Origin: Nitrosopumilaceae archaeon
GTDB lineage: Archaea > Thermoproteota > Nitrososphaeria > Nitrososphaerales > Nitrosopumilaceae
Reading direction: 5' to 3'
NCBI GenBank assembly: GCA_965207375.1
Contig: OZ242274.1
Span: forward strand, 1,092,905-1,156,904
Length of the DNA: 64,000 nucleotides
The notes below the pieces were generated by a model. That model saw only the letters and a program-made list of their open reading frames with translations. It did no database searches and was not told where the DNA came from. A program made the position numbers and the translations under genes. Positions 1 to 64,000 of this stretch are shown here, piece by piece; within the stretch, counting starts at the first letter, position 1; each line of letters begins with the position of its first letter.

Positions 1-1018
1 TGATGGGGGTTAGGTCACCGCCAATATCATTGTCAGTTATATCAATTGTTATGCTAGAAGACCCAACTATTGTATAAGATGAGTGTGGGCGTATCGTAAA
101 CGTAACACTGCCGTCATTTTCGTTTGCATTATCATTGTTGGTAAATATACCGTAGGCTCTTGTATCTGGAGTTGTTATGTAATTACCTGGTGGTGTCAAA
201 GAGTCAATGAAATCTCCAGTCTGTGAAATGGTGATATGTACTGCTATGTCCTGACTTGCATCCCACAATGCATTTACTGTTGTGCCTTCAACCACTGATG
301 GATCCTGCGTATTCCACCTCAAATTACTTATTGTAGGTCCTGTAGGCTGTACAGTGGTAGTAGCACCAAACGAAGCCTCCCAATAATGTTGGCTGCTTTG
401 TATTATATCTGATGGAGTGTGTGAATGTATCCAGTCATAGAGGTATGGGTTATCTACAGTGCGTTCTACTATTGGTGAAACCTGGACAAGTAGTGATTCA
501 CCATTTACAACATTTCCTGCGTATGTAGTCCATGAGGCAGTACCTGTATTTGACCCTTCATTGATGGTTATCTTTTTGAAGAGCCAAGGATTGTTGCCTC
601 TAAATGTTTCAGTGTCGCTGCCAGTGCCACCTACTGTGGCCATATTGAAATTATCACATCTATTTGCTGTACCGTGTGGCTTGGAACTGTGAGATAATTG
701 ACAGTCATCAATTTGTACCCAAAATTCTATTTTCTCTCCTGTTTTGAGGCTCTCATCTAGAGTTACAGTTACTGTGAAGGGTTGGCCATGAGCTGTATTA
801 CTGGTTGTGACTTGGGCCTTGTTTATCTTGCCATCATCTCTATAAAATTGAGGGGACATTGTAACGGATGAATCCTCTTGGTGACAGAATTGGTTAGTCA
901 GTGATTTGGATCTAATGTCCCAACATAACTCATGTTCGGAGAATGCCTCTGGTGTTTGAACACCAAACAATAATGATACTGAAACTGCCATAATAACTGC
1001 AAAGTATAATGTTTTCAC
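1..1018 (-). CDS. Secreted/cell-surface protein, N-terminal portion (3' end runs off the window); paralog of 15739..17874
   Basis: Minus-strand frame is open from GTG at 1016-1018 to the window edge. The N-terminus MKTLYFAVIMAVSVSLLFGVQTPEAFSE is nearly identical to the signal peptide of the 711-aa ORF at 15739..17874. Later blocks (VSPIVERTVDNPYL, NDGSVTFT) are shared and lie in the same frame. It is absent from the ORF track because it is open-ended. Confidence 0.75.
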   Translation of the reverse strand, partial: MKTLYFAVIMAVSVSLLFGVQTPEAFSEHELCWDIRSKSLTNQFCHQEDSSVTMSPQFYRDDGKINKAQVTTSNTAHGQPFTVTVTLDESLKTGEKIEFWVQIDDCQLSHSSKPHGTANRCDNFNMATVGGTGSDTETFRGNNPWLFKKITINEGSNTGTASWTTYAGNVVNGESLLVQVSPIVERTVDNPYLYDWIHSHTPSDIIQSSQHYWEASFGATTTVQPTGPTISNLRWNTQDPSVVEGTTVNALWDASQDIAVHITISQTGDFIDSLTPPGNYITTPDTRAYGIFTNNDNANENDGSVTFTIRPHSSYTIVGSSSITIDITDNDIGGDLTPI

Positions 1019-1027
1019 AAAATTAAC

Positions 1028-1037
1028 GGGGGGGGGG
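1028..1037. repeat. G10 homopolymer (C10 on the coding strand) between a TATA-like element and the GTG start of the surface-protein paralog
   Basis: Counted directly. The flanks are identical to those of the G9 tract at 17884-17892. Confidence 0.9.
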
Positions 1038-1134
1038 TTCTAAAAATGTTGCGATTTGAACCAAGAGGTAAAATGAATCCATAATTGCCATCTGAGACAT
1101 GATTCATAATTAGATCTGGGCACGGATTTTTGCT

Positions 1135-1242
1135 CTTGTTAGGCGTGATTTTCTAATTACGACTCACCTCTTAGAGGAAACAGGAATATCCGTATGGACC
1201 CTAAACTTGTTAGGCGTGATTTTCTAATTACGACTCACCTCT
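1135..1242. repeat. Two identical 37-nt direct repeats separated by a unique 34-nt spacer (CRISPR-like geometry, only 2 repeats)
   Basis: cttgttaggcgtgattttctaattacgactcacctct occurs at 1135-1171 and 1206-1242. The spacer at 1172-1205 and the sequence after the second repeat are unrelated to each other. Confidence 0.85.
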
Positions 1243-1500
1243 CTGGATTATTTTGACTGCATTTTACCTATACGTACAAACATCAAAAAATGTCTGTATC
1301 TGTTACCTTTGCTTTGAATTTATGGTAATTTTAGGCATCAAATTACCTTTTTAAAAATAGAACAAAAATCTAGGATGATGTTAACTGTTACAAATGTTTC
1401 ATGTATCTAGATGAACAGTTATGCCTGTATGATTTTAGATGATCTGAGAAAACCACAGATCAGGCACAACATACAAAAACCAGATAATCGTTTCACATAT

Positions 1501-3096
1501 GTGCAGACAAAATTTATTTTTGTGACAGGCGGTGTTATGTCTGGCCTTGGAAAGGGTGTAACTACTTCCTCTATTGCCAAACTATTGCAACTGACCAATC
1601 AAAAAGTATCTTGTATCAAGATAGATCCATACCTAAACTATGATGCAGGTACGATGAATCCTGTAGCTCATGGGGAGGTCTTTGTCACAGAGGATGGAGG
1701 AGAATGTGATATGGATATTGGAAACTATGAGCGATTTCTAAATCAAAATATTCCAAAATCCCACAATATAACAACTGCCCAGGTTTATTCTAGTGTTATT
1801 GAGGCAGAAAGAAAGGGACAATATCTAGGTGCATGTGTTCAAATCATTCCCCATGTAACTGATGAAATTAAAAAAAGAATAAAGTTGGTTGCAGAATCTG
1901 AAGAATTGGATATTCTAGTTGTAGAATGCGGCGGAACCGTAGGCGACATTGAAAGTCTACCATTTTTGGAGGCGTTAAGACAGATGAGAGTAGAGGCTGG
2001 ATCAGAAAATGTATTGTTTGTACATGTTACACTAGCCCCATCACTAGAGGTGGTAGGGGAGCAAAAAACCAAACCCACACAGCACAGCGTTCAAGAATTG
2101 CGCAGAATCGGTATTCAACCAGACCTGCTTGCAGTAAGATGTACACAACCGTTGGAGGAAAAGACAAAACAAAAGATTGCATTATTTACCAATGTGGGAA
2201 CCAAAGACGTGTTTTCATGTCATGATGTAAAATCAATATTTATGGTTCCACAGATTCTATATGAGCAGGGAATCATTGATACTATATTCAAAAAATTTGA
2301 CAAAGTAGGATTGGTAAACACTGCAAAAAGCTGGGACAAATGGAGTGTCATAGTTCATAACATGACAAATCATGCAGGCAAGGTAAACATAGCAATGGTT
2401 GGAAAATATGTAACACTAGCAGACAGCTATGTAAGTGTAAATCATGCACTCAAACATGCGGGAGCAAAAATTGGAAAATCGATTTTGATAGACTGGATTG
2501 ATTCTGAAGAGTTGGGAAATACCAGCAAACTGCAAAACTATGATGGAATTTTGGTGCCTGGAGGGTTTGGTACTAGGGGCGCTGAGGGAATCATTCAGGC
2601 AGCAAATCTTGCAAGAGAGAAAAATATTGCATATCTTGGAATTTGTTTTGGATTTCAGCTGGCAGCAGTTGCGTTTGGCCGCAATGTTTGCAATTACAAA
2701 GAAGCAAACTCTACTGAAATCAATCCCGACACCGAAAATCCAATTATTGATCTGCTGCCAGAGCAAAAAAAGATCTCTGATATAGGGGGCTCACTGAGAC
2801 TAGGAGCAAACGACATTCATATACAGGATAACACACTTGCAAGACGCATCTACAATTCAGATATTATTTCAAAAAGGCACCGTCACAGATATGAAATAAA
2901 CAAAGACTATATCCGTGAATTTGCAGACAAGGGATTAATTTTTACCGGACAAAGTGATAATGGTAAAAGAATGGAGATCTTGGAAATTCCAGATCATAAA
3001 TTTTTCCTAGGTGTGCAGTATCACCCAGAATTTAGCAGCAGGCCCGGTTTTCCTGAGGAATCTTTTGAGGCCTTTGTGAGTGCTGCAGCAGGCTAG
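1501..3096 (+). CDS. pyrG: CTP synthase
   Basis: The ORF is 1411..3096. The conserved N-terminus [16 protein letters not shown] follows the GTG at 1501, so that is the probable true start. The C-terminal glutamine amidotransferase domain has the GICFGFQ and HRHRYE motifs. Confidence 0.95.
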
Positions 3097-3515
3097 CAGT
3101 ATTGCTTTAACCTCTTGATAGAATCGTCAATTTTTGGCAGATCAGACTTAAAATCAGAATTGCCCTCTAAGAGTCTAGTATAATATACGTCAGCATCATC
3201 TACTGCCTTTATGATGTCTGCCTTGTAGCAAATCATTGCCTTTTCAATAATTTCTGTATCCTTTTCTAATTCTGATAATGTGGATGTATCTGTCAGACTT
3301 GTACGTAGTCTGTTTGCAATGGGTTTGAGTTTGGGTGTATTTTTTGTGGCTTCTGATTGCAAAATAGAGCCAAACATCGCACCTGTATCTGCAATTTCTG
3401 GACTGTCTGAAATTCGGTGCAATCGCCTGTTATAGTGATTTAATGCACGCATTATAATCTCAAACCCTCCCTCGTTTTTGATAAAAATAGAACCAAGCCA
3501 TGTTTTTTCTGCCAA
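3093..3515 (-). CDS. Hypothetical protein (140 aa, helical)
   Basis: Clean ORF that converges on pyrG with a 4-nt overlap. No recognisable motif. Confidence 0.6.
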   Translation of the reverse strand: MAEKTWLGSIFIKNEGGFEIIMRALNHYNRRLHRISDSPEIADTGAMFGSILQSEATKNTPKLKPIANRLRTSLTDTSTLSELEKDTEIIEKAMICYKADIIKAVDDADVYYTRLLEGNSDFKSDLPKIDDSIKRLKQYC

Positions 3516-3542
3516 TATGACAATGGTATGTTGCTGTAGTAT

Positions 3543-4544
3543 TTATTCCAACTTGCAAATCTCATAAATTTTTTGCCGTGCATCGCGAATTGAGATCTTC
3601 TTTTTTACATACCCTTTTTCTAAAAGATGACTCAGTGCCAATCTGACGGTTCTCTCAGGTAACAACGTTTTATTTGCAAGCTCCTTTTGAGTCATCTCGC
3701 CTTCGTACTCTAGCGTCTTTAAGAGCAATTTTGAGCTAGGTGGCATGCTTAATAGCTCCTTTGCAAGATTTACCTTTTTTGCAAGTGCAGAAATTGCAGT
3801 AGAATCTTGTTTTAATCTGATTATTTTGGCAGCAGGAGAGAATCTAGAACACTCTACTAGTTTTTTTACGTTATACCTGATAATGCCGTCTAAAACAACC
3901 TCACAGTGCATTCTTGCAGAAATATCATCAATCTCGATGGTACTATCATTGGATACTATAAGGGGTCTGCGTGTAACATCAAGCGAATTGACAGAAATAA
4001 TTCCAAATACTGGAGATTCTTGAAAAATCACGGGTCCTCCTGCAGACATTGAATATGCCGATGAGCCTATGGGGGTGGAAATAATTATTCCGTCACTGTT
4101 GTCATGCCAGACCTCCTGTCCGTTTACACGCAGGGTGTGCTCCATCAACATTGCACTTTTAGATGAAAAAACTGCAACATCATTTAAAATGGTGTAGGTA
4201 TTTTTCCCGTCTATTTTCACACCAAGCCTTGGAACCTCCTCGACTTCGTATTTCTTCCTCTTTAGTTTAGATACATATGATACAAACTCTTTGTAATCAA
4301 TTTGTGCCAAAAATCCACTAGCTTCGCCCTCGCTGATTCCAATTACTGGAGTTGTGGCATCACGTGTGTGGTGAAAGTAATTTCGTACTCCCTTATCTCC
4401 CCCTAAAACCAAAATACAATCTGCTGATTTTGCCTTGGATTTTGGGCCTATGGTAAAATTACCAATGTCTGCATCATCTAAAATTTTCTTAATTTTTTTA
4501 ATCGATGATTCAGATACGTCTGTACTGTATATTCCAATCTGCAC
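3543..4544 (-). CDS. nadK: NAD(+) kinase fused to a C-terminal winged-helix DNA-binding-like domain
   Basis: GGDG-type motif (VLGGDKG), NDVAV, and STPIGSSAYSMSAGGP. The last ~65 aa (KTLEYEGEMTQKELANKTLLPERTVRLALSHLLEKGYV) look like a MarR/TrmB-type wHTH. Confidence 0.9.
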   Translation of the reverse strand: MQIGIYSTDVSESSIKKIKKILDDADIGNFTIGPKSKAKSADCILVLGGDKGVRNYFHHTRDATTPVIGISEGEASGFLAQIDYKEFVSYVSKLKRKKYEVEEVPRLGVKIDGKNTYTILNDVAVFSSKSAMLMEHTLRVNGQEVWHDNSDGIIISTPIGSSAYSMSAGGPVIFQESPVFGIISVNSLDVTRRPLIVSNDSTIEIDDISARMHCEVVLDGIIRYNVKKLVECSRFSPAAKIIRLKQDSTAISALAKKVNLAKELLSMPPSSKLLLKTLEYEGEMTQKELANKTLLPERTVRLALSHLLEKGYVKKKISIRDARQKIYEICKLE

Positions 4545-4581
4545 ATGGAAATATCAAAATTGTATAATAAAAGCCTACAAA

Positions 4582-5454
4582 CTAGACCTGCTTGAAATCA
4601 AGCATGTTATAAAAATACGATGCATTAGTAGAAACTGCACCCTTTTCTGGAATTTTTTGCAATCCTATCTGTTTAGTTTCTAATGCAGCCTGTACAGAAC
4701 CACCTGCAAAGCACAATGCCCACAATGAATCTCTTTCTTTTAGTATAGTACAGGTAAATATGGCACCAAATATGTCTCCGATTCCTGTCGTATCATAAAC
4801 CTCTTTGTTTGGAATCTTCAAAGAGTACATCCTGTTACCGTCTAGCATCGATATTTGGGTTTTGTTGGTACAAAGCACGTATTTTACACCTAGTTTTTGT
4901 AATTTTTTCATACCCTCAATATCTGATCTGCCTACAAGTTTTTCCATCTCTTCGACATTTGCCTTGATTGCAGTTACGCCCAAAAGATCAATATCTGTTT
5001 TTTCTAAAAATATTCTTGACTCTGCATCTACCCTTCTCAAAAATCCTTGGGGATCCAAAAACACAAACTTTGAATTGCCTTTGATTTTATCAAAGGTCTC
5101 AGAAGATATCTCATCCATAACCGGATTAACAATTACTCCATCTGATTTTGATTCCGTATATGAAATGGGTTCGCACCTGTTTGCAATGTACAGCTGGCGC
5201 TCTGTCCCGTCTATGTTGATTTTAAATTGTGTGGTGGGAATACTTGCTAGTGAATCATCATGCTGAATTTTGTGTGCATCTAAATAGTCAGCACTTGAAA
5301 AATCATCTCCGAATTTTGTATGTAAATTTACATCAAACTTGAATTTTCTAGCCGCATGACTACAATAGCATGCAGAGCCTCCTACCTGTTGATATTTGGA
5401 ATCGCCAATGTGTATGTCATCAATTGTACAGTGCGCATAAATGTCCAGCTTCAT
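4582..5454 (-). CDS. PfkB-family carbohydrate/nucleoside kinase
   Basis: C-terminal PfkB signature DTTGIGDIFGAIF. The length (290 aa) is typical of the ribokinase superfamily. Confidence 0.8.
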   Translation of the reverse strand: MKLDIYAHCTIDDIHIGDSKYQQVGGSACYCSHAARKFKFDVNLHTKFGDDFSSADYLDAHKIQHDDSLASIPTTQFKINIDGTERQLYIANRCEPISYTESKSDGVIVNPVMDEISSETFDKIKGNSKFVFLDPQGFLRRVDAESRIFLEKTDIDLLGVTAIKANVEEMEKLVGRSDIEGMKKLQKLGVKYVLCTNKTQISMLDGNRMYSLKIPNKEVYDTTGIGDIFGAIFTCTILKERDSLWALCFAGGSVQAALETKQIGLQKIPEKGAVSTNASYFYNMLDFKQV

Positions 5455-5692
5455 TTGCTACAAATGATCCATCTCAAGATTTAGGGGTTTGCTTTTTCTT
5501 ACAGCTTGCACACAATATTTGCCCCTTTCCTGTAATCAACTCGACATTGGAACTAAGACACATGTGACACAGTCCTTTCATGCTGTTATTTTATACGATG
5601 ATCTTCCATTAAAGAATAGAGGACAAAACGTCTAGTTTGGACTATAAGATATAAACTGCAAGATTATAAGTAGGAAAAAACCATGCCTACCT

Positions 5693-5980
5693 ATGCCATT
5701 AAAACGTGCTAGTAGGGGGCGCACAAAGGGAGGAAAAGGTTCAACAGGCGTTGTACAATGCTCCAACTGCGGTCAGACCGTTCCCAAGGACAAGGCAAAA
5801 AAGGTCACATCTAGATTAAACTTGGTAGAGCACACACTAGCAAAGGAGCTTCGCGCACAGGGCGCATATATTGCATCTCCCAAGGTACTTAACTGGTATT
5901 GTATTTCATGTGCTATTCATTTTAAGATTCTAAAAATTAGATCCGCAGATAATAGACGAAAGCGTGGCAGGCTGCGATAA
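5693..5980 (+). CDS. rps26e: 30S ribosomal protein S26e
   Basis: MPLKRASRGRTKGGKGSTGVVQCSNCGQTVPKDKA matches the S26e N-terminus and zinc-ribbon pattern. Confidence 0.9.
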   Translation: MPLKRASRGRTKGGKGSTGVVQCSNCGQTVPKDKAKKVTSRLNLVEHTLAKELRAQGAYIASPKVLNWYCISCAIHFKILKIRSADNRRKRGRLR

Positions 5981-5981
5981 T

Positions 5982-6554
5982 TCAGTCTAACTTTTTGATA
6001 ATAGTAACAATTCTTTGAATCAGGGTAATGCCTGCAATTATTATTACAATTATGACTGCAATTTCCATCATTGCAGGAATCATTCCAATTATTGCAATTA
6101 CTAACAACCTTTCTGCCCTTTCGCCAATTCCAATTCCTTGTAATTTTATATTCAGAGCATCTGCCTTTGAGCGAGCATAACTTACCAACAAAGACAGTGT
6201 GATTGCAAGTACAACTAGATGTGGTTCTGCATGACCTCCAACAAGAATTCCCAAAAAGATTGCAACCTCTGCAATCTTGTCAAACATTGAATCCAAAAAT
6301 GAGCCCTTGGCCGATGTTTTTTTGGTGACCCTTGCAACCTGTCCATCAACAATATCAAAAAATCCTGAAATCAAAAGCAAAACCCCTCCTAAAATTAATG
6401 CATACTCAAAACCTATGCCGTAAACAATTGCAGAAATAAATGCAAATGCCAACCCGATTGTTGTCCAAAAATTTGGAGACATTCCTGTACCTGCAAAGAT
6501 ACGTCCTATGCCTTCTAGTGTTGGTTTGAGACGTTCTCTTAGGTTGTTTAGCAT
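5982..6554 (-). CDS. CDP-alcohol phosphatidyltransferase family protein (archaeal polar-lipid head-group synthase)
   Basis: D-G-x2-A-R-x8-G-x3-D-x3-D motif (DIVDGQVARVTKKTSAKGSFLDSMFDKIAE). Polytopic hydrophobic protein. Confidence 0.85.
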   Translation of the reverse strand: MLNNLRERLKPTLEGIGRIFAGTGMSPNFWTTIGLAFAFISAIVYGIGFEYALILGGVLLLISGFFDIVDGQVARVTKKTSAKGSFLDSMFDKIAEVAIFLGILVGGHAEPHLVVLAITLSLLVSYARSKADALNIKLQGIGIGERAERLLVIAIIGMIPAMMEIAVIIVIIIAGITLIQRIVTIIKKLD

Positions 6555-6819
6555 GGGATTTTACAAGTTTTGATGTATATATAAAATAGATCCGGCATTT
6601 GTTCTGTTGGATTGTGTATATTGATTTGCCAAATGATGATGCAAGCCTCTTTACAATGAGACTTTCATTCGTACCCATACATAGGACAAGAGAATAGCTT
6701 TGCTGTGACAATACACTCCATTATAGAAACATCAGAAATTAGATTCAAAAATGCAATTCTTGATAAATGAATCTCACAGACGATTGATTTAATACCTTTT
6801 TAATCCATAATATTACAAT

Positions 6820-7128
6820 TTGGGAATATATGCACAATATCTTGAACAGTTAACCACCTTTGATGAGATCACCGAAGAAAGAAAGAAAATACTCTCAAAG
6901 ATTTCTGAGATCAGGGGTAGAGATGTTCTCACATTTGCATCTGACATATCCAAAGGAAAGTCTCCAATAACAATCGAATACTCCGATCTTCTTCCGGTCC
7001 AAGATCAACTAGAAAACTTGTCCGGAAATGCAATCGATATAATACTTGAAACACCGGGAGGTATAGCGATGCGCAAAAGTTCCTACCCAGCGATTCTACA
7101 CAGGACTACGCCAGCACATACAAAATAA
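6820..7128 (+). pseudogene. 5' fragment of a ClpP-fold serine protease (SDH/SppA-like), truncated by IS insertion
   Basis: The sequence reads ...AIDIILETPGG, then crosses the IS630 left end at 7064. The last ~21 codons are IS sequence. Only ~80 native residues remain. Confidence 0.6.
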
Positions 7129-8500
7129 TGAGAAATCACGCCTGATTTTTTCCAAACTGTACAAAAAAAATACACAAGGTAAGAAAATATCTGCAAGAAC
7201 AGTAAAAGATCAGATCGATTTAATCCAAACATGAAAGAGGCCAAGCTCTTATCTGATATACGCAGAACCGAAAAGGAAGGACGTCGTGCCCGAAGATTAA
7301 GTATGTTAATCGTACTTGCAAATATGGATTACATAGTCACAGCAGCTGCTGTCACATATAGATGCAACAGAAAAACAGTATCACTGTGGCGTGACAGAAG
7401 AATTCAATACGGAAACAACATAAGTAAAATACTCGAGGCACTTTCAGACAGACCTAGGTCAGGCAGACCTACAAAGATAAGCAAAAAACATCTAGACAAA
7501 GCCAAATCATGGTGTGACATACGCACATTTACGCCAATAGAGATGCAAAATTATCTTGAAAAAATTTCAGGAGTCAAGTTGAGTCTATCACAGACAAGAC
7601 GATACATCAAAAAGTGGGGACACTCTTGCAAAAAAACATCTCCCCTGCACATCAAAAGAGCATCACCTGAATCTGTAGCAAAATGGTATACAAGCAGCAT
7701 GGGCAAAGTGAGATACTATGCAAAGCAAGGATATGCAATAGCTACCATGGATGAGTCCCACTTTAAGGACGCAGTGCTTTCTACAAAATACTGGGCAAAG
7801 AGAGGCCTTTGCATATTCATGCCATGGTCAGGCGGACACCACAGATTCTCAATGCTGTGTACTATAACTGATAATGGCAAGCACTTTTTCAATCATACAG
7901 ACAAAGTAAACACTGACAGCTTTTTAGAGCACATTGAAAAAGTATACCAAAAGGTGGGCAAGATGGTATTGTTTTTGGATGAGGCACCCTGGCATGCATC
8001 TATTGGTGCACAAGAATTTTTCGAAAAACGAGACATTGTATTGATATGGTATCCTGTGGGTCATCCGTATCTTAATCCCGTAGAGGAGATCTGGAGTGTA
8101 CTCAAGCGTACAATTGATTACTCTATACGATACTCAGACATCAAGACACATTTGACAGCAGTATACGGATTTATCAAAAAATATGAGTTTGATTATGATT
8201 TAAAAAAACATTGGAAGAGAAAACCTCCTGCTGGTATAATGCGACCCTTTGTGCGCTCTGACACAAAACACAATGATAGGATCCAGGCATTACAGGTAAG
8301 CAGTAAGCCAAGAAATCGTAACTGAACTATACATGTATTGATGGTTTGTACAATTGTTGTATGTATTTACAAAATGATACCGTGTGGAATCATCATGCTG
8401 TCTTTGCTTAATCTTGGTGTATTGTGTAAGTTGTGTAAGATTTTATTCCTGCGTCTAGTTTGCTGATTTTGTGCTGGGTACGAACTTTTGCGCATCGCTA
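7064..8500 (+). mobile_element. IS630/Tc1-mariner family insertion sequence (1437 bp) with 28-bp TIRs and a TA target duplication
   Basis: The left end tagcgatgcgcaaaagttcCtacccagc (7064-7091) matches the reverse complement of 8473-8500 with 1 mismatch in 28. A TA dinucleotide sits immediately outside both ends (7062-7063 and 8501-8502). A single transposase ORF lies inside. Confidence 0.9.
7231..8325 (+). CDS. IS630-family DDE transposase
   Basis: N-terminal HTH region, then MDESHF ... LFLDEAPWH ... NPVEEIWSVLK, which is the D, D, E spacing pattern typical of IS630/Tc1. Confidence 0.85.
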   Translation: MKEAKLLSDIRRTEKEGRRARRLSMLIVLANMDYIVTAAAVTYRCNRKTVSLWRDRRIQYGNNISKILEALSDRPRSGRPTKISKKHLDKAKSWCDIRTFTPIEMQNYLEKISGVKLSLSQTRRYIKKWGHSCKKTSPLHIKRASPESVAKWYTSSMGKVRYYAKQGYAIATMDESHFKDAVLSTKYWAKRGLCIFMPWSGGHHRFSMLCTITDNGKHFFNHTDKVNTDSFLEHIEKVYQKVGKMVLFLDEAPWHASIGAQEFFEKRDIVLIWYPVGHPYLNPVEEIWSVLKRTIDYSIRYSDIKTHLTAVYGFIKKYEFDYDLKKHWKRKPPAGIMRPFVRSDTKHNDRIQALQVSSKPRNRN

Positions 8501-9306
8501 TATGTCTTTTTTATGGTTTCTTTTTTCAGGCTTTTTGTAAATGATGCAACCTCTGTCTCTATTTTTGCCTGTGGTGTTTTTTCAATTAATTTTAAAAGTG
8601 CACTACCAACTATTACTGCGTCAGCTCCTGCTCGAACATATTTTTTTACATCTAGAGGAGTTGAGACTCCAAATCCGACTCCTACCGGAATCTTTCCACC
8701 TGTCTGCCTTTTGACATTCTTTATTGCCTGTATGGTATAATTTTTGATTCCTGTATTTGTCCCTGTTGTGCCATACACTGCCACAAGATACAAAAATCCT
8801 GATGTCACCTTTGCAATTTTTCGTATTCTAGCGCTATCTGTATTTGGCGAAATTAGAAAAATCGTATCTGCATTGTCTTTTGCAGCCTTGAGATATTGGG
8901 CCGACTCTTCAATTGACATGTCTGGCAAAATGAATCCGTCAATTCCTGCCTTTTTTGCCATGCTGATAAATTTACTATATCCCTTGTGATACAGTATGTT
9001 TGTATATGTCATTAAAACTAGGGGGATATCTGTCTGCTTTCTGATTTTTTTAACAATTTCAAAAAACCTCCCAGTCGTAACTCCTCTTTTTAGTGATATA
9101 GTACCTGCATTTTGAATAACCGGCCCGTCTGCCAAGGGATCTGAGAAAGGAAATCCCAACTCAATAATATCTGCTCCTCCTCTGATAAGACCATTGACTG
9201 CTGACATTGTGACCCTCTCATTTGGAAATCCTACCATGGTATAGCAAATCAGAGCTCTTTGGTGCCTTGATTCTAATTCCTTGAATTTTTCTTCAATTTT
9301 TGACAT
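8455..9306 (-). CDS. trpA: Tryptophan synthase alpha chain (C-terminal ~15 codons and the stop are supplied by the IS630 TIR)
   Basis: [17 protein letters not shown] motif. Last gene of the trp operon. The frame crosses the IS right end at 8500 and stops at 8455. Confidence 0.9.
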
Positions 9307-10477
9307 TATCCAAGTACTCCTGTACTACCTCCACGTCCTTGTCCCCTCTGCCAGATAATGTAACCACTATTGACTCTGATTTTTTTGATTTTTTTGCAAC
9401 ATTGATTGCCTCTGCAATTGCATGTGATGATTCCAATGCAGGAATGATGCCTTCAGTTTGTGTCAATTTTAAAAACGCATCAACTACTTGCTTGTCTGTG
9501 GCACTGTGATATTTTACACGATTAATCTCCTTTAGATGCGCATGTTCAGGACCCACCCCTGGATAATCAAGTCCTGCTGAAATACTGTGCGTCTCCTTTA
9601 TCTGACCTTGTTCATCCTGTAGCAGATAAGTCATCATTCCATGTAAAACCCCTCTGCTTCCTGCAGACAGCGTGGCTGAGTGATACTGTGTATTGAGTCC
9701 TTGACCTGCTGCCTCTACACCGATGATGTCTGCATCTGTATCTATCATTGGATAAAACGTACCTATCGCATTTGATCCTCCACCAACACATGCAATTACG
9801 GTGTCTGGCACTGTTGAAATTGCTTTCATTTGCTGTTTGATCTCTTGGCCTATTATTGCCTGAAAATCTCGTACCATGACAGGATACGGATGCGGTCCTA
9901 CGGCAGAACCTAGTAGATAGTATGTGGATTTTACGTTTGTAATCCAGTCTCTTATTGCCTCATTGATTGCATCCTTTAACGTCTGGGAACCTGCTTTTAC
10001 GGGATGAACCTTTGAACCAAGCAGATTCATTCTAAACACGTTGAGTTTTTGCCGTATGGTGTCTTTGTAGCCCATGTATACCTCTGCCTTCATTCCAAGT
10101 GCTGCACACGCCATGGCAGTTGCCACTCCATGTTGGCCTGCCCCTGTTTCTGCAATGATTCTTTTTTTCTTCATTCTTTTGGCCAAAAGTGCCTGACCTA
10201 GGGTATTGTTGATTTTGTGTGCCCCACCATGAAGCAAGTCTTCTCGCTTTAGGTATATTTTTGCCCCACCTATTTTCTCTGTCAGGTTTTTGGCATAATA
10301 CAAAGGCGTGGGTCTTCCTGCATATTCTCTAAGATAATGAGTCAACTCACTTTTGAATTCTTTGTCGTTTTTAATTTTAAGATAATTTTCCTCTAGTTCC
10401 TTGATTGCAGGTACTAGTGTTTCTGGTATGTATCTTCCACCAAACTCTCCAAACCTTCCATCCTTGGGATATCTCAA
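9293..10477 (-). CDS. trpB: Tryptophan synthase beta chain
   Basis: HGGAHKINN (PLP lysine region) and GGGSNAIG. Confidence 0.95.
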
Positions 10478-11250
10478 TACGAATTCACCAATTTCCTCAC
10501 ATGCTCTTTGATATTATCGCTTTTCATTACGCTAGAGCCTACCAGAAATGCGTCTGCCCCGCATTTTTTCAGATATTGAATGTCTTTGGGCGTGTTTATG
10601 CCGCTTTCTGAGAGTATGGGTATAGTCTTTTCAAACCCGTCTAGTATGTGCCGTGTGGTGTTTAGATCTATTTTTAGCGTGTCTAGATCCCGATTGTTGA
10701 TTCCAACCAAATCTGCATCCGTTTTTAACGCATTTTCTAATTCTATTCTTGTATGGGCCTCTACTAGTATTTTGAGTCCCTTTTTGTGACCGTATCGTAT
10801 CAGCTCATCGATTCCGTCTAAATATCCCTTGTCAAATAACGACTGGATTAATAAAATATAGTCTGCTCCAATTTTTTGGCCTGCATCTATTTGTATTTTA
10901 TCAATTATGATATCCTTCATTAGCAATGGGACATTTACTGCATCTCTTACCTTGATAAAGTATTGAGGTGATCCACTGAAAAGATATGGCTGTGTCAAAA
11001 CAGACAGTGCCTTTGAGCCTCCAGATACCATCTGCCTTGCAATTAGTGCGGGATCTGATGCCGTCCTGATTTTGCCTAGCGACGGAGATGCAAATTTTAT
11101 CTCAGTAATTAGTGTGGCATGCGGATTTGTCCTGATGATACCTGTAAGATCTTGGGTAGATTTTTTCATATTTGCAGATACCTCGTATACTCCGTCATCT
11201 ATTGCAGCCTGAGAATTGTTAACTAGTTTTTTGAGAATATTTTCTGTCAA
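10474..11250 (-). CDS. trpC: Indole-3-glycerol phosphate synthase
   Basis: [10 protein letters not shown] motif. TIM-barrel length. 4-nt overlap with both neighbours. Confidence 0.9.
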
Positions 11251-12290
11251 TCTGTCACCTCTTTTAATTTTTTGAGATCTCCTGTATCTCGAACAAACTC
11301 CTCTAATAGCCTGTATGCACGTCCGCTCTTTATTGTGTGTAGTGCAGTCTGTACTGCCTCCTTGAAATCATCTTCAACATTTGCTACAATCAACCCGCCT
11401 GCTGCATTGAGGGCCGTAGTTTCAATCATTGCCTGGTTGGCAGTGTTGTTTAGTACTGTAACAAATGATTTTATCGCATCCTGTTTTGTTTTAATTTGAA
11501 TCTGACTCATTGATGACTTGTGCAATCCTACCGTTTCAGGATCCACAGAATCGGTCAAAATTTTACCGTCTTTTAGAATTGCTATTTTGTTTGCAGCACT
11601 AGTTGAGAATTCATCCATTCCATCATCTGATATGACCGTCATTATGTTTTGTGCCCCCTTTTGTCCTAGTATTGTAGGCAGTCTGCACAAAAAATCAGCC
11701 GAGGATACGCCGACTAGTTGGTTTTTTACCCCTGCTGGATTACACAGCGGACCTAATAGATTAAACGCCGTTCTTTTTGCAATCTGCTTTCTTGCAAAAG
11801 ACACATGTTTCATTGCAGGGTGAAATTTTTGTGCAAACATAAAACAAATTCTATGTTTCTCTAGGATTTGTGCAATTGACGCAGGCCCCTGATTCAGATC
11901 ATATCCAAAATATTCAAAAATATCTGCACTGCCTGATACTCCTGAACTTGAACGATTACCGTGCTTTGCAACAGTTCCGCCTGCTGCAGCAACTACAAAT
12001 GATGCCGTGGTAGATACATTAAATGTTTGAAGTCTGTCTCCTCCGGTACCGCACATGTCAATTATGGTGCTGTGATTTTTAGGCTCAATTTTGAGTGAAT
12101 ATTCTTGCATTTTGTCTAGCATTGCCAATAGTTCATCGTCAGTTTCCCCCTTTGTTGCAAGCTTTGACAAAAATTGGATATTTTCGTCATCACTTGTTTT
12201 TCCAGATAAAATCTCTGTCATGATTTGATTCATTTGATTATAGCTCAGACTGGTTTTTTCCTGTAGCATTGAGATCATATCTGATATCAT
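11247..12290 (-). CDS. trpD: Anthranilate phosphoribosyltransferase
   Basis: CGTGGDRLQTFNVST and KHGNRS motifs. Confidence 0.95.
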   Translation of the reverse strand: MISDMISMLQEKTSLSYNQMNQIMTEILSGKTSDDENIQFLSKLATKGETDDELLAMLDKMQEYSLKIEPKNHSTIIDMCGTGGDRLQTFNVSTTASFVVAAAGGTVAKHGNRSSSGVSGSADIFEYFGYDLNQGPASIAQILEKHRICFMFAQKFHPAMKHVSFARKQIAKRTAFNLLGPLCNPAGVKNQLVGVSSADFLCRLPTILGQKGAQNIMTVISDDGMDEFSTSAANKIAILKDGKILTDSVDPETVGLHKSSMSQIQIKTKQDAIKSFVTVLNNTANQAMIETTALNAAGGLIVANVEDDFKEAVQTALHTIKSGRAYRLLEEFVRDTGDLKKLKEVTD

Positions 12291-12874
12291 TGTTTTACCT
12301 CCTCTATGAAATTGCTCAGGATTTTTTTGCCCTCTTGCGTCATAATTGATTCGGGATGAAACTGAACTCCCTCTATGAGATAGTTTCGGTGTCGTATTGC
12401 CATGATTTCACCGTCATCTTCTGCAGTTGCAGTTACCTCCAAAATGTTTGGAATTACAGTCTTGTCTCCAACTAGTGAGTGATACCTTGTGGCTCTAAAT
12501 GGATTCTTTACTCCTTTGAATAATTTTGAATTTTTGTGACGTACGGGACTGGTTTTTCCATGTCTTACACATCCTGCATTTGTGACCTTGCCTCCAAATG
12601 CGTGTATGATGCCCTGATGTCCTAGACACACTCCGAGTATTGGTTTTGTCGGCCCCATCTCTCTGATAACCTCACTACATACTCCAAAATATTTTTTATC
12701 TTCAGGTGTTCCGGGACCCGGTGAAATTATTATTGCATCATAATTTTTTACCTTGATATCTGTTAATGTTATTTTGTCGTTTCTTATGACATCTGAATCC
12801 ACTCCCAACTCACCTAGGTACTGTGCTATATTGTATACAAATGAGTCATAATTGTCAATGATTAAAAATCTCAT
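12287..12874 (-). CDS. trpG: Anthranilate synthase component II (glutamine amidotransferase)
   Basis: GVCLGHQ catalytic Cys motif and HPES near the C-terminus. Confidence 0.95.
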   Translation of the reverse strand: MRFLIIDNYDSFVYNIAQYLGELGVDSDVIRNDKITLTDIKVKNYDAIIISPGPGTPEDKKYFGVCSEVIREMGPTKPILGVCLGHQGIIHAFGGKVTNAGCVRHGKTSPVRHKNSKLFKGVKNPFRATRYHSLVGDKTVIPNILEVTATAEDDGEIMAIRHRNYLIEGVQFHPESIMTQEGKKILSNFIEEVKQ

Positions 12875-14220
12875 GATGTCTCCTTTAATGACTGAATCAT
12901 TGCATCTGCCTTGTGTTGTGTCTCTTTGAACTCGCTTTCTGGAACCGAATCTGAAACAATGCCTGCCCCAGACTGGACAAATCCAGAATTTCCATCAATG
13001 AATATGCTTCTTATGGCTATTGCAAAATCACAGCATCCATTAAACGAAAAATATCCTACAGCCCCCGCATATGTGCCCCTTGCCTCTGATTCTAACTCAT
13101 CTATTATTTGCATGGCTCGAACCTTTGGAGCTCCTGATACAGTACCTGCCGGAAAAACTGCCTTGAATGCATCAAACATGTCCTTTTTGGAATCTAGTGT
13201 TCCAACAACGTGTGTAACTATGTGCTGAACATGACTGAATCGTTTGATTTTCATCAATTCCTCAGGATGTACAGTTCCGTATCTGCAAACTCTTCCAATG
13301 TCATTTCTTCCCAAATCTACAAGCATTGTGTGCTCTGCTAATTCCTTTTGGTCCGACAGCAGCTCGGCTGCTAGCTCTTGGTTTGTTTGCTCATCGTCTG
13401 TAACCTTTTTGGTTCCTGCAATTGGAAATGTTTCAACCTTGTTTTGCGTAACTCTTACTAGCATCTCAGGTGATGCTCCAATTATTGTTTTGGTGTTGTG
13501 TTTTAGATGATACATGTAAGGTGAAGGATTTAGACTTCTCAAGGTTTTATACAGTGTTAGATTGTCCCCATTTGCCTCAAAGTTGAATTTTCTAGACAAT
13601 ACGACTTGAAAAATATCTCCATCGTGTATGTATTGTTTTGCCTTTTTGACAATAGTTGAAAATTTTTGTTCATCTGCGTTTGGAACAATCTCTGATGCTC
13701 TAAACTCTTTGAATTCTCCTTGTGATATTTTGAACTGCTCAAATCTGTTTTGATCATAATAAAAATAAAATAATTTCTCATGTAAATTATCATACAACAA
13801 TCCATCGTCATAAATCCCAAATTCCATTAATGGTTCTATTGTATCATGTGAATCTGCAATGTCCTCTACTAGTCTAATGGCATCATAGTTTACAACTCCT
13901 ACTGCCCCACCTAGATATCTGTATGATTGTTCGTCGTTATTTCCCAACAGTTTTTTTAGCTCAGAAAATGGATCACTTGTTTTTACCGTCTTGATTTTAC
14001 CTTCTTTGGAGATTATCTTGACTTTGTCAGAGTATCCCTTTAGAATTATTTTGGGATCAAATCCCATTACTGAGGTTTCTGCAAGCTTTTCTGGCCCTGT
14101 TAGTGATTCGAACAAAAACGAATGTGAATAGTTGCGAGAGATTTTATTGTAAATTTGAAACTGGTTTTCAGATAACTCTAGAGGTATTATTTTTGGTTGG
14201 GAATTTCCAAAGGTATCCAC
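12871..14220 (-). CDS. trpE: Anthranilate synthase component I
   Basis: LVDLGRNDIGRV and GTYAGAVGYF motifs. GTG start at 14218-14220. Confidence 0.95.
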   Translation of the reverse strand: MDTFGNSQPKIIPLELSENQFQIYNKISRNYSHSFLFESLTGPEKLAETSVMGFDPKIILKGYSDKVKIISKEGKIKTVKTSDPFSELKKLLGNNDEQSYRYLGGAVGVVNYDAIRLVEDIADSHDTIEPLMEFGIYDDGLLYDNLHEKLFYFYYDQNRFEQFKISQGEFKEFRASEIVPNADEQKFSTIVKKAKQYIHDGDIFQVVLSRKFNFEANGDNLTLYKTLRSLNPSPYMYHLKHNTKTIIGASPEMLVRVTQNKVETFPIAGTKKVTDDEQTNQELAAELLSDQKELAEHTMLVDLGRNDIGRVCRYGTVHPEELMKIKRFSHVQHIVTHVVGTLDSKKDMFDAFKAVFPAGTVSGAPKVRAMQIIDELESEARGTYAGAVGYFSFNGCCDFAIAIRSIFIDGNSGFVQSGAGIVSDSVPESEFKETQHKADAMIQSLKETS

Positions 14221-14245
14221 CCATAAACAAAATTACAGTCAAATA

Positions 14246-14253
14246 TTATTTAA
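14246..14253 (-). promoter_or_regulatory. TATA box candidate for the trpEGDCBA operon
   Basis: TTAAATAA on the minus strand, 25 nt upstream of the trpE GTG. This spacing fits a leaderless transcript. Confidence 0.5.
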
Positions 14254-14295
14254 GTTGTAGAGTTTTTTACCTCGATATTCTGCCTAGATTACGTT

Positions 14296-14313
14296 ACCGT
14301 ACCGGTACGGTAC
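14296..14313. promoter_or_regulatory. Perfect 18-bp GC-rich palindrome (candidate operator) in the divergent trpE / small-ORF promoter region
   Basis: taccgtaccggtacggta equals its own reverse complement. It ends 2 nt before the TTTATATC box of the small ORF and lies ~40 nt upstream of the trpE TATA. Confidence 0.7.
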
Positions 14314-14315
14314 CT

Positions 14316-14323
14316 TTATATCA
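14316..14323 (+). promoter_or_regulatory. TATA box candidate for the small ORF at 14344
   Basis: TTTATATC, 20 nt upstream of the ATG at 14344. Confidence 0.45.
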
Positions 14324-14343
14324 TATTTGATCGCATGTATATC

Positions 14344-14505
14344 ATGCAGGTATTATCTATTTACAGGCCAACGTTGAGCAAATCCTCTGCTCATAGGGTA
14401 GGGTGTCATGTATGTGGAAAGGGATTAGAGGACGGCTTTTCTGTAACTGCTAAAACAATTCGCAATGATATTGTATTATTTTGTGATGCACACTACAAAA
14501 TCTAG
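14344..14505 (+). CDS. Small (53 aa) putative zinc-binding protein, divergent from the trp operon
   Basis: MQVLSIYRPTLSKSSAHRVGCHVCGKGLEDGFSVTAKTIRNDIVLFCDAHYKI has CxxC...CxxH. It has its own TATA at leaderless spacing. It is below the ORF-track size cut-off. An in-frame ATG also occurs at 14335. Confidence 0.4.
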   Translation: MQVLSIYRPTLSKSSAHRVGCHVCGKGLEDGFSVTAKTIRNDIVLFCDAHYKI

Positions 14506-14564
14506 TCTACGTCTTACTAATCACAAACAACTAGGATTATAATTGTAAAATATCTAAAATCTTT

Positions 14565-15635
14565 ATGGATGATCTTTATAGATTTTTACCAGAGGAGTTG
14601 GAAGATATAGTAATCCGATTGGGCCAGAAGCGATTCAGGGCTGATCAAATCTTACTTCCGTTATACTACAAATATCCCCAAAAAATTGACGACATAAGGC
14701 AGCTATCTAAAATATTTCGTCAATTGCTAAATGAAAAAAAATACACAATCGGTTCTACTACTGAGATACACCGTGTGGTAAGCGATGATGGCTGCACTAC
14801 AAAATTATTGCTAAATTTACCAGATGGTACTCCTGTTGAATCTGTACTTATGCAGTATGGGCCAACAAAAATACTTGGACATCCACGATCTACTGTATGT
14901 GTGTCTACGCAGGTGGGCTGTGCAATGGGATGTGTTTTTTGTGCCACAGGACAGATGGGTTTTAAAAGACAGATGAGGGCAGAAGAAATTGTAGGTCAGG
15001 TAATTCACTTTTCCAAAATGCTAAAAGAAAAAGATCAACATATTACAAATATTGTCTTTATGGGAATGGGTGAGCCGCTTGCAAACTATGATGAAACCAT
15101 ACGTGCGATTAGAATTCTAACCCATCCTAGGGGTTTTGGATTGGGACAGAGGCACATTACAGTTTCTACCATCGGAATCATTTCTGGAATTGACAGACTT
15201 GCACAAGAGAATCTGCAAATAGGCCTTGCTATTTCTTTGCATGCTCCAAACGATAAACTACGCAGAAAATTAATTCCCACTGCAGGACCTACCTCTGTTG
15301 CCGATATTATTGCAGCAGGACGCAGATATTTTATGAAAACTGGTAGACGTGTTACTTTTGAATATGCCTTGATTTCAGGAATAAATGATACTGTTGAAGT
15401 GGCACATGAATTGGCCAGACTTTTACAAGGTAACGGCTCACATGTCAATTTGATTCCAATTAATGCAACAGATGGTGATTTTAACAGACCTGCAAGAAAG
15501 CAGGTCTTGGAATTTGAGAAAATTTTACTTCTTGCAGGCATAAATTGTACCGTTCGGGTTGAAAAGGGTGCAGAAATTGCTGCTGCCTGTGGTCAGCTGC
15601 GTACTGATGTTGTAAATAACCAAACTGTACATTAG
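14565..15635 (+). CDS. rlmN: Radical SAM rRNA/tRNA adenine-C2 methyltransferase, RlmN/Cfr family
   Basis: CAMGCVFCATGQMGF radical-SAM cluster motif and a C-terminal conserved Cys (AAACGQL). Confidence 0.9.
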   Translation: MDDLYRFLPEELEDIVIRLGQKRFRADQILLPLYYKYPQKIDDIRQLSKIFRQLLNEKKYTIGSTTEIHRVVSDDGCTTKLLLNLPDGTPVESVLMQYGPTKILGHPRSTVCVSTQVGCAMGCVFCATGQMGFKRQMRAEEIVGQVIHFSKMLKEKDQHITNIVFMGMGEPLANYDETIRAIRILTHPRGFGLGQRHITVSTIGIISGIDRLAQENLQIGLAISLHAPNDKLRRKLIPTAGPTSVADIIAAGRRYFMKTGRRVTFEYALISGINDTVEVAHELARLLQGNGSHVNLIPINATDGDFNRPARKQVLEFEKILLLAGINCTVRVEKGAEIAAACGQLRTDVVNNQTVH

Positions 15636-15738
15636 AGTTAATTGGCAAATTCTGCCAAAATTTACTTAAGATTTGCAACATGTGCTGACTTGTGTTTTAT
15701 CAAATACTGGCAACAAATGTTAGACCGTTAAGCCGTGT

Positions 15739-17874
15739 TTAATTTGTAGCCTCTATTTTCTTTAAGGTGTCAGCTATTTGTTGCCATAGTGGATTAGAAT
15801 ATTTTTGGGTATTGTTTTGGGCTTCGGCTGCAGTCATAGGATTATCATGTTCTGTAATGTTAAATGCTGCCAAGACTCTATTCCATAAATCAGCTTGTTC
15901 TTTTACAACTTCAATTAAAGTTGCATTTATCGTGTATGTTGGTTCAGGTACTGGTTCTACTATAGGTGTTGGTTCTACTATAGGTGTTGGTTCTACTATA
16001 GGTGTTGGTTCTACTATAGGTGTTGGTTCTACTATAGGTGTTGGTTCTACTATAGGTGTTGGTTCTACTATAGGTGTTGGTTCTACCTGTGATGTATCTT
16101 GAGCAACGGCTGATGTTTGGTTAACCTGTGGTACGTGTATTTCCTGTGGCTCTTGCTGTGGTGTATTTTGTGTTGCATTTTGCTGCTGCTGCTGTTGTTC
16201 AATTGCAGCCTCACGCTCTTGTAAGATATTTGCAATCTTGACCCATAATGGACTAGAATATTTCTTTGTATTTGCCTGTGCCTCTGCTGCAGTAAGTGGA
16301 TTATCATGTTGTATCACTCCAAATGCTGCAAGTGCTCTATTCCATCTGTCAACATGTTGGTGACCGTGATGTACTTGACTTGCAAGGTACTTTATGTCCT
16401 CAATTAGTTCTGGGTCAGCTGTAGGTATTGGTATAGATTCTGGTACAATTATCGGTGTATCTTGTGCGATATTTGATGTGTGGTTAATTTGTGGTACGTG
16501 TATTTCCTGTGGTTGCTGTGGTGAATCTTGAGGTTGCTGTGCGGCTGCATCCCTTGCAGCCTCTAATTTAGCCAGTTCTTGAGCAACTAAACCCCAAAAT
16601 GCATTATTGTATTTTTTTACATTGGCCAGAGCCTCTGCTGCAGTCATAGGATTGTCATGTTGTATTTCTCCAAATGCTGCCAAGACCCTATTCCATCTGT
16701 CAACGTGTTCTGCACCAAGATGAGTTTGTTGTGCCATTATCTTTGCACCGTCTATTACTGATGGATCAATTTCATCATACGGATTTTCTGGTATTGGAAC
16801 ACCGGTTGTGAGTCTGGGTTGTCCGTCACCGCCACCATCATCATCCTGTATTAAGATTACAGCACGCGATGGGTCACCTATAGTATATCCATTACCTGGA
16901 AGTAACGTAAATGTGACGCTTCCATCTGCTTCATCTGTGGAATCATCTAATGTAGCTAGACTGACAGTCCGGGCGTTTGATGTTAATATAATTGACCTAT
17001 CGTTCAGTTCAAAATTAAGCCGAGCATATTCTCCTACTTGGGAAGTTCGATAATTTACTGTTACAGGATTTATTGATGTGGCTGGAGGTGATATAGTTAT
17101 TTCTGCTATAACGGTAGCACCTTCAATCACTGATACAGGATTAATTGTGGAAGGTAGAATTGTCACTACATTAGCTGTTCCAATCTGTGTCTCCCAAAAA
17201 TGTTGGCTAGCATACCTTGCATCAGACGGATTATTTGGATGTATCCACTCATGGAGGTATGGGCTATCTACAGTGCGTTCTACTATAGGTGAAACCATGA
17301 CAAGTAGTGATTCGGGACTGCCACCATAATTGGCTACATTTGTAGACCATGAGGCACTACCTGTATTTGACCCTGCATTGATGGTTATCTTTTTGTAGGT
17401 GACAGGAAGGTAGGTGGGGTTGGTTCCTAAATCCCTGTCGGCCGTGCTACTGTAGGTTGCAAATGTTTCAGTGTCGCTGCTAGTGCCGCCGAGGGTGGCA
17501 TGAGTGGTACTACTACATAGGTTTGCTGCACTTGACCTGACAGAAGCGTGAGATGCATGACAGTCATTAAGCTGTGCATAAAATTCTATTTTCTCTCCTG
17601 TTTTGAGGTGCTCATCTAGAGTTACAGTTACTGTGATGGGTTGACCAGAAGCGGGATTGTTTAGTGTGACTAGGGCTCTGTTTATCTCATTGTCATCTGT
17701 ATAAAATTGAGGGGCCATTGTAACGGATGGCACAATTGGGTGACAGGCAGTGTGGAAATTCGTTTCGCCGTTTATGCGGCAAAGCACATGGTCAGAAAAT
17801 GCCTCTGGTGTTTGAACACCGAGCAATAATGATATAGAAACTGCCATAATAACTGCAAAGTATAATGTTTTCAC
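15739..17874 (-). CDS. Secreted multi-repeat cell-surface protein (711 aa)
   Basis: GTG start with a signal peptide. The N-terminal ~345 aa are paralogous to 1..1018 and end in a Calx-beta-like block (DGSVTFTLLPGNGYTIGDPSRAVILIQDDD). Three ~65-aa helical modules follow, joined by Q/P-rich linkers and (EPTPIV)x7. Confidence 0.85.
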   Translation of the reverse strand: MKTLYFAVIMAVSISLLLGVQTPEAFSDHVLCRINGETNFHTACHPIVPSVTMAPQFYTDDNEINRALVTLNNPASGQPITVTVTLDEHLKTGEKIEFYAQLNDCHASHASVRSSAANLCSSTTHATLGGTSSDTETFATYSSTADRDLGTNPTYLPVTYKKITINAGSNTGSASWSTNVANYGGSPESLLVMVSPIVERTVDSPYLHEWIHPNNPSDARYASQHFWETQIGTANVVTILPSTINPVSVIEGATVIAEITISPPATSINPVTVNYRTSQVGEYARLNFELNDRSIILTSNARTVSLATLDDSTDEADGSVTFTLLPGNGYTIGDPSRAVILIQDDDGGGDGQPRLTTGVPIPENPYDEIDPSVIDGAKIMAQQTHLGAEHVDRWNRVLAAFGEIQHDNPMTAAEALANVKKYNNAFWGLVAQELAKLEAARDAAAQQPQDSPQQPQEIHVPQINHTSNIAQDTPIIVPESIPIPTADPELIEDIKYLASQVHHGHQHVDRWNRALAAFGVIQHDNPLTAAEAQANTKKYSSPLWVKIANILQEREAAIEQQQQQQNATQNTPQQEPQEIHVPQVNQTSAVAQDTSQVEPTPIVEPTPIVEPTPIVEPTPIVEPTPIVEPTPIVEPTPIVEPVPEPTYTINATLIEVVKEQADLWNRVLAAFNITEHDNPMTAAEAQNNTQKYSNPLWQQIADTLKKIEATN
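15953..16086. repeat. Seven perfect 18-bp tandem repeats plus a partial eighth, encoding (EPTPIV)n
   Basis: The unit ggttctactataggtgtt repeats without a single mismatch from 15953 to 16078. The partial copy runs to 16086. Confidence 0.95.
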
Positions 17875-17883
17875 AAAATTAAC

Positions 17884-17892
17884 GGGGGGGGG
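17884..17892. repeat. G9 homopolymer (C9 on the coding strand) upstream of the 711-aa surface-protein gene
   Basis: Counted directly. Flanks are identical to those of the G10 tract at 1028-1037. Confidence 0.9.
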
Positions 17893-17993
17893 TTCTAAAA
17901 ATGTTGCGATTTGAGCAAGTGTACCAGATCAGATCAAGCTCAAATCCGCACCTAATACAATAAATTGATTATTCATTATATTCCTACATAAAA

Positions 17994-19670
17994 TTAATCT
18001 AATCTTGGCACGGTGATTGCTCCTTGTGCTGCAGATCCTACAAGTGATGCGTATTTTGCCAAAGCACCCAAAGTGTAATTTGGCTCAGGACGCCTCCATT
18101 GCTGCTTTCGCTTTGTCATCTCCTTCTCAGATACGTGAAGATCGATACCTGATGTTTTGATATCTATTGTGATTTTGTCATCATTTTTGATCAACGCAAT
18201 TGGTCCTCCAACATATGCCTCTGGTGCAACATGACCTACCATAAAACCTCTAGTACCTCCTGAAAATCTCCCGTCTGTCACCATTGCAACCTTTTTGCCT
18301 AGGCCCTGACCTACAAGTGCTGCAGTAGTTGCAAGCATTTCTCGCATTCCTGGTCCGCCCCTTGGTCCCTCATATCTGATTACGACCACTTGACCTTCAT
18401 CGATTTGACCCTTTGATACTGCCTCAAATGCATGTTCCTCCTTGTCATATACTCGTGCTCTTCCTGTAAACTGAGTCATCTCAACTCCTGCTGTTTTGAT
18501 TACTGCCCCCTCTGGCGCAAGTGTTCCCTTGAGAATAACTGCTGTGCCTGTAGGATGTAACGGGTTATCTACAGGTCTAATAATTGACTGTTCAGGCTCT
18601 GGTATGTTTGCCGAATCTAGATTCTGTTGTATTGTCTTACCTGTTACCGTAATGCAGTCTCCATTTAGTAGTCCATTGTCTGCCAATTTTTTTAAAACAA
18701 ACGGTATACCTCCTATTTTATCAAGACTATTCATGACATAGCTTCCGCCTGGCTTCATATCTGCAATATGTGGAGTCTTTTTCCTGATTGCCTCAAAATC
18801 TTCATATGTTAGTTTGATTCTAGCCTCATTTGCCATTGATAGTAGGTGTAAAATTCCATTAGTTGAGCCACCTACTGCATTTAGCACCGTAATTGCATTT
18901 TCAAATGCCTCCCAGGTCATAATGTCCCTTGGTCTGATATTTTGCTCAACTAGTTTTGCACATGCAGCACCTGTATCATATACCATTTTTTGGCGGCGTT
19001 TGTCTTCTGCAGGAGGACTAGCACTTCCAGGCAATGCCAATCCTATTGCTTCTGAAATTGATGCCATTGTATTTGCCGTAAACATACCTCCACAGGAGCC
19101 TGAGTTGGGACATGCAGTATTTTCGATATCTTTGAGCATCTCAAACGAGATCTGACCTGCATCATATGCTCCTACTGCCTCATACACGTCTACTATTGTA
19201 AGCTCCTGTCCATCTAAAATACCTGGCATTATTGTTCCTCCGTACACAAAAACTGAAGGCAAGTTCAATCTAGCCATTGCCATCATGGTTCCAGGTAGGC
19301 TTTTATCGCATCCTGCTATTCCCACCAATGCATCATACTGATGTGCCCTCATCATTAATTCAATAGAGTCTGCAATTATCTCTCTTGAAACCAAAGATGA
19401 CTTCATCCCCTCGTGACCCATTGCAATTCCATCACTTACTGCAATTGTGGAAAATATTCTTGGTGTTGCCCCATTGTCGGTAACGCCTTTTTTTGCATTT
19501 TCTGCAAGTGCTGGCAATAATATGTTGCAAGGTGTTGCCTCATTTCCGGTATGACAGACGCCTATCATTGATTTACTAAGATCATCATCATCTAGGCCCA
19601 TGGCCTTGTACATTGCCCTGTGTGGTGCACGGGCAGTACCTTCTACCACATTTTTACTTGAAATTTCCAT
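17994..19670 (-). CDS. ilvD: Dihydroxy-acid dehydratase
   Basis: [19 protein letters not shown], and TDGRFSGGT motifs. Confidence 0.95.
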
Positions 19671-19711
19671 AACTAGTTAATCGCACATCTGTAATTTAAT
19701 CTTGTTTTAGA

Positions 19712-20311
19712 TTATCGTATGTCTAGTATTATGTTGTCTAATTCCTGGAGTTGTTCTTGTACCTCTTCTGGTGTTTCTGAACCATATGAGATCAATATCC
19801 TGTCATCATCTTGTACCACATATTTCAAAATATCTGATACCTGTTCTCCGTTAATGAAAAACTTTAGTGAAAACGTATCATCTGTACAAAATTCTCTTCC
19901 GTCTGGGAAAATATAGCACTCATCTGTGACCTTGATTCCCATAGAATCAAACATGTATTCCAATTCTACTCCTATTGCATGTCTGTGAATTGTATCTCCA
20001 TTTTGTCCTTCAAAGTGAATCCATGGTGTTTTTACCTGATACGCAGGTAGCGAGAAATCAAACTCTGTTCCAAATATTTTGACAAGCATTGCAGCATGTA
20101 TGTGTTCGCTGCCTAGTGGACCTGCATTTTCTGGTCCCCCCGGTGCATCTACTGTCAATGTTGTAAATTCATATGATGCATAGGCAATAATTGAGATAAC
20201 TACTGCACCTACTGCAGCTGCGATAAGCTTGTTTTTGTAACTTTGCTTTTGTTGCCGCGCTGCATATTTTTCACGTCTTTCTTCACGATCACGCTGATGT
20301 TTTTTGCCCAT
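19712..20311 (-). CDS. Hypothetical membrane-anchored protein (199 aa)
   Basis: Basic N-terminus, one TM helix (LIAAAVGAVVISIIAYA), and a soluble His-rich domain. Confidence 0.6.
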   Translation of the reverse strand: MGKKHQRDREERREKYAARQQKQSYKNKLIAAAVGAVVISIIAYASYEFTTLTVDAPGGPENAGPLGSEHIHAAMLVKIFGTEFDFSLPAYQVKTPWIHFEGQNGDTIHRHAIGVELEYMFDSMGIKVTDECYIFPDGREFCTDDTFSLKFFINGEQVSDILKYVVQDDDRILISYGSETPEEVQEQLQELDNIILDIR

Positions 20312-20635
20312 GAATGCAAAAATTTTGAAAAATTACCCTAATTAATGATTCGATAAGTTAACTCCAAGTCATCTATAACCTCAATCCTTTTTGTTCGCGT
20401 ATTCCAAATTATATCAGACATCAAATTGTACTAGAGCATTCTGACTCAGAATCTTTTACAGATACGCCATACTGATAAATTCTAGATCGTATCCTACACC
20501 GACCAACAGTGACACTTTGGAAGAATGTTGTATGGGCAATCATGATTCAGATCTAGGCATCAAAACACCATTCATGTGACAAAGACGGTATTTTTAATAG
20601 CAGCGTTGAAATAAAATAACTGTCTTTGATATTTT

Positions 20636-21040
20636 ATGGATTGCATCTTTTGTGATATTTTAGATGGCAGACGCGCAGGCCACTTTGTATATGAGGATGA
20701 AAAACACATTGCCTTTTTAGACAAGTATCCAATCGATCACGGTCACACCTTGGTAATACCGCGAAACCATCATGAACGAATTACCCAAATGAAGGCACAA
20801 GATGTAGGCAATCTTTTCTCGCAAATTCCCAAAATTGCAAATGCGATAATTGCAGCTACGGGAGCTGTTGCATTTAGTCTGGGACAAAACAACGGCCGTG
20901 AGGCAAAACAAATTGTCCCACATGTACACGTTCATATCATTCCACGATACAAAGATCAAGAGACGGTGTGGACAAAAAGAAAGATTGCCCCAGACTCTGA
21001 ACTCTTAGAATTGGCAAATAAAATAAAATCCCACATGTAA
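20636..21040 (+). CDS. HIT-family (histidine triad) nucleotide hydrolase/transferase
   Basis: HVHVHIIPR histidine-triad motif. Confidence 0.9.
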   Translation: MDCIFCDILDGRRAGHFVYEDEKHIAFLDKYPIDHGHTLVIPRNHHERITQMKAQDVGNLFSQIPKIANAIIAATGAVAFSLGQNNGREAKQIVPHVHVHIIPRYKDQETVWTKRKIAPDSELLELANKIKSHM

Positions 21041-21041
21041 A

Positions 21042-22325
21042 TTAAGACCTGCTGTGGCCCGGATTGTATCTTAGAATGGCTCCAATTTTTCCTAAACTAG
21101 ACAGCATTGAGCCGTGTTCTGCACTGCCTGATATTACCTCAATTTTGGTTCCAGTCTTTGCAGACAACAACGCAAGATAATCTATAATGTCTTGCTCCTT
21201 TATTTCTGAATCCATTGTATTGCATTTTGAACATGATGCATTTGCAAACTCTGTTTTTTTTGGAATTACCTGCGGCCTCTCTATAATTGCCTCCTCGATA
21301 TTTTGACACCTCTTACATTTGGACTCTATTCTGTGCAAATTTGTATCATCTGTAACTAGTATTGTCTCTACTACATTGTTTTTTAGCAGGTCAATTACCT
21401 CATACAGTCCATATGCTCCCAATCCTGAATTTGAATTTATATGTCTGAATAACTGCTCTACAATCTTTTTTTCCTCGACCATTCTAAAATCTGATAAAAT
21501 ATCGCCGGATTTGACAAATGCCTCCCTTATTCCTTCTGCTCCGGCATATGATGAATCAATCGTTGAAATAATCATGTCTTGCAGTCGATATTCCAGATAA
21601 TTTCCATTAATGAAATCTTCTTTTGTGGGGCCTGGCCCTGACACTATTAATCCCTTAATTTTGTAAATATCTATAAAATATTCTCTAGTAGTTGTTGCAA
21701 TTCGATTAAAATAATATGTCAGCTCCATCTCGCGCAACTTTTGGAATCTTTTTGCAGATTGGCCTCCCTGCCTATGCTTTCCTGCCACTCCTGATGAGGT
21801 ACGTGTGAGCACCTCGATCTTGTCCCCGTGTAACAGTCCCCATCCTGCGTCTTTTGCATCAATTGCTAAAAACCCAATCAAATTGTCGTCTTTTAGCATG
21901 TCCTTTAGAATATCTACATGAAAATGATCATCACATCTGTACAGGTATTGTTTCAAATCTTTTGGAGGTTCAATCTCCCATACCTTTACCACTTCACTGC
22001 CTAGCGGTCCGCCCCCCACAGGCGGCAATGCCCCACAAAACATGACTAGTCCGCGCTCTGGCGTCTTTTTGTAAAGCTTTAGTCTTTGTACTACCTTTCC
22101 CAAGGAATCTACAACGTGGCTTCTGGTAAGATCTGATTTGATATTATCTGCGGTCCCTTGTTCTTGTTGCAGTGTTCCAACTATTTCATGAAGCTGTTTT
22201 CCTTTTGGTATGTATACGCTGATTAGCTCAGTACCTCTACCTGATTTTTGGGACAACTCATCAAGTGTTTTTCTAATCTTGTAGAGCTGAACAGAATCTT
22301 GTTTTTCTATTTTGATTTTGCCCAT
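21042..22325 (-). CDS. prf1: Peptide chain release factor aRF1
   Basis: NIKS motif (TADNIKSD) and GGQ motif (HRQGGQSAKRF). Confidence 0.95.
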   Translation of the reverse strand: MGKIKIEKQDSVQLYKIRKTLDELSQKSGRGTELISVYIPKGKQLHEIVGTLQQEQGTADNIKSDLTRSHVVDSLGKVVQRLKLYKKTPERGLVMFCGALPPVGGGPLGSEVVKVWEIEPPKDLKQYLYRCDDHFHVDILKDMLKDDNLIGFLAIDAKDAGWGLLHGDKIEVLTRTSSGVAGKHRQGGQSAKRFQKLREMELTYYFNRIATTTREYFIDIYKIKGLIVSGPGPTKEDFINGNYLEYRLQDMIISTIDSSYAGAEGIREAFVKSGDILSDFRMVEEKKIVEQLFRHINSNSGLGAYGLYEVIDLLKNNVVETILVTDDTNLHRIESKCKRCQNIEEAIIERPQVIPKKTEFANASCSKCNTMDSEIKEQDIIDYLALLSAKTGTKIEVISGSAEHGSMLSSLGKIGAILRYNPGHSRS

Positions 22326-22367
22326 GTGAGAATCTCTCTATTTTATGCATATTAAGTTTGGTTGAAA

Positions 22368-23087
22368 TTACAACCCGTCAATTGTTTTGACAAAAACTTC
22401 TAGTGGCTGATTGCCTCTTATTTTAACAATTTTTTCATCATTGAAAATTAAAAACGATGGCGTGGCATCTATTCCAATATCTTGGCCTGCTTTGTACATG
22501 TCTAGTATCATCTGTCGATATGTTTGCTTATCCATGCATTTGTTAAACTCGTTTGCATTCAAATCAACTGCAATTGCAAATTTTGTCAATGAATCCCTTG
22601 TAACCCATCCTGTCCTTTCTCCACCCCAGTTATTGTACAGCTCATCATGATACCTCCAATATTTTCCTTGATCCTTTGCACAGTAAGATGCTTCTGCAGC
22701 AAGAACCGAATCTGGACCATTTAGGGCAAAATCCTTGAAGATTAGATTTACCCTGCCGGTATCTATGTAATCGGTTTTTAGCGCCTTCATAGTTGTTTGG
22801 TGAAATCTATAACAAAACGTACATTGATAGTCTCCATACTCTACAATAGTGATTGGTGCAGATGCCTCCCCCTCCACAGGCGAACCTCCTGCTTTGAGAT
22901 TTTTCACGGTAAGTTTTGTAGAATCAAACCGAGTTGGATTGATCTGATCGTTGAACCCTACTAGAAACACCCCAACTACAATTCCTACAATTACAGGTAT
23001 TGCCACTAGCATTGCCTTGTTCACAAAATACAAACAACCTCTTTGTCTGTAAATAGCTTGGGCTGCATTAATCCAAACCTGATTCAA
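22368..23087 (-). CDS. DsbA-like thiol:disulfide oxidoreductase, membrane anchored
   Basis: CTFCYRF CxxC motif in a thioredoxin-fold context with an N-terminal TM helix. The start may be the internal Met at ~23012. Confidence 0.8.
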   Translation of the reverse strand: MNQVWINAAQAIYRQRGCLYFVNKAMLVAIPVIVGIVVGVFLVGFNDQINPTRFDSTKLTVKNLKAGGSPVEGEASAPITIVEYGDYQCTFCYRFHQTTMKALKTDYIDTGRVNLIFKDFALNGPDSVLAAEASYCAKDQGKYWRYHDELYNNWGGERTGWVTRDSLTKFAIAVDLNANEFNKCMDKQTYRQMILDMYKAGQDIGIDATPSFLIFNDEKIVKIRGNQPLEVFVKTIDGL

Positions 23088-23096
23088 ACCTTAATG

Positions 23097-23657
23097 CTAA
23101 CTTGCCGCTATGGTACACAGCGCCGAATTTTTTGCAGATACTTCTGCAACAAAGGGATCATCTGCAGATGTAATTATGACCACGTCATTTTCCTCAGGAT
23201 TCATTGACATTAGACTGTCTAGTGTTTTTTTGTCTACTAGTACCTCTTCCTCACCCGGAAAAGAAAACCGGCCACTCTTATAGACTAGTGTTAGTGCAAT
23301 TGTCGCACCGTACAATATTGCAAAATCCCTTTGCTCTAGTCCTGCCCTGATTGCCTTGGCTTGGTTTTTTATCAGTATTGCATGATTATACCTGCCGCTA
23401 AAAATGGTGGATTTTTTGATAGTACATTCATCTGGTATAGCATCAATTATCTCCTTTGCAAATTTTTTACCCTTTTCAGTAAGGTAGGTGCCTGCTCTTG
23501 CCGAATCTATTATCTTTTGTTCCTTCATGTGTAAAATCAGAGTTTTTACTGCACCTTCCCCGATATGTAACTGTCTACATAGAGTATTGCGACTTGTAAA
23601 TCTGTCTTTGTACAACAATTGCAATGCCTTGAAAACATGCGGCATGCTAAATGTCAA
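23097..23657 (-). CDS. Hypothetical protein with an N-terminal wHTH-like region (DUF4443-like)
   Basis: RNTLCRQLHIGEGAVKTLILHMKEQKII is HTH-like. The family assignment is from memory only. The TTG start is uncertain and the ATG at 23643-23645 is possible. Confidence 0.55.
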   Translation of the reverse strand: MTFSMPHVFKALQLLYKDRFTSRNTLCRQLHIGEGAVKTLILHMKEQKIIDSARAGTYLTEKGKKFAKEIIDAIPDECTIKKSTIFSGRYNHAILIKNQAKAIRAGLEQRDFAILYGATIALTLVYKSGRFSFPGEEEVLVDKKTLDSLMSMNPEENDVVIITSADDPFVAEVSAKNSALCTIAAS

Positions 23658-23767
23658 AATTTTACTAGAGCCCTTTCATGATACGATATTTTGTAAGATC
23701 TGAATTTCCTTTTTCAGATCCCATTTTAGCCTCATCTAATATTTAAATTGGACAAATCATCCTAGTG

Positions 23768-23775
23768 TTTAAATA
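23768..23775 (+). promoter_or_regulatory. TATA box candidate for cbtBA
   Basis: TTTAAATA, 23 nt upstream of the cbtB ATG. Confidence 0.45.
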
Positions 23776-23798
23776 TATTCGATATGGTCTAGCACTAT

Positions 23799-24014
23799 AT
23801 GTCCCAATCTCGACTCTTACACCTATCACAAAACAAGATCTCTGTACTGTCAATTGTTGCACTAGCCGTAATATTTGGCATGGGCCTTTTTGTAGTAGGA
23901 TTTGACAATGGACAAATCATCCAAGCAGCATTTGCTGAATCTGGAATTGATCCGCTAATAATCCATGAACTAACTCATGACATGAGACATGCAGCAGGCT
24001 TTCCCTGTCACTAG
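23799..24014 (+). CDS. cbtB: Cobalt transporter subunit CbtB
   Basis: One TM helix and the characteristic C-terminal HDMRHAAGFPCH motif. Confidence 0.85.
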   Translation: MSQSRLLHLSQNKISVLSIVALAVIFGMGLFVVGFDNGQIIQAAFAESGIDPLIIHELTHDMRHAAGFPCH

Positions 24015-24020
24015 TCTCTC

Positions 24021-24749
24021 ATGAAAACACTACTTTTTATCTTAATTGTCCTAGTTTCTGGTGCGCTTGCAGGCCTGCTTCATGGAGGCGTTAATCTTGG
24101 TTTAGTTGAACCATATCTAGATACTGCAATTGGGATTGAAAATCAAATGTTGTTTGCATCAGGTGAGCAAGAAGACAATGAAGAGTTTTGGAATTCTTAC
24201 TATTCGTATAGATTGTGGCAAAAGGGTGGTCAAATACTAGCAGGTGTAATTTTAGGCGTTGCAATGGGATCGTTATTTGGCATTGTTTTTGCACTGTCTA
24301 GAAATGTATTGCCCGGAGAACATAATATCAAAAAGGCAGTTATTTTGGCAGCAATCATGTGGCTGGTGATCTTTTTTATTCCATTTTTAAAATATCCTGC
24401 TAATCCTCCTACAATAGGTGAAGCTCAAACACTTGAACTGAGAACGACACTGTATGTTTCATTTGTAGCAATTTCTGGAGCAGGTGCTGTGGGATTTTAC
24501 CAAATAGCAAAACTTGTACACAAACATCAAAAATATGTGGCAATTGGAGGCTATGCTGGATTGATGATTGTAGCATTTGTGTTACTGCCTAGCAATCCTG
24601 ATGATGTGACTGTCTCAGCAGATTTAGTTGACGGTTTCCGGCTAGTATCAGTATTGGGTGTTTCAACGTTTTGGCTTTCTGTATCATTGCTTCTTGGTGC
24701 GTTTTGGCAAAAATTCAAGCCTGATGAATCTGTTTCCACCCAACTTTAG
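24021..24749 (+). CDS. cbtA: Cobalt transporter subunit CbtA
   Basis: Polytopic membrane protein of ~240 aa immediately after cbtB. Confidence 0.8.
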   Translation: MKTLLFILIVLVSGALAGLLHGGVNLGLVEPYLDTAIGIENQMLFASGEQEDNEEFWNSYYSYRLWQKGGQILAGVILGVAMGSLFGIVFALSRNVLPGEHNIKKAVILAAIMWLVIFFIPFLKYPANPPTIGEAQTLELRTTLYVSFVAISGAGAVGFYQIAKLVHKHQKYVAIGGYAGLMIVAFVLLPSNPDDVTVSADLVDGFRLVSVLGVSTFWLSVSLLLGAFWQKFKPDESVSTQL

Positions 24750-24752
24750 TGA

Positions 24753-24778
24753 TATTCTCATACTCTAGAATGAGAATA
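24753..24778. promoter_or_regulatory. Operator-like dyad TATTCTCA-N10-TGAGAATA upstream of the ArsR pair
   Basis: Perfect 8-bp inverted arms, ending 11 nt before the TATA at 24790. 20 of 26 positions are identical to the site at 25486-25511. Confidence 0.55.
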
Positions 24779-24789
24779 ATACCCACGCG

Positions 24790-24797
24790 TTTAAATA
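24790..24797 (+). promoter_or_regulatory. TATA box candidate for the ArsR-pair operon
   Basis: TTTAAATA, 25 nt upstream of the ATG at 24823. Confidence 0.5.
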
Positions 24798-24822
24798 ACT
24801 CTTCATACTATGTGCTTTGAAA

Positions 24823-25149
24823 ATGACAAAAAGGCACACATTACCTCAGTTAAAAAAATATGATGTCAATCAAAAGGTAATCGAAGCACTTGCTGATGCC
24901 GAATCTAGGGCAATACTGTTTTCAGTCATTAAAAAAGGAAAAACTGCTGCTGAATTATCTGAAAAACTAAGAATTCCCCTAAGTTCTGTATACAAAAAAC
25001 TATCTGAATTAGAAGAGCTGACCTTGATTCAGATTGAAAAATTGTTATCTGATAAGGGACGCAAATTCAAGGTGTACCGCAGCCGAATCCGCAAGGCAGA
25101 AATATCCATAAAAAAGCCAGAACCCGTATTGAGCCTAATTCCGAACTGA
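24823..25149 (+). CDS. ArsR-family wHTH transcriptional regulator (copy 1)
   Basis: ILFSVIKKGKTAAELSEKLRIPLSSVYKKLSELEEL is an HTH. Paralog of the next gene. The track starts at TTG 24817, but ATG 24823 fits leaderless spacing. Confidence 0.8.
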   Translation: MTKRHTLPQLKKYDVNQKVIEALADAESRAILFSVIKKGKTAAELSEKLRIPLSSVYKKLSELEELTLIQIEKLLSDKGRKFKVYRSRIRKAEISIKKPEPVLSLIPN

Positions 25150-25151
25150 TC

Positions 25152-25484
25152 ATGTCCAAAGCAAATATAATTCAGCTAAGTGAATTTGACATTACTCAAA
25201 AAATTATAGAGTCCTTGACTAATGTATGCACACGAGCCGTTTTGTTCTCTGTCAAAGAACAGTCAAAGGATGCGACACAAATTGCAAGCGAATTGAAAAT
25301 TTCAATTTCAACTGTATACAAAACCCTTTCACATTTAGAGGATCTAGCACTAGTTGAAATTGAAAAATTTACAATAACTGATGAGGGCAAAAAAATCAAA
25401 CAGTACCGCAGCCGAATAGGCAAGGTGGAGATTACCCTAAAGGACATGGATCCCATCCTCAATCTTTATCCAAACAAAGAATAG
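25152..25484 (+). CDS. ArsR-family wHTH transcriptional regulator (copy 2)
   Basis: Same length and architecture as copy 1 (VLFSVKEQSKDATQIASELKISISTVYKTLSHLEDL ... YRSRIGKVEI). Confidence 0.8.
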   Translation: MSKANIIQLSEFDITQKIIESLTNVCTRAVLFSVKEQSKDATQIASELKISISTVYKTLSHLEDLALVEIEKFTITDEGKKIKQYRSRIGKVEITLKDMDPILNLYPNKE

Positions 25485-25485
25485 C

Positions 25486-25511
25486 CATTCTGAATCTTTA
25501 GAACGAGAATA
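25486..25511. promoter_or_regulatory. Second copy of the operator-like motif, upstream of phnD
   Basis: CATTCTGA-atctttagaa-CGAGAATA, ending 16 nt before the TATA at 25528. Confidence 0.5.
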
Positions 25512-25527
25512 TAGAATTATACTACCG

Positions 25528-25535
25528 TTTAAATA
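25528..25535 (+). promoter_or_regulatory. TATA box candidate for phnDCE
   Basis: TTTAAATA, 20 nt upstream of the phnD ATG at 25556. Confidence 0.5.
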
Positions 25536-25555
25536 ATTAGCTTAAACTAATCCCA

Positions 25556-26662
25556 ATGTTTGGCATGAAACAAAATATGCAAATTACAATATTGGTTCTA
25601 GTTACTGCAACTACATTTACAGGTGTTGCAATATTGCCAGGTGTTGCAGCACAGGATGCATCTGTTCCTAGTTGGATTAAAAACACTGCAAAATTCTGGT
25701 CTACAGGAGACATATCTGATACTGAATTTCTCAACGCCATAAAATATCTTGTTGAAAACCAGATAATTCAGATAGATGAGGGCAGCTCAGATGCGCAATT
25801 AGACGTTGACGAATTGACAATTGGATTCATTCCTGTTGAAAAAGCAGACGAGCTAACTCCAAAAGCCAAAGCATTAGAGCTATTTCTTGAAGAAAGACTT
25901 GGCATAGATGTAAAAATTGTCATTCCAACAAACTATGAGACAATAATTGAGGGAATGAGATTTGGACACATTGATGCTGCATTTATGGATACAGGTCCTG
26001 CATGGATAACGCACCAAAGAACCGGTGCACAGGCAGTTTTGGCAGAGGTAGTTGCAGGCAAAATCAATTATCAGGCAACTGTTTGGACTAGCGCAGACAA
26101 TGACTCGATTCATACTATTGAGGACACCCTAGGAAAGCGCGTTGCTTTTACTAGTATTACCGGTTCTTCTGGATTTGTACGACCCATGGGGACCTTGGTT
26201 ACAAGTGGCGCAATAGATATTTCAGGTAGCGACATTGTTGCCTTGGAGGCAGCACTTGCTGATTCCTTTGATGAATATACCTTTGCTGGCGGCTACAAGG
26301 CTGCCTTGCAATTGTTACTAAATGACAACGTAGATGTTGCATTTGGCTCTGATATCGCACCGCAAAAATACCTGCAATTATCTGATCAGCAAAAACTTAG
26401 ACCGGTAACGACTATAGGCCCTGTTCCGTCCCATGTGTTCATGGTTGCTCCAGAGGTATCTGATGGTACAAAGCAGGCACTAGTTGATGCACTAGTCCAA
26501 CTCAATTATGATAAACACAACGAAATTCTTCAAAATCTGTATGGTGCAGAGGCATTACTTCCAACTACTACTGCACTGCACATTGGTGAATTTGGTACCT
26601 TCATTGACGCACTGACTGGCCTTGATCAAAAAATACTTGATAAATACAACAAAAGCAAATAA
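25556..26662 (+). CDS. phnD: Phosphonate/phosphite ABC transporter substrate-binding protein with an N-terminal extension
   Basis: The PhnD-like core is TIGFIPVEKADELTPKAKALELFLEERLGIDVKIVIPTNYETIIEGMRFGHIDAAFMDTGPAW. It is preceded by a signal/anchor and a ~60-aa module (PSWIKNTAKFWSTGDISDTEFLNAIKYLVENQII). Confidence 0.85.
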   Translation: MFGMKQNMQITILVLVTATTFTGVAILPGVAAQDASVPSWIKNTAKFWSTGDISDTEFLNAIKYLVENQIIQIDEGSSDAQLDVDELTIGFIPVEKADELTPKAKALELFLEERLGIDVKIVIPTNYETIIEGMRFGHIDAAFMDTGPAWITHQRTGAQAVLAEVVAGKINYQATVWTSADNDSIHTIEDTLGKRVAFTSITGSSGFVRPMGTLVTSGAIDISGSDIVALEAALADSFDEYTFAGGYKAALQLLLNDNVDVAFGSDIAPQKYLQLSDQQKLRPVTTIGPVPSHVFMVAPEVSDGTKQALVDALVQLNYDKHNEILQNLYGAEALLPTTTALHIGEFGTFIDALTGLDQKILDKYNKSK

Positions 26663-26693
26663 AAAGCAAGAGTCAATATTGACAATACAACAA

Positions 26694-27494
26694 ATGTCCT
26701 CTGATTCTTTTTCTCTAATAAACACCACAACTATAATTCAAATGAATGATGTCTGGACATCTTATGACTCTAAAAATTATGCATTAAAAAGTATCAAAAT
26801 GTCAATAGATAGGGGCACCAATTATGCAATTGTTGGTGTCTCAGGCTCTGGAAAATCTACACTTGTAAAATTACTCAACGGTATGATGAAACCAAGCAAG
26901 GGAATAATCAAGGTAGACTATCAGACCCCTGACATTGCTAGTCCACAATTTCGTAAATTAATGCACAAAATAGGTTATATTCCTCAAAATCTGGGTCTTG
27001 TAAAAAATTTAACGGTCAAAGAAAATATTTTGATTGGTTCCCTTCCGAGACTGGGAAAGGTCCAATCATTTTTCAAATCATTTCCCAAAGATGAACTAGT
27101 CTACGCAGAACAGCTATTGGGCATGGTGGGACTGTCTGGAAAAGCAACGCGCAAGGCCTACATGCTAAGTGGTGGTGAAAAACGTCGTGTTGCAATAGCA
27201 CGTGCCCTAATGCAAAAACCTGACATATTGCTAGCAGATGAGATTGTTTCAGAATTAGATCATGTTACTGCGCATGAAATAATGGATCTAATTGTTGATG
27301 CACAAAAAAGACTAGGTCTCACTGCCATTATGGTTCATCATGATATGCAACTTGCATTAGAATATGCAAACAGAGTTGCAGTTATCAAAGAGGGAGAAAA
27401 AATATTGGAAATTGGAGTGGAAGGTGACCAAATTGTTGATTTTCAAACGGGTAATCTAACACAAGAAGAAATATTAGAGATGTATGCCAAATGA
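26694..27494 (+). CDS. phnC: Phosphonate ABC transporter ATP-binding protein
   Basis: Walker A GVSGSGKST, signature LSGGEKRRVAIARAL, and Walker B ILLADE. The ORF opens at 26622 but ATG 26694 avoids overlap with phnD. Confidence 0.85.
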   Translation: MSSDSFSLINTTTIIQMNDVWTSYDSKNYALKSIKMSIDRGTNYAIVGVSGSGKSTLVKLLNGMMKPSKGIIKVDYQTPDIASPQFRKLMHKIGYIPQNLGLVKNLTVKENILIGSLPRLGKVQSFFKSFPKDELVYAEQLLGMVGLSGKATRKAYMLSGGEKRRVAIARALMQKPDILLADEIVSELDHVTAHEIMDLIVDAQKRLGLTAIMVHHDMQLALEYANRVAVIKEGEKILEIGVEGDQIVDFQTGNLTQEEILEMYAK

Positions 27495-28279
27495 ATCAAA
27501 AAAGCAATCTCCTAGTTGGTATAATTATTGCAATTGTGATTGCAGCATCAATTAATGTCGATGCCAACCCTTTAGATTTTGCCCAGGGTCTGCCCAATCT
27601 TGTAATTATTGCACAGGAAATTGCCTTGGGGATAACTGATTTGAGTCTGTTTCAAACCGCCTTTTTTGCAATGTTTGAAACAGTACAGATGGCCTTTATT
27701 GGAACAATTGTAGGTGTGGCAATTGCAATGCCTTTGAGCCTGCTTGCTGCTAGAAATCTTAACAGCAAATGGGTTTATGCTCCGATTCGTGCACTGCTTG
27801 CTGCCATCCGAACATTTCCGTCAATTCTGTGGGCAATCCTGTTTGTTATAATGGTGGGTTTAGGACCATTTGCTGGAGTGTTGGCAATTATCATGTATAC
27901 TATTGGGTTTGTTGCAAAACTACAGTATGAAGCAATTGAAACAATTGATTCAGATCCTATGGATGCAGTAACATCAATTGGTGTAAGCAAGGCTCAGCTT
28001 ATACGTTATGTTGTAATTCCAGAATCTGCATCTCATCTGTTAAGTCAGGTACTTTACATGTTTGATTATAACGTACGTCAAACAAGCATTTTGGGAATTG
28101 TAGGTGCAGGAGGTATCGGCTTTTATATTATTAATTATATAAAATTTTTCGAATATGGTAAAGCGGTAATTTTCATGCTGGTAGTTTTGGCTACTGTACT
28201 AGTAATTGATTTGATTAGCGTAAAGATTCGTGACAGATATATTATAAAATCACAACGCGGCATGCAGGTCAAAGCATAG
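27491..28279 (+). CDS. phnE: Phosphonate ABC transporter permease
   Basis: Polytopic protein with an EAA-like loop (DPMDAVTSIGVSKAQLIRYVVIPE). 4-nt overlap with phnC. Confidence 0.85.
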   Translation: MNQKSNLLVGIIIAIVIAASINVDANPLDFAQGLPNLVIIAQEIALGITDLSLFQTAFFAMFETVQMAFIGTIVGVAIAMPLSLLAARNLNSKWVYAPIRALLAAIRTFPSILWAILFVIMVGLGPFAGVLAIIMYTIGFVAKLQYEAIETIDSDPMDAVTSIGVSKAQLIRYVVIPESASHLLSQVLYMFDYNVRQTSILGIVGAGGIGFYIINYIKFFEYGKAVIFMLVVLATVLVIDLISVKIRDRYIIKSQRGMQVKA

Positions 28280-28508
28280 TTTGCAACCTTTTTGGCAAAT
28301 TGATGCTTTTGTAAAAATCCACATGATTTAGCATCAGATGTTGATATGATTGTACAATTTGTTAAATCATAATTTGTCATACTTTAGAATACAACTGCAC
28401 ACGATCCTACAAAACTTTGGAAAATCTCTATCTGACTAAAAGATTGATCAAACATACTCAATATTTTTGTCTTATATTGGTCATTTAGAATCAAAACATT
28501 TTTTGTTT

Positions 28509-30275
28509 TTATCGTGTTTCATCTACACAAAATGTTACCTCTGATGAGGATGCAGCACTTGAAGATACCAAAAAATTTAGTGCATTTGCAATTTTGTCAT
28601 TATCTGGCTCTGCCCCTGTGACTGAACCCGGAAACACTGTAAATATTCTGACCTGTGATTTTAAAACATCACTTAATTCCTGATTGACAGTTGTAGTGTA
28701 TGGTCTTAGTGCTCCTCTAAACACCTCAACTTGCATTCTTTTTATGCCTGGAATTTTTTTACCGGTTGGCAGATCAGGGCCAATAATTAGCATTGAACCT
28801 GTTGCATTCTTGTACAGTCTGGGATCCTTTCTGCCTCCTGGAACAAAATGTTCCAATGTCTGTTGGGCAACAGTTGCAGGTGTTGTAATGAATTTTGCAA
28901 CTAGCTGTTCCCAATCATTTCTTGCTAATTCTACAAGTTTTGCAAACTCTGGCAGTTTGCCGGTTATGTGAACTACTGCTAAGACCTTGCCCATGGTTTT
29001 TTCTACCGTATTTAGCCAACTTGACACCTCTTGAGGATTTGTAATGTCTATCACATGGGAGTGAAATTTTTCACTAATGGAATCTTGTAGTTTTTGTGGC
29101 GTACTGTTTGAAATAAAGCATGCAGTTTTGCCTCCATTTTTCTCCACATATGCTGCTAGGTGTTGCACTCTTGCAGCATCTGTTTGGTCTGTGGCATCTA
29201 CTGTAAACACTATGGTTTTGTCTGTAAAATCTATTTGGTGTACGTTGGGTGTTGCATTTCCAACATGTGCCTTGACTGGATAAAATACTCTGTCTCCTGG
29301 AATTACCTTTCCGTTGATGATCTGTGCTATTTTATCATCACACAAGTTAAGAACTGACTCTGCAACCTGTTCTTGCTTTAGAAATTCTTTATCTGCAATC
29401 ATATGTGATGTATTGTTTTGGATTTTTCCTGCAAGTGTTCTGATTTGCTCCAAGAGTCTTGTAAATGTATCAGTTAATTTTGCAACATCTCTTCCGTTTG
29501 CTAACCTTTGTGCAGCTTTTGCAACTCCTTCCTTGTTTACTCCGTCTGCCTGTATGCATTCTAGCAAATCCTCTCTTGTCTCTTCGACTTGTACAGGACT
29601 TAGATCTTCAAACCCTCCGACTCTCATAAATTCAAAAGCAGCCTTTGGATATACTGTTTTGTAAATCCTATCAGAGTGTACTGGACCAGGGTTTGTAGCT
29701 ATAGATATGATTCCCTTTTCTGCCAACTCCCATGACATTGCCTCTGCAAGTCTGTTTTTTGCTCCTTGTGCTGCAGTGTATGGAGTTCTGAACCTGTACG
29801 GTCTTTGCTCTAGCGGTCTCTCTTCTGTAAAAAATGTTGAAATTGTAATTATTTTACCTCCTTTTTTCATCACTTTGAGACCCTGAACCGATGTCCAAAA
29901 CGTCCCTGTAAGGTGAATTCCTACTGCACTTTTGAACTCATCTAGTACTGCATTTGGAAAACATGTCACAGGACCTGAAACTCCGGCATTGTTAATTATG
30001 TAATCTATTATAACATCTTCATTTTTTAATGACTCAAACATCTTGTTGATTCCATCAGCATCACTTACATCTACGCCATCAAAAATTTTCACAAATGCAT
30101 TACTTTGTTTTTCAACAATTATTTTTTCTAGTATTTTGGCAGTCTCTGCTAACGGTTCCCTGCGTCTGCCTAAAATTATGACGCTTGCCCCATTTTCAAC
30201 AAATTTTTCAGCAATTGTTTTTCCAATGCCTGTTCCACTACCAGTAATTAGGGCTAGTTTGCCTTGAAATTTCAT
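28509..30275 (-). CDS. Two-domain short-chain dehydrogenase/reductase-like oxidoreductase (588 aa)
   Basis: N-terminal TGSGTGIGK Rossmann motif and NNAG motif. The active-site region reads ISTFF...PYTAAQGAKN, followed by NPGPVHSDRI. The C-terminal ~330 aa lack a canonical glycine motif. Confidence 0.8.
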   Translation of the reverse strand: MKFQGKLALITGSGTGIGKTIAEKFVENGASVIILGRRREPLAETAKILEKIIVEKQSNAFVKIFDGVDVSDADGINKMFESLKNEDVIIDYIINNAGVSGPVTCFPNAVLDEFKSAVGIHLTGTFWTSVQGLKVMKKGGKIITISTFFTEERPLEQRPYRFRTPYTAAQGAKNRLAEAMSWELAEKGIISIATNPGPVHSDRIYKTVYPKAAFEFMRVGGFEDLSPVQVEETREDLLECIQADGVNKEGVAKAAQRLANGRDVAKLTDTFTRLLEQIRTLAGKIQNNTSHMIADKEFLKQEQVAESVLNLCDDKIAQIINGKVIPGDRVFYPVKAHVGNATPNVHQIDFTDKTIVFTVDATDQTDAARVQHLAAYVEKNGGKTACFISNSTPQKLQDSISEKFHSHVIDITNPQEVSSWLNTVEKTMGKVLAVVHITGKLPEFAKLVELARNDWEQLVAKFITTPATVAQQTLEHFVPGGRKDPRLYKNATGSMLIIGPDLPTGKKIPGIKRMQVEVFRGALRPYTTTVNQELSDVLKSQVRIFTVFPGSVTGAEPDNDKIANALNFLVSSSAASSSEVTFCVDETR

Positions 30276-30531
30276 GGATAAAGTTTACTATAATCTGTGA
30301 TATTTATTTGGATTGATCCCAAGGGTAAAGTTTGTATCTGTGCCTTGAATTATCTAGTATCAACAGTTTGTTACATACTACAGCCAAATCCAAACAACTG
30401 ATTTTACTGTGTTTTTTTGTGAACCTTGCCATGTGTATGAATTTGCACAGTCCTGTTGATCTCTAGAAAAACTTTAAGATCTTGTCTGATTTTTCTGATA
30501 TGTTTATTTGTGGGTTTGATTTGTAAAAATT

Positions 30532-30768
30532 GTGCACGATTCTGAGCCTGACACCTTTGATCTAAAGACTATACCTGAAACTTATTCTGATCTGTTAAGG
30601 AAGATAGGAGTTGATTCTGTCGTTAAAGACATTGGAACCGACGATGTAGAAAAAGGCGACTATTACAGCAGACACTTTACCAACTCTCCAAGAATGATTA
30701 CCAACAAGGGATGCATTGACATATCAAACTCTAATATTGATATAGTTCATCTTATTCAAAAGGGATAG
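30532..30768 (+). CDS. Hypothetical protein (78 aa), possibly the 5' half of a gene split by TAG
   Basis: GTG-started ORF. Its TAG at 30766-30768 is in frame with the next ORF, which starts 3 nt later. Confidence 0.4.
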   Translation: MHDSEPDTFDLKTIPETYSDLLRKIGVDSVVKDIGTDDVEKGDYYSRHFTNSPRMITNKGCIDISNSNIDIVHLIQKG

Positions 30769-30771
30769 CAA

Positions 30772-31146
30772 ATGCAAGACACTGATCCATTACCATGGGG
30801 AGCCCTAGACAGATTCCAGGCACATTTTATTGTAAAAAAAGAAACAGACTCTAATGTGATTGATTATCTTGCTCGGGCAGAACTAGACACCAATGGGCAT
30901 TTTGGCAGAAAAAAAATCATCTCTATTAGCTGGAACGGTGGCAAATTGGCATCTGCCCTAAATGACGACTCTGAATTAAACCAAATGATTGCTCATCAGC
31001 CAATTAACCAGGCAAGCATTGTTGTAGAACCCACCGATAATGTAGTTAGGATTTATAGTAAATGGCAAAACAGAGATGATCTTGGCATTTCAAAAGAGAT
31101 GTTTGAAATCTATAACCGCATTGCAGGACACATAAAAAACCTCTAG
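30772..31146 (+). CDS. Hypothetical protein (124 aa)
   Basis: Clean ORF in the same frame as 30532..30768. Confidence 0.5.
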   Translation: MQDTDPLPWGALDRFQAHFIVKKETDSNVIDYLARAELDTNGHFGRKKIISISWNGGKLASALNDDSELNQMIAHQPINQASIVVEPTDNVVRIYSKWQNRDDLGISKEMFEIYNRIAGHIKNL

Positions 31147-31676
31147 GCCCTCCACCAATCTAATGCAAGAAAATCCACATCATTGGTTCTAGGTATTGCC
31201 AAAATGAATTGTTTTCTTACAGTAGTTGCAAGCCTTCCTGCAAGCACTACTCCTGTAGCCGTTATTGGTTCTCTGGAATTGCATACCTGTACCAGATATG
31301 GCGCATGTTCTAGTCCGGGGCCTTTTTGATACACTGCAAAATCACATCCAAACTTTATGCCTGGATTTACAATGTATCCTCGGTCCCTGAAATTTTTATA
31401 AACTTGATATTTTTTGTCAAAATTATAATATTGTTGACTGCAAATCTTTTGCATTTTTTTAATTCCTATTTTGCTTTTTAAACTTGTGATTTTAATTTTG
31501 CCTTTTTCTAACAGATAGCATCCTTCAATCAAATCTAAAATTAACGGTACGTTAATTTCTTCAGGTTTTGGCTTTGGCATTCCTATAGGCTTTCCATAAT
31601 ATCCACTAGAAAATAATTTTTTGGAATCTGCAATGTTCCATACTATTATCCTGTTGTCTATTAGTTCAGCCTTCAC
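31143..31676 (-). CDS. endA: tRNA-splicing endonuclease
   Basis: YKNFRDRGYIVNPGIKFGCDFAVYQKGPGLEHAPYLV matches the catalytic C-terminal domain of archaeal EndA. Confidence 0.9.
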   Translation of the reverse strand: MKAELIDNRIIVWNIADSKKLFSSGYYGKPIGMPKPKPEEINVPLILDLIEGCYLLEKGKIKITSLKSKIGIKKMQKICSQQYYNFDKKYQVYKNFRDRGYIVNPGIKFGCDFAVYQKGPGLEHAPYLVQVCNSREPITATGVVLAGRLATTVRKQFILAIPRTNDVDFLALDWWRA

Positions 31677-31807
31677 ATTTGTTGGTACTGTTTAGATCTA
31701 TATGATGGTAGTCCTCTAGTCTCTACATATTGTTTTGTAAATCCTAGATTACAGGTATCTCAAACATGTATCTAGAATTTAAACAAACTAGAGAAAAATT
31801 GTATGTT

Positions 31808-32461
31808 CTACAGACTTAGTGCAAGCAATATGAACGAATCTGAAACCCGCTGACACTTGTCTGCCATCTCTTCGATTCCCTCAATTACATCCTTCATCAG
31901 CAAGAGTTCCTTTGTGTTGGTAATCTCAGTTAGGAGTTTGAGCGTTGCCTGTCTGTACTTTGTATCTATCTCTCTTTCAATTTTTTGCGTTTCCTGTGCC
32001 AGCTCAATTGCACTAGCAGAGTTGTTGTTGAGATTTCTTATTATCTCATTGAGTTTGTAGACCTCGTCTACTACCAGCTCAATTAGTACCGTTAAATCCT
32101 TGTCTAGTTTTGAATTTTTCAATGTTGCAGGCTTTACATTTGCCAGCTTGAATGAAATTCCGGTTATGTATCCTGCAATCTCATCCATGGTATATGCCGT
32201 ATTTAGAAGGTTTTCTCTGTTCATGATGAGGCCTCCAACATCTGCAACCTCGCGCGTAATCTTGCGCCTCAATGTTTCTACCTCCTCTTCAATACTTGAG
32301 ATCTGTTCTAGTGCATTTTTGATGCCTGTTTTATCCTTATTCATCATGAGGTTTGGTAGTGTTGCTAGCTCCCTTGATGCATTTAGAATGCGATTGATTT
32401 CGTCTTGAAGAACTGCAATTGCCTTTCGTTTAGCTTGAACCTCAAGCTCGCCGCTATACAT
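31808..32461 (-). CDS. DUF47/PhoU-like phosphate-transport regulator family protein
   Basis: All-helical ~217-aa protein with a typical DUF47 layout (..IEEEVETLRRKITREV.., ..IEGIEEMADKCQRVSD..). The start is taken at the ATG at 32459-32461 because the longer 261-aa ORF adds a non-homologous-looking extension. Confidence 0.7.
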   Translation of the reverse strand: MYSGELEVQAKRKAIAVLQDEINRILNASRELATLPNLMMNKDKTGIKNALEQISSIEEEVETLRRKITREVADVGGLIMNRENLLNTAYTMDEIAGYITGISFKLANVKPATLKNSKLDKDLTVLIELVVDEVYKLNEIIRNLNNNSASAIELAQETQKIEREIDTKYRQATLKLLTEITNTKELLLMKDVIEGIEEMADKCQRVSDSFILLALSL

Positions 32462-32721
32462 GTGAAAATTGATAATTTTAAGACTATAATTAAATCCTCT
32501 GATGTTTTCAGCTAAGCAAAATGTGACCCAAATTCTTGATCTACCTCCGTCTTTCTCTCCATTTTGGGATAGATTTTGGCCTGTTTTACCCATATTTCGC
32601 TTTAGCTGATATTAGGCAGTTTTTGGGCTTGTAGGAAATGTGCATTGTACTATCATAAAGCAAGCAGGTTTTATTGTGTAACCTGATTTCATTTATGAAT
32701 AATTCTGATGACTGATTCGTA

Positions 32722-33039
32722 TTATGTTTCTAGTGGTTCTATCTCTTCTGCTTTTTGCATTGCCTTTTTACTCAACGCATTATCCATCGATATTATCTGT
32801 TTTACAAACACACTGTCCTTGTTTAATGTATATAGTGTTGTGTTGCCATACTTTCTTTTTGGTATGACTATCTTTAGTCTCTCAAGCTCAGGCCATACCT
32901 TGTATAGTGTAGTCTTTGAGATGCCTGTGCCCTCTAGAATCTCTTTTTTAGAATAATCGCTTCTGTTGTCCAGAAAAAAGTCAACTATTCTCAGATTTGG
33001 CGTATCACCAAGATATCTCATCAGCAGCGTTGTATCCAT
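32722..33039 (-). CDS. Small wHTH transcriptional regulator (105 aa)
   Basis: YSKKEILEGTGISKTTLYKVWPELERLKIV is an HTH followed by a wing. Confidence 0.65.
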   Translation of the reverse strand: MDTTLLMRYLGDTPNLRIVDFFLDNRSDYSKKEILEGTGISKTTLYKVWPELERLKIVIPKRKYGNTTLYTLNKDSVFVKQIISMDNALSKKAMQKAEEIEPLET

Positions 33040-33092
33040 GTTTCATATTGTGAGTAAAAAGTATTTAATTATGTCTACCAAAGGTACTAAAA

Positions 33093-33395
33093 GTGAACCT
33101 GTCTGAATTCACAGATGAGCAGATAATGGCACGCCTGATACTAAAGTTGTACAGGCGTGGAAACTGGGGCAAAAGCCATACAAGCTTTGAGAACCTAAAG
33201 AAGGGATTTAGTCAAAGGGATCTGGGCAAAAAAGGCATCAAGCGGGTAGACAAGATATCTGAGAATATGATAAAATCAGGATTATTACACTCAAAATCTA
33301 CAGGCTATGGCTTTGAGGTAAGCCTAGAGTTTACAAGAAAAGACGAGCTTCTTGCAATAGCACGACGTGTCTTTCCTGATGAAGATCTTGCCTAG
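33093..33395 (+). CDS. Hypothetical protein (100 aa), divergent from the wHTH gene
   Basis: Clean ORF. No motif recognised. Confidence 0.5.
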   Translation: MNLSEFTDEQIMARLILKLYRRGNWGKSHTSFENLKKGFSQRDLGKKGIKRVDKISENMIKSGLLHSKSTGYGFEVSLEFTRKDELLAIARRVFPDEDLA

Positions 33396-33547
33396 AATGT
33401 TGATTCAGGTAATGCCATCTTCTTTGCATCTTTAAATTCATCATAATATTCAGCTGGAATGGTAAACTTTGCGTCTATTGTGGATGGTTTTGTCCCCCAA
33501 AAGAGTCATCACATTTCTTCCAATGGCAACTAGAGTGTTTTTGTGTT

Positions 33548-33955
33548 GTAACATTCCCACTTTCTAAAGTTCCTTATATAGTCAGGCAGTAAAGCATAAG
33601 GATCACCACTATCAGAATAAAATTATGATGCCAGGATTTGATCTTGAGGAAATAGATTGGAGAAATTCTAATGTCAACAAGCTTTTCGAGGTTCTTACTG
33701 AAAAATTTGATCAAATGGATAAACAAATGAAAGATCTGCAAAAAGACAATCATCTAAAAGATGTAAAAAGCGAACAAGTGCTTGCAGAAAACAAACAAGT
33801 AATTACAGAAAATAAACAACTAAAAGAAGAAATTGTTCAACTAAAAAAAAACTCATAACAAAGCTGCAAAAGAAAAAAACAAGATCTAGTCATGTCAGTA
33901 TCTATAACACCAGAGAGTACAAGGGATACCCAAAGATCAAAAAACAAAAGATGCA
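33548..33955 (+). mobile_element. Left part of an older, decayed IS66-family copy, interrupted by a younger copy
   Basis: It starts with the same GTAACATTCCCACTTTCTAAAG end as the intact copy and is collinear with 33956-~34336, apart from a short internal duplication and a frameshift. Its transposase remnant is ORF 33625..33858. Confidence 0.85.
33625..33858 (+). pseudogene. Truncated/frameshifted IS66-family transposase N-terminus
   Basis: MMPGFDLEEIDWRNSNVNKLFEVLTEKFDQMDKQMKDLQKDNHLKDVKSEQV parallels the first residues of the 482-aa transposase. It stops after an A-run of different length. Confidence 0.85.
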
Positions 33956-35649
33956 GTAACATTCCCACTTTCTAAAGTTCCTTATATAGTCAGGCAGTAA
34001 AGCATAAGGATCACCACTATCAGCATAAAATATGCTGCCAGGATTTGATCTTGAGGGAATAGATTGGAAGAATCCCGATGTCAACAGGCTTTTCGAGGTT
34101 CTTACTGAAAAATTTGATCAAATGGATAAACAAATTAAAGATCTACAAAAAGACAATCATCTAAAAGATGTAAAAAGTGAACAAGTGATTGCAGAAAATA
34201 AACAGCTAAAAGAAGAAATGGTTCAACTAAAAAAACTCATAGCAAAGCTGCAAAAGAAAAAAACAAGATCCAGTCATGTCAGTAGCTATAACACCAGAGA
34301 GTACAAGGGATACCCAAAGATCAAAAAACAAAAGACACAGCCAAAATATACACAGCAAGAATCTGAGACTAACAATCTAACCATAGATCACAAGTTTTGT
34401 CCACAATGTGGTAATGCTCTTGCAGATTCATCAAGCAAATACACCAGAAACGGTGAATCAATAATAGACGGCAAATGGTCTAACGTCAATATGACCATTG
34501 TAGGCAGATACTGCAAAAAATGTGCACAAATGCAATATGCAAAACCTGTTGACTTTTTGTCCAATGAAAAATTTAGCATCACTATAATGGCAAGAATTTC
34601 TACAATGAGACACCTGACTATATCGTATGGCAAAATACAGAAACTCTTGCAGATGTTTTACGGCAAAAATATGGCAATCTCTACACTAGAAAGACTTGAT
34701 GCGCAAGCCTCAAAATGCCTAGAACCGCTCTACTATTCGCTTCTTGATGAGATTACCAAGGCAAAAATCGTAGGAGGTGATGAAACAGGATGGTATCTAA
34801 ACGGCAAACTATGCTGGGCATGGGTGTTTCATTCGATATACACGGTAGTATATCACATCTCACAATCTAGAAGCAAAATGGTATCTGAGACGTTTCTAAA
34901 GGATTTTGAGGGCATACTAATGGGTGACTCTCATCCTGGATGGAGTGTTGCAGACATACTTCAAAAATGCCTGCTACACTATTTCAGGGACATGTACAGA
35001 ACGCTTGAAAAAAATGACAAAAAAGAATTTCAGAGCTTCTTTGATGAACTATACAAGATACTAAAATCTGCAATAAAGCTTGGCAAAAAACATGACACAG
35101 TACAGGACATTACAAAGGGCAGTATAACCAAACTGCAAAAAAGAATCAATGCACTTGCTACAGGAACATATGAGGATGAAGATTGTCTCAGATATGTAAA
35201 GCGACTAAAGCGTGAGGGTAACTCTTTGCTGACATTTCTAAAATATGATGGCGTGCCGTACCACAACAACGCAAGCGAGCAGGCAATGCGCATATTTGCC
35301 ATAATGCGAAAAGTATTCTACGGTAGTCGCTCAGAGAAAGGCCTCAAAACCACAGAGATACGTCAAAGCATATTTGCCACATGTGAAAGGCGCGATGTAA
35401 ATCCGTATCCGTTTGTCAAGGAATATCTGCGTGGCAATATCAAAGAAATCCCCATTCCAAAAGTCACAGTTGCTGCATGATATAATCAAATGTACAGTGT
35501 ATAATACACAAAATTTGATGCTGTATGATCATTTCTATAGTCTGGATATGTTCTGTGCCGGTTCATTGTCGTAAACTGCACTAGGGTTTTACATGCAGTT
35601 TCATGGATCATCTAAAAACCAGAGTAACTTCAGAAGGTCGATCTGTTAC
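33956..35649 (+). mobile_element. Complete single-ORF IS66-family element (1694 bp) with GTAA...TTAC ends and an 8-bp target duplication
   Basis: The left inverted repeat gtaacattcccactttctaaagttcc matches the reverse complement of the right end, gtaacagatcgaccttctgaagttac, at 19 of 26 positions. It is flanked by AAGATGCA at 33948-33955 and 35650-35657. Confidence 0.9.
34032..35480 (+). CDS. IS66-family transposase
   Basis: N-terminal coiled coil, zinc-finger-like CPQCG...CKKC, then GGDETGWYLNGKLCWAWVF and DSHPGW blocks typical of IS66 TnpC-type DDE transposases. Confidence 0.85.
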   Translation: MLPGFDLEGIDWKNPDVNRLFEVLTEKFDQMDKQIKDLQKDNHLKDVKSEQVIAENKQLKEEMVQLKKLIAKLQKKKTRSSHVSSYNTREYKGYPKIKKQKTQPKYTQQESETNNLTIDHKFCPQCGNALADSSSKYTRNGESIIDGKWSNVNMTIVGRYCKKCAQMQYAKPVDFLSNEKFSITIMARISTMRHLTISYGKIQKLLQMFYGKNMAISTLERLDAQASKCLEPLYYSLLDEITKAKIVGGDETGWYLNGKLCWAWVFHSIYTVVYHISQSRSKMVSETFLKDFEGILMGDSHPGWSVADILQKCLLHYFRDMYRTLEKNDKKEFQSFFDELYKILKSAIKLGKKHDTVQDITKGSITKLQKRINALATGTYEDEDCLRYVKRLKREGNSLLTFLKYDGVPYHNNASEQAMRIFAIMRKVFYGSRSEKGLKTTEIRQSIFATCERRDVNPYPFVKEYLRGNIKEIPIPKVTVAA

Positions 35650-35756
35650 AAGATGCAGCCAAAATATGCGCAGCATATTGTGGCGGTTGAATCAGATGGC
35701 CTGACTGAGGAAGGGTATCTGGATGGCAGTAGACACGCATAAAAAATAACTACGGA

Positions 35757-36014
35757 TCACCTCTCAGGGCTTCCGACAGGATTTTCACCCCGTCTCTCCT
35801 TGAATTTTTTGCGTTCCTGGTTGTATCGGGATGGTTTTGATGTGGGCATGTTGACACTATCATAAAACGCAAAAAGTTTTGTGTGCTCATCAATCCTTTT
35901 TGCCTGCGTCTGTATTGTTACTGCTTGTTCCTGCACTGTGCCTGTCAGAGCGTTCATTTTATCATGTAATTTGTTAATCTCTTTGTGTAGGATCACAACC
36001 TCGGATTCGGTCAT
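35757..36014 (-). pseudogene. N-terminal fragment of a second, different IS66-like transposase (opposite orientation)
   Basis: A coiled-coil N-terminus followed by NMPTSKPSRYNQERKKFKERRG resembles the conserved N-terminal part of IS66 transposases. Only 85 aa remain. The local G+C is visibly higher than the surroundings. Confidence 0.5.
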
Positions 36015-36153
36015 ACGATACAGTGATACATGATATCATCAAAGAGCTTTGGCCTAGTTTTGTATACTTTTATCAAAATCATTTCAACCTTGATTTGGGC
36101 GACCTGAGTTTGTACAACTAAATCTACCAAATCCGTTTTAATCCGATATTAAT

Positions 36154-36288
36154 ATGAATAATATGTCAAAGGCAAGACAGATAGATGATCTCACTCCAGA
36201 GGAGATAAAAGATATTGAGGAGTATAGAAAATCAAATGACATCGAAAGGAAAACACTACAAGAGATTATAGAGGAACTCAATGGATAA
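36154..36288 (+). CDS. Small antitoxin candidate (44 aa) of a RelE/ParE-type toxin-antitoxin (TA) pair
   Basis: MNNMSKARQIDDLTPEEIKDIEEYRKSNDIERKTLQEIIEELNG is acidic. Its TAA overlaps the ATG of the toxin frame (TAATG). Confidence 0.55.
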   Translation: MNNMSKARQIDDLTPEEIKDIEEYRKSNDIERKTLQEIIEELNG

Positions 36289-36551
36289 TGACGTGGGACT
36301 TTGCCCGCAGACACACGTTTCAAAAACAATTTAAAAATCTAGATAATCACATATAGATGCGTGTAAACAATGCACTAGAGGATCTTGCTAGATCTAAAAA
36401 TCCCACAGATCTTGGAACGTACAAGCCTAATATGCAGGTGTTTGCATACGATATGGGGAAATATAGAATAATCTTCAGCGTAAGATATTCTGAAAATCTA
36501 ATAGACCTGATACGTGTCTGTGATCACAAGTCAGCATATGGCAAGGATTGA
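36288..36551 (+). pseudogene. RelE/ParE-family toxin interrupted by an in-frame TAG at 36354-36356
   Basis: MTWDFARRHTFQKQFKNLDNHI-TAG-MRVNNALEDLARSKNPTDLGTYKPNMQVFAYDMGKYRIIFSVRYSENLIDLIRVCDHKSAYGKD. The GxYRIIF...I..V.HR/K.aY pattern is typical of RelE/ParE. The track shows only the distal 64 aa. Confidence 0.7.
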
Positions 36552-36693
36552 GGTTTTTATTCCTAGGAAATCTAGATGAATCAATCACTAGGATCTAAAC
36601 TCAGAATTATGCTATAACTGTGTGCAAAAATTTACACCGCAATTTTCCACATATACGCCACATTATATGAAAATAGAATCATGCTTTGTCTGT

Positions 36694-38442
36694 TTAAGCC
36701 ACTTTGTTTTGTCCCTTGTACAGCGTTATGATCTCTTGGTTGGTAGAGGCATCCTCTGCAGCCTTTTCTAGCCTTATTTTTCCTGTAAACTTTGGAAATC
36801 GTAGTGCTAGACCACTGTCTTTTCTGATCGCATTTAATGCTGCCTTGTGTATTGGACTCAGTGTGATCTCAGATGCTACTATCTCAATTACTAGTTCGGG
36901 CTCAAACCAAACGTCTGGCTCCATCTCGCTTTGTATTCTGGGATTTTTTTTAATTGTTACCTTACCTGAGAGTATCTGATATAGCTGATCTAAATATTCG
37001 TCTGTGAATCCTGTGCCTACCTTGCATGTGCTTGGAAACGTATCTGTTGTGTCATCATAGGCTGCTAAAAGCAGTGTTCCGTATTTTCCAGTTCTTCGAC
37101 CTTTTCCAAAAAAGGCTCCAATTACTACTAGATCTAGACTATCTCCAAGCTCATTTCTATACTCTCGTTTTAACTTGAGCCAGTTGTTTCCCCTTGCACC
37201 TGCCTTGTATTTTGCATCGAGCTGTTTTAACATCAATCCTTCACATCCTGCATTGATGCTGTTTTCCAAAAACTCTTCAATTTCATTTTCGTTAGTCACT
37301 GTGGTCATAGTTACATGCTTTGCGTATGCATCCTCCGTAATTATATTTTCTAGAATCTTTCGCCTCTCCTGATATCCTAATTCCAAGCAACTTTTTCCAT
37401 TTTGATACAGCACATCAAAGAAATTGACCGTAATTGGATATTGTGTCACTGCCTTTTCTATTCCGTACTTTCTTCTCCGATGCATTAGCTCCTGAAACGG
37501 CAGAAATTTCCCATTGCTCTCATTTATGGCAACTGCCTCTGCCTCCAAAATCACACTGTCTGCCTTTAGAGCTTTTGGAATTTTTTCTACGATATCTGGA
37601 TAGTAACTAGTTATGTTTTCCAAACTTCTTGAAAACAAAATCACCCTTTCTTTTTGTACGTGTATCTGCACCCTCTCACCATCTAGTTTGTATTCTGCAG
37701 CAAAATTGCTGCCCATTTTTTCAATTGCTTCAGATTCGCTTTTGACCCTTTCTGCCAACATCGGTCTGATTGGATTAAATACTGTTATTTGGAATTCCTG
37801 TAATCCTGCTAGTCCTTTCTCAGAAATTACCTCTGCAACTTTACCCAAATCACTTGACACGTTGTAGGCCTGTTCCAAAATATTCCTATTTGATTTTTCA
37901 CCCGTATGTGCTATTGCTAATGCATCCATTACTGTATTTTCTGCAATGCCTAATCGTAGTGTTCCAAGAAGTAGTTTTAAAATGAATCGTGATTCTGTAG
38001 GTGTTGCATCGTTTAACAGGCTAGATATGTACTTGATTTTCATGTCTTGGGATTTGGCACCTTCAAGCTTTGCTATTTTGAGCAACGTCTCATAGACTCG
38101 TTCTACTGTGATATCTTCGATGACAAATGTGGTCTGGGTTTTTTGTTCTAGTATTATTGCTGATGCGATTCCCAAATCCCCACTTTTTGCATATGTGTCA
38201 TTTATTTTTTTTATGGGGATGCCAGATGATTTTGAGACTGCTTTGATAGCAAACCTTTCTGCTACTCCTAGTTCGACTCCTTCAAAATCTGGTCTTAGCT
38301 TTCCCTGTATCATGTATACTATCTTTGAAATCATTTGTGTGGGTGTCTTTTCAAATAATTCTACTAAGTACTGTGTAAGCTCTGTTCTTTTTTTAGTATT
38401 TTCCATCTTTTCAAATGTAATAGCAAGAACAGAAAACTCCAC
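36694..38442 (-). CDS. lig: ATP-dependent DNA ligase
   Basis: Adenylation motif AEYKLDGERVQIH plus EGLMLK and LDLVVIGAFFGKGRRTG motifs. Confidence 0.95.
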   Translation of the reverse strand: MEFSVLAITFEKMENTKKRTELTQYLVELFEKTPTQMISKIVYMIQGKLRPDFEGVELGVAERFAIKAVSKSSGIPIKKINDTYAKSGDLGIASAIILEQKTQTTFVIEDITVERVYETLLKIAKLEGAKSQDMKIKYISSLLNDATPTESRFILKLLLGTLRLGIAENTVMDALAIAHTGEKSNRNILEQAYNVSSDLGKVAEVISEKGLAGLQEFQITVFNPIRPMLAERVKSESEAIEKMGSNFAAEYKLDGERVQIHVQKERVILFSRSLENITSYYPDIVEKIPKALKADSVILEAEAVAINESNGKFLPFQELMHRRRKYGIEKAVTQYPITVNFFDVLYQNGKSCLELGYQERRKILENIITEDAYAKHVTMTTVTNENEIEEFLENSINAGCEGLMLKQLDAKYKAGARGNNWLKLKREYRNELGDSLDLVVIGAFFGKGRRTGKYGTLLLAAYDDTTDTFPSTCKVGTGFTDEYLDQLYQILSGKVTIKKNPRIQSEMEPDVWFEPELVIEIVASEITLSPIHKAALNAIRKDSGLALRFPKFTGKIRLEKAAEDASTNQEIITLYKGQNKVA

Positions 38443-38479
38443 TTTGATTTTTTACCGTACCTTAAATAAAAGTCTGAAT

Positions 38480-38890
38480 CTATATGTATCTGAAAATGGT
38501 TCTTTTTTCTGATTTTTTGTCGTCTGTTACTAGTGCAAAGTTGCATAGTGGATAGCTCTTTTTGTATTGTTTCATAAAGCTCCATGCTACATCGTGTGTT
38601 TTAAATTCGGTACGGATTCCATCGATTTTTGACTCTTTACCATATACATCAAATACTACTATTGCATACTTTTTAGGTCTATTGTGCGGTCTTGCCTTCA
38701 ATAACCATGCCAATGCAAACACAAACACTGCAACTAGCACCACCGTCTCTCCTGCATATTTGAAAAATGACATTACAACATTTGGAATTGTCTGTCCAAA
38801 CAGGTGACCTACCGAATATGAGAATGAAATCACTGCAACTACAGTAATCAGATATGTCTTGAGATCAAATAGCTGAGAAAACCAAACCAT
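38480..38890 (-). CDS. Hypothetical membrane protein (136 aa)
   Basis: Two N-terminal TM helices and a basic C-terminal soluble domain. Confidence 0.55.
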   Translation of the reverse strand: MVWFSQLFDLKTYLITVVAVISFSYSVGHLFGQTIPNVVMSFFKYAGETVVLVAVFVFALAWLLKARPHNRPKKYAIVVFDVYGKESKIDGIRTEFKTHDVAWSFMKQYKKSYPLCNFALVTDDKKSEKRTIFRYI

Positions 38891-39380
38891 GTATAATCTG
38901 TATATCTGCTCTTCTTTTAACCTTTTTTTGTATTATCCTCTAATTTGTTCCAGAAATTACAGTACGCACCAGTCAAACAACGCCTGTTGATCTCACCATG
39001 ATGGACATGCCATGTCTGATTCTATTCAAACATAGATGTAGAATCCAAGTTTACCATAGGATCTAGCAACTTGTAATTTCATTGAGTTATAGTGTTGTAG
39101 GATCTGATGATGTGTGCCATATTTGTTGAGGCATCAAAACTGTCCGCCCACTATGCCAAATGGATCAAGTTTGTAAAGTGTAATGTCTGAATTAAATCTC
39201 AGTTTTTGCATTTCTTTATGCCGAGTCTTTACAAGACAAACTATAATCTTGTAAATTGATTTTTTTACACACAAAACATCTGAAATTTTCCAATCAAATT
39301 ATATGTGCAGTTTAATAGATTGGATTTTTATTCATATTCGAGCAGGGCAAGATTCTTGTGATTTTAAGGTATGGTGCAGT

Positions 39381-40517
39381 CTAGTCAGGATCTTCGTAAT
39401 TTTGCTTTCTGTTTTCTGTGTCTTGCGCTCCCTCCACAGGCTTCATCTTTGATTTTAGCACGTCCATTCTTGCCTTGTAGCCTTCTGCATATTCTAGTTC
39501 GGATGGAACAAGAGTTGCCGGATGAATAAAACCCTGACTTCTAATTGAAAGTGCTTTCTTTGTAGCTATTTCTCTTATATAATCCCAGTCTGGAGTAGAA
39601 AATCCATCAAACGGTCCGGTAAGTTTTCCGTTGTGCATGCTAAACACAAGTGATTCCACAATTGGAATGCAAAAATCAATTGTAGCTGCCGAGTTTAGTT
39701 TTACTGGCATTAGTGGCATGTTATGACTTCCCCGTGTGTTACCTGCAACATAGTGTGGATTGTTAAACACACTTCCTGCCTCCTCGGTTGCAGGAAATCT
39801 CTTTTGAGTTCTTACAATACAAATTGGATCATCTTTTCCAACGTATGTTCCTGCTATGTTGTGTAGTCTGTCAGTTGATGCTGCAACAATTGGTTCACCG
39901 TCTTTGGTTGTAATTGTATCTACAACATATCTTCCCGGATACATCAACGCTGCCTCAATTGTAGGTTTGTCCTCCCATAACAACAGTTCTGCAACCTCTC
40001 CTTTTTCTACGTCCATGATGTTGATTTTGACTCCTTCTGCAAGTGATTTGTTTACAATTAATCCCGTGTTACTTAGTCCGTCAACGAACATTCTATAAAA
40101 TGGATAGTTAAACGCGCCAGGCTCTGTTTTATCTGCTGCAAATACTGTAAATGCTTCATTTGGTCTTTCTTCAAACTCCATTTCAGCCACACCTGGTCCC
40201 ATACCCTTGATGTTTCCTGAGAATGAATCCTTTAGCAAATCCTGCCCTGCACCGTACAGTCCCTCCTCTTTTGCAACTTGGGTACCTGCCATGAATGCAT
40301 CCCATGCTAGTTTGTGTATTTGTTGGTTTTGTACCCCACTAGTATGTGTCAAAAGAATATGAACATCATCACCACAATATCCTATGTATCTGTCAATCCA
40401 CAACTCTGAGCTGCCATCAACGATTTTTTTTACTGCGTCTAATAGTCCGTCACTTGGCCTTGTATGGCCGCCGATTCCGCCCACATCTGCCTTGATAACT
40501 GATACGGTAATTTTCAT
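39381..40517 (-). CDS. fbp: Bifunctional fructose-1,6-bisphosphate aldolase/phosphatase (class V FBPase)
   Basis: N-terminus MKITVSVIKADVGGIGGHTRP and overall length are typical of the archaeal type V enzyme. Confidence 0.95.
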   Translation of the reverse strand: MKITVSVIKADVGGIGGHTRPSDGLLDAVKKIVDGSSELWIDRYIGYCGDDVHILLTHTSGVQNQQIHKLAWDAFMAGTQVAKEEGLYGAGQDLLKDSFSGNIKGMGPGVAEMEFEERPNEAFTVFAADKTEPGAFNYPFYRMFVDGLSNTGLIVNKSLAEGVKINIMDVEKGEVAELLLWEDKPTIEAALMYPGRYVVDTITTKDGEPIVAASTDRLHNIAGTYVGKDDPICIVRTQKRFPATEEAGSVFNNPHYVAGNTRGSHNMPLMPVKLNSAATIDFCIPIVESLVFSMHNGKLTGPFDGFSTPDWDYIREIATKKALSIRSQGFIHPATLVPSELEYAEGYKARMDVLKSKMKPVEGAQDTENRKQNYEDPD

Positions 40518-40647
40518 GTAGTGACTAGTTTTCCCTTTGATTTATGTGTAAGTTCCGTTTTTTGCTGTACCACAAGAATTTCAAAATAATGGCGTTTTTA
40601 TTGTAAAAATCGGAAAGGTAATAAATGCCTTCTAATACGAGGTGTGT

Positions 40648-41946
40648 ATGGCAGATAAAGACCACCTGAACTTGATAGTTACAGGACATATTGATAATGG
40701 CAAGTCCACAACCATGGGACACTTTTTAATGGATCTCGGCGTTGTAGATGAGAGAACAATAGCAGCACATGCAACTGAATCCGAGAAGACCGGAAAAGGT
40801 GACACATTCAAGTACGCTTGGGTTATGGATAATATCAAAGATGAAAGGGAAAGAGGTATTACAATTGATCTTGCATTTCAAAAATTTGAAACTCCAAAAT
40901 ACTTTTTTACATTAATTGATGCTCCAGGTCACCGGGATTTCATCAAAAACATGATTACAGGCGCATCTGAGGCAGATGCTGCAGTATTGGTACTTTCTGC
41001 AAAAGAAGGAGAAACTGACACTGCAATTGCAGCAGGCGGTCAGGCAAGAGAGCACGCATTTCTGCTCAAGACTTTGGGTGTAAGCCAGATTATCGTTGCA
41101 ATCAACAAGATGGATGATGGCAACTATTCTGAGGAATCATTCAAACTTGCCAAAGAAAAAGGCGAAAAGCTAGTAAAATCCGTAGGTTACAAACTAGATC
41201 AGGTACCGTTTATTCCAGTTTCTGGATGGAAAGGTGACAATTTGGTAAAAAAGTCAGAGAATATGTCGTGGTATACAGGTAAAACACTGTTAGAGGCATT
41301 TGATGACTTTACCGTTGCAGAAAAACCTGTAGGAAAGCCATTACGTGTTCCAATTCAAGACGTTTACACAATTACCGGTGTAGGAACAGTTCCAGTAGGA
41401 AGGGTTGAAACCGGCATCATGAAACCAAATGACAAAATTATCGTAATGCCATCTGGTGCAGTGGGTGAAATCAAATCTATAGAGACACATCATACACAAC
41501 TACCGTCTGCATCTGCTGGTGACAACATTGGTTTTAACCTTAGAGGTATCGAGAAAAAGGATATCAAAAGAGGTGATGTCATGGGAACTCCTGATAATCC
41601 GCCAAAGGTAGCAAAAGAATTCAAAGCCCAGATTATAGTCATACATCATCCAACGGCAATTGCACCAGGATACACTCCTGTAATGCACTGTCATACATCT
41701 CAGGTGGCAGCAACTGTAACAGAGTTTCTTGCCAAGATTAATCCTGCAACCGGTGCAAGCGATGAAGAAAATCCAAAATTCCTCAAAGTTGGCGACTCTG
41801 CAATCGTAAAGATTAGACCTGTAAGACCTACTCCGATTGAAACATTCCAAGAGTATCCGGAGATGGGCAGATTTGCTCTCAGAGACATGGGCGCAACCAT
41901 TGCAGCCGGAATTGTCAAGGAAGTTACCGAAGAGCACAAACCCTAG
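40648..41946 (+). CDS. tuf: Translation elongation factor EF-1 alpha
   Basis: GHIDNGKST, DAPGHRDF, and NKMD motifs. The ATG at 40648 is preceded by GAGGTG and a TAATAAAT box. The track starts 6 nt earlier at a GTG. Confidence 0.95.
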   Translation: MADKDHLNLIVTGHIDNGKSTTMGHFLMDLGVVDERTIAAHATESEKTGKGDTFKYAWVMDNIKDERERGITIDLAFQKFETPKYFFTLIDAPGHRDFIKNMITGASEADAAVLVLSAKEGETDTAIAAGGQAREHAFLLKTLGVSQIIVAINKMDDGNYSEESFKLAKEKGEKLVKSVGYKLDQVPFIPVSGWKGDNLVKKSENMSWYTGKTLLEAFDDFTVAEKPVGKPLRVPIQDVYTITGVGTVPVGRVETGIMKPNDKIIVMPSGAVGEIKSIETHHTQLPSASAGDNIGFNLRGIEKKDIKRGDVMGTPDNPPKVAKEFKAQIIVIHHPTAIAPGYTPVMHCHTSQVAATVTEFLAKINPATGASDEENPKFLKVGDSAIVKIRPVRPTPIETFQEYPEMGRFALRDMGATIAAGIVKEVTEEHKP

Positions 41947-41956
41947 GTTGAGTTAG

Positions 41957-42265
41957 TTGCCTCAATCTGCCCGAATCAAACTCACAAGCACTAGTCTTCC
42001 TAAACTAGATGGTGTTTGTGGCGAGATTATGGGTATTGGTAAAAAAACCGGTGTCAAGGTCAAAGGTCCAACTCCGCTTCCTGTTAAAAAATTACATGTG
42101 GCTACCAGAAAATCTCCCTGTGGCAGCGGTACTGAAACCTATGAAAAATGGGAAATGAGAATGCACAGAAGAATTATTGACATTAATGCAGATGACAAAG
42201 CAATACGACAGTTAATGAGATTAAAAATACCTGATGACGTCTATATTGAACTGTCATTGACATAG
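41957..42265 (+). CDS. rps10: 30S ribosomal protein S10
   Basis: ARIKLTSTSLPKLDGVC...KGPTPLPVKKL...RMHRRIIDI matches the S10 pattern. It follows tuf, as in most archaea. Confidence 0.9.
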   Translation: MPQSARIKLTSTSLPKLDGVCGEIMGIGKKTGVKVKGPTPLPVKKLHVATRKSPCGSGTETYEKWEMRMHRRIIDINADDKAIRQLMRLKIPDDVYIELSLT

Positions 42266-42277
42266 GAGAGAAAAAAA

Positions 42278-42469
42278 ATGTCCGAAGAGTCTATTGAAAC
42301 ACAAGAGCCGCAAACTGAAACCTTTGATGTGATTTATTCGTGCCTGAGATGTGGTACAAATGTTTCTAATAACGAACTAAACAGACTACCTGAAATCAAA
42401 TGCATCTGTGGATTTAGGGTATTTACCAAAGTCAGGCCACCTGTTGTAAAGTCAGTCAAGGCAGTCTGA
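42278..42469 (+). CDS. rpoP: DNA-directed RNA polymerase subunit P (Rpo12/RPABC4-like zinc ribbon)
   Basis: YSCLRCGTNV...IKCICGFRVFTKVRPP is a Cys4 ribbon with the conserved F.K.RP tail. Confidence 0.65.
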   Translation: MSEESIETQEPQTETFDVIYSCLRCGTNVSNNELNRLPEIKCICGFRVFTKVRPPVVKSVKAV

Positions 42470-42470
42470 G

Positions 42471-42674
42471 TTATCTGTCTTTTTTGTAACTGTGATTTTT
42501 TTGTAAATGAGTTCTCATATCCTGCATATTTGAAAAATTTTTACCGCATTTTTTGCAATCATATGGATTGTTTTTGTAATGAACCACCTGCATATGTTGC
42601 ATTAACTGCTCCTTTTGTGAAAATTTTAATTGGCACAGATTACATTGATGTTTTTTAAACGGCCACATGTTCAT
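42471..42674 (-). CDS. Tandem C2H2 zinc-finger protein (67 aa)
   Basis: Two C-x2-C-x12-H-x4-H fingers (CNLCQLKFSQKEQLMQHMQVVH and CKKCGKNFSNMQDMRTHLQKNH) joined by YKNNPYDC. Confidence 0.8.
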   Translation of the reverse strand: MNMWPFKKHQCNLCQLKFSQKEQLMQHMQVVHYKNNPYDCKKCGKNFSNMQDMRTHLQKNHSYKKDR

Positions 42675-43081
42675 CCGTGTTTTGCCTTTTGTTCATCCCA
42701 ACACGTCCTGCACATTTGGCCTTCTATCTTCCATTTTGGTTTTGGATTGTACCTGATCAATCCAATCTTGCCATTACACATTACGCAAAAGTTCTTTTTT
42801 TCATGATACATTGACTCTTTTTTATCAAAGCATTGCTTGCACAGTAGGCCGTCCATGTCCCACTGCCATCTAGGCTCCCACAACTCTGAAATTTTCTGTG
42901 TTGTACCGCACATCTTACACGGTTGTCTTACCTTTGCCTCGTAGAATTCCTTGGATTTGTCAACATGACAGTTGCCGCACAATTTGCCTTTGATATTCCA
43001 CTCTCTTTTTGGCTTGTGCTTGTGGGTCAATTCCTTTTTACAAATTGCACAGTACTCTACTTTTTTGCTAAAGAGGCCCAT
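42671..43081 (-). CDS. Protein with three tandem Cys4 zinc-ribbon repeats (136 aa)
   Basis: The pattern C-x2-C-x15-17-W-x-[IM]-x-G-x2-C-x2-C occurs three times. 4-nt ATGA overlap with the C2H2 gene. Confidence 0.7.
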   Translation of the reverse strand: MGLFSKKVEYCAICKKELTHKHKPKREWNIKGKLCGNCHVDKSKEFYEAKVRQPCKMCGTTQKISELWEPRWQWDMDGLLCKQCFDKKESMYHEKKNFCVMCNGKIGLIRYNPKPKWKIEGQMCRTCWDEQKAKHG

Positions 43082-43136
43082 AATATCACTTGTTTACATC
43101 TGATTAAAAATGATTTTGGATTGGGGTTATGTAGAT

Positions 43137-43262
43137 CTAAACTAAGTTTTCTTGATGCGGTGAGGCGTTTTGAATAAGTGTAAATTTACTTGTTCCTATT
43201 ATCTGAGATGCACTGCCCTTTGTAGCTAGTATCTGTTTTGCTTTTTTGGTTCTTGCATTCAT
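43137..43262 (-). CDS. Small ORF (41 aa) with a strong Shine-Dalgarno-like sequence
   Basis: MNARTKKAKQILATKGSASQIIGTSKFTLIQNASPHQENLV, with GAGGTGAT 6 nt upstream of the ATG. No family recognised. Confidence 0.3.
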   Translation of the reverse strand: MNARTKKAKQILATKGSASQIIGTSKFTLIQNASPHQENLV

Positions 43263-43408
43263 TGAACCATCACCTCACAAATTATAGTATAAAATAACGA
43301 GGATTAAGGCGTGAAAATGCAAAGTATGAGTACATGTCAAAAATAATATATTTTCAGGTTTGTATATCACCAACAGAATCCTAGATTCAAAACAAAAAGA
43401 AACAACGA

Positions 43409-43534
43409 CTAGGAGTCGTCAAGAATTTTCTCAATTGCTTGGCTTGCATTTAGCATACCCTGCTGTTTTGCAAATTCTTCGATCATTTTGTATTGCTCAT
43501 TTGTAAAGCAAATTGGCATCAAGCGTTTTACCAT
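43409..43534 (-). CDS. Small ribbon-helix-helix-like protein (41 aa)
   Basis: MVKRLMPICFTNEQYKMIEEFAKQQGMLNASQAIEKILDDS fits a beta-strand/helix/helix CopG-like pattern. ATTAAATAAA lies ~20 nt upstream of the ATG. Confidence 0.4.
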   Translation of the reverse strand: MVKRLMPICFTNEQYKMIEEFAKQQGMLNASQAIEKILDDS

Positions 43535-43704
43535 GTGTTGACTGGACCTCTTTATTTAATATGCTTTATGATTGCAATTTATGTATGAAAAAATCAGGTC
43601 TGTTTTGAATTTTTCTGATCTGCAAGTGTAATGTTCTGTACCAAAATGTGGCCCGAGTCTTTATTGCTTTGATAGAATTTTATACCTATGTTTAACAGCC
43701 AAAA

Positions 43705-44946
43705 TTGTTGAGTAAAGTAAAGAATCCAAAGCTTGCAAAACAGGGGAGAATTTCATACGAATGGGCTCGCTCTCATATGCAAATATTGGATAATACGATT
43801 AATCGGTTAAAAAAATCAAAGCCTCTAAAGGGTGTAACTGTGGGATTTTGTCTTCATATAACCAAAGAAACATCGGTTCTTCTTTTGGGTGCAAAGGAGC
43901 TAGGTGCAAACGTTGCAGCATGTGGTGGAAATCCGCTGACCACCCAGGATGATGTTGCTGCATTTTTGAGCTCACAAGGAATTCACGTTTATGCTTGGAA
44001 CAATCAGACCGATGCAGAATATGATTGGTGTATAGGCCAAGTTCTAAATCACAAACCTGATATTCTTACAGATGACGGGGCAGACATGAATGTCAAGGCT
44101 CATTTTGATAAAAAATACAAGGATCTTAATATTTTGGGTGCAACTGAGGAAACCACTGCGGGTGTTACTAGAATCAATGCGATGGCAAATCAGGGACGAT
44201 TACAATATCCTGTAATTTTGGTAAATGATGCTCACACAAAACACATGTTTGATAATAGATACGGCACCGGTCAAAGTACCATTGATGGATATCTTCGTGC
44301 CATGAATTTACTGATTGCAACAAAGCGCGTGGTAATAGTTGGTTATGGGTGGGTAGGAAAAGGTGTTGCCTCTAGATTTGCTGGTATGGGCGGTAAGGTA
44401 ATTGTTACCGAAGTTGATCCAGTAAAGGCATTAGAGGCCCACATGGATGGCTTTGAGGTTATGACAATGTCTGATGCTGCAAAAATTGGAGATATTTTTG
44501 TCACTTGTACGGGAATGACAAGTGTAATTCGCAAGGAGCACATTTTAAAAATGAAGGATGGTGCAATCATGGGAAATGTGGGACACTTTGATGTCGAAAT
44601 TGATACCAAATTCCTTTTAACAAAATCCAAATCCGTAAAAGAAACAAGACCCAATCTTGATGAATGTGTGCTTTCCAATAAAAAACGTGTCTATCTTATT
44701 GGAAAAGGAAGGCTAGCAAACCTAGTTGCAGCCGAAGGCCATCCCCCCGAAGTCATGGCCCAATCATTTTCTAATCAAATACTATCCATACTGTACATTC
44801 TAAAAAATCACAAAAAGATGGAAAATAAGGTGATTAATGTGCCTCAAGAGATTGACGTCCAAGTTGCAAGGGATGCACTCAAAGCAATGAATGTAAAAAT
44901 TGATAGACTGACCCCTGAACAGATAAAGTATGCCAATAGCTGGTAA
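43705..44946 (+). CDS. ahcY: Adenosylhomocysteinase
   Basis: NAD-binding GYGWVGKGVA, DDGADM, and GHFDVEID motifs. Confidence 0.95.
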   Translation: MLSKVKNPKLAKQGRISYEWARSHMQILDNTINRLKKSKPLKGVTVGFCLHITKETSVLLLGAKELGANVAACGGNPLTTQDDVAAFLSSQGIHVYAWNNQTDAEYDWCIGQVLNHKPDILTDDGADMNVKAHFDKKYKDLNILGATEETTAGVTRINAMANQGRLQYPVILVNDAHTKHMFDNRYGTGQSTIDGYLRAMNLLIATKRVVIVGYGWVGKGVASRFAGMGGKVIVTEVDPVKALEAHMDGFEVMTMSDAAKIGDIFVTCTGMTSVIRKEHILKMKDGAIMGNVGHFDVEIDTKFLLTKSKSVKETRPNLDECVLSNKKRVYLIGKGRLANLVAAEGHPPEVMAQSFSNQILSILYILKNHKKMENKVINVPQEIDVQVARDALKAMNVKIDRLTPEQIKYANSW

Positions 44947-45035
44947 ATCTACCCATGCCTTTTCATGTGATGTCGTTATTGTCTAGTCGTGTAATTGTGC
45001 TTTGAATTTACCTGATAATGCCCTGTACTGTCAAA

Positions 45036-46076
45036 TCATTTTTCTGCCTGATCTTTGTAGTTTATGCTGTCAGTGACTATTCTATATGCCTCATGTGCAG
45101 CAGCTTTAATTTTTTCTAAATCTAATTCCTTGTCACAAAACTGCCCACTTTTAACAGGAAAAAACACGTCATATTCTTTTTCGACATTTGTGTTTTGTAT
45201 ACATTGAATCTTTATGTCTCCGCTAGTTAATCCAACGTAACATTTTGCTTTTTGATCATACTCTGATATTGTTGCTGCATCCTCAAATGCCTGTACCAGT
45301 CGAGTCCTGCCTGTTTCATGTTGGAATTTACCGTATTGTTTTGTTCTATATGCAATTGCTTCATACAGCATATACATTGGATTTGTAACTCCGCCTTGTT
45401 CAGACCTTTTATATACGTCTGGGGCATCTATGATACATTGGTAATGTCCTACCATGTATGAACACGTACTGGAAATATTCCAAAAACCTGATTTGCTGAT
45501 TATGCAAGAAAGTGGTGCCACAAATTGTGATTTTTCTGATGCAGGTGCAATCATTATTCCTCTCTTTTTACTCATTCCTACAATGTATGGAGTTTGGTAC
45601 ATTTCTGACATCTTTTTAGCATCCTCTAATACGCCTACAAGTTGAAATCTACCTTCACTGAGAAATCCTATTTCTCCATAGTCTATTATGCCGTGTATCA
45701 GGGCATCTTGTACCTTTGCAATCATTTCATGTATCGTGTAACGTGCATAAGCAACATTGTCCCCAAATTCTTTTTCAGTGTTTGAATGTTTTTTAGAATC
45801 TTTGACAGGATGTACACTACACACAAATACAGAACTTGGGCGTTTTCTTGAATCAAATACGATTACCTTCTGATCATGACTTATTCCTATACAGTACGTT
45901 GTATTGTCCTGTATGGCCAAATTTGCCGTATCCTCAAGCACATCTTTGATTTTATCGTATGTCCATGAAGAATCAAGTCTACCGTATGTTTTCATGATGT
46001 CGTATGTGTTGTGTCTTATTTTATAGTGTATTGGTACGTACCCCATTACAAGGATACTTGCATTCATACAAGTCAA
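45036..46076 (-). CDS. Hypothetical protein with a threefold internal repeat (346 aa)
   Basis: Three ~105-aa modules each contain YG-x9-11-[VL]x[VA][LF]ED[AT]-x8-10-Y[CIV][IV]G[ILM][ST]. Confidence 0.65.
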   Translation of the reverse strand: MTCMNASILVMGYVPIHYKIRHNTYDIMKTYGRLDSSWTYDKIKDVLEDTANLAIQDNTTYCIGISHDQKVIVFDSRKRPSSVFVCSVHPVKDSKKHSNTEKEFGDNVAYARYTIHEMIAKVQDALIHGIIDYGEIGFLSEGRFQLVGVLEDAKKMSEMYQTPYIVGMSKKRGIMIAPASEKSQFVAPLSCIISKSGFWNISSTCSYMVGHYQCIIDAPDVYKRSEQGGVTNPMYMLYEAIAYRTKQYGKFQHETGRTRLVQAFEDAATISEYDQKAKCYVGLTSGDIKIQCIQNTNVEKEYDVFFPVKSGQFCDKELDLEKIKAAAHEAYRIVTDSINYKDQAEK

Positions 46077-46415
46077 TACGGGGGAGAAAACTCATGGTAA
46101 AAAGCAAGTTTATTCCAGGACCAAAGGGGTAATTCGTATAGATCTCACACATGAAATTGAAAACGAATTGAAGAAATCATTTCTAAATAAAAAAGACATC
46201 CGTATCCACATCAGCCCATGATTCCCCATTCAAAGAATGGTCAAAGGGGTTCGAATACAGATGTTAATAGTACGTTGAGATGGTATATTTGTTTATTGGT
46301 GGATGTGGCACTGCCCACATTTTTTTCAACAAAGGTACAAACTCTGGTAGTAAATTTTTCATGTATGTTCAAAAACTAAATAGAATCATATGAGACCTGA
46401 ATGTGTACCTACTTT

Positions 46416-46601
46416 CTATTGCCGTCCGTTTTTTGAATAAAACAAGTAAAAACTCCACAAAAACACGCCAATCATGGCAGCGCCTGTAATGTATGCAAAA
46501 TTGAATCCATCATCGAGACTATCCTCGTTGTATGTGTTGATTACAAATGTAAGAATCAACAACATTGCCCCAATTAGCATTAACCTCCTGTGGGCTTGCA
46601 T
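46416..46601 (-). CDS. Small membrane protein (61 aa, two TM helices)
   Basis: Two hydrophobic segments (LMLIGAMLLILTFVI and ITGAAMIGVFLWSFYLF). Confidence 0.45.
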   Translation of the reverse strand: MQAHRRLMLIGAMLLILTFVINTYNEDSLDDGFNFAYITGAAMIGVFLWSFYLFYSKNGRQ

Positions 46602-46750
46602 ATGTGACTAGTTACTTGTTTGTATATTAATTAAACAAAATTTGGCGTGTATGTGGTACCAAAATCATTTAACATTCCTGTCAGGATGCAAATTACTTGA
46701 AACTATCAACAAAACAAACTTCTTAACCCTAAATTTTCTGCAAGATACAG

Positions 46751-48406
46751 ATGAGAAAAAAGGCAATCATTACAAGTGCACTTCCGTATGCTAATGGGGA
46801 GATACATCTAGGACACGTTGCATCCACATATCTGCCTGCAGATGTGACTACGCGATATCTTAAACAAAACGGTGTAGAGGCGTATTATGTATGTGCATCT
46901 GATGATTTTGGAACACCAATCCTGATACAATCAGAAAAAGAGGACAAGACACCTGCACAGTACGTTGCCCATTGGAACAAGCGTGACTATGAGGATTTTA
47001 AATCACTTGATATCTGTTTTGATTATTTTTACAACACAAGCTCACAGGAAAACATTGAATTTGTACAGAATGTTTTCAAAAAGTTAAACGATGCAGGACA
47101 CATTTATGAATCTGAAATAATTCAGTTTTTTTGTCAAAACGATGACAAATTTTTGCCTGACAGATATGTCAAGGGAACCTGTCCTTACTGTCATACAAAA
47201 GATCAATACTCGGATTTGTGTGAAAGCTGCGGAAGGGTTCCTGAAGAAATTGACAATCCCAAGTGTTCAATTTGCGGGCAGACTCCAATCAAGAAAAAAA
47301 CCACGCATTATTTTTTTAAACTCAAAAATTTTGGCGACTCTCTTACTGCCTGGCTGGAACAAAACGACAATCTGCAAAAAGACGTAAAAAAATACGTTCA
47401 AAACTGGATTAAAACGGGACTAATCGACTGGGACATCACCCGTGACATATCTTGGGGCGTTCCGATTCCTAATACTCGACAAAATCAAGTTTTCTACGGT
47501 TGGTTTGACAATCATCTGGCATACATCTCAACTGCAATAAAATTTCTAAACGACAAAGGCATCAACGGAAAAGAATTTTGGAATTCTGCTGATATTTACC
47601 ACTTTATTGGAAAAGACATTGTATATCATCATTATTTGTTTTTACCTGCAATGCGATTGGGTATGAACAAAGAGTACAAACTACCTGACTTTATTCCGAC
47701 TCGAGGTCATCTTACTTTGGAATCTAAAAAAATCTCAAAGAGCAGAAATTGGTATATTGGCCTAAAAGAGTTTCTAAACTATTATCGTGCTGACTATCTT
47801 AGATACTATTTGATTTCAATTAATCCGTATTCTCAAGATGACTTGAATTTTGATTGGGACGAGTTTGCAACCCGAATCAACTCTGAACTTATTGGAAACT
47901 TGGGAAACTTTGTAAATAGGGCACTAGGGTTTGCTGCAAAGAGCTTTGATGGCACCGTTCCAAAACCTACTCAATATGATGACAAAGACAAAAAGGCAGA
48001 GGAAAAAATCCGAAATTTGTCATCTGATGTGGGTGCATTAATGCAGCAAAATCATCTTGATCGTGCACTAAAAAAGATACTAGACTTTACCGGTCACTTT
48101 AATCAGTATTTTCAGCACAAAGAGCCTTGGAAGAAAGGGCCTGGAACTGAGACCTGTGTATTTTTATCCGTAAATGCAACTAAGAGTCTATCTGTTATAC
48201 TGAGCTCATTTTTACCTGAATCTTCACAAAAAATTTGGACGCAGTTGGGATTAAATGGAAAATCTACAGATCAATCTTGGGATTCTATATCTGAGATAAC
48301 CATTATGCCTGGCCATACTTTGGGTGACCCTGCACCCCTGTTTGCAAAGGTTGAGGATGAAGACATTAAAAGACACAAGGAAAAATTGGGTACCCGAGCA
48401 AATTGA
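46751..48406 (+). CDS. metG: Methionyl-tRNA synthetase
   Basis: HIGH-type motif (ANGEIHLGHV), KMSKS-type motif (KISKSRN), and a Cys-rich knuckle insertion. Confidence 0.95.
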   Translation: MRKKAIITSALPYANGEIHLGHVASTYLPADVTTRYLKQNGVEAYYVCASDDFGTPILIQSEKEDKTPAQYVAHWNKRDYEDFKSLDICFDYFYNTSSQENIEFVQNVFKKLNDAGHIYESEIIQFFCQNDDKFLPDRYVKGTCPYCHTKDQYSDLCESCGRVPEEIDNPKCSICGQTPIKKKTTHYFFKLKNFGDSLTAWLEQNDNLQKDVKKYVQNWIKTGLIDWDITRDISWGVPIPNTRQNQVFYGWFDNHLAYISTAIKFLNDKGINGKEFWNSADIYHFIGKDIVYHHYLFLPAMRLGMNKEYKLPDFIPTRGHLTLESKKISKSRNWYIGLKEFLNYYRADYLRYYLISINPYSQDDLNFDWDEFATRINSELIGNLGNFVNRALGFAAKSFDGTVPKPTQYDDKDKKAEEKIRNLSSDVGALMQQNHLDRALKKILDFTGHFNQYFQHKEPWKKGPGTETCVFLSVNATKSLSVILSSFLPESSQKIWTQLGLNGKSTDQSWDSISEITIMPGHTLGDPAPLFAKVEDEDIKRHKEKLGTRAN

Positions 48407-49155
48407 GAAAACCATTTCCGAGAATATCAACTAGAGGATATTATGATTTAGGTACGGGTAATACTTTAAAGACAAATCCTTACTTTTTATATCCAAAATT
48501 CTTTTTTGATCATATACGTGGTACAAAGGAGCTAACAATTATGATGCATGGGCTAAGAAATGACAGGACAGGTGCATTAAACAAGTTTGTCATTGCCAAG
48601 AAAAAACTACACCAAATAGGTTATTGCTATCCTGTAGTTGGATTCAGCTATGATTCAAACACCAGAGGAGCACATCTTGCAAAATCTGCCCTCAAAGCAT
48701 TGCACGTAGGACAAAAAATAGCAAAGAAAAATGGCAAAAATTTAGCAAAATTTATTGTAGATTTTAAAAACTCTAGTCCTGATACTCGAATTCGATTAAT
48801 GGGTCATTCTCTTGGCTCTCAGGTTATCTTGCACACAGTTGAGAATTTGGCCAAAAATCCAAAAAATACATCCATGATAGAGTCTGTTTACTTTTTTGGC
48901 AGCTCCATAACTATACAAGAGTTCTCTTGTGCAGTGCGCTCCAAAATACTTCAAAAAATTATCAGGCACAAAATTGTCAATTATTTTAGTCCTGCAGATG
49001 AGACCCTCAAATACGCTCATGAGCATGGAGATGTATTGAATCCTATAGGGTATTTTGGATGTAGCCCAAATCTGTCAAAATATACTCAAAAAAAGGTATG
49101 GCCAAAAAACCACCGATTCGCAAGCTATGCTGATGTTCTCAAGTCGTTTCCATAG
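48403..49155 (+). CDS. Alpha/beta-hydrolase fold protein
   Basis: Nucleophile elbow GHSLGSQV. The TTG start overlapping the metG stop is uncertain. Confidence 0.65.
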   Translation: MRKPFPRISTRGYYDLGTGNTLKTNPYFLYPKFFFDHIRGTKELTIMMHGLRNDRTGALNKFVIAKKKLHQIGYCYPVVGFSYDSNTRGAHLAKSALKALHVGQKIAKKNGKNLAKFIVDFKNSSPDTRIRLMGHSLGSQVILHTVENLAKNPKNTSMIESVYFFGSSITIQEFSCAVRSKILQKIIRHKIVNYFSPADETLKYAHEHGDVLNPIGYFGCSPNLSKYTQKKVWPKNHRFASYADVLKSFP

Positions 49156-49186
49156 TTTAAATTTCAATGATGCCTGAATTTTTGAT

Positions 49187-50101
49187 ATGAACTCGGCAAA
49201 CTTTGTGGTTTTAGGTGATCAAAGTATTGCAAAAAATTTTGGCAAAAAGGGAACTCAAACGGATCTTACCTTATATGATAAAAAAGAGTCCGATGTTATA
49301 AGAACCTGGATTGTACCTAGTGGATTTCCTGAAAAAATTCAACCACTTCTTCAGGCAATTAACCTGTCAGAATTTGTAGTCTTGTATGTTACTGCACTAG
49401 ATAAATTTACAGGAGAACAAATTGTGGCACTAGATATTTTGGATAAAAAAATTGGTATAATTGCACATTCCTTTGATGTAGATGAATCCACATTAAATGC
49501 CATGATTAAAGGGACTGTGGTACAAAACTATACTGTAACTGAATATGACCGGCTCTGGGAAGAGATTGCAAAAGTCAAACCCTTATCCAAAGAGGGAAAG
49601 ACCAAAATTGTAATTGATCATTGCTTTGATGTCAGAGGTGTGGGTACTGTAGTTTTAGGCAAAGTCACCTCTGGTATAGTAAAGCAGTATGATGACCTCA
49701 AACTTTTGCCTGCAGATGCAGATGTGATGATAAAATCAATTCAAATGCACGACGATCCTGTAAATGAGGCAGCATACCCTGCCCGTGTAGGGCTGTCTGT
49801 CAAGGGCGTAAAACCAGAAGATGTGAATCGTGGAGATATTTTGTGTGTTGACTCTATGAAGGTAACTGATGAATTAGACATTGATTTTGTAAAAACCCCA
49901 TACTACAAGGGAGATATTTCCAAAAATCATATGTGTCTTGTTAATGTGGGACTAAAAATCATGGCAGGCAAATTCTCATCTGTGCATCCAGTCAAGATTC
50001 ATCTTGACAAGCCTATTGTATATGATGATGGTGATATTGCAGTTGTTTTAAAACCTGAATCTACAGGAATTCGAATTTTAGGCAGCGGAAAAATCAAATG
50101 A
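49187..50101 (+). CDS. EF-Tu/SelB-like protein with a degenerate G domain
   Basis: Domain II beta-barrel block (VIDHCFDVRGVGTVVLGKVTSGIVKQYDDLKLLP). The N-terminal domain lacks intact G1 (GxxxxGKS/T) and G3 (DxxG) motifs. Confidence 0.75.
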   Translation: MNSANFVVLGDQSIAKNFGKKGTQTDLTLYDKKESDVIRTWIVPSGFPEKIQPLLQAINLSEFVVLYVTALDKFTGEQIVALDILDKKIGIIAHSFDVDESTLNAMIKGTVVQNYTVTEYDRLWEEIAKVKPLSKEGKTKIVIDHCFDVRGVGTVVLGKVTSGIVKQYDDLKLLPADADVMIKSIQMHDDPVNEAAYPARVGLSVKGVKPEDVNRGDILCVDSMKVTDELDIDFVKTPYYKGDISKNHMCLVNVGLKIMAGKFSSVHPVKIHLDKPIVYDDGDIAVVLKPESTGIRILGSGKIK

Positions 50102-50346
50102 TTATTGTACCTGCGAGCCGGTTTGTTTTTTGTTGATAAAATTTACTGTTTTTTTATTTCCATTTTCATGCGCAACATGTGGGCATTGAGGCGATATGAT
50201 GATGTTTCACATTCCAGCATTACAGTGAGACAGATGCAGTTATGGTGTGTGCTTTAGAATACATTATAATTATGGGAAATATCGTATGATGCAGGTGCAA
50301 GATAGTGGGTGAATTTCCATCTACTGATGTAACTGTGCTTGAGAAA

Positions 50347-50901
50347 TTACTCCATCATTTTCAATGTGTCTGATGCAGTTATAATTCCAACAATTTTGGT
50401 TTGTTTTGATACCAGTATGCACTTTGAATATCTAATCAAAGGCACTAGTACGTTTACAGGCGTTTCAAAGTCAACTATTGGAGGTGTTGAATCCATCGTA
50501 TTTGATATCTTGGCCTTTTTGAGTTCTGTCTCTCCTGTATCTGATAGATGTTTTACAATTCCGTCCTCTGTTATTACGCCTACTACCTCAATTTTGTCAA
50601 AAATTGGAATTTGGCTGATGGATAACTGGTGCATTTTTTTTATTGCGTCATGTAGCGTATCTGTTGGTTTTAATCTGATTATATCCTTACTGCAAAAATC
50701 CCCTGCAATATGTGGTGATTTTCCTTCCAATGTTACCAAATTGTCAAAAATCTTTTTAGCAGTATCGTAGCTTGGTTGACTACGCCCTGATTCGATTTGA
50801 TTTATCATTGATGTGCTGACACCTGTCATGTGTGCAAGTTTTTTTTGTGTAATTCCTATCTTGAGTCTGATTTGCTTTATAGAATCAATTCTTGGCAGCA
50901 T
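50347..50901 (-). CDS. XRE-type HTH plus CBS-pair domain regulator
   Basis: ITQKKLAHMTGVSTSMINQIESGRSQPS is an HTH, followed by two CBS-like units. The start is taken at the Met that avoids overlap with ppdK. Confidence 0.8.
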   Translation of the reverse strand: MLPRIDSIKQIRLKIGITQKKLAHMTGVSTSMINQIESGRSQPSYDTAKKIFDNLVTLEGKSPHIAGDFCSKDIIRLKPTDTLHDAIKKMHQLSISQIPIFDKIEVVGVITEDGIVKHLSDTGETELKKAKISNTMDSTPPIVDFETPVNVLVPLIRYSKCILVSKQTKIVGIITASDTLKMME

Positions 50902-50929
50902 AAAGTTATTTAGTTGTGGCCGATTTAAA

Positions 50930-53572
50930 CTATTTTGGTTTTTCAATTGCGGCCTGAGCTGCGGCAACAATTGCTATTGGTATCCTGTGTGGTGATGCGC
51001 TGACATAGCTTAGTCCTGCACTGTGACAAAACTTTATAGAGTTGGGATCTCCTCCGTGTTCTCCACAGATGCCAACCTCCATGTTGTGTTTAATTTTACG
51101 TCCGCCTGAAATTCCGATTTTAATTAGGCGGCCTACGCCATTTGCATCAATTGTTTGGAAAGGATTTCTCTCTAGCAGCTCCTTTTCCATATATTCTGGA
51201 AGGAATTTACCTTCCACATCTTCTCTGCTAAAACTAAAGGTTCCCTGTGTCAAATCATTGGTGCCAAAGCTGAAAAACTCTGCCGTATTTGCAAGCTCAT
51301 CTGCAGTTAACGCTGCCCTTACAACCTCTATCATTGTTCCAAAGTTTACTGTCAGCTTCATTTTGTTTTTGGCTTCGACCTCCTTTTTGATATCATCATA
51401 AATTTTCTTGATGTGATTTAATTCTGCAATACTGCTTATTTGTGGAATCATGATTTGTGGATGTGCCTTTATTTTTTTCTTTGTCAACTCCGCTAGGGCC
51501 TCAAAGACTGCCCGAATCTGCATCTGATAAATTTCAGGATATGTCACGCCCACCCTGACTCCTCTATGACCCATCATTGGGTTTACCTCTGCTAGCTGTC
51601 TGGCCCTTTTCAAAACAATTTCTGCTTTTTTGATCTCCTCTTTTGCCTCTAGTCTGTGAATTTTTTCTGCTAGCTCCTCAGGATTTGGCAGGAACTCGTG
51701 TAGTGGCGGATCAAGCAACCTGATTGTTACCTCATAGCCCTCCATCGCCTTTAGAATTGCAATAAAGTCACTTTTTTGCAATCGTCCCAATTTTTTAAGA
51801 ACCTGGGAGCGCTCTTTGGTGTTTTGTGCCATTATCATATCTACAAACAAGCCTATCCTGTCACTTGCGTTGAACATTCTCTCTGTTCTGCAAAGGCCTA
51901 TTCCTTTTGCGCCAAACCTTCTTGCTAGTCTTGCAGCTTCGGGCGTATCTGCATTTGCCCTGATTCCAAGTACCTTTGTTTTTTGCGCCCATGCAAGGAT
52001 TTGTTCAAAGTCCTTTGTCACCTTTGGCTCTACTGTTGGAACCTCTCCTAGAAAAACCGTTCCTGTACTGCCATCAATAGATACTGTCTGACCTTCCTTT
52101 AGGATATTTCCATTTGCAATACATTGGTTGTTATTATAATCAATCTTTAATTGTGCGCATCCTACAATGCATGGCTTTCCCATGCCTCTTGAAACAATTG
52201 CTGCATGAGATGACTTTCCTCCCAAGCTAGTCAGTATTCCTTGTGATGAAAAAAATGCAGGAACGTCTTCGGGTTTTGTTTCTTTTCTGATTAAGATGAC
52301 CTTTTTGCCTGCATCTCCTAACTCCATTGCCTTTTTTACATCAAAGACTGCAATTCCGCTAGCAGCTCCCGGAGATGCTGCAATGCCACGCACAAATTGT
52401 TTAAAATTCATGCATTTTGACTCGTCAACTGTTCTGTGCAACAATGCCTCTAATTGCTGTGCAGGAATTCTTACAAGTGCTCGTTTTTTGTCAACTAGTC
52501 TTTCTTTTACCATGTCTACAGATGTCTTTACTAGTGCCATGGCGCTCATTTTTGCAGTTCTTGTCTGCAACAGGTAGAATCGTCCCTGCTCTATGGTAAA
52601 TTCAATATCTTGTGGTTCTTTAAAGTGTCTTTCAAGCTTTGTACATGCATTGTATAGCTCACTGTATGATTTTGACATCTCTTTTTTGAGCAAGGCAACA
52701 TTTTTTCCGGTTCTAACTCCTGCAACAACGTCCTCTCCTTGCGCGTTGATCAGATATTCTCCCTCCAACTCCTTTTTGCCGTTGTGTCCGTTTCTGGTAA
52801 ATACTACCCCCGTTGCACTATCTGCACCCATGTTTCCAAACACCATTGCAACAACGTTGACTGCGGTTCCATCTGCAATGTCTTTTGTTATGTTATTTTT
52901 GTCACGATAAATTACTGCCCTTTCTCCCATCCAGCTTTTAAAGACTGCCTCAATTGACAGGCTCAGCTGTTCATTAGGAGAATCTGGAAATTTTTTCTTT
53001 GTGTGTTTTTCACATATTTTTTTATATTCAGACACGATCTTTTTTAACGATTCCACACTTAGATTGCTGTCATCTTTTACGCCCTGTCTGGATTTTGCAG
53101 AATCTAGTATATCATCAAACTTTTCATCATGTATTCCAAATACTACCTTGCCGAACAGCTGAATGAATCGCCTGTACGAATCCCAAGCAAAGCGTGGGTT
53201 TTTTGTTTGCTCAGCTAGGCCATCTACTGTTTTTTCATTTAATCCCAGATTCAAAATTGTATCCATCATGCCCGGCATCGATATTGCAGCACCGGAACGA
53301 ACAGAAACCAACAGTGGATTTTTTGTAGAATTCCATTTCTTTTTGGTTTTTTGCTCTATTTTTGCAATGTTTTTCATTACCATGGGCATGACATCTTTGG
53401 GCAGTTTCTGATGGTTTGCATAATATTTCTTACAAACCTCAGTTGTGATGATAAATCCAGGTGGTACAGGAAGCTTTAATCTAGTCATTTCACTTAGACC
53501 TGCACCTTTTCCACCCAAAAGCATCCTGTTTTTACTGTCTGCCTCCTCAAATGCATATACTGGCTTTGCCAT
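50930..53572 (-). CDS. ppdK: Pyruvate, phosphate dikinase
   Basis: Phospho-histidine region GGKSSHAAIVSRGMGKPCIVG and PEP-utilising C-terminal FFSFGTNDLTQ. Confidence 0.95.
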   Translation of the reverse strand: MAKPVYAFEEADSKNRMLLGGKGAGLSEMTRLKLPVPPGFIITTEVCKKYYANHQKLPKDVMPMVMKNIAKIEQKTKKKWNSTKNPLLVSVRSGAAISMPGMMDTILNLGLNEKTVDGLAEQTKNPRFAWDSYRRFIQLFGKVVFGIHDEKFDDILDSAKSRQGVKDDSNLSVESLKKIVSEYKKICEKHTKKKFPDSPNEQLSLSIEAVFKSWMGERAVIYRDKNNITKDIADGTAVNVVAMVFGNMGADSATGVVFTRNGHNGKKELEGEYLINAQGEDVVAGVRTGKNVALLKKEMSKSYSELYNACTKLERHFKEPQDIEFTIEQGRFYLLQTRTAKMSAMALVKTSVDMVKERLVDKKRALVRIPAQQLEALLHRTVDESKCMNFKQFVRGIAASPGAASGIAVFDVKKAMELGDAGKKVILIRKETKPEDVPAFFSSQGILTSLGGKSSHAAIVSRGMGKPCIVGCAQLKIDYNNNQCIANGNILKEGQTVSIDGSTGTVFLGEVPTVEPKVTKDFEQILAWAQKTKVLGIRANADTPEAARLARRFGAKGIGLCRTERMFNASDRIGLFVDMIMAQNTKERSQVLKKLGRLQKSDFIAILKAMEGYEVTIRLLDPPLHEFLPNPEELAEKIHRLEAKEEIKKAEIVLKRARQLAEVNPMMGHRGVRVGVTYPEIYQMQIRAVFEALAELTKKKIKAHPQIMIPQISSIAELNHIKKIYDDIKKEVEAKNKMKLTVNFGTMIEVVRAALTADELANTAEFFSFGTNDLTQGTFSFSREDVEGKFLPEYMEKELLERNPFQTIDANGVGRLIKIGISGGRKIKHNMEVGICGEHGGDPNSIKFCHSAGLSYVSASPHRIPIAIVAAAQAAIEKPK

Positions 53573-53599
53573 GCAAAATGTCGTAAATTTTTTGGCTTT

Positions 53600-54256
53600 T
53601 TAAACTAATGCCTTTGCAAATTCAGAAATTGTTTTTTCCCAGTTGTTTGCTTTGATGATTCCGCTTGCAACTAAAATTCCTACAGAGCCTAACTCGGTTG
53701 CCTTGATTACATCATCTCCAGAAACAATTCCCGCACCACAAAGAAGTTTGGTTTTATTTTTTGCAGATTTTACTGTGTTTGCTGCTTTTATAATCAAGTC
53801 TGGTTGCTCCTTTGAAACTGCCTTTGCAGAGCCGATTAGCTCTGGTGGCTCAATTGCTATATAGTCTGGGTTTAATTTTACATATTTTTTGACCTCTGCA
53901 ACATCTTTTACGCACAGAACCGATGTCATTTTGAGCTCTTTTAATTTTGAAATTATGTTTTTGATCTCATTTGGGGAAATCCTGTGCTCGCTGTGATTAA
54001 CTAAAGAGCCTGATATCTTTGATTTTTTTAACAGCTCTGGTACCATAAAGCCTGTAGTACTACCAACTAAAGAATCATCAACATGTTGTGCAAGTATCTG
54101 GATGTTGTTTTGTGCAATTTGTCCCAACAGGTGTTGCGGGGGCGCTATGACAATTTTTACCTTGTATTTTTTTGCTACTCTTTGTACTGTTTTTACAAAT
54201 TTGATAATTTGCCTGCCTGATACTTCCTCATAGTTTTTACAGTTGATAATAAACAA
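53600..54256 (-). CDS. tpiA: Triosephosphate isomerase (short archaeal type)
   Basis: INCKNY, VNHSEHR, and AIEPPELIG motifs. 218 aa. Confidence 0.9.
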   Translation of the reverse strand: MFIINCKNYEEVSGRQIIKFVKTVQRVAKKYKVKIVIAPPQHLLGQIAQNNIQILAQHVDDSLVGSTTGFMVPELLKKSKISGSLVNHSEHRISPNEIKNIISKLKELKMTSVLCVKDVAEVKKYVKLNPDYIAIEPPELIGSAKAVSKEQPDLIIKAANTVKSAKNKTKLLCGAGIVSGDDVIKATELGSVGILVASGIIKANNWEKTISEFAKALV

Positions 54257-54284
54257 GATTGCTTCAAGGTGTTTTGTTTAGTAT

Positions 54285-54572
54285 TTAATCCTTAATTTGA
54301 GCAATACTGTCATATTTGCGTTTCATGCAAAGCACTATCATCATCAAGATGATGGCTGCAAGGTTTGTACCTATAATGTATATGTCATTTACCTCTATTC
54401 CATAAATTAGCCACAGCAGTGCGCCTGCCGAAATCAACAACATCAGGTATCTTGAAATGTCTTTGAGACTCTTTGTTCTGTATCCTTTGATTATTTGCTG
54501 AACCCATCCTGATAAAATCAAGATTCCTGCCAATGTGCCAATAATTACAAGCAGGTTTTCATCTAAAAGCAT
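54285..54572 (-). CDS. PQ-loop/SemiSWEET-like three-helix membrane protein
   Basis: 95 aa with three TM helices and a GWVQQIIKGYRTKS loop resembling the PQ motif region. Confidence 0.55.
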   Translation of the reverse strand: MLLDENLLVIIGTLAGILILSGWVQQIIKGYRTKSLKDISRYLMLLISAGALLWLIYGIEVNDIYIIGTNLAAIILMMIVLCMKRKYDSIAQIKD

Positions 54573-54579
54573 AAAGATC

Positions 54580-57120
54580 CTAATTCCAGAAAAACTGATC
54601 TAGGCCAGTTTGCTTTGGTTTTCCCAGCATTACATCAAAGTCTAAATCCATAGATGACGTAATCTGATCAAGTGTTGACTCCATAAATTCAAGATATTTT
54701 TTTGGATCAATTTCGGTCTGCTTTGCCAATTCGATTGGTTTTACACCCTGCTTGTTTCGTGTCTTGATATATGAAATAATATCTCCTTTTTTGATCTCTC
54801 TTGTAGATCCTAACATTTTTGCAGCCCTTATGTGTTGAGGAACCGTTTTTACATATTCTGATGGGGCCTTGCTTATCATTACATTATATGCCAAATCTTC
54901 TATTGGGATTTGTGTGTCTTGTACCTTTTTGGCACAATCTGAAATTTTAACACTGATTTGTTTTTTTGCATTTTCAAAATCTTTAATGTTTTGAACCTCT
55001 GCAAGTACATCAAGCAGCTCATAAAACAGATTTTTAATAAATTTGGGAGTATGTGATTTTTTCCCCGTCAATCCCTTTACGTCTACCTTGCCTGATTTTG
55101 TAACTCCCAGATAGTTCTTTTTTCTATTGCTTAATACCACGTATCTGTACTCTTTGTCAATCTCAAGATCTACTTTGTGATCGTTTTTAGCTTGTTCAAT
55201 TACTAAATCAATCTGTGCCTGTGTTGGGTTTTTGATAAATAGTGAATCTGTATCTCCGTACAGTACCTCTATACCTGCTGTATCGCACTTTTTTATGGTT
55301 TCTAAAATTGTATGTCTTCCGATTGCAGTGGTGGCTTCTGCTGCAGGCAAAAAGTATAGTGGGAATATTTCTGCACCCATCACGCCATAGCTTGCATTTA
55401 AAATGACCTTAAGTGCCTGGCTGACTACTGTATATTGTTGCCTTTGCTCATCTGTGATATTTTGTTTTTTTGAGAGGCTCTTGTAATAGTTTACCCTCAA
55501 ATCACGAAGCGAACCTATTAGCATGGCAGTCATGCCGTTTCTCTTTGTGCATACCCAGTGATTGGTTTGTGGTATTGTGCTTGTTTGACATTCTTTGTGT
55601 GGACATCGTACCGTTTCATATGAGAGATTTCTGACCTTGATGATACTAGGATACAGGCTTGCAAAGTCCATCACGGTGACATTGAAGTGAATGCCTTCCT
55701 TGGGATCTATAACTAACCCTCCACGGTATTTTTTATCTTTGATGACTGCATTTGAGGAGGCAGTTGTGAAATGCTTTTGCAACTCCTCTCGTTTTGGAAT
55801 GAGTGCATTTCTTTGACGGTGTTCATAGTATAGCAGGCTTTTAATCCATTGTGAAACGCCTAGTCTTGCAATATCATCAATTGGCATTCTTGCAATCCTT
55901 GCAATTACAATTAACAGGTCCATTAACAGATTATTGTTAAAACTTGTCAGTTCATAAGTAAGCAATGCATCATTGTAACAATAATTTGCAGTCTGGTACA
56001 GCGTTTGATCATTGAACGCTACGCCATAGTCTATCTTTTGCTTTCCTAGTAGTGCCTTTGAGACGCTGTTTAATGAAAAATCAGTATATTTGTGGCTAAA
56101 CGCATAGATTTGAAACGAGCGATTTGATAACGTCCTGTACAAATCAATGTGAACACCATGTTTTAGCGTTGCAGAGTCTCTCATCATGTATAATGGATTG
56201 TCCTGATTTTGTATTCCTAGCCGCTCTGCACGATTATACAGGTATGGTAGATCAAATTCGTCGCCGTTATAGGTTAAAACAAATGCAAATTCCTCCAACA
56301 ACTTGAATGCATCAAGAATCATCTGTTTTTCATTTTCTTGCTCGTAGAATTTTGGTTCAAAATCCAAGTCGTTGGTGCCAAGCTGCGTTTCTTTTTTCTT
56401 TAAGATAAAAATCTCCCTAAATCCATCTGTGCCTGAGAATCCAATTGCCGTAATTCTTTTTTCTGCAAGTTTTGGATCAGGAATACGGTCGATTTCTGCC
56501 TCAATCTCAATGTCTACGCTTACCCTCCTCATTTTCGGAATTGGTTGGTTTAGCAAGTCAGCCCAATCAGAAATGTATTCTTCAAACTGTTTAGAGTCTA
56601 TCATTTTTTCATCTGATATATTCTCCCAGAGTAAAGTATTGAGGGCGTCTTTGATCTGTTGTGGGATTTCCAAATCATGTGGTACTACTTTTGAATCTTT
56701 TATTTCATAATATTTTCCTATAATTAATGATCTGTCGTACAAATAATTTTCATAATATTTGATATCAGACTCCCATGTTTCAATCACATTTCTCAGGCTC
56801 TTATCCGTTGTCGTACCTCCTATTGCCAACGGATCTTCTACTGTTATTTTTGACAAGGATACTTGCTCGTCTTTTAAAAGATCATTTCGCTTGACATCTT
56901 CTATTTTTATCACGTCCTTTCTGTCTGCAATAAATCCCAATTCGTCTGGATTTAATCTTGAATAGCAGTATGGTTTGTGACCAATCTCGTCTTGCCACAG
57001 GATGATTTTTTGTGTTTTTGGTTCGTAAAATTTAAGAACTACCGATTTTTTTTTGTTGTCATATGTTGCAGACACCAGCATAGATGGTGGAAGCTGTTTG
57101 ATCTGTGTTTGTTGTGTCAT
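54580..57120 (-). CDS. polB: Family B DNA polymerase
   Basis: Exonuclease motifs (DIE), SLYPSII, and the YGDTDS polymerase motif. Confidence 0.95.
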   Translation of the reverse strand: MTQQTQIKQLPPSMLVSATYDNKKKSVVLKFYEPKTQKIILWQDEIGHKPYCYSRLNPDELGFIADRKDVIKIEDVKRNDLLKDEQVSLSKITVEDPLAIGGTTTDKSLRNVIETWESDIKYYENYLYDRSLIIGKYYEIKDSKVVPHDLEIPQQIKDALNTLLWENISDEKMIDSKQFEEYISDWADLLNQPIPKMRRVSVDIEIEAEIDRIPDPKLAEKRITAIGFSGTDGFREIFILKKKETQLGTNDLDFEPKFYEQENEKQMILDAFKLLEEFAFVLTYNGDEFDLPYLYNRAERLGIQNQDNPLYMMRDSATLKHGVHIDLYRTLSNRSFQIYAFSHKYTDFSLNSVSKALLGKQKIDYGVAFNDQTLYQTANYCYNDALLTYELTSFNNNLLMDLLIVIARIARMPIDDIARLGVSQWIKSLLYYEHRQRNALIPKREELQKHFTTASSNAVIKDKKYRGGLVIDPKEGIHFNVTVMDFASLYPSIIKVRNLSYETVRCPHKECQTSTIPQTNHWVCTKRNGMTAMLIGSLRDLRVNYYKSLSKKQNITDEQRQQYTVVSQALKVILNASYGVMGAEIFPLYFLPAAEATTAIGRHTILETIKKCDTAGIEVLYGDTDSLFIKNPTQAQIDLVIEQAKNDHKVDLEIDKEYRYVVLSNRKKNYLGVTKSGKVDVKGLTGKKSHTPKFIKNLFYELLDVLAEVQNIKDFENAKKQISVKISDCAKKVQDTQIPIEDLAYNVMISKAPSEYVKTVPQHIRAAKMLGSTREIKKGDIISYIKTRNKQGVKPIELAKQTEIDPKKYLEFMESTLDQITSSMDLDFDVMLGKPKQTGLDQFFWN

Positions 57121-57122
57121 GG

Positions 57123-57653
57123 TTAGTTTGTATAGTCACCGGTTAACTGCTTTGCCCATCTTTGGATTTTATCTTTTTGTAGCGTAATTACTTTTATTTG
57201 AGCCTGTTTTAATAAATCATAATCTGTTTCAGGATAAGAGTCAAGACAAATTATTTTTTTAATACCAATTGTAATTGCCATTTTTGTACATTCCAAACAT
57301 GGCACAAATGTGGTGTACAATATGGCACCCTTGACTCCTGCCTCTATTCCTAGTATGGCACAATGCATGATTGCGTTTGCTTCTGCATGAGTGCAAAGGC
57401 ATCTATCTAGTGATTGACCTGGTTCAATTTTTCCATCCATTCTTAACTGGCATCGTTTACAGCCTCCTTCAAAACAGTTTTTTATGCCCGGAGGTGTTCC
57501 GTTGTATCCTGTAGCTATTTGGCGATTGTTTCTGACAATTACTGCACCAACCTTTCTTGTTATGCAGTTTGAGCGAAGCTTTGCAAGCTCTGCTTGAAGC
57601 ATAAAATATTCATCCCAATTTGGTCTATCAAAAGTCATACACACACTTGCCAT
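57123..57653 (-). CDS. dCMP deaminase (CMP/dCMP-type zinc deaminase)
   Basis: CTHAEANAI and PCLECTK zinc-ligand motifs. Confidence 0.9.
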   Translation of the reverse strand: MASVCMTFDRPNWDEYFMLQAELAKLRSNCITRKVGAVIVRNNRQIATGYNGTPPGIKNCFEGGCKRCQLRMDGKIEPGQSLDRCLCTHAEANAIMHCAILGIEAGVKGAILYTTFVPCLECTKMAITIGIKKIICLDSYPETDYDLLKQAQIKVITLQKDKIQRWAKQLTGDYTN

Positions 57654-57697
57654 TGCTGCAATATATGAATTTGAATCAAAAAGATCATCTAAAATTA

Positions 57698-57787
57698 TTA
57701 TGAATATACTGAATAGAATCCCCAGATGATACCCAAAGCCATTATTCCAATCAGCGAATAACCAAGTGCCTTAAAGTCACTATTCAT
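57698..57787 (-). CDS. Tiny hydrophobic peptide candidate (29 aa)
   Basis: MNSDFKALGYSLIGIMALGIIWGFYSVYS. TATTAAATAA and AAGGAG lie upstream of the ATG. This is a weak call. Confidence 0.2.
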   Translation of the reverse strand: MNSDFKALGYSLIGIMALGIIWGFYSVYS

Positions 57788-58074
57788 ATTTTCCAAATTA
57801 AATTACTCCTTATTTAATATTCAGTGCACTTCAGATTGTAGCGTAACTCAAATTTTAGACACAAATTTATCACACTTTTAACTAGTTTAGAGAGTTACGT
57901 GATTATACGTACATTTGGAATTAGGCCTGTTTTGATGTTCTCTAGTTGAGACTTGGGATTTTCAGACCCATCAGACATCTATCTTTTTGAATTCAAAATT
58001 GACAAATAATTGAGCACAAGCTTGTTTTGTTGTATACTAAAAGAATAATATCAAACCATACAAGAAATATTTGA

Positions 58075-59568
58075 TTGGAATATTTTGAAAATAAATTTGT
58101 CAGACAAAATGCCATCGAAAAAAGAGATTATCAAACAAGTTTGGCAAAGCAGGCAATTGCAGAAAACTGCATAATAGTCCTGCCTACAGGATTGGGAAAA
58201 ACAACTGTGGCCTTGCAGGTAATTTGTGACTGTTTGCAAAAAGGAACCGGAGGAATTTTGTTTCTTGCCCCTACTAAAGTCCTAGTTAATCAACACTATG
58301 AATTTTTAAAAAAAAATATTCTGCTTGATGATATTGGTATAATCACAGGAGATGATGCGATTTTAAAACGCAAAAAGCTCTGGAGCAACAGCATTATTTG
58401 TGCCACCCCTGAAGTTACTAGAAATGATCTAATTCGTAAAATAGTAGAACCGAGGCAGTTTTCTTTGGTGATTTTTGATGAGGCACACAGGACAATAGGT
58501 GATTATGCATATTCTGGAATTGCTCAAAGTTTTGCCGATTGTAATGCTAGAATTATTGGAATGACTGCTACTTTACCTAGTGAGAAAGAAAAGGCCACTG
58601 AAATTTTAATGACGTTGCGTATTGCAAGTGTTGCCCAAAGAACAGAGAACAGCCAAGATGTAAAACCATATGTACAAGAAACAGACACTCACTGGATCAA
58701 AGTAAAACTCCCAGACGAACTAAGGTCAATCCAAACTTTGATCAAATTAGCATTAAATGAAAGATACGACACGCTACAAAAAAACGGAATTGACACTAGT
58801 CAAAAATCATTGTCTGCATTGTTGCGCGCCAGACCGTTTGTTCTAACTCAGAATAGAAGATCTGCCAAACCTCTCTTTACTGCAATACGAATTCATTATG
58901 CATTAAACATGCTAGAGGCTCACGGAATTACATCCTTTCTCAAATTTTGTGAAAGGGCCAAGGCAAAAAAGGGAGCAGGAGTCAAAGAGTTATTTGAGGT
59001 AGATCCAAATTTCACCCGTGCAATTCAATTGGCCCGTGCGGCACAACAGAGAGGAGTTGAGCATTCCAAAATTCCCAAACTTCGGGAAATTTTGAAAAAT
59101 CTTGACGGCAAAGCACTAGTTTTTTCAAGCTATCGTGATTCTGTAAATGTTATTCATAAAAATTTAATCGAGATGGGCATTGCATCGGGAATATTAATTG
59201 GAAAGGCAGGCGAGGAAGGATTGAAGCAAAAAAAGCAGATTGAGACTGTACAAAAATTCCGAGATGGCACATATCAGGTTTTAGTTGCAACGCGGGTAGG
59301 TGAGGAAGGCTTGGATATCTCTGAGGTAAACTTGGTGGTTTTTTATGATAATGTTCCAAGCTCAATTCGTTTTGTGCAACGCAGGGGACGAACGGGAAGA
59401 AAGGACGTGGGAAAACTCATAGTTTTGATTGCTGAGGACACCATTGATGAGACCTATTATTGGATAGGAAAGCGTAAAATCGAATCTGCAAGGACAATGG
59501 GAGACAAAATGACTCAGGTCCTAGATGATAGTAAAGAAAAAACCGGTCTTGATGCTTTTCTAGAGTGA
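58075..59568 (+). CDS. Hef/FANCM-like superfamily 2 helicase (helicase domains only)
   Basis: YQ...PTGLGKT (motif I), DEAH (VIFDEAHRT), and QRRGRTGR (motif VI). No ERCC4 nuclease domain. TTG start is uncertain. Confidence 0.85.
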   Translation: MEYFENKFVRQNAIEKRDYQTSLAKQAIAENCIIVLPTGLGKTTVALQVICDCLQKGTGGILFLAPTKVLVNQHYEFLKKNILLDDIGIITGDDAILKRKKLWSNSIICATPEVTRNDLIRKIVEPRQFSLVIFDEAHRTIGDYAYSGIAQSFADCNARIIGMTATLPSEKEKATEILMTLRIASVAQRTENSQDVKPYVQETDTHWIKVKLPDELRSIQTLIKLALNERYDTLQKNGIDTSQKSLSALLRARPFVLTQNRRSAKPLFTAIRIHYALNMLEAHGITSFLKFCERAKAKKGAGVKELFEVDPNFTRAIQLARAAQQRGVEHSKIPKLREILKNLDGKALVFSSYRDSVNVIHKNLIEMGIASGILIGKAGEEGLKQKKQIETVQKFRDGTYQVLVATRVGEEGLDISEVNLVVFYDNVPSSIRFVQRRGRTGRKDVGKLIVLIAEDTIDETYYWIGKRKIESARTMGDKMTQVLDDSKEKTGLDAFLE

Positions 59569-59622
59569 ATAAAAATAGATGTACTGTATAGTGATTATAT
59601 CAAACCTTGGACCTGACTTGCT

Positions 59623-59898
59623 CTAGCCAAATCTCTTGATAATATGATAGCCGAATTCGGATTTTACGGGCTCTGACACTTGACCTATTTGTAACTTAAA
59701 TGCTGTATCTTCAAACGGCTTTACCATTTTTCCTCGTGTAAAATATCCCAAACTTCCATCCCTTTTAGCACTGCCAGAGTCAATTGAAAACTCTTTGGCT
59801 AGTCTTCCAAATTTTTCTCCATTGTTTAGTTTAGTTAAAATATCTAGTGCCTCGCTCTGCTTTTTTACAAGAATATGTGAACATTTGATTTTATTCAT
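59623..59898 (-). CDS. pinA: Parvulin-type peptidyl-prolyl cis-trans isomerase
   Basis: CSHILVKK...GGSLGYF-type core (DGSLGYFTRGKMVKPFED) and GYHIIKR. Confidence 0.9.
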   Translation of the reverse strand: MNKIKCSHILVKKQSEALDILTKLNNGEKFGRLAKEFSIDSGSAKRDGSLGYFTRGKMVKPFEDTAFKLQIGQVSEPVKSEFGYHIIKRFG

Positions 59899-60077
59899 AC
59901 TAGTATTGAATAATACCGTCTTTTATTTTTAATGAAAATAGATTGCTCTGTTGGTAATATGTCATGGTGGGTTTTCCCAAATTTACCCAAGTTCTTGGTA
60001 TCCCATCACTGTATGATTGCCTATTTTGTTTCCCGATTGGCAAGACATGGACGACTCACGCGTTTTCAATTAATTTG

Positions 60078-60305
60078 TCAGGTATTTTTTTCGTCAAATA
60101 TTCGCCCTCTAATATCTGGGATTTTTTTGTATACCAAATCCCTAACCTTTTGTTGATCCTCTAAGGTAGGCATACCTCCTGTTTGTGCACTAAACATTGC
60201 ACTACCCATGGCTAAGGCCATACCCATTACCAATCCATAGACAAATTCCTTTGGATTTTCAACTTTGAGTTCGTCCTTGTTTTGCTCAATTTCTTGCAAA
60301 TGCAT
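60078..60305 (-). CDS. Hypothetical protein (75 aa)
   Basis: ORF with one hydrophobic segment (FVYGLVMGMALAMGSAMF). Confidence 0.4.
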   Translation of the reverse strand: MHLQEIEQNKDELKVENPKEFVYGLVMGMALAMGSAMFSAQTGGMPTLEDQQKVRDLVYKKIPDIRGRIFDEKNT

Positions 60306-60505
60306 GGAATTGTTGCAAGTGCTCCGTCTATTGTTTGACCAATTAATGTGTCAATCATGTCTTTGCTCATAAAACACTCTATTATTTACAGATATTAAAT
60401 CTGTGTAATGTTACAGGCAGGATACATAAAAGTGGAAATTTTACGAGTTTACAATTACCTCTATGTGACTAAGACTTTTAATCTAGTTTTAAAGAATTGT
60501 GTCCA

Positions 60506-60907
60506 ATGTTTGCATATTTTACACTAGCACAGGCAAATGACGTATTGCCAGATGTTATCAAAAAATTTGAAATAGTATTGGCAAAAAAGAATCAGGTTTC
60601 AAAAATTGAACACCAGTTGCAGGTCAGTGTATCTGTAAATAACAAATTTGAAGATTATGTAACACTAAAGCAAAAACTCAATTCTGCAATCTCTCAGTTT
60701 TATGCAGCAATTGAAGAATTAGAAGGTACTGGATTTGTAATAAAAAATATCGATGAAGGTCTAGGTGATTTTCCATCCTTGAGGTTTGATCAGGAGGTTT
60801 GGTTGTGTTGGAAATATGGAGAGACCGAAATCAAATTTTGGCACGAAAAAGATTCTGGATTTGCAGGCAGAAAGCCATTAGAGGTAGACGATGATACCTT
60901 GGTTTAG
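60506..60907 (+). CDS. DUF2203-like hypothetical protein
   Basis: MFAYFTLAQANDVLPDVIKKFE... and a later GDFPSLRFDQEVWLCWKYGE block. The family name is from memory. ATG 60506 is preferred over the upstream TTG. Confidence 0.6.
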   Translation: MFAYFTLAQANDVLPDVIKKFEIVLAKKNQVSKIEHQLQVSVSVNNKFEDYVTLKQKLNSAISQFYAAIEELEGTGFVIKNIDEGLGDFPSLRFDQEVWLCWKYGETEIKFWHEKDSGFAGRKPLEVDDDTLV

Positions 60908-61067
60908 ACAGATGTATAGGCAAATCGTGACATTTGCAATTTCTTCAAAAAAGACAAATGTTTGATTTGATAAAAATCGCAAATTAATCAATACGTTTAA
61001 AATTAAAGAATATTTTGGGCAAACTAGCAGGATATGATTTAATTAAACCAAAATCAAATTCTGATTT

Positions 61068-61598
61068 ATGCGTGCGTTGATGGTGGGTAGATTTCAACCA
61101 TTTCATTTGGGGCATTTGGATCTAGTGCGACAGATTCTTTTGCAAAATGACGAGATAATAATTGCAGTTACTAGCTCCCAGTTTAATTATCTGTCAAAGG
61201 ATCCCTTTACATCGGGGGAGAGAATTGAAATGATTCACAATTCTTTATGTGATGCAGGTATTGACATGTCAAAGTGTTTTGTTACTGCAATCCAAAACCA
61301 GTTCAATGTGGCAACCTGGGCAGGATACTTGAAGTCATCTTTACCTGCGTTTGACAAGGTGTATAGTGGAAATTCCTACGTCTCAATGCTACTTGAGAAT
61401 TCTGGAATTGATGTAATTGCTCCAAGATTTTTAGAGCGTCAAAAGTATACTGCAAGTAAGATACGTGATTTAATAGTCAATGGAGGAGATTGGAAATCAT
61501 GTGTTCCAAAGGCAGTTTCTGATATTATTGAAAAAATAGACGGCATAACCCGACTAGAGATCATAGCTGTATCTGATACTGACCCCACGGATCACTGA
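61068..61598 (+). CDS. Nicotinamide-nucleotide adenylyltransferase (archaeal type)
   Basis: GRFQPFHLGH nucleotidyltransferase motif. 176 aa. Confidence 0.9.
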   Translation: MRALMVGRFQPFHLGHLDLVRQILLQNDEIIIAVTSSQFNYLSKDPFTSGERIEMIHNSLCDAGIDMSKCFVTAIQNQFNVATWAGYLKSSLPAFDKVYSGNSYVSMLLENSGIDVIAPRFLERQKYTASKIRDLIVNGGDWKSCVPKAVSDIIEKIDGITRLEIIAVSDTDPTDH

Positions 61599-61605
61599 TG
61601 GTATC

Positions 61606-61719
61606 ATGCGTGCCTGCCCTATCTGTCCACAATGTGGCTCAAAACGGTTTGAGCGATTACCAAAAAAGGGTATGATTGTAAAATGTCGCAAATGTAACCA
61701 GATCATAGACATTTCATAG
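61606..61719 (+). CDS. Mini zinc-ribbon protein candidate (37 aa)
   Basis: MRACPICPQCGSKRFERLPKKGMIVKCRKCNQIIDIS has CxxCxxC...CxxC. It sits 8 nt after the NMNAT stop and is below the ORF-track cut-off. Confidence 0.4.
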   Translation: MRACPICPQCGSKRFERLPKKGMIVKCRKCNQIIDIS

Positions 61720-61748
61720 TTAATATTTGCAGTATTGTATCTAAAATT

Positions 61749-62747
61749 ATGGCAAAAACATGGAAGGATGCAGATATCAGCCTTGATCCAATAAAAAATC
61801 AGACAATAGCCGTAATTGGCTATGGGATACAGGGTCATGCGCAAGCAAACAACATGAAGGACTCTGGACTCAACGTAATTATTGGCCTTAAAGAAGGCAG
61901 GAACAGCTGGGAGCAGGCCAAAGCAGACGGTCATAAAGTAATGTCAGTGGCAGAGGCTACAAAAGCTGCCGACATTGTACACATATTGATTCCAGACATG
62001 ATTCAGGGCCAAGTTTACAAAGATGAAATCAAACCAAATCTTTCTAAAGGCAATACACTGTCATTTTCTCATGCTGCTGCAATATACTGGAAATGGATTG
62101 AGGCACCATCTGATGTTGATCTCATCATGGTGGCACCAAAAGGACCAGGCTCCAAAGTACGAGAGACATATCTTGATAATTTTGGAACCCCCTCTATTGT
62201 TGCAGTAGAACAGGACTTTACAGGAAAGGCCTGGGACAAAACATTGGGAATTGCAAAGGCAATCGGAAGTGCAAGAGCAGGATTAATTCAGACTAGCTTC
62301 AAAGAGGAGGTAGAAACTGATTGGTTTGGAGAGCAGGCAGACCTTTGTGGCGGCGCAGCATCAATGGTAACAAATGCGTTTGAAACTCTAGTTGAGGCAG
62401 GTTATCAGCCCGAGATTGCATACTTTGAGGTGTTACATGAGCTCAAACTCATAGTAGACATGATTCAAAGGTATGGAATCAACGGAATGTGGAGACGAGT
62501 TAGTGAGACTGCAAGATATGGCGGCCTGACTCGGGGTCCGATGGTCATGGATACTGTAAATAAACAAAATATGAAAAAAGTACTGACCATGATTCAGGAT
62601 GGCACATTTAACAAAGAGTGGATATCTGAATATCAAAAAAATGGAAAAGATGCATTTAACAAATATATCAAAGAGTATGAAGAGCATCAAATTGAAAAGG
62701 TCGGCAAACAAATGCGTAAAATGATGTGGCCTGATTCCACAGAATAA
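61749..62747 (+). CDS. ilvC: Ketol-acid reductoisomerase
   Basis: IAVIGYGIQGHAQANNMKDSG Rossmann motif and the class I length. Confidence 0.95.
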   Translation: MAKTWKDADISLDPIKNQTIAVIGYGIQGHAQANNMKDSGLNVIIGLKEGRNSWEQAKADGHKVMSVAEATKAADIVHILIPDMIQGQVYKDEIKPNLSKGNTLSFSHAAAIYWKWIEAPSDVDLIMVAPKGPGSKVRETYLDNFGTPSIVAVEQDFTGKAWDKTLGIAKAIGSARAGLIQTSFKEEVETDWFGEQADLCGGAASMVTNAFETLVEAGYQPEIAYFEVLHELKLIVDMIQRYGINGMWRRVSETARYGGLTRGPMVMDTVNKQNMKKVLTMIQDGTFNKEWISEYQKNGKDAFNKYIKEYEEHQIEKVGKQMRKMMWPDSTE

Positions 62748-63018
62748 TCTTTTTTCTATATTGATGTTTTGCATCAGGGTGTAACTATACCATAGTGCTT
62801 TTGCTATATGTTGCCCAAATATACTTGGAGTGTGCAAGTCGTGTCTTGGACATACTATCATAAAAAATCTGTGCCTGTACACGGTAGTCTCAGATGAGTC
62901 CATCATACAACGTGACATGGAACAAAAATTCCCTGATTCTGTAACTGCTTGGCTCACAGACATACTAGATGCCCAAGCATATCCAAAAAGACATAAGTTA
63001 TAATGTACACAAAATTTT

Positions 63019-63792
63019 ATGGTACGCAAGCCAAGAATAGGACTAGGTACAAGCATTGGAAAACACACTTGCATATCTCCTGAATGTAAAATTGGTAATA
63101 GAGTCAAAATTGGTGACGGTGTGATTATGGAAGGTAACATACAGGTAGGTGATAATACGATAATTGATCATGGGGTAATAATTCGGGGAACTACAAAGAT
63201 AGGAAAGGACAACTGGATATATCCATATGCTATAATAGGAACCGGACCAGAACATCGCGCATTTGCAGACAAGGTTCCATCAAAGCTTCGAATAGACATA
63301 GGAGATCGAAACATAATCCGAGAATATTGCAGGATACATCTGCCCACTGAATCAAAAAAGACCTCGCTTGGTTCTGACTGTTACATCATGACCAACTCTC
63401 ATCTTGCACACGACGTTACAGTACATGATCATGTAACCTTGTCTCCGCTAGTCATCTTAGGTGGACATACTGAGGTCTTTGAGTATGCAAACTTGGGAAT
63501 CAGTGCAGTAATACACCAGTTCTGCAAGATAGGATCATATACAATGGTGGCAATGAACAGCAGTATAACAAAGGACATACTGCCGTTTTCACTGATAAAC
63601 CGTCAAATGTTTACAAAAATAAACACAGTTGGGCTCAGTAGGGCAGGAGTTACAGAAAACGAGATTGAAAACATAAGAAAAATGTATCAGAATGGAGTTC
63701 CAAGGCAGCCCAAGACGTGGTATGAAAAAGAGGTCAGACGATTCATGCGCATCTCTACTAGGGGCACATATGAGCCCTCCTTTGACAAATAA
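63019..63792 (+). CDS. LpxA-family hexapeptide-repeat acyltransferase (UDP-GlcNAc O-acyltransferase homolog)
   Basis: Left-handed beta-helix repeats. SHLAHDVTVHD, LGGHTEV, VIHQFCKIG, and the C-terminal helical NTVGLSRAGVTENEIENIRKMY block parallel E. coli LpxA blocks (AHIAHDCTVGN, LAGHVSV, AVHQFCIIG, GLKRRGFS..I.AIRNAY). Confidence 0.8.
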   Translation: MVRKPRIGLGTSIGKHTCISPECKIGNRVKIGDGVIMEGNIQVGDNTIIDHGVIIRGTTKIGKDNWIYPYAIIGTGPEHRAFADKVPSKLRIDIGDRNIIREYCRIHLPTESKKTSLGSDCYIMTNSHLAHDVTVHDHVTLSPLVILGGHTEVFEYANLGISAVIHQFCKIGSYTMVAMNSSITKDILPFSLINRQMFTKINTVGLSRAGVTENEIENIRKMYQNGVPRQPKTWYEKEVRRFMRISTRGTYEPSFDK

Positions 63793-63805
63793 CCAAAGAA
63801 TCCAT

Positions 63806-64000
63806 TATATTTTTCTTAATTTGGAAACTCCGGTTGTAATATGATCAATAATTGTAGGCAATGAGGTTCCTGGACCAAATACGTGGTCTACTCCTGATTT
63901 TATCAGTCCTTTGTGGTCAATGTTTGGAATAACTCCTCCTCCAACAACTAGTACGTCTTTGATTCCTTTCTTTTTGAGTTCCTTGACGACCCTTGGAAAA
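63806..64000 (-). CDS. Methylmalonyl-CoA mutase, B12-binding subunit, C-terminal end (5' part is beyond the window)
   Basis: The minus-strand frame reads ...FPRVVKELKKKGIKDVLVVGGGVIPNIDHKGLIKSGVDHVFGPGTSLPTIIDHI..., typical of the cobalamin-binding domain tail. Confidence 0.75.

Follow-up and report, generated by a model that had tools for sequence, protein, structure and literature searches.

Candidate promoter-type contingency repeats upstream of paralogous secreted-protein genes in a thaumarchaeon

Introduction

Host-adapted bacteria characteristically use slippery repeats to switch expression on and off at random. In Bordetella, a poly-C run in the promoter of the surface-protein genes fim2 and fim3 grades expression. 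The vlp genes of Mycoplasma hyorhinis, as reportedly described by Yogev in 1991 and by Citti and Wise in 1995, form a family in which a conserved 5' non-coding region and signal peptide precede a divergent body of tandem repeats. Slippage of a homopolymer in the spacer between the -35 and -10 boxes switches single members of the vlp family on or off, and the same is true of maa2 and vmm (PMC2268961). Neisseria meningitidis has a poly-G run in the -35/-10 spacer of porA and a poly-C run at the -35 box of opc, and in both cases the length of the run grades expression, through the spacing of promoter elements or through contact with a regulator (PMC7864442). In Treponema pallidum, the poly-G runs in the promoters of tprE/G/J/L and tp0126 vary in length within and between isolates and alter promoter activity (PMC7864442). 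Then there is the class of poly-G/C contingency loci in which the repeat lies within the gene, known from Campylobacter, Haemophilus, and Neisseria (PMC8437040, PMC11868660).

Archaea are missing from this roll. A review published in 2025, looking back on a hundred years of phase variation, places its distribution in archaea among the matters still to be explored (PMC11868660). The literature on archaeal homopolymers consists of surveys of coding regions (PMC2831843), and comparative genomics of sponge Thaumarchaeota makes no mention of phase variation (PMC7848895). An initial sequence-only reading of the DNA considered here supposed that phase-variable expression of surface proteins had not yet been described for these archaea, and a search of the literature for repeat-mediated phase variation in archaea indeed turned up no described case.

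This DNA, a stretch of 64 kb referred to below as the window, contains two runs of C, one of 10 nt and one of 9, each in the putative promoter of one of two paralogous genes for secreted proteins. The tpr genes of T. pallidum are likewise paralogous surface-protein genes with a G/C homopolymer of about 7-11 nt, in their case just upstream of the transcription start. They have bacterial sigma-70 promoters and leadered mRNAs, and the effect of the homopolymer has been shown experimentally, whereas the window genes have an archaeal TATA/TFB promoter and probably a leaderless GUG mRNA, and are known from sequence alone. In architecture the window family recalls vlp, with its conserved 5' region and signal peptide, its promoter homopolymer, and its variable in-frame repeats in the coding region; the second of the two genes combines the promoter repeat with a perfect 18-nt coding repeat present in 7.5 copies. 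The vlp tract differs in being poly-A and in lying within the -35/-10 promoters of bacterial lipoprotein genes, whereas the window proteins have no lipobox and no Cys at the cleavage site (QTPEA/FS), and the spacer in question runs from TATA to start. The resemblance to Vlp would be one of mechanism only, as there is no sequence homology.

With porA, opc, and fim, the window genes would share a surface-protein promoter that contains a G/C homopolymer. Those systems are bacterial, though, involving single genes or a few, with no shared 5' cassette or mosaic family, and their switching has been verified experimentally. The intragenic loci of Campylobacter, Haemophilus, and Neisseria resemble not the window tracts, which lie upstream of the start codon, but rather those of two archaeal homologues from a sister lineage, P0006 and P0008, in which C15-C19 follows the start codon and in-frame and out-of-frame alleles coexist with an intact ORF. 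All of the systems compared are bacterial, and none is homologous to the window genes.

Results

Two long G/C runs in the window

The window has a GC content of 38.3%, and runs of G or C of at least 7 nt occur in it just twice: G10 at 1028..1037 and G9 at 17884..17892, both as claimed in the sequence-only reading. On the minus strand, which is the coding strand, these are poly-C tracts of 10 nt (gene 1; -19 to -10 from GTG) and 9 nt (gene 2; -18 to -10 from GTG), each standing 9 nt upstream of the GTG start of its gene. Direct reading also gives the layout earlier described, ACATTTTTAGAA-C10/C9-GTTAATTTT-GTG. The tracts had been called unusual for an AT-rich genome, and with no other G/C run of 7 nt or more in 64 kb, they are. 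By chance, as judged from dinucleotide-preserving shuffles, one would expect 0.06 instances of G9 per window, and not one of 100 such shuffles matched the observed count. Nor are uninterrupted G/C runs of 9-10 nt found anywhere else in more than 150 kb of related DNA. If an uninterrupted G/C run becomes slippable at about 8 nt, then the tracts of the window (C10 and C9) and those at both corresponding loci of a second strain (C10 in each) are all long enough.

Are the lengths to be believed? The difference between C9 and C10 in the two paralogues exists within the assembly itself. Contig names suggest that the related assemblies are products of PacBio HiFi sequencing and metaMDBG, and the source genome is probably one as well. 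A one-base error in a 10-nt G/C run from such an assembly is conceivable. A general problem with homopolymers is unlikely, since 54 of the 74 homopolymers of at least 7 nt fall in long, intact ORFs without frameshifts.

A 5' cassette shared by the two genes

The sequences upstream of the two genes had been described as identical over some 50 nt. The true extent is less, 40-41 nt (1019..1059 and 17875..17914). In the other direction, the first 38 nt of the coding region are likewise free of substitutions, as far as 981 and 17837. Apart from tract length, the two paralogues are thus the same over a block of about 80 nt (-40 to +38), and beyond it gene 1 and gene 2 are about 75% identical. Because both tracts lie within a duplicated or gene-converted block, they cannot be counted as independent events.

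Upstream of the gene-1 tract (minus strand, 1038..1059) lies the sequence TCAAATCGCAA-CATTTTTA-GAA, which is the same in four copies except for its first base. It may be read as an A-rich BRE-like segment followed by an AT-rich, TATA-like octamer, CATTTTTA, at 1041-1048 (-30 to -23 from GTG). The same block precedes the gene-2 tract, on the same strand (17893..17914), with the octamer at 17896-17903 (-29 to -22). Between the tract and GTG is GTTAATTTT (1019..1027 for gene 1 and 17875..17883 for gene 2, minus strand in both), which I read as an AT-rich proximal element, with T at -1 before the G at +1. The family reads as a constrained or homogenised 5' cassette attached to a rapidly diversifying body.

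A search of the window against Rfam gave no match, and neither did a scan of genome, metagenome, and viral contig collections for the cassette as a flank-gap-flank DNA pattern. A CRISPR-like pair of 37-nt repeats lies upstream of gene 1, for which neither further copies nor viral matches were found.

The genes and their products

Gene 1 (minus strand, 2..1018, GTG at 1016-1018) runs off the end of the window, so only its 5' part is available; its translation begins with a signal peptide, MKTLYFAVIMAVSVSLLFGVQTPEA/FS (minus strand, 938-1018). Gene 2 (minus strand, 15739..17874) encodes 711 amino acids from a GTG that has no in-frame start codon upstream of it. Both proteins begin MKTLYFAVIMAVS(V/I)SLL(F/L)GVQTPEA/FS, with Lys at residue 2 and a hydrophobic segment of 19 residues. 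Adjoining gene 2 is a gene for dihydroxy-acid dehydratase (17994-19670), whose nearest named relatives, at 83-88% identity, are from Nitrosopumilus and Nitrosarchaeum, bearing out the earlier identification of the organism as an AT-rich thaumarchaeon. Two further paralogues, P0001 and P0002, come from the same genome as the window.

The N-terminal domain of the gene 2 product is beta-rich and restricted to the lineage: an exhaustive search of 1.84 billion representative proteins produced a single full-length relative. It is followed by an Ig/Calx-beta-like domain (about residues 245-347), common to more than 1,600 large adhesin-like repeat proteins, and by three helical repeats with the motif HVDRWNRVLAAFG..NPMTAAEA..KYSSPLW, the parts being joined by Gln/Pro-rich linkers. 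Homologues of the helical repeats are found in sponge-associated Thaumarchaeota, Chloroflexi, and Acidimicrobiia, and the other members of the family come from sponge-associated microbes. The genes had been taken to encode paralogous surface proteins, and the signal peptide, the adhesin-type Ig/Calx-beta-like domain, and the hypervariable, mosaic alleles agree well with a function in exposure or interaction at the cell surface, the surface location being a prediction from these features.

Other approaches to the proteins yielded little. Sequence searches against Pfam and PDB found no match. An AlphaFold model of mean pLDDT 52 gives a coarse picture only, a beta-rich N-terminal half and three helical repeats, and I judged it too weak for a fold search. 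Exact look-up of the gene 2 protein and the orthologous proteins, with M or V as first residue or with the start at codon 10, found no match in the protein collection, and protein and protein-alignment scans of genome, metagenome, and viral contig collections found none either. A profile of the N-terminal domain gave few matches, and missed P0001 and P0002.

The choice of start codon is informed by the homologues. Codon 10 does not encode Met in P0001 or in P0003, and the latter lacks any alternative start, which favours a start at codon 1.

Gene 2 contains a second repeat, in frame and variable in length: a perfect 18-nt tandem repeat (minus strand, 15952..16086) that encodes (PTPIVE)n in a linker, with 7.5 copies and 100% matches according to Tandem Repeats Finder. 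The second strain's orthologue has the repeat in about 1.9 copies and, in its place, a (CAA)n run for 24 Gln.

Comparison with a second strain

A contig in ENA (ERZ25069711:ctg14618_73x_l) is syntenic with the window and 94.6-98.8% identical to it in housekeeping DNA. Comparing orthologous loci in related genomes had been suggested as a check, and tract length differs at one of the two loci. The gene-1 tract is C10 in the window and in the second strain alike (L003 16970-16979). The gene-2 tract of the second strain is C10 (L002 11774-11783) in place of C9. The two paralogues in two strains therefore give lengths of 10, 9, 10, and 10, with nothing but 9 and 10 among the four copies. Copies that differ by one unit, as had been pointed out for the paralogues, are seen between strains as well.

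At the gene-2 locus, the strains differ from -125 to -41 by 11 substitutions and a 5-nt indel. From -39 to +38 there are no substitutions at all, and the length of the tract is the sole change in an otherwise invariant block. From about +80 the orthologues cannot be aligned. Over 11.9 kb at 98.8% identity there are just four indels, the change from C9 to C10 among them. In the gene-1 block the single difference is one synonymous C/T. The intergenic DNA beside the block is about 13% diverged.

The bodies of the proteins tell a different story from their 5' ends. Orthologous loci have N-terminal domains that are only 20-60% identical, despite flanks that are 95-99% identical. Similarity among the seven known members of the family is a mosaic, with orthologous loci carrying non-orthologous N-terminal domains. 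Variants of the signal peptide are distributed crosswise between the loci, which argues for gene conversion.

Geometry of the promoter

An unseeded Gibbs sampler found no TATA motif in this AT-rich DNA, and a scan for bacterial promoters and terminators is not applicable to archaea. I used instead a TATA model seeded with TTTAAATA and refined with 57 upstream regions, which were drawn from the window and from three related loci. Forty good matches resulted, of which 28 begin 28-35 nt before the start codon, most often 29-31 nt. It is because TATA boxes usually lie at this distance that most transcripts look leaderless, the same logic by which Brenneis et al. inferred leaderless transcripts (PMC2151090). 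Of the 28 leaderless-type promoters, 19 have a pyrimidine at -1.

The canonical archaeal promoter has TATA centred near -27, an AT-rich proximal promoter element near -10, and a pyrimidine at -1 followed by a purine at +1 (PMC5316973, PMC2151090). The window cassette has T at -1 and G at +1, and it is AT-rich near -10 by virtue of TTAATTTT at -8 to -1, though -10 and -11 themselves are C. The GTG is harder to accommodate: AUG begins about 95% of leaderless mRNAs in Thermococcus (PMC5316973), so a leaderless GUG start would be unusual.

The TATA box itself is harder still. According to the sequence-only reading, the tract sits between a TATA-like element and the start codon, where its length would set the spacing. 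The position stands up, since CATTTTTA begins at -30 (C10) or -29 (C9), the canonical place for this clade. The element does less well. As a match to the clade model it is weak, and CATTTTTAGAA scores no higher than 0.4 bits, as against the typical 5-10 bits, whereas GTTAATTT, downstream of the tract, scores 5.9 bits, the score also of the GTTAATTTT segment. Some light comes from P0003, which aligns without gaps to the C9 version of the cassette and has the spacing of the C9 state. Its CTTATTTA, homologous to CATTTTTA by that ungapped alignment, scores 5.5 bits and lies at -29. Where the window cassette has the tract, P0003 has an AT-rich decamer, TTAAATTTCC. The contig that carries P0003 resembles a mobile element.

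Runs consisting only of G and C do not exceed 5 nt in typical TATA-to-start spacers, nor 3 nt in those of this genome. At the window tracts they are 10-11 nt long, far outside the normal content of a spacer. What might a change in length do? Archaeal RNA polymerase tends to hold a fixed distance from the TATA box, as reportedly seen in classic mutagenesis of Sulfolobus promoters, so a change in spacing would move the start site, not abolish transcription. Since natural promoters tolerate 28-35 nt, going from C9 to C10 need not switch anything.

Poly-C tracts in a sister lineage

P0008 comes from another sponge thaumarchaeon (ERZ25069580, about 41% GC), where two co-occurring contigs carry it, one covered 75x and the other 15x, and P0006 is a paralogue from the same genome. 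P0006 and both copies of P0008 share a 5' cassette that consists of a TATA box (TTTTATAA or TTTTATAG, 28-29 nt before ATG), an ATG-initiated leader, a poly-C run, and the hydrophobic core of a signal peptide. The leader peptide, M(V/N)ISLIRQLRVKQ..., comes ahead of the poly-C run, and so the repeat lies inside the ORF, after the start codon, which is the layout of an intragenic frameshift switch.

In P0006 the run is C15, and leader, Pro run, and body share one frame. In P0008 the two strains differ, one with C6TC12 and the other with C19, and in both the body would need one more C to be in frame. The body is nonetheless an intact ORF of 608 amino acids, identical in the two strains. No start codon in the frame of the P0008 body lies upstream of the hydrophobic core, which is why P0008 has been called without a signal peptide. 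The two contigs are 99.7% identical over 12.8 kb, and of the gaps between them the tract holds 4 of 6 openings and 9 of 11 positions. In three loci of about 20 kb each, the sister-lineage tracts are the only G/C runs of 7 nt or more. Taken together, these features of the P0006 and P0008 sequences amount to the textbook signature of an intragenic contingency repeat.

Beyond the C run itself, the 5' regions of the window genes and the sister-lineage genes show no significant nucleotide similarity (p about 0.1-0.5). The support that the sister lineage lends is thus by analogy and not by orthology of the tracts, and poly-C may have become associated with the 5' end of this family on two occasions. 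A string resembling CGCAACATTTTTA is common to both lineages and I took it to be chance.

Discussion

A proposed switch

I propose that C9 and C10 are hypermutable repeats of simple sequence, located in the core promoter of an expression cassette common to both genes, whose parts would be, in order, a BRE-like segment, a TATA-like box, the tract, an AT-rich proximal element, GTG, and the signal peptide. The cassette heads a mosaic family of quickly diversifying secreted surface proteins in a sponge-associated archaeon that resembles Nitrosopumilus. Slipped-strand mispairing at replication would add or remove one C. With TATA about 30 nt before the start codon in this clade, and transcripts apparently leaderless, each slip would alter the distance from the TATA-like box to GTG. 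The C10 state places CATTTTTA exactly at -30 to -23, T being the base at -1 and G that at +1. A change in the distance would shift the point at which transcription begins with respect to the start codon, or make initiation less efficient, so that the paralogues would be expressed at different levels, or be on versus off, cell by cell. The sister lineage would have the translational version, in which C15-C19 between ATG and the signal-peptide core sets the reading frame.

The genes, from what can be read in them, look like typical targets of contingency switches, given the signal peptide, the adhesin-type domain, the mosaicism, and the tandem repeats. That the window tracts are promoter-type contingency repeats is the view towards which I lean, if modestly. 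The signature of slipped-strand variation claimed earlier is there in part: one-unit differences are present and the sister-lineage tracts are unstable, but the four copies of the window type show lengths of 9 and 10 only. The broader idea, that sponge Thaumarchaeota run true repeat-based phase variation, acting on a mosaic family of surface proteins both in the frameshift form and in an archaea-specific TATA-to-start form, where slipping by one base would displace the transcription start of a leaderless mRNA from its start codon and so couple promoter geometry to translatability, is more tentative, possible but not something I would presume.

A few other routes by which the tracts might act were considered and set aside. 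Since the start codon comes after them, the window tracts cannot act by frameshift. For gene 2, an intragenic frameshift switch is ruled out by an in-frame stop (TAG at -24 to -22 in the C10 state) or by the lack of a start codon ahead of the GTG in any frame. An upstream ATG could make a leader through the gene-1 tract (in frame at C9 or C12 only), but that ATG is not conserved at gene 2, and I rejected it as the general mechanism because neither gene 2 nor its orthologue has a start upstream in any frame. A link to the neighbouring pyrG (CTP synthase), by way of reiterative transcription on C runs, is undone by gene 2, which is not beside pyrG; the tract belongs to the cassette.

Other explanations

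It could also be that the tract is an inert passenger that arose once and was spread by duplication or gene conversion, in which case 9 versus 10 is neutral slippage or an error of consensus and makes no difference to expression. I consider this unlikely. In its favour, the whole 80-nt block has been homogenised among the paralogues, and the cross-distribution of signal-peptide variants shows gene conversion, so conservation of the tract need not reflect selection on the tract. Lengths of 9 and 10 are the only ones seen, the spacings they give (29 and 30 nt) are both in the natural range, and the assemblies are probably long-read. It is a good deal to ask, however, that an inert sequence be a G/C run of 9-10 nt, intrinsically unstable and absent elsewhere in the related DNA surveyed, and that a second lineage should have, at the 5' end of the same family, an apparently independent poly-C with frame-dependent states. 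Homopolymer errors, for their part, leave no sign in coding regions. Least credible of the alternatives, to the point that I would hardly entertain it, is that the 5' block serves mainly as an anchor or hotspot of homology for swapping N-terminal cassettes among paralogues, with the tract incidental or stimulatory. The mosaic similarity, the non-orthologous N-terminal domains at orthologous loci, and the conserved 5' and 3' segments around a variable core are what it would predict. Against it, nothing ties the tract to points of crossover, for it is only from about +80 that the genes diverge, an intramolecular quadruplex needs more than one G run, and the frame-setting tract of the sister lineage is left unexplained.

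Two further alternatives accept a role near the promoter and move the promoter. In one, which strikes me as improbable, the true TATA is GTTAATTT(T), downstream of the tract, with transcription beginning near +21 and the codon-10 ATG as the start of translation. In that case the tract would occupy the BRE or upstream position, not setting spacing, and any effect would come via TFB or upstream contacts. GTTAATTT is the best TATA match of the region, cccG-TTAATTTT resembles the ccg-TTTAAATA of other promoters, the 36 nt that separate it from the ATG at codon 10 are at the limit of the distances observed, and an ATG start avoids the unusual leaderless GUG (PMC5316973). The cost is a signal peptide reduced to a 10-residue hydrophobic core with no charged N-region, where the GTG start gives 19 residues and a Lys. 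Moreover, P0001 and P0003 lack the Met, and P0003 has a good TATA 29 nt before codon 1; AT-rich sequence near -10 is just the normal proximal promoter element (PMC5316973, PMC2151090); and the block conserved among paralogues reaches 31 nt upstream of GTTAATTT. The other alternative, very improbable in my estimation, has transcription start inside the tract or at its 3' edge, by means of a weak TATA, TTCAAATC, at -42, giving a 5' UTR that is short and rich in C. It would then be the leader, and not the spacing of the promoter, that is tuned by tract length or by reiterative transcription on the run. TTCAAATC scores 3.1 bits in gene 1, predicting a start near -12, and the homology between the paralogues begins exactly there, just as that between the sister-lineage paralogues begins at TATA. 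The score falls to 1.5 bits in gene 2, however, and the first base varies (C in L002), the resulting leader has no Shine-Dalgarno-like sequence, and most genes here look leaderless. Whichever of the three promoters is the real one, the tract is promoter-proximal.

Implications

If the broader idea of a repeat-based system that shifts the start of leaderless mRNAs is correct, then the window would provide the first described simple-sequence contingency locus in Archaea, working by a mechanism with no bacterial counterpart. If the tracts switch expression, it would mean that an archaeal promoter, with its eukaryote-like TATA, can be tuned by slippage of a repeat, and that archaeal symbionts of animals share with bacteria a means of hedging their bets against recognition by the host or against viruses. 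It would also offer a natural test system in which the distance from TATA to start is set against the 5' end and translation of leaderless mRNAs.

Families of this kind are apt to be under-annotated in metagenome assemblies of symbionts, because gene callers give out-of-frame members the wrong start or truncate them, as happened with P0008. Two other proteins related to the family, P0012 and P0015, have runs of Gly just before their signal peptides.

Divergence at the surface-protein loci

Gene 1 and gene 2 of the window (2-1018 and 15739-17874), paralogues that encode secreted surface proteins, were compared with the orthologous loci of the second strain (ENA ERZ25069711; L003 16989-18938 and L002 11793-13829). 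Between the two strains the N-terminal domains at these loci are 20-60% identical, against 95-99% for the flanks. Similarity among the paralogues is mosaic: the first 90 amino acids of gene 1 resemble P0002, a paralogue elsewhere in the source genome, while the protein at the second strain's gene-1 locus resembles another, P0001, and signal-peptide variants have been exchanged between loci. The low N-terminal identity, the mosaic paralogues and the swapped signal peptides, taken together, indicate that the loci undergo cassette exchange or gene conversion.

The second strain carries an insertion of two transposase genes (DDE_Tnp_1/4 and IS66 families; L003 14256-16724) in the stretch that separates pyrG from the gene-1 orthologue; no transposase gene is found there in the window. 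A DDE_3-type transposase gene at window 7231-8325 is present in the second strain too. P0003, the closest homologue outside the species, is without poly-C and is found on a contig of 15.7 kb and 46.5% GC (L001 1-9632, ENA ERZ27263419 k119_90958), where its neighbours encode a ParB-methyltransferase, a NikA-like protein and a D5-type primase. This company suggests that the surface-protein family can move on a mobile element or virus.

Homopolymers and the reading frame

P0006 and P0008 are homologues from another sponge thaumarchaeon (ENA ERZ25069580) with poly-C runs inside the gene: C15 in P0006 (L008 10092-10106) and, in the two strains that carry P0008, C6TC12 (L006 9893-9911) and C19 (L007 9899-9917). 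In both genes the run separates the signal-peptide core from an ATG that is served by a TATA element and opens the leader M(V/N)ISLIRQLRVKQ. The reading frame is kept across the tract in P0006. P0008 lacks one C for being in frame in both co-occurring strains, and its gene calls begin downstream of the signal peptide. The two P0008 strains are 99.7% identical, and the tract holds most of the indels between them.

Upstream of gene 1 lies an ATG (cagATGgcaattATGgat..., window 1085-1105, minus strand) whose frame would enter the gene through the tract at C9 or C12, and does not at the observed C10. This ATG is kept at the second strain's gene-1 locus and is missing at gene 2.

Glycine runs (APGGGGGL, SFGGGGRQ) directly precede the signal-peptide cores in the protein sequences of P0012 and P0015, sponge-thaumarchaeal proteins that share the C-terminal repeats of gene 2. 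They could reflect poly-G tracts of the same kind.

Repeats in and near the genes

Gene 2 contains a perfect 18-nt tandem repeat in 7.5 copies (window 15952-16086), encoding (PTPIVE)n. The orthologue differs here (L002 13429-13499): the copy number is about 1.9, with a (CAA)n run for 24 glutamines instead; both stretches are in-frame linkers of variable size in the same surface protein. The C-terminal half of gene 2 (window ~15750-16760) holds three copies of a helical repeat of about 60 amino acids, HVDRWNRVLAAFG..NPMTAAEA..KYSSPLW, with no sequence match in Pfam or PDB. It recurs in proteins of sponge-associated Chloroflexi, Acidimicrobiia (Poriferisodalis/Poriferisocius) and other Thaumarchaeota and may be a domain specific to sponge symbionts, spanning phyla.

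Upstream of gene 1 the plus strand carries two perfect copies of a 37-nt direct repeat, CTTGTTAGGCGTGATTTTCTAATTACGACTCACCTCT (window 1135-1171 and 1206-1242). With a 34-nt spacer its dimensions are CRISPR-like, the copy number being just two; no further copies were found in the window or related loci, and viral contigs gave no exact match. The surrounding block of roughly 150 nt is missing in its entirety at the second strain's orthologous site. Its plus strand forms a modest predicted hairpin (-6.9 kcal/mol, z = -2.4).

Follow-up and report, generated by a model that had tools for sequence, protein, structure and literature searches.

Does the stand-alone protein P0001, encoded in the 64,000-nucleotide stretch of a Nitrosopumilaceae genome analysed here (the window), reduce the CoA esters of the thaumarchaeal 3-hydroxypropionate/4-hydroxybutyrate (HP/HB) cycle? 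The two activities concerned, malonyl-CoA reductase and succinyl-CoA reductase, are reported as demonstrated in SCM1 cell extracts (PMC6038301, PMC4510362), and the published pathway figure gives both CoA-ester reductions as NADPH-dependent, with a gene assigned to neither (PMC6038301, PMC4510362, PMC6964070). Succinic semialdehyde reductase and acryloyl-CoA reductase also have no assigned gene in SCM1 (PMC6038301). According to a 2020 paper, bioinformatics could not identify the malonyl-CoA reductase of N. maritimus, the gene being undetectable in its survey (PMC6964070), and a 2026 marker set holds no thaumarchaeal marker for the enzyme (PMC12894919). Our own literature search found no paper assigning a thaumarchaeal malonyl-CoA reductase gene. 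A probable homologue of P0001 in Cenarchaeum symbiosum was reportedly flagged by Hallam et al. (2006).

Judged from its sequence, P0001 is the best candidate for an HP/HB CO2-fixation step that has no assigned gene. With a conserved gene whose product has a suitable fold, cofactor site and site for the substrate carboxylate, the question could be reduced to the expression and assay of a single protein. The gene is present in one copy in the 4.3-Mb genome. An earlier reading of the letters alone (hereafter the sequence-only reading) had delimited its open reading frame of 588 codons correctly; it starts with ATG and lies on the minus strand (Table 1).

Table 1. The P0001 gene and the features of its product, with positions counted in the window
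Feature	Position	Strand	Basis or remark
Complete CDS, MCR-like di-SDR protein P0001	28509..30275	(-)	588 aa plus TAA stop, ATG start
Catalytic SDR core, residues 1-204	29664..30275	(-)	Pfam adh_short (PF00106), residues 6-202, E 9.4e-37
Gly-rich dinucleotide-binding motif TGSGTGIGK, residues 11-19	30219..30245	(-)	T11 to G18 invariant
R37-R38, predicted NADP(H) 2'-phosphate contact	30162..30167	(-)	Both invariant
NNAG motif, residues 95-98	29982..29993	(-)	Sequence and orthologue alignment
Active-site block, residues 145-176	29748..29843	(-)	T147, 10-residue loop, Y160-x2-R163-x2-Y166, Q170 (+4), K173 (+7)
NPGPVHSDRI, residues 195-204	29664..29693	(-)	R203 aligns with RfxMCR R785
Helical lid (extra domain), residues 205-335 (~130 aa)	29271..29663	(-)	Predicted helices; Y205, K206, Y209, R218 invariant, K211 near-invariant
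Pseudo-SDR, residues 336-588 (~250 aa)	28512..29270	(-)	Rossmann-like fold, without Gly-rich motif and without Tyr/Lys pair
Pseudo-SDR helix F519-R520-G521-A-L523-R524-P525	28701..28721	(-)	Named residues all invariant
A/T-rich AAATAAATA box	30301..30309	(-)	26-34 nt 5' of the ATG; sequence reading

Fold and catalytic site

The top PDB sequence matches of P0001 are entries 8hi4 and 8hjw, and the best matches are the malonyl-CoA reductases (MCRs) of Roseiflexus and Chloroflexus (E 9e-34 and 1e-29, respectively), a significant alignment. The AlphaFold model (pLDDT 89.4, pTM 0.90) consists of a catalytic SDR followed by a helical lid and a pseudo-SDR, and it matches the crystal structures of both MCR halves: the C-terminal half (MCR-C) with a Z-score of 34.0 over 522 residues (rmsd 2.9 Å) and the N-terminal half (MCR-N) with a Z-score of 33.9 over 489 residues (rmsd 2.8 Å). 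The best single-domain SDR reaches a Z-score of 28. Sequence and model thus support P0001 as a stand-alone two-SDR unit homologous to the bifunctional MCR, an architecture that the sequence-only reading had already likened to MCR.

In the PDB sequence search the catalytic core aligns with residues 6-220 (SDR1) and 583-786 (SDR3) of RfxMCR. The TGSGTGIGK, NNAG, ISTFF (residues 145-149) and NPGPVHSDRI motifs are all located as first described. The TGxxxGxG and NNAG motifs are those of a classical SDR, whereas the classical Ser/Thr...Tyr-x3-Lys arrangement is absent. Indeed, YRFRTPY (residues 160-166) runs into Y166-TAA-Q170-GA-K173, with a glutamine at the classical lysine position (+4) and the lysine at +7, which gives the Tyr-x6-Lys spacing that had already been pointed out. 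T147, Y160, R163, Y166, Q170 and K173 are invariant in 25 orthologues (identity down to 44%); together with the adh_short E-value, this invariance argues that the SDR motifs did not arise by chance. The combination of T147 and Y166 with the lysine shifted to +7 recurs in 25/25 orthologues and in 16/16 inspected sequences of the wider clade described below. In the model Y166, Q170 and K173 are borne by one helix (residues 164-183), and the loop formed by residues 149-157 has a pLDDT below 50. The invariant residues R37, D69, Y160/R163/Y166 and R203 correspond to R41/R616 (in a gap-free alignment), D651, Y743/R746/Y749 and R785 of RfxMCR, where these counterparts bind NADP+ and the malonyl carboxylate (PMC10470521).

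P0001 is also matched by adh_short_C2, the Pfam enoyl-ACP reductase model (E 1e-31). The Tyr-x6-Lys spacing is that of the divergent SDRs of the FabI/InhA type, in which the pairs are Y156/K163 (FabI) and Y158/K165 (InhA). Both observations would suit an acryloyl-CoA reductase, that is, an enoyl-thioester reductase with a FabI/InhA-type pair, for which a gene is also lacking (PMC6038301). We consider this extremely unlikely. The non-classical glycine motif and the absence of NNAG that mark divergent SDRs are not found in P0001, which, unlike FabI and InhA, has a classical TGxxxGIG motif and NNAG, keeps the Ser/Thr of the triad and carries a second, pseudo-SDR domain. Moreover, acryloyl-CoA has no free carboxylate to occupy the invariant YxxRxxY site, and the bacterial fusion proteins discussed below already hold a separate MDR-type enoyl reductase.

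Downstream of the catalytic core, the sequence-only reading had seen a second domain of ~330 residues without a glycine motif. The glycine motif is indeed missing, but the region is not a single domain: it consists of the lid, with model helices at residues 202-220, 227-238, 248-258, 264-291 and 301-319, followed by the pseudo-SDR. The latter aligns with SDR2 and SDR4 of MCR, and on its own gives weak FabG matches among PDB sequences (E 3.5e-4). R520 and R524, on the F519-P525 helix of the pseudo-SDR, are candidate substrate-binding arginines.

Comparison with the two halves of MCR

MCR-C of Chloroflexus aurantiacus, Roseiflexus castenholzii and Porphyrobacter dokdonensis (PDB entries 8a8t, 8hi5 and 6k8u) comprises SDR3, an extra domain and SDR4. 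At 17-18% identity it has in common with P0001 the catalytic SDR/helical lid/pseudo-SDR layout, the arginine and aspartate that contact NADP+, YxxRxxY and PGP-x3-R. MCR-N of the same enzymes (SDR1 and SDR2; PDB entries 8hi6, 8aew and 6k8v) is 21% identical to P0001 and shares with it the di-SDR layout, a catalytic threonine, YxxRxxY, R-I-x2-V-[FY] after PGP and a similar total length. With respect to the Chloroflexus-type MCR (K14468), P0001 has the catalytic-SDR/pseudo-SDR fold unit, YxxRxxY and the NADP+-binding Arg/Asp; it does not have four tandem SDRs, two of them catalytic and two pseudo, in a chain of ~1220 residues, P0001 standing alone with 588 residues and a single SDR of each kind whereas MCR-C is part of such a chain. 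The 1229-aa MCR representative comes from Ca. Thermochlorobacter, not from Roseiflexus.

Global similarity fails to choose between the two halves, as hhalign scores (293 versus 281), Foldseek E-values (1.3e-27 versus 3.8e-28) and the Z-scores are all ties. Because the profile and structure scores tie, the resemblance to the N-terminal, alcohol-forming half put forward by the sequence-only reading is unsupported; P0001 furthermore falls in a separate clade (see below), and its local features are MCR-C-like except for Thr147.

As far as the alignments can tell, P0001 agrees in four local features with MCR-C, the half that reduces the CoA ester. The substrate loop between the catalytic Ser/Thr and YxxRxxY has 10 residues in P0001, nine in MCR-C (18/20 units parsed) and four in MCR-N (22/22). 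The +4/+7 positions after the catalytic tyrosine are Q/K in the clade of P0001, K/Q in MCR-C and K/L in MCR-N. In the lid, Y209-x-K211 aligns with Y/F-x-R/K columns of MCR-C and has no equivalent in MCR-N, which shows a gap there. Finally, L523-R524-P525-x3-T529 of the pseudo-SDR aligns with L-R/H-P/T-x3-T in MCR-C (L in 17/18, R/H in 13/18 and P/T in 12/18), whereas the MCR-N helix reads I-E/Q-Q-x3-V, with I/V, E/Q and Q/E in the three columns. On the other hand, Thr147 is a threonine as in MCR-N, in place of the catalytic serine of MCR-C. The rest of the MCR-N signature (Thr-Tyr-Lys triad, four-residue loop, Leu at +7) is not reproduced, the loop having 10 residues and +4 and +7 being Gln and Lys. 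The lid of P0001 is ~70 residues shorter than that of MCR-C and does not conserve its PGL-x2-RR segment. In MCR-C the CoA/malonate-binding PGL...RR of the extra domain (L795, R799) is complemented by Arg1164 of SDR4; P0001 lacks the PGL and the second arginine, and its R524 aligns with an R/H column of SDR4 whose match to R1164 is not established.

An equivalent of MCR-N would be an alcohol-forming semialdehyde reductase, converting succinate semialdehyde to 4-hydroxybutyrate or malonate semialdehyde to 3-hydroxypropionate. In favour of such a function, Thr147 matches the MCR-N triad residue Thr165 and YxxRxxY also binds malonate semialdehyde in SDR1 of RfxMCR (PMC10470521), MCR-N ties with MCR-C overall, and a gene for succinic semialdehyde reductase is among those lacking in SCM1 (PMC6038301). 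We nevertheless hold it to be unlikely, since P0001 resembles MCR-C in loop length, K/Q pair, lid and pseudo-SDR motifs and since the basic residues of the lid and pseudo-SDR are strongly conserved, which is not obviously required for a C3/C4 aldehyde.

The Q/K-shifted clade and its bacterial fusions

In a maximum-likelihood tree built from catalytic domains, P0001 belongs to a separate Q/K-shifted clade (SH-aLRT 99) and falls outside both the MCR-C clade (100) and the MCR-N clade (100); the deep nodes have supports of 30-81, so that the branching order is not settled. The bacterial members of the clade come from Deltaproteobacteria, Thermodesulfobacteriota, Ca. Binatia, Ca. Deferrimicrobium and Chlamydiota MAGs. 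The pattern Y-x2-R-x2-Y-T-x-[AS]-Q-x2-K and a long loop are present in all 16 of the 16 clade sequences inspected. The bacterial units are 30-36% identical to P0001, with a full-length hhalign score of 603, and sit in multidomain proteins such as RJP24553.1 (2579 aa), whereas the archaeal protein stands alone. One relative, P0126, is 5572 aa long.

The bacterial Q/K unit is fused to a classical-triad di-SDR, an enoyl-CoA hydratase and an MDR enoyl reductase, and a gene for an AMP-forming ligase adjoins the fusion gene. From their sequences, the fusion and the ligase would together cover the enzyme set leading from malonyl-CoA to propionyl-CoA. The partner di-SDR is MCR-N-like, with a four-residue loop, Lys at +4 and Leu at +7. 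That this signature lies on the other unit argues against a semialdehyde reductase function for the Q/K unit, although, compared with the MCR halves, the bacterial Q/K units themselves obtain a better score with MCR-N (332) than with MCR-C (268). We rejected domain order as a positional argument: the Q/K unit is N-terminal in the fusions and yet its partner bears the MCR-N-like signature, so that the order is uninformative.

A broader proposal is that a promiscuous di-SDR with the Q/K swap reduces both malonyl-CoA and succinyl-CoA, and that the bacterial relatives mark a fused malonyl-CoA-to-propionyl-CoA megaenzyme. We put it forward as a possible but doubtful reading. If P0001 did reduce both CoA esters, two of the four thaumarchaeal HP/HB steps that lack a gene would be filled, and if the megaenzyme reading were true, such a fused enzyme would have gone previously unrecognized in Deltaproteobacteria-like lineages.

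Distribution and proposed place in the HP/HB cycle

The P0001 gene is present as a single copy in 47 of the 48 AmoA-positive genomes of the order, across four families, the one exception being a genome that is 67% complete. It was found in 0/73 AmoA-negative genomes of the same order and in 0/64 genomes from other families of the class. As the ammonia oxidizers form one lineage, this phyletic pattern amounts to about one evolutionary event and would be expected of any lineage-specific trait.

A search of this genome for a second MCR-like protein found none. Only two Semialdhyde_dhC proteins are encoded, both elsewhere than P0001, and we take them to be Asd and ArgC/LysY, in which case neither would be free to act as a Sulfolobales-type MCR. 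The single ALDH looks like a non-acylating SSADH. A hotdog-like partner gene was not found in this genome with a same-genus protein as query, and relatives gave matches as a positive control. P0001 shares nothing but its proposed reaction and its role in the pathway with the malonyl-/succinyl-CoA reductase of the Sulfolobales (K15017), which belongs to the aspartate-semialdehyde-dehydrogenase family and has another fold; Pfam detects no Semialdhyde_dh domain in P0001.

P0001 could instead have an ammonia-oxidizer-specific function outside the HP/HB cycle, for example as a lipid, cofactor or osmolyte reductase acting on another carboxylated or CoA/ACP-like substrate. Its distribution follows the whole ammonia-oxidizer lineage and not the cycle specifically, its gene shows no genomic linkage to cycle genes, and with an altered catalytic motif the chemistry may differ. 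This appears decidedly unlikely to us: the malonyl-carboxylate and NADP+ residues of MCR are all kept, the bacterial clade members are fused to enzymes that would convert 3-hydroxypropionyl-CoA to propionyl-CoA, and this genome offers no other CoA-ester reductase candidate among the families searched.

The candidacy for a CoA-ester-reducing step suggested by the sequence-only reading is reasonable, given the homology to MCR and the fold. To the specific proposal that P0001 is the NADPH-dependent malonyl-CoA reductase of the thaumarchaeal HP/HB cycle, possibly acting on succinyl-CoA as well, we give about an even chance on the basis of sequence and model. NADPH would be held by the N-terminal SDR via the glycine motif, R37/R38 and D69, and Y160-x2-R163-x2-Y166 would bind the acyl group by its free carboxylate. 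T147 would polarize the thioester carbonyl, and Y166 would serve as acid. Lying one helical turn past the usual site, K173 would bind the ribose and lower the pKa in place of the classical lysine, and Q170 would occupy the site vacated by the latter; relative to the K(+4)/Q(+7) pair of MCR-C the two residues have changed places, with the spacing of FabI-type SDRs. The CoA moiety may be covered by the flexible 10-residue loop, the lid (K206, K211, R218) and the pseudo-SDR (R520, R524). Malonate semialdehyde would then pass to a separate malonic semialdehyde reductase of the Fe-ADH type.

Such an Fe-ADH, of the Nmar_1110 type, is encoded in this genome, which speaks against a semialdehyde reductase role for P0001 here. 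It was not found in two ammonia-oxidizer families that do have the P0001 gene, f2 (Nitrosocaldus-like) and f15, and Nitrosocaldus-type genomes are described as devoid of the Fe-ADH malonic semialdehyde reductase (PMC5797428); in these families the semialdehyde reductase could be the P0001-type protein itself. Alternatively, a single active site might perform both reductions, from malonyl-CoA through the aldehyde to 3-hydroxypropionate, like SDR-type fatty acyl-CoA reductases, which would matter most in lineages devoid of the Fe-ADH. The situation in f2 and f15 and the mixture of MCR-N (Thr147) and MCR-C (loop, K/Q pair) features would be in keeping with this. We judge a double reduction very unlikely, as the bacterial Q/K unit has a second catalytic di-SDR for a partner, which points to one step per unit, and as a dedicated malonic semialdehyde reductase exists in Nitrosopumilus according to the citations of Otte et al. 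(2015) in PMC5797428 and PMC4510362.

If P0001 is the malonyl-CoA reductase, its gene could serve metagenome surveys as a proper marker of this step. Archaea and bacteria would here employ related enzymes in their 3-hydroxypropionate pathways, the Sulfolobales enzyme being of an unrelated family, and P0001 would be a non-homologous replacement of the Sulfolobales-type reductase. An oxygen-tolerant mesophilic malonyl-CoA reductase with a Tyr-x6-Lys site would also join the toolbox for 3-hydroxypropionate production.

The P0001 gene is flanked by genes for a phosphonate-type ABC transporter and a tRNA-splicing endonuclease, and inspection of the operon context yielded nothing informative and no linked HP/HB-cycle genes. 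Of the central-carbon genes listed by the sequence-only reading, the window does contain those for FBPase (39381-40517) and PPDK (50930-53572), but not the methylmalonyl-CoA mutase gene, the catalytic subunit being encoded 4.2 kb past the window end. Upstream of the start codon, the AAATAAATA box may be an archaeal TATA element, in which case the mRNA would be monocistronic with a short leader or none.

Domain architecture and relation to malonyl-CoA reductase

P0001, the protein encoded by a single ORF in the window (see the table of features), belongs to the di-SDR superfamily of bifunctional malonyl-CoA reductase (MCR), in which it stands alone and has its lysine shifted. All of the motifs quoted in the sequence-only reading were recovered in the translated ORF. 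Pfam recognises the N-terminal SDR alone (adh_short, residues 6-202, E 9.4e-37), no NCBIfam model scores above its cut-off, and the sole name for the family in public records is a generic SDR oxidoreductase. The AlphaFold2 model, built from a 25-orthologue alignment (pLDDT 89.4, pTM 0.90), is of low confidence only in the loop 149-157; its C-terminal domain gives weak FabG matches when searched alone.

Coordinates of the P0001 gene, its surroundings, the P0001 protein and the bacterial fusion protein RJP24553.1
Feature	Position	Strand	Basis or remark
P0001 CDS	window 28509-30275	minus	single ORF, ATG start, 588 aa
AAATAAATA box	26-34 nt upstream of P0001 ATG
Phosphonate-type ABC transporter	window 25556-28279		convergent, downstream of P0001 gene
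tRNA-splicing endonuclease	window 31143-31676	same as P0001 gene	upstream of P0001 gene
IS66-family transposase	window 34032-35480		near P0001 gene
DDE_3 transposase	window 7231-8325		near P0001 gene
TGSGTGIGK	P0001 11-19		sequence
NNAG	P0001 95-98		sequence
ISTFF	P0001 145-149		sequence
YRFRTPY	P0001 160-166		sequence
Y166-TAA-Q170-GA-K173			sequence
NPGPVHSDRI	P0001 195-204		sequence
Catalytic Rossmann domain	P0001 1-204		AlphaFold2 model
Helical lid	P0001 ~205-335		AlphaFold2 model
Second Rossmann-like domain (pseudo-SDR), no glycine motif	P0001 336-588		AlphaFold2 model
MDR enoyl reductase	RJP24553.1 61-320
Enoyl-CoA hydratase	RJP24553.1 610-804
Q/K di-SDR, then classical-triad di-SDR	RJP24553.1		after enoyl-CoA hydratase

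Compared with PDB sequences, P0001 matches MCRs best: 8hi4 from Roseiflexus at E 9e-34 and 8hjw from Chloroflexus at E 1e-29. SDR1 and SDR3 of these enzymes align equally to the N-terminal SDR of P0001. In structure comparison, the model matches the CoA-ester-reducing, aldehyde-forming half (MCR-C) with a Z-score of 34.0 (rmsd 2.9 Å, 522 residues) and the alcohol-forming half (MCR-N) with a Z-score of 33.9 (rmsd 2.8 Å, 489 residues), compared with at best 28 for single-domain SDRs. P0001 is thus a free-standing ‘half MCR’ (one catalytic SDR and one pseudo-SDR). The hhalign scores are 293 for MCR-N and 281 for MCR-C, and global similarity measures leave the choice between the halves undecided. 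Profile alignment and structure comparison bear out a significant match to MCR, with no preference for the N-terminal half. The sequence-only reading had likened the protein to that half: its stand-alone membership of the superfamily holds, while the specific likeness is not supported, given the global tie and an active-site periphery that is MCR-C-like.

Active-site periphery and the shifted lysine

The catalytic-domain tree contains four well-supported clades, with no resolution at the deep nodes: canonical MCR-N (support 100), canonical MCR-C (100), a Q/K-shifted clade of di-SDR units with Gln at +4 and Lys at +7 after the catalytic Tyr (99, including the archaeal proteins with 97), and a partner clade of classical-triad di-SDR units fused to bacterial Q/K units (99). 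Local features are more informative than global measures in telling the MCR halves apart.

Local features compared between di-SDR groups
Feature	P0001 clade	MCR-C	MCR-N	Partner clade
Loop, catalytic Ser/Thr to YxxRxxY (residues)	10	9	4	4
+4/+7 after catalytic Tyr	Q/K	K/Q	K/L	K/L
Lid position Y209-x-K211	Y-x-K	Y/F-x-R/K	gap	M/A-x-N
Pseudo-SDR helix 523-529	L-R-P-x3-T	L-R/H-P/T-x3-T	I-E/Q-Q-x3-V	L-R/Q-Q-x3-T

In P0001, the MCR-N-like traits are confined to Thr147, which is Ser in MCR-C, and to the segment R-I-x2-V-Y following PGP. Its active-site periphery resembles the CoA-ester-reducing half. In Roseiflexus MCR, NADP+ and the malonyl carboxylate are held by R616/R41, D651, Y743, R746, Y749 and R785 (PMC10470521); their counterparts in P0001, namely R37, D69, Y160, R163, Y166 and R203, are all invariant.

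Gln170 and Lys173 are invariant in the 25 archaeal orthologues (identity down to 44%), as is the Q/K pair in all 16 Q/K-clade sequences inspected. In the model, helix 164-183 carries Tyr166, Gln170 and Lys173, which at i, i+4 and i+7 would therefore lie on a common face. MCR-C has an invariant Lys at +4 and a Gln at +7, whereas the two are exchanged in the Q/K-shifted clade, which points to a putative swapped functional pair and not to a lost lysine. Tyr-x6-Lys is a working arrangement in FabI/InhA-type SDRs.

Distribution, candidate roles and genomic setting

We give about an even chance to the prediction that P0001 is the NADPH-dependent malonyl-CoA reductase, possibly also the succinyl-CoA reductase, of the thaumarchaeal 3-hydroxypropionate/4-hydroxybutyrate cycle. 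The gene is single-copy in its genome (4.3 Mb, four contigs, 99.95% complete), where no second MCR-like gene was found. It occurs in 47 of the 48 AmoA-positive genomes of four families (the lone miss being 67% complete) and in none of the 73 AmoA-negative ones (121 genomes of the order), as well as in 86/86 genomes of three ammonia-oxidising families and 0/64 of nine other families at the class level, but as the ammonia oxidisers are one lineage this distribution amounts to roughly a single evolutionary event and not to independent statistical support. One unpublished genome is counted in the class-level tally (G131) and one in the Fe-ADH tally (G251); neither carries weight in any claim. Some other function specific to ammonia oxidisers is rather unlikely, and a two-step reductase quite improbable. 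The genome is 2-3 times the size typical of other sampled Nitrosopumilaceae (1.1-2.2 Mb; congeners, 1.6-3.2 Mb).

Among other candidate enzymes, the genome encodes two Semialdhyde_dhC proteins and one ALDH. The ALDH is presumably of the Nmar_1608 type, and its best scores are with NADP-dependent succinic semialdehyde dehydrogenases that are non-acylating. It also has an Nmar_1110-type Fe-ADH and a second, weaker Fe-ADH-family match, which we take to be glycerol-1-phosphate dehydrogenase. In the order-level sample, the AmoA-positive families f2 (Nitrosocaldus-like) and f15 show no Nmar_1110-type malonic semialdehyde reductase, only weak Fe-ADH-family matches that we likewise assume to be glycerol-1-phosphate dehydrogenase. 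Abby et al. (2018) likewise noted Nitrosocaldus to be without the Fe-ADH malonic semialdehyde reductase, and named SDRs as possible substitutes (PMC5797428). Both absences keep alive a role for P0001 as a semialdehyde reductase, unlikely though still credible. A former KEGG assignment of succinyl-CoA reductase to Nmar_1608 has been judged wrong (PMC4510362). For malonyl-CoA reductase, Hallam et al. (2006) tentatively proposed an SDR of Cenarchaeum symbiosum that shares 32% identity with the N-terminal domain of Chloroflexus MCR, a 2020 paper considered the Nitrosopumilus maritimus enzyme not identifiable by bioinformatics (PMC6964070), and a curated marker set of 2026 lacks a thaumarchaeal MCR marker (PMC12894919).

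The P0001 gene looks monocistronic. In many Nitrosopumilaceae, the congener G109 included, a 150-aa hotdog-like ORF with no significant Pfam match follows the reductase gene by 3-10 nt (compare L002:3274-3726 and L005:3267-3716). It is absent from the 230-nt spacer downstream of the P0001 gene (window 28280-28508, minus), and the protein was found neither across the whole genome nor in the large-genome congeners G152 and G153; whatever its role, it is dispensable. Methylmalonyl-CoA mutase, previously placed in the window, has its catalytic subunit 4.2 kb past the window end (G000:C1:1161116-1162639), and no mutase domain was found among the scanned window ORFs. Three long minus-strand window ORFs had no Pfam match: 15739-17874 (711 aa) at E 1e-3, and 45036-46076 (346 aa) and 2-1018 (339 aa) at E 1e-5.

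Bacterial fusion proteins

An exhaustive HMMER search returned few close relatives. The Q/K signature also occurs in multidomain proteins of MAGs assigned to Deltaproteobacteria, Thermodesulfobacteriota, Ca. Binatia, Ca. Deferrimicrobium and Chlamydiota. One of these, RJP24553.1 (P0291; 2579 aa, L033:10001-17740, Deltaproteobacteria MAG GCA_003598145.1), has no Pfam match over about 600 residues (~810-1450), and an AMP-forming ligase gene lies directly downstream on the opposite strand. Its domains and the ligase make up the activity set for malonyl-CoA to propionyl-CoA, like Mcr plus Pcs of Chloroflexus, and from its domain content the protein looks like a putative module for this conversion on one polypeptide. 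It has an enoyl reductase of the MDR type; that P0001 itself should be an acryloyl-CoA reductase is highly improbable. The MCR-N-like signature belongs to the partner unit in the bacterial fusions, so that by complementarity CoA-ester reduction would fall to the Q/K unit.

The nearest non-archaeal relatives of the archaeal enzyme in the tree lie inside the giant predicted proteins P0125 (5945 aa, JGI) and P0126 (5572 aa, NCBI), with 32-36% identity over the full length. Their other domains include PEPCK, alanine dehydrogenase, ECH and AMP-binding, and they may be merged eukaryotic gene models or real megaproteins.
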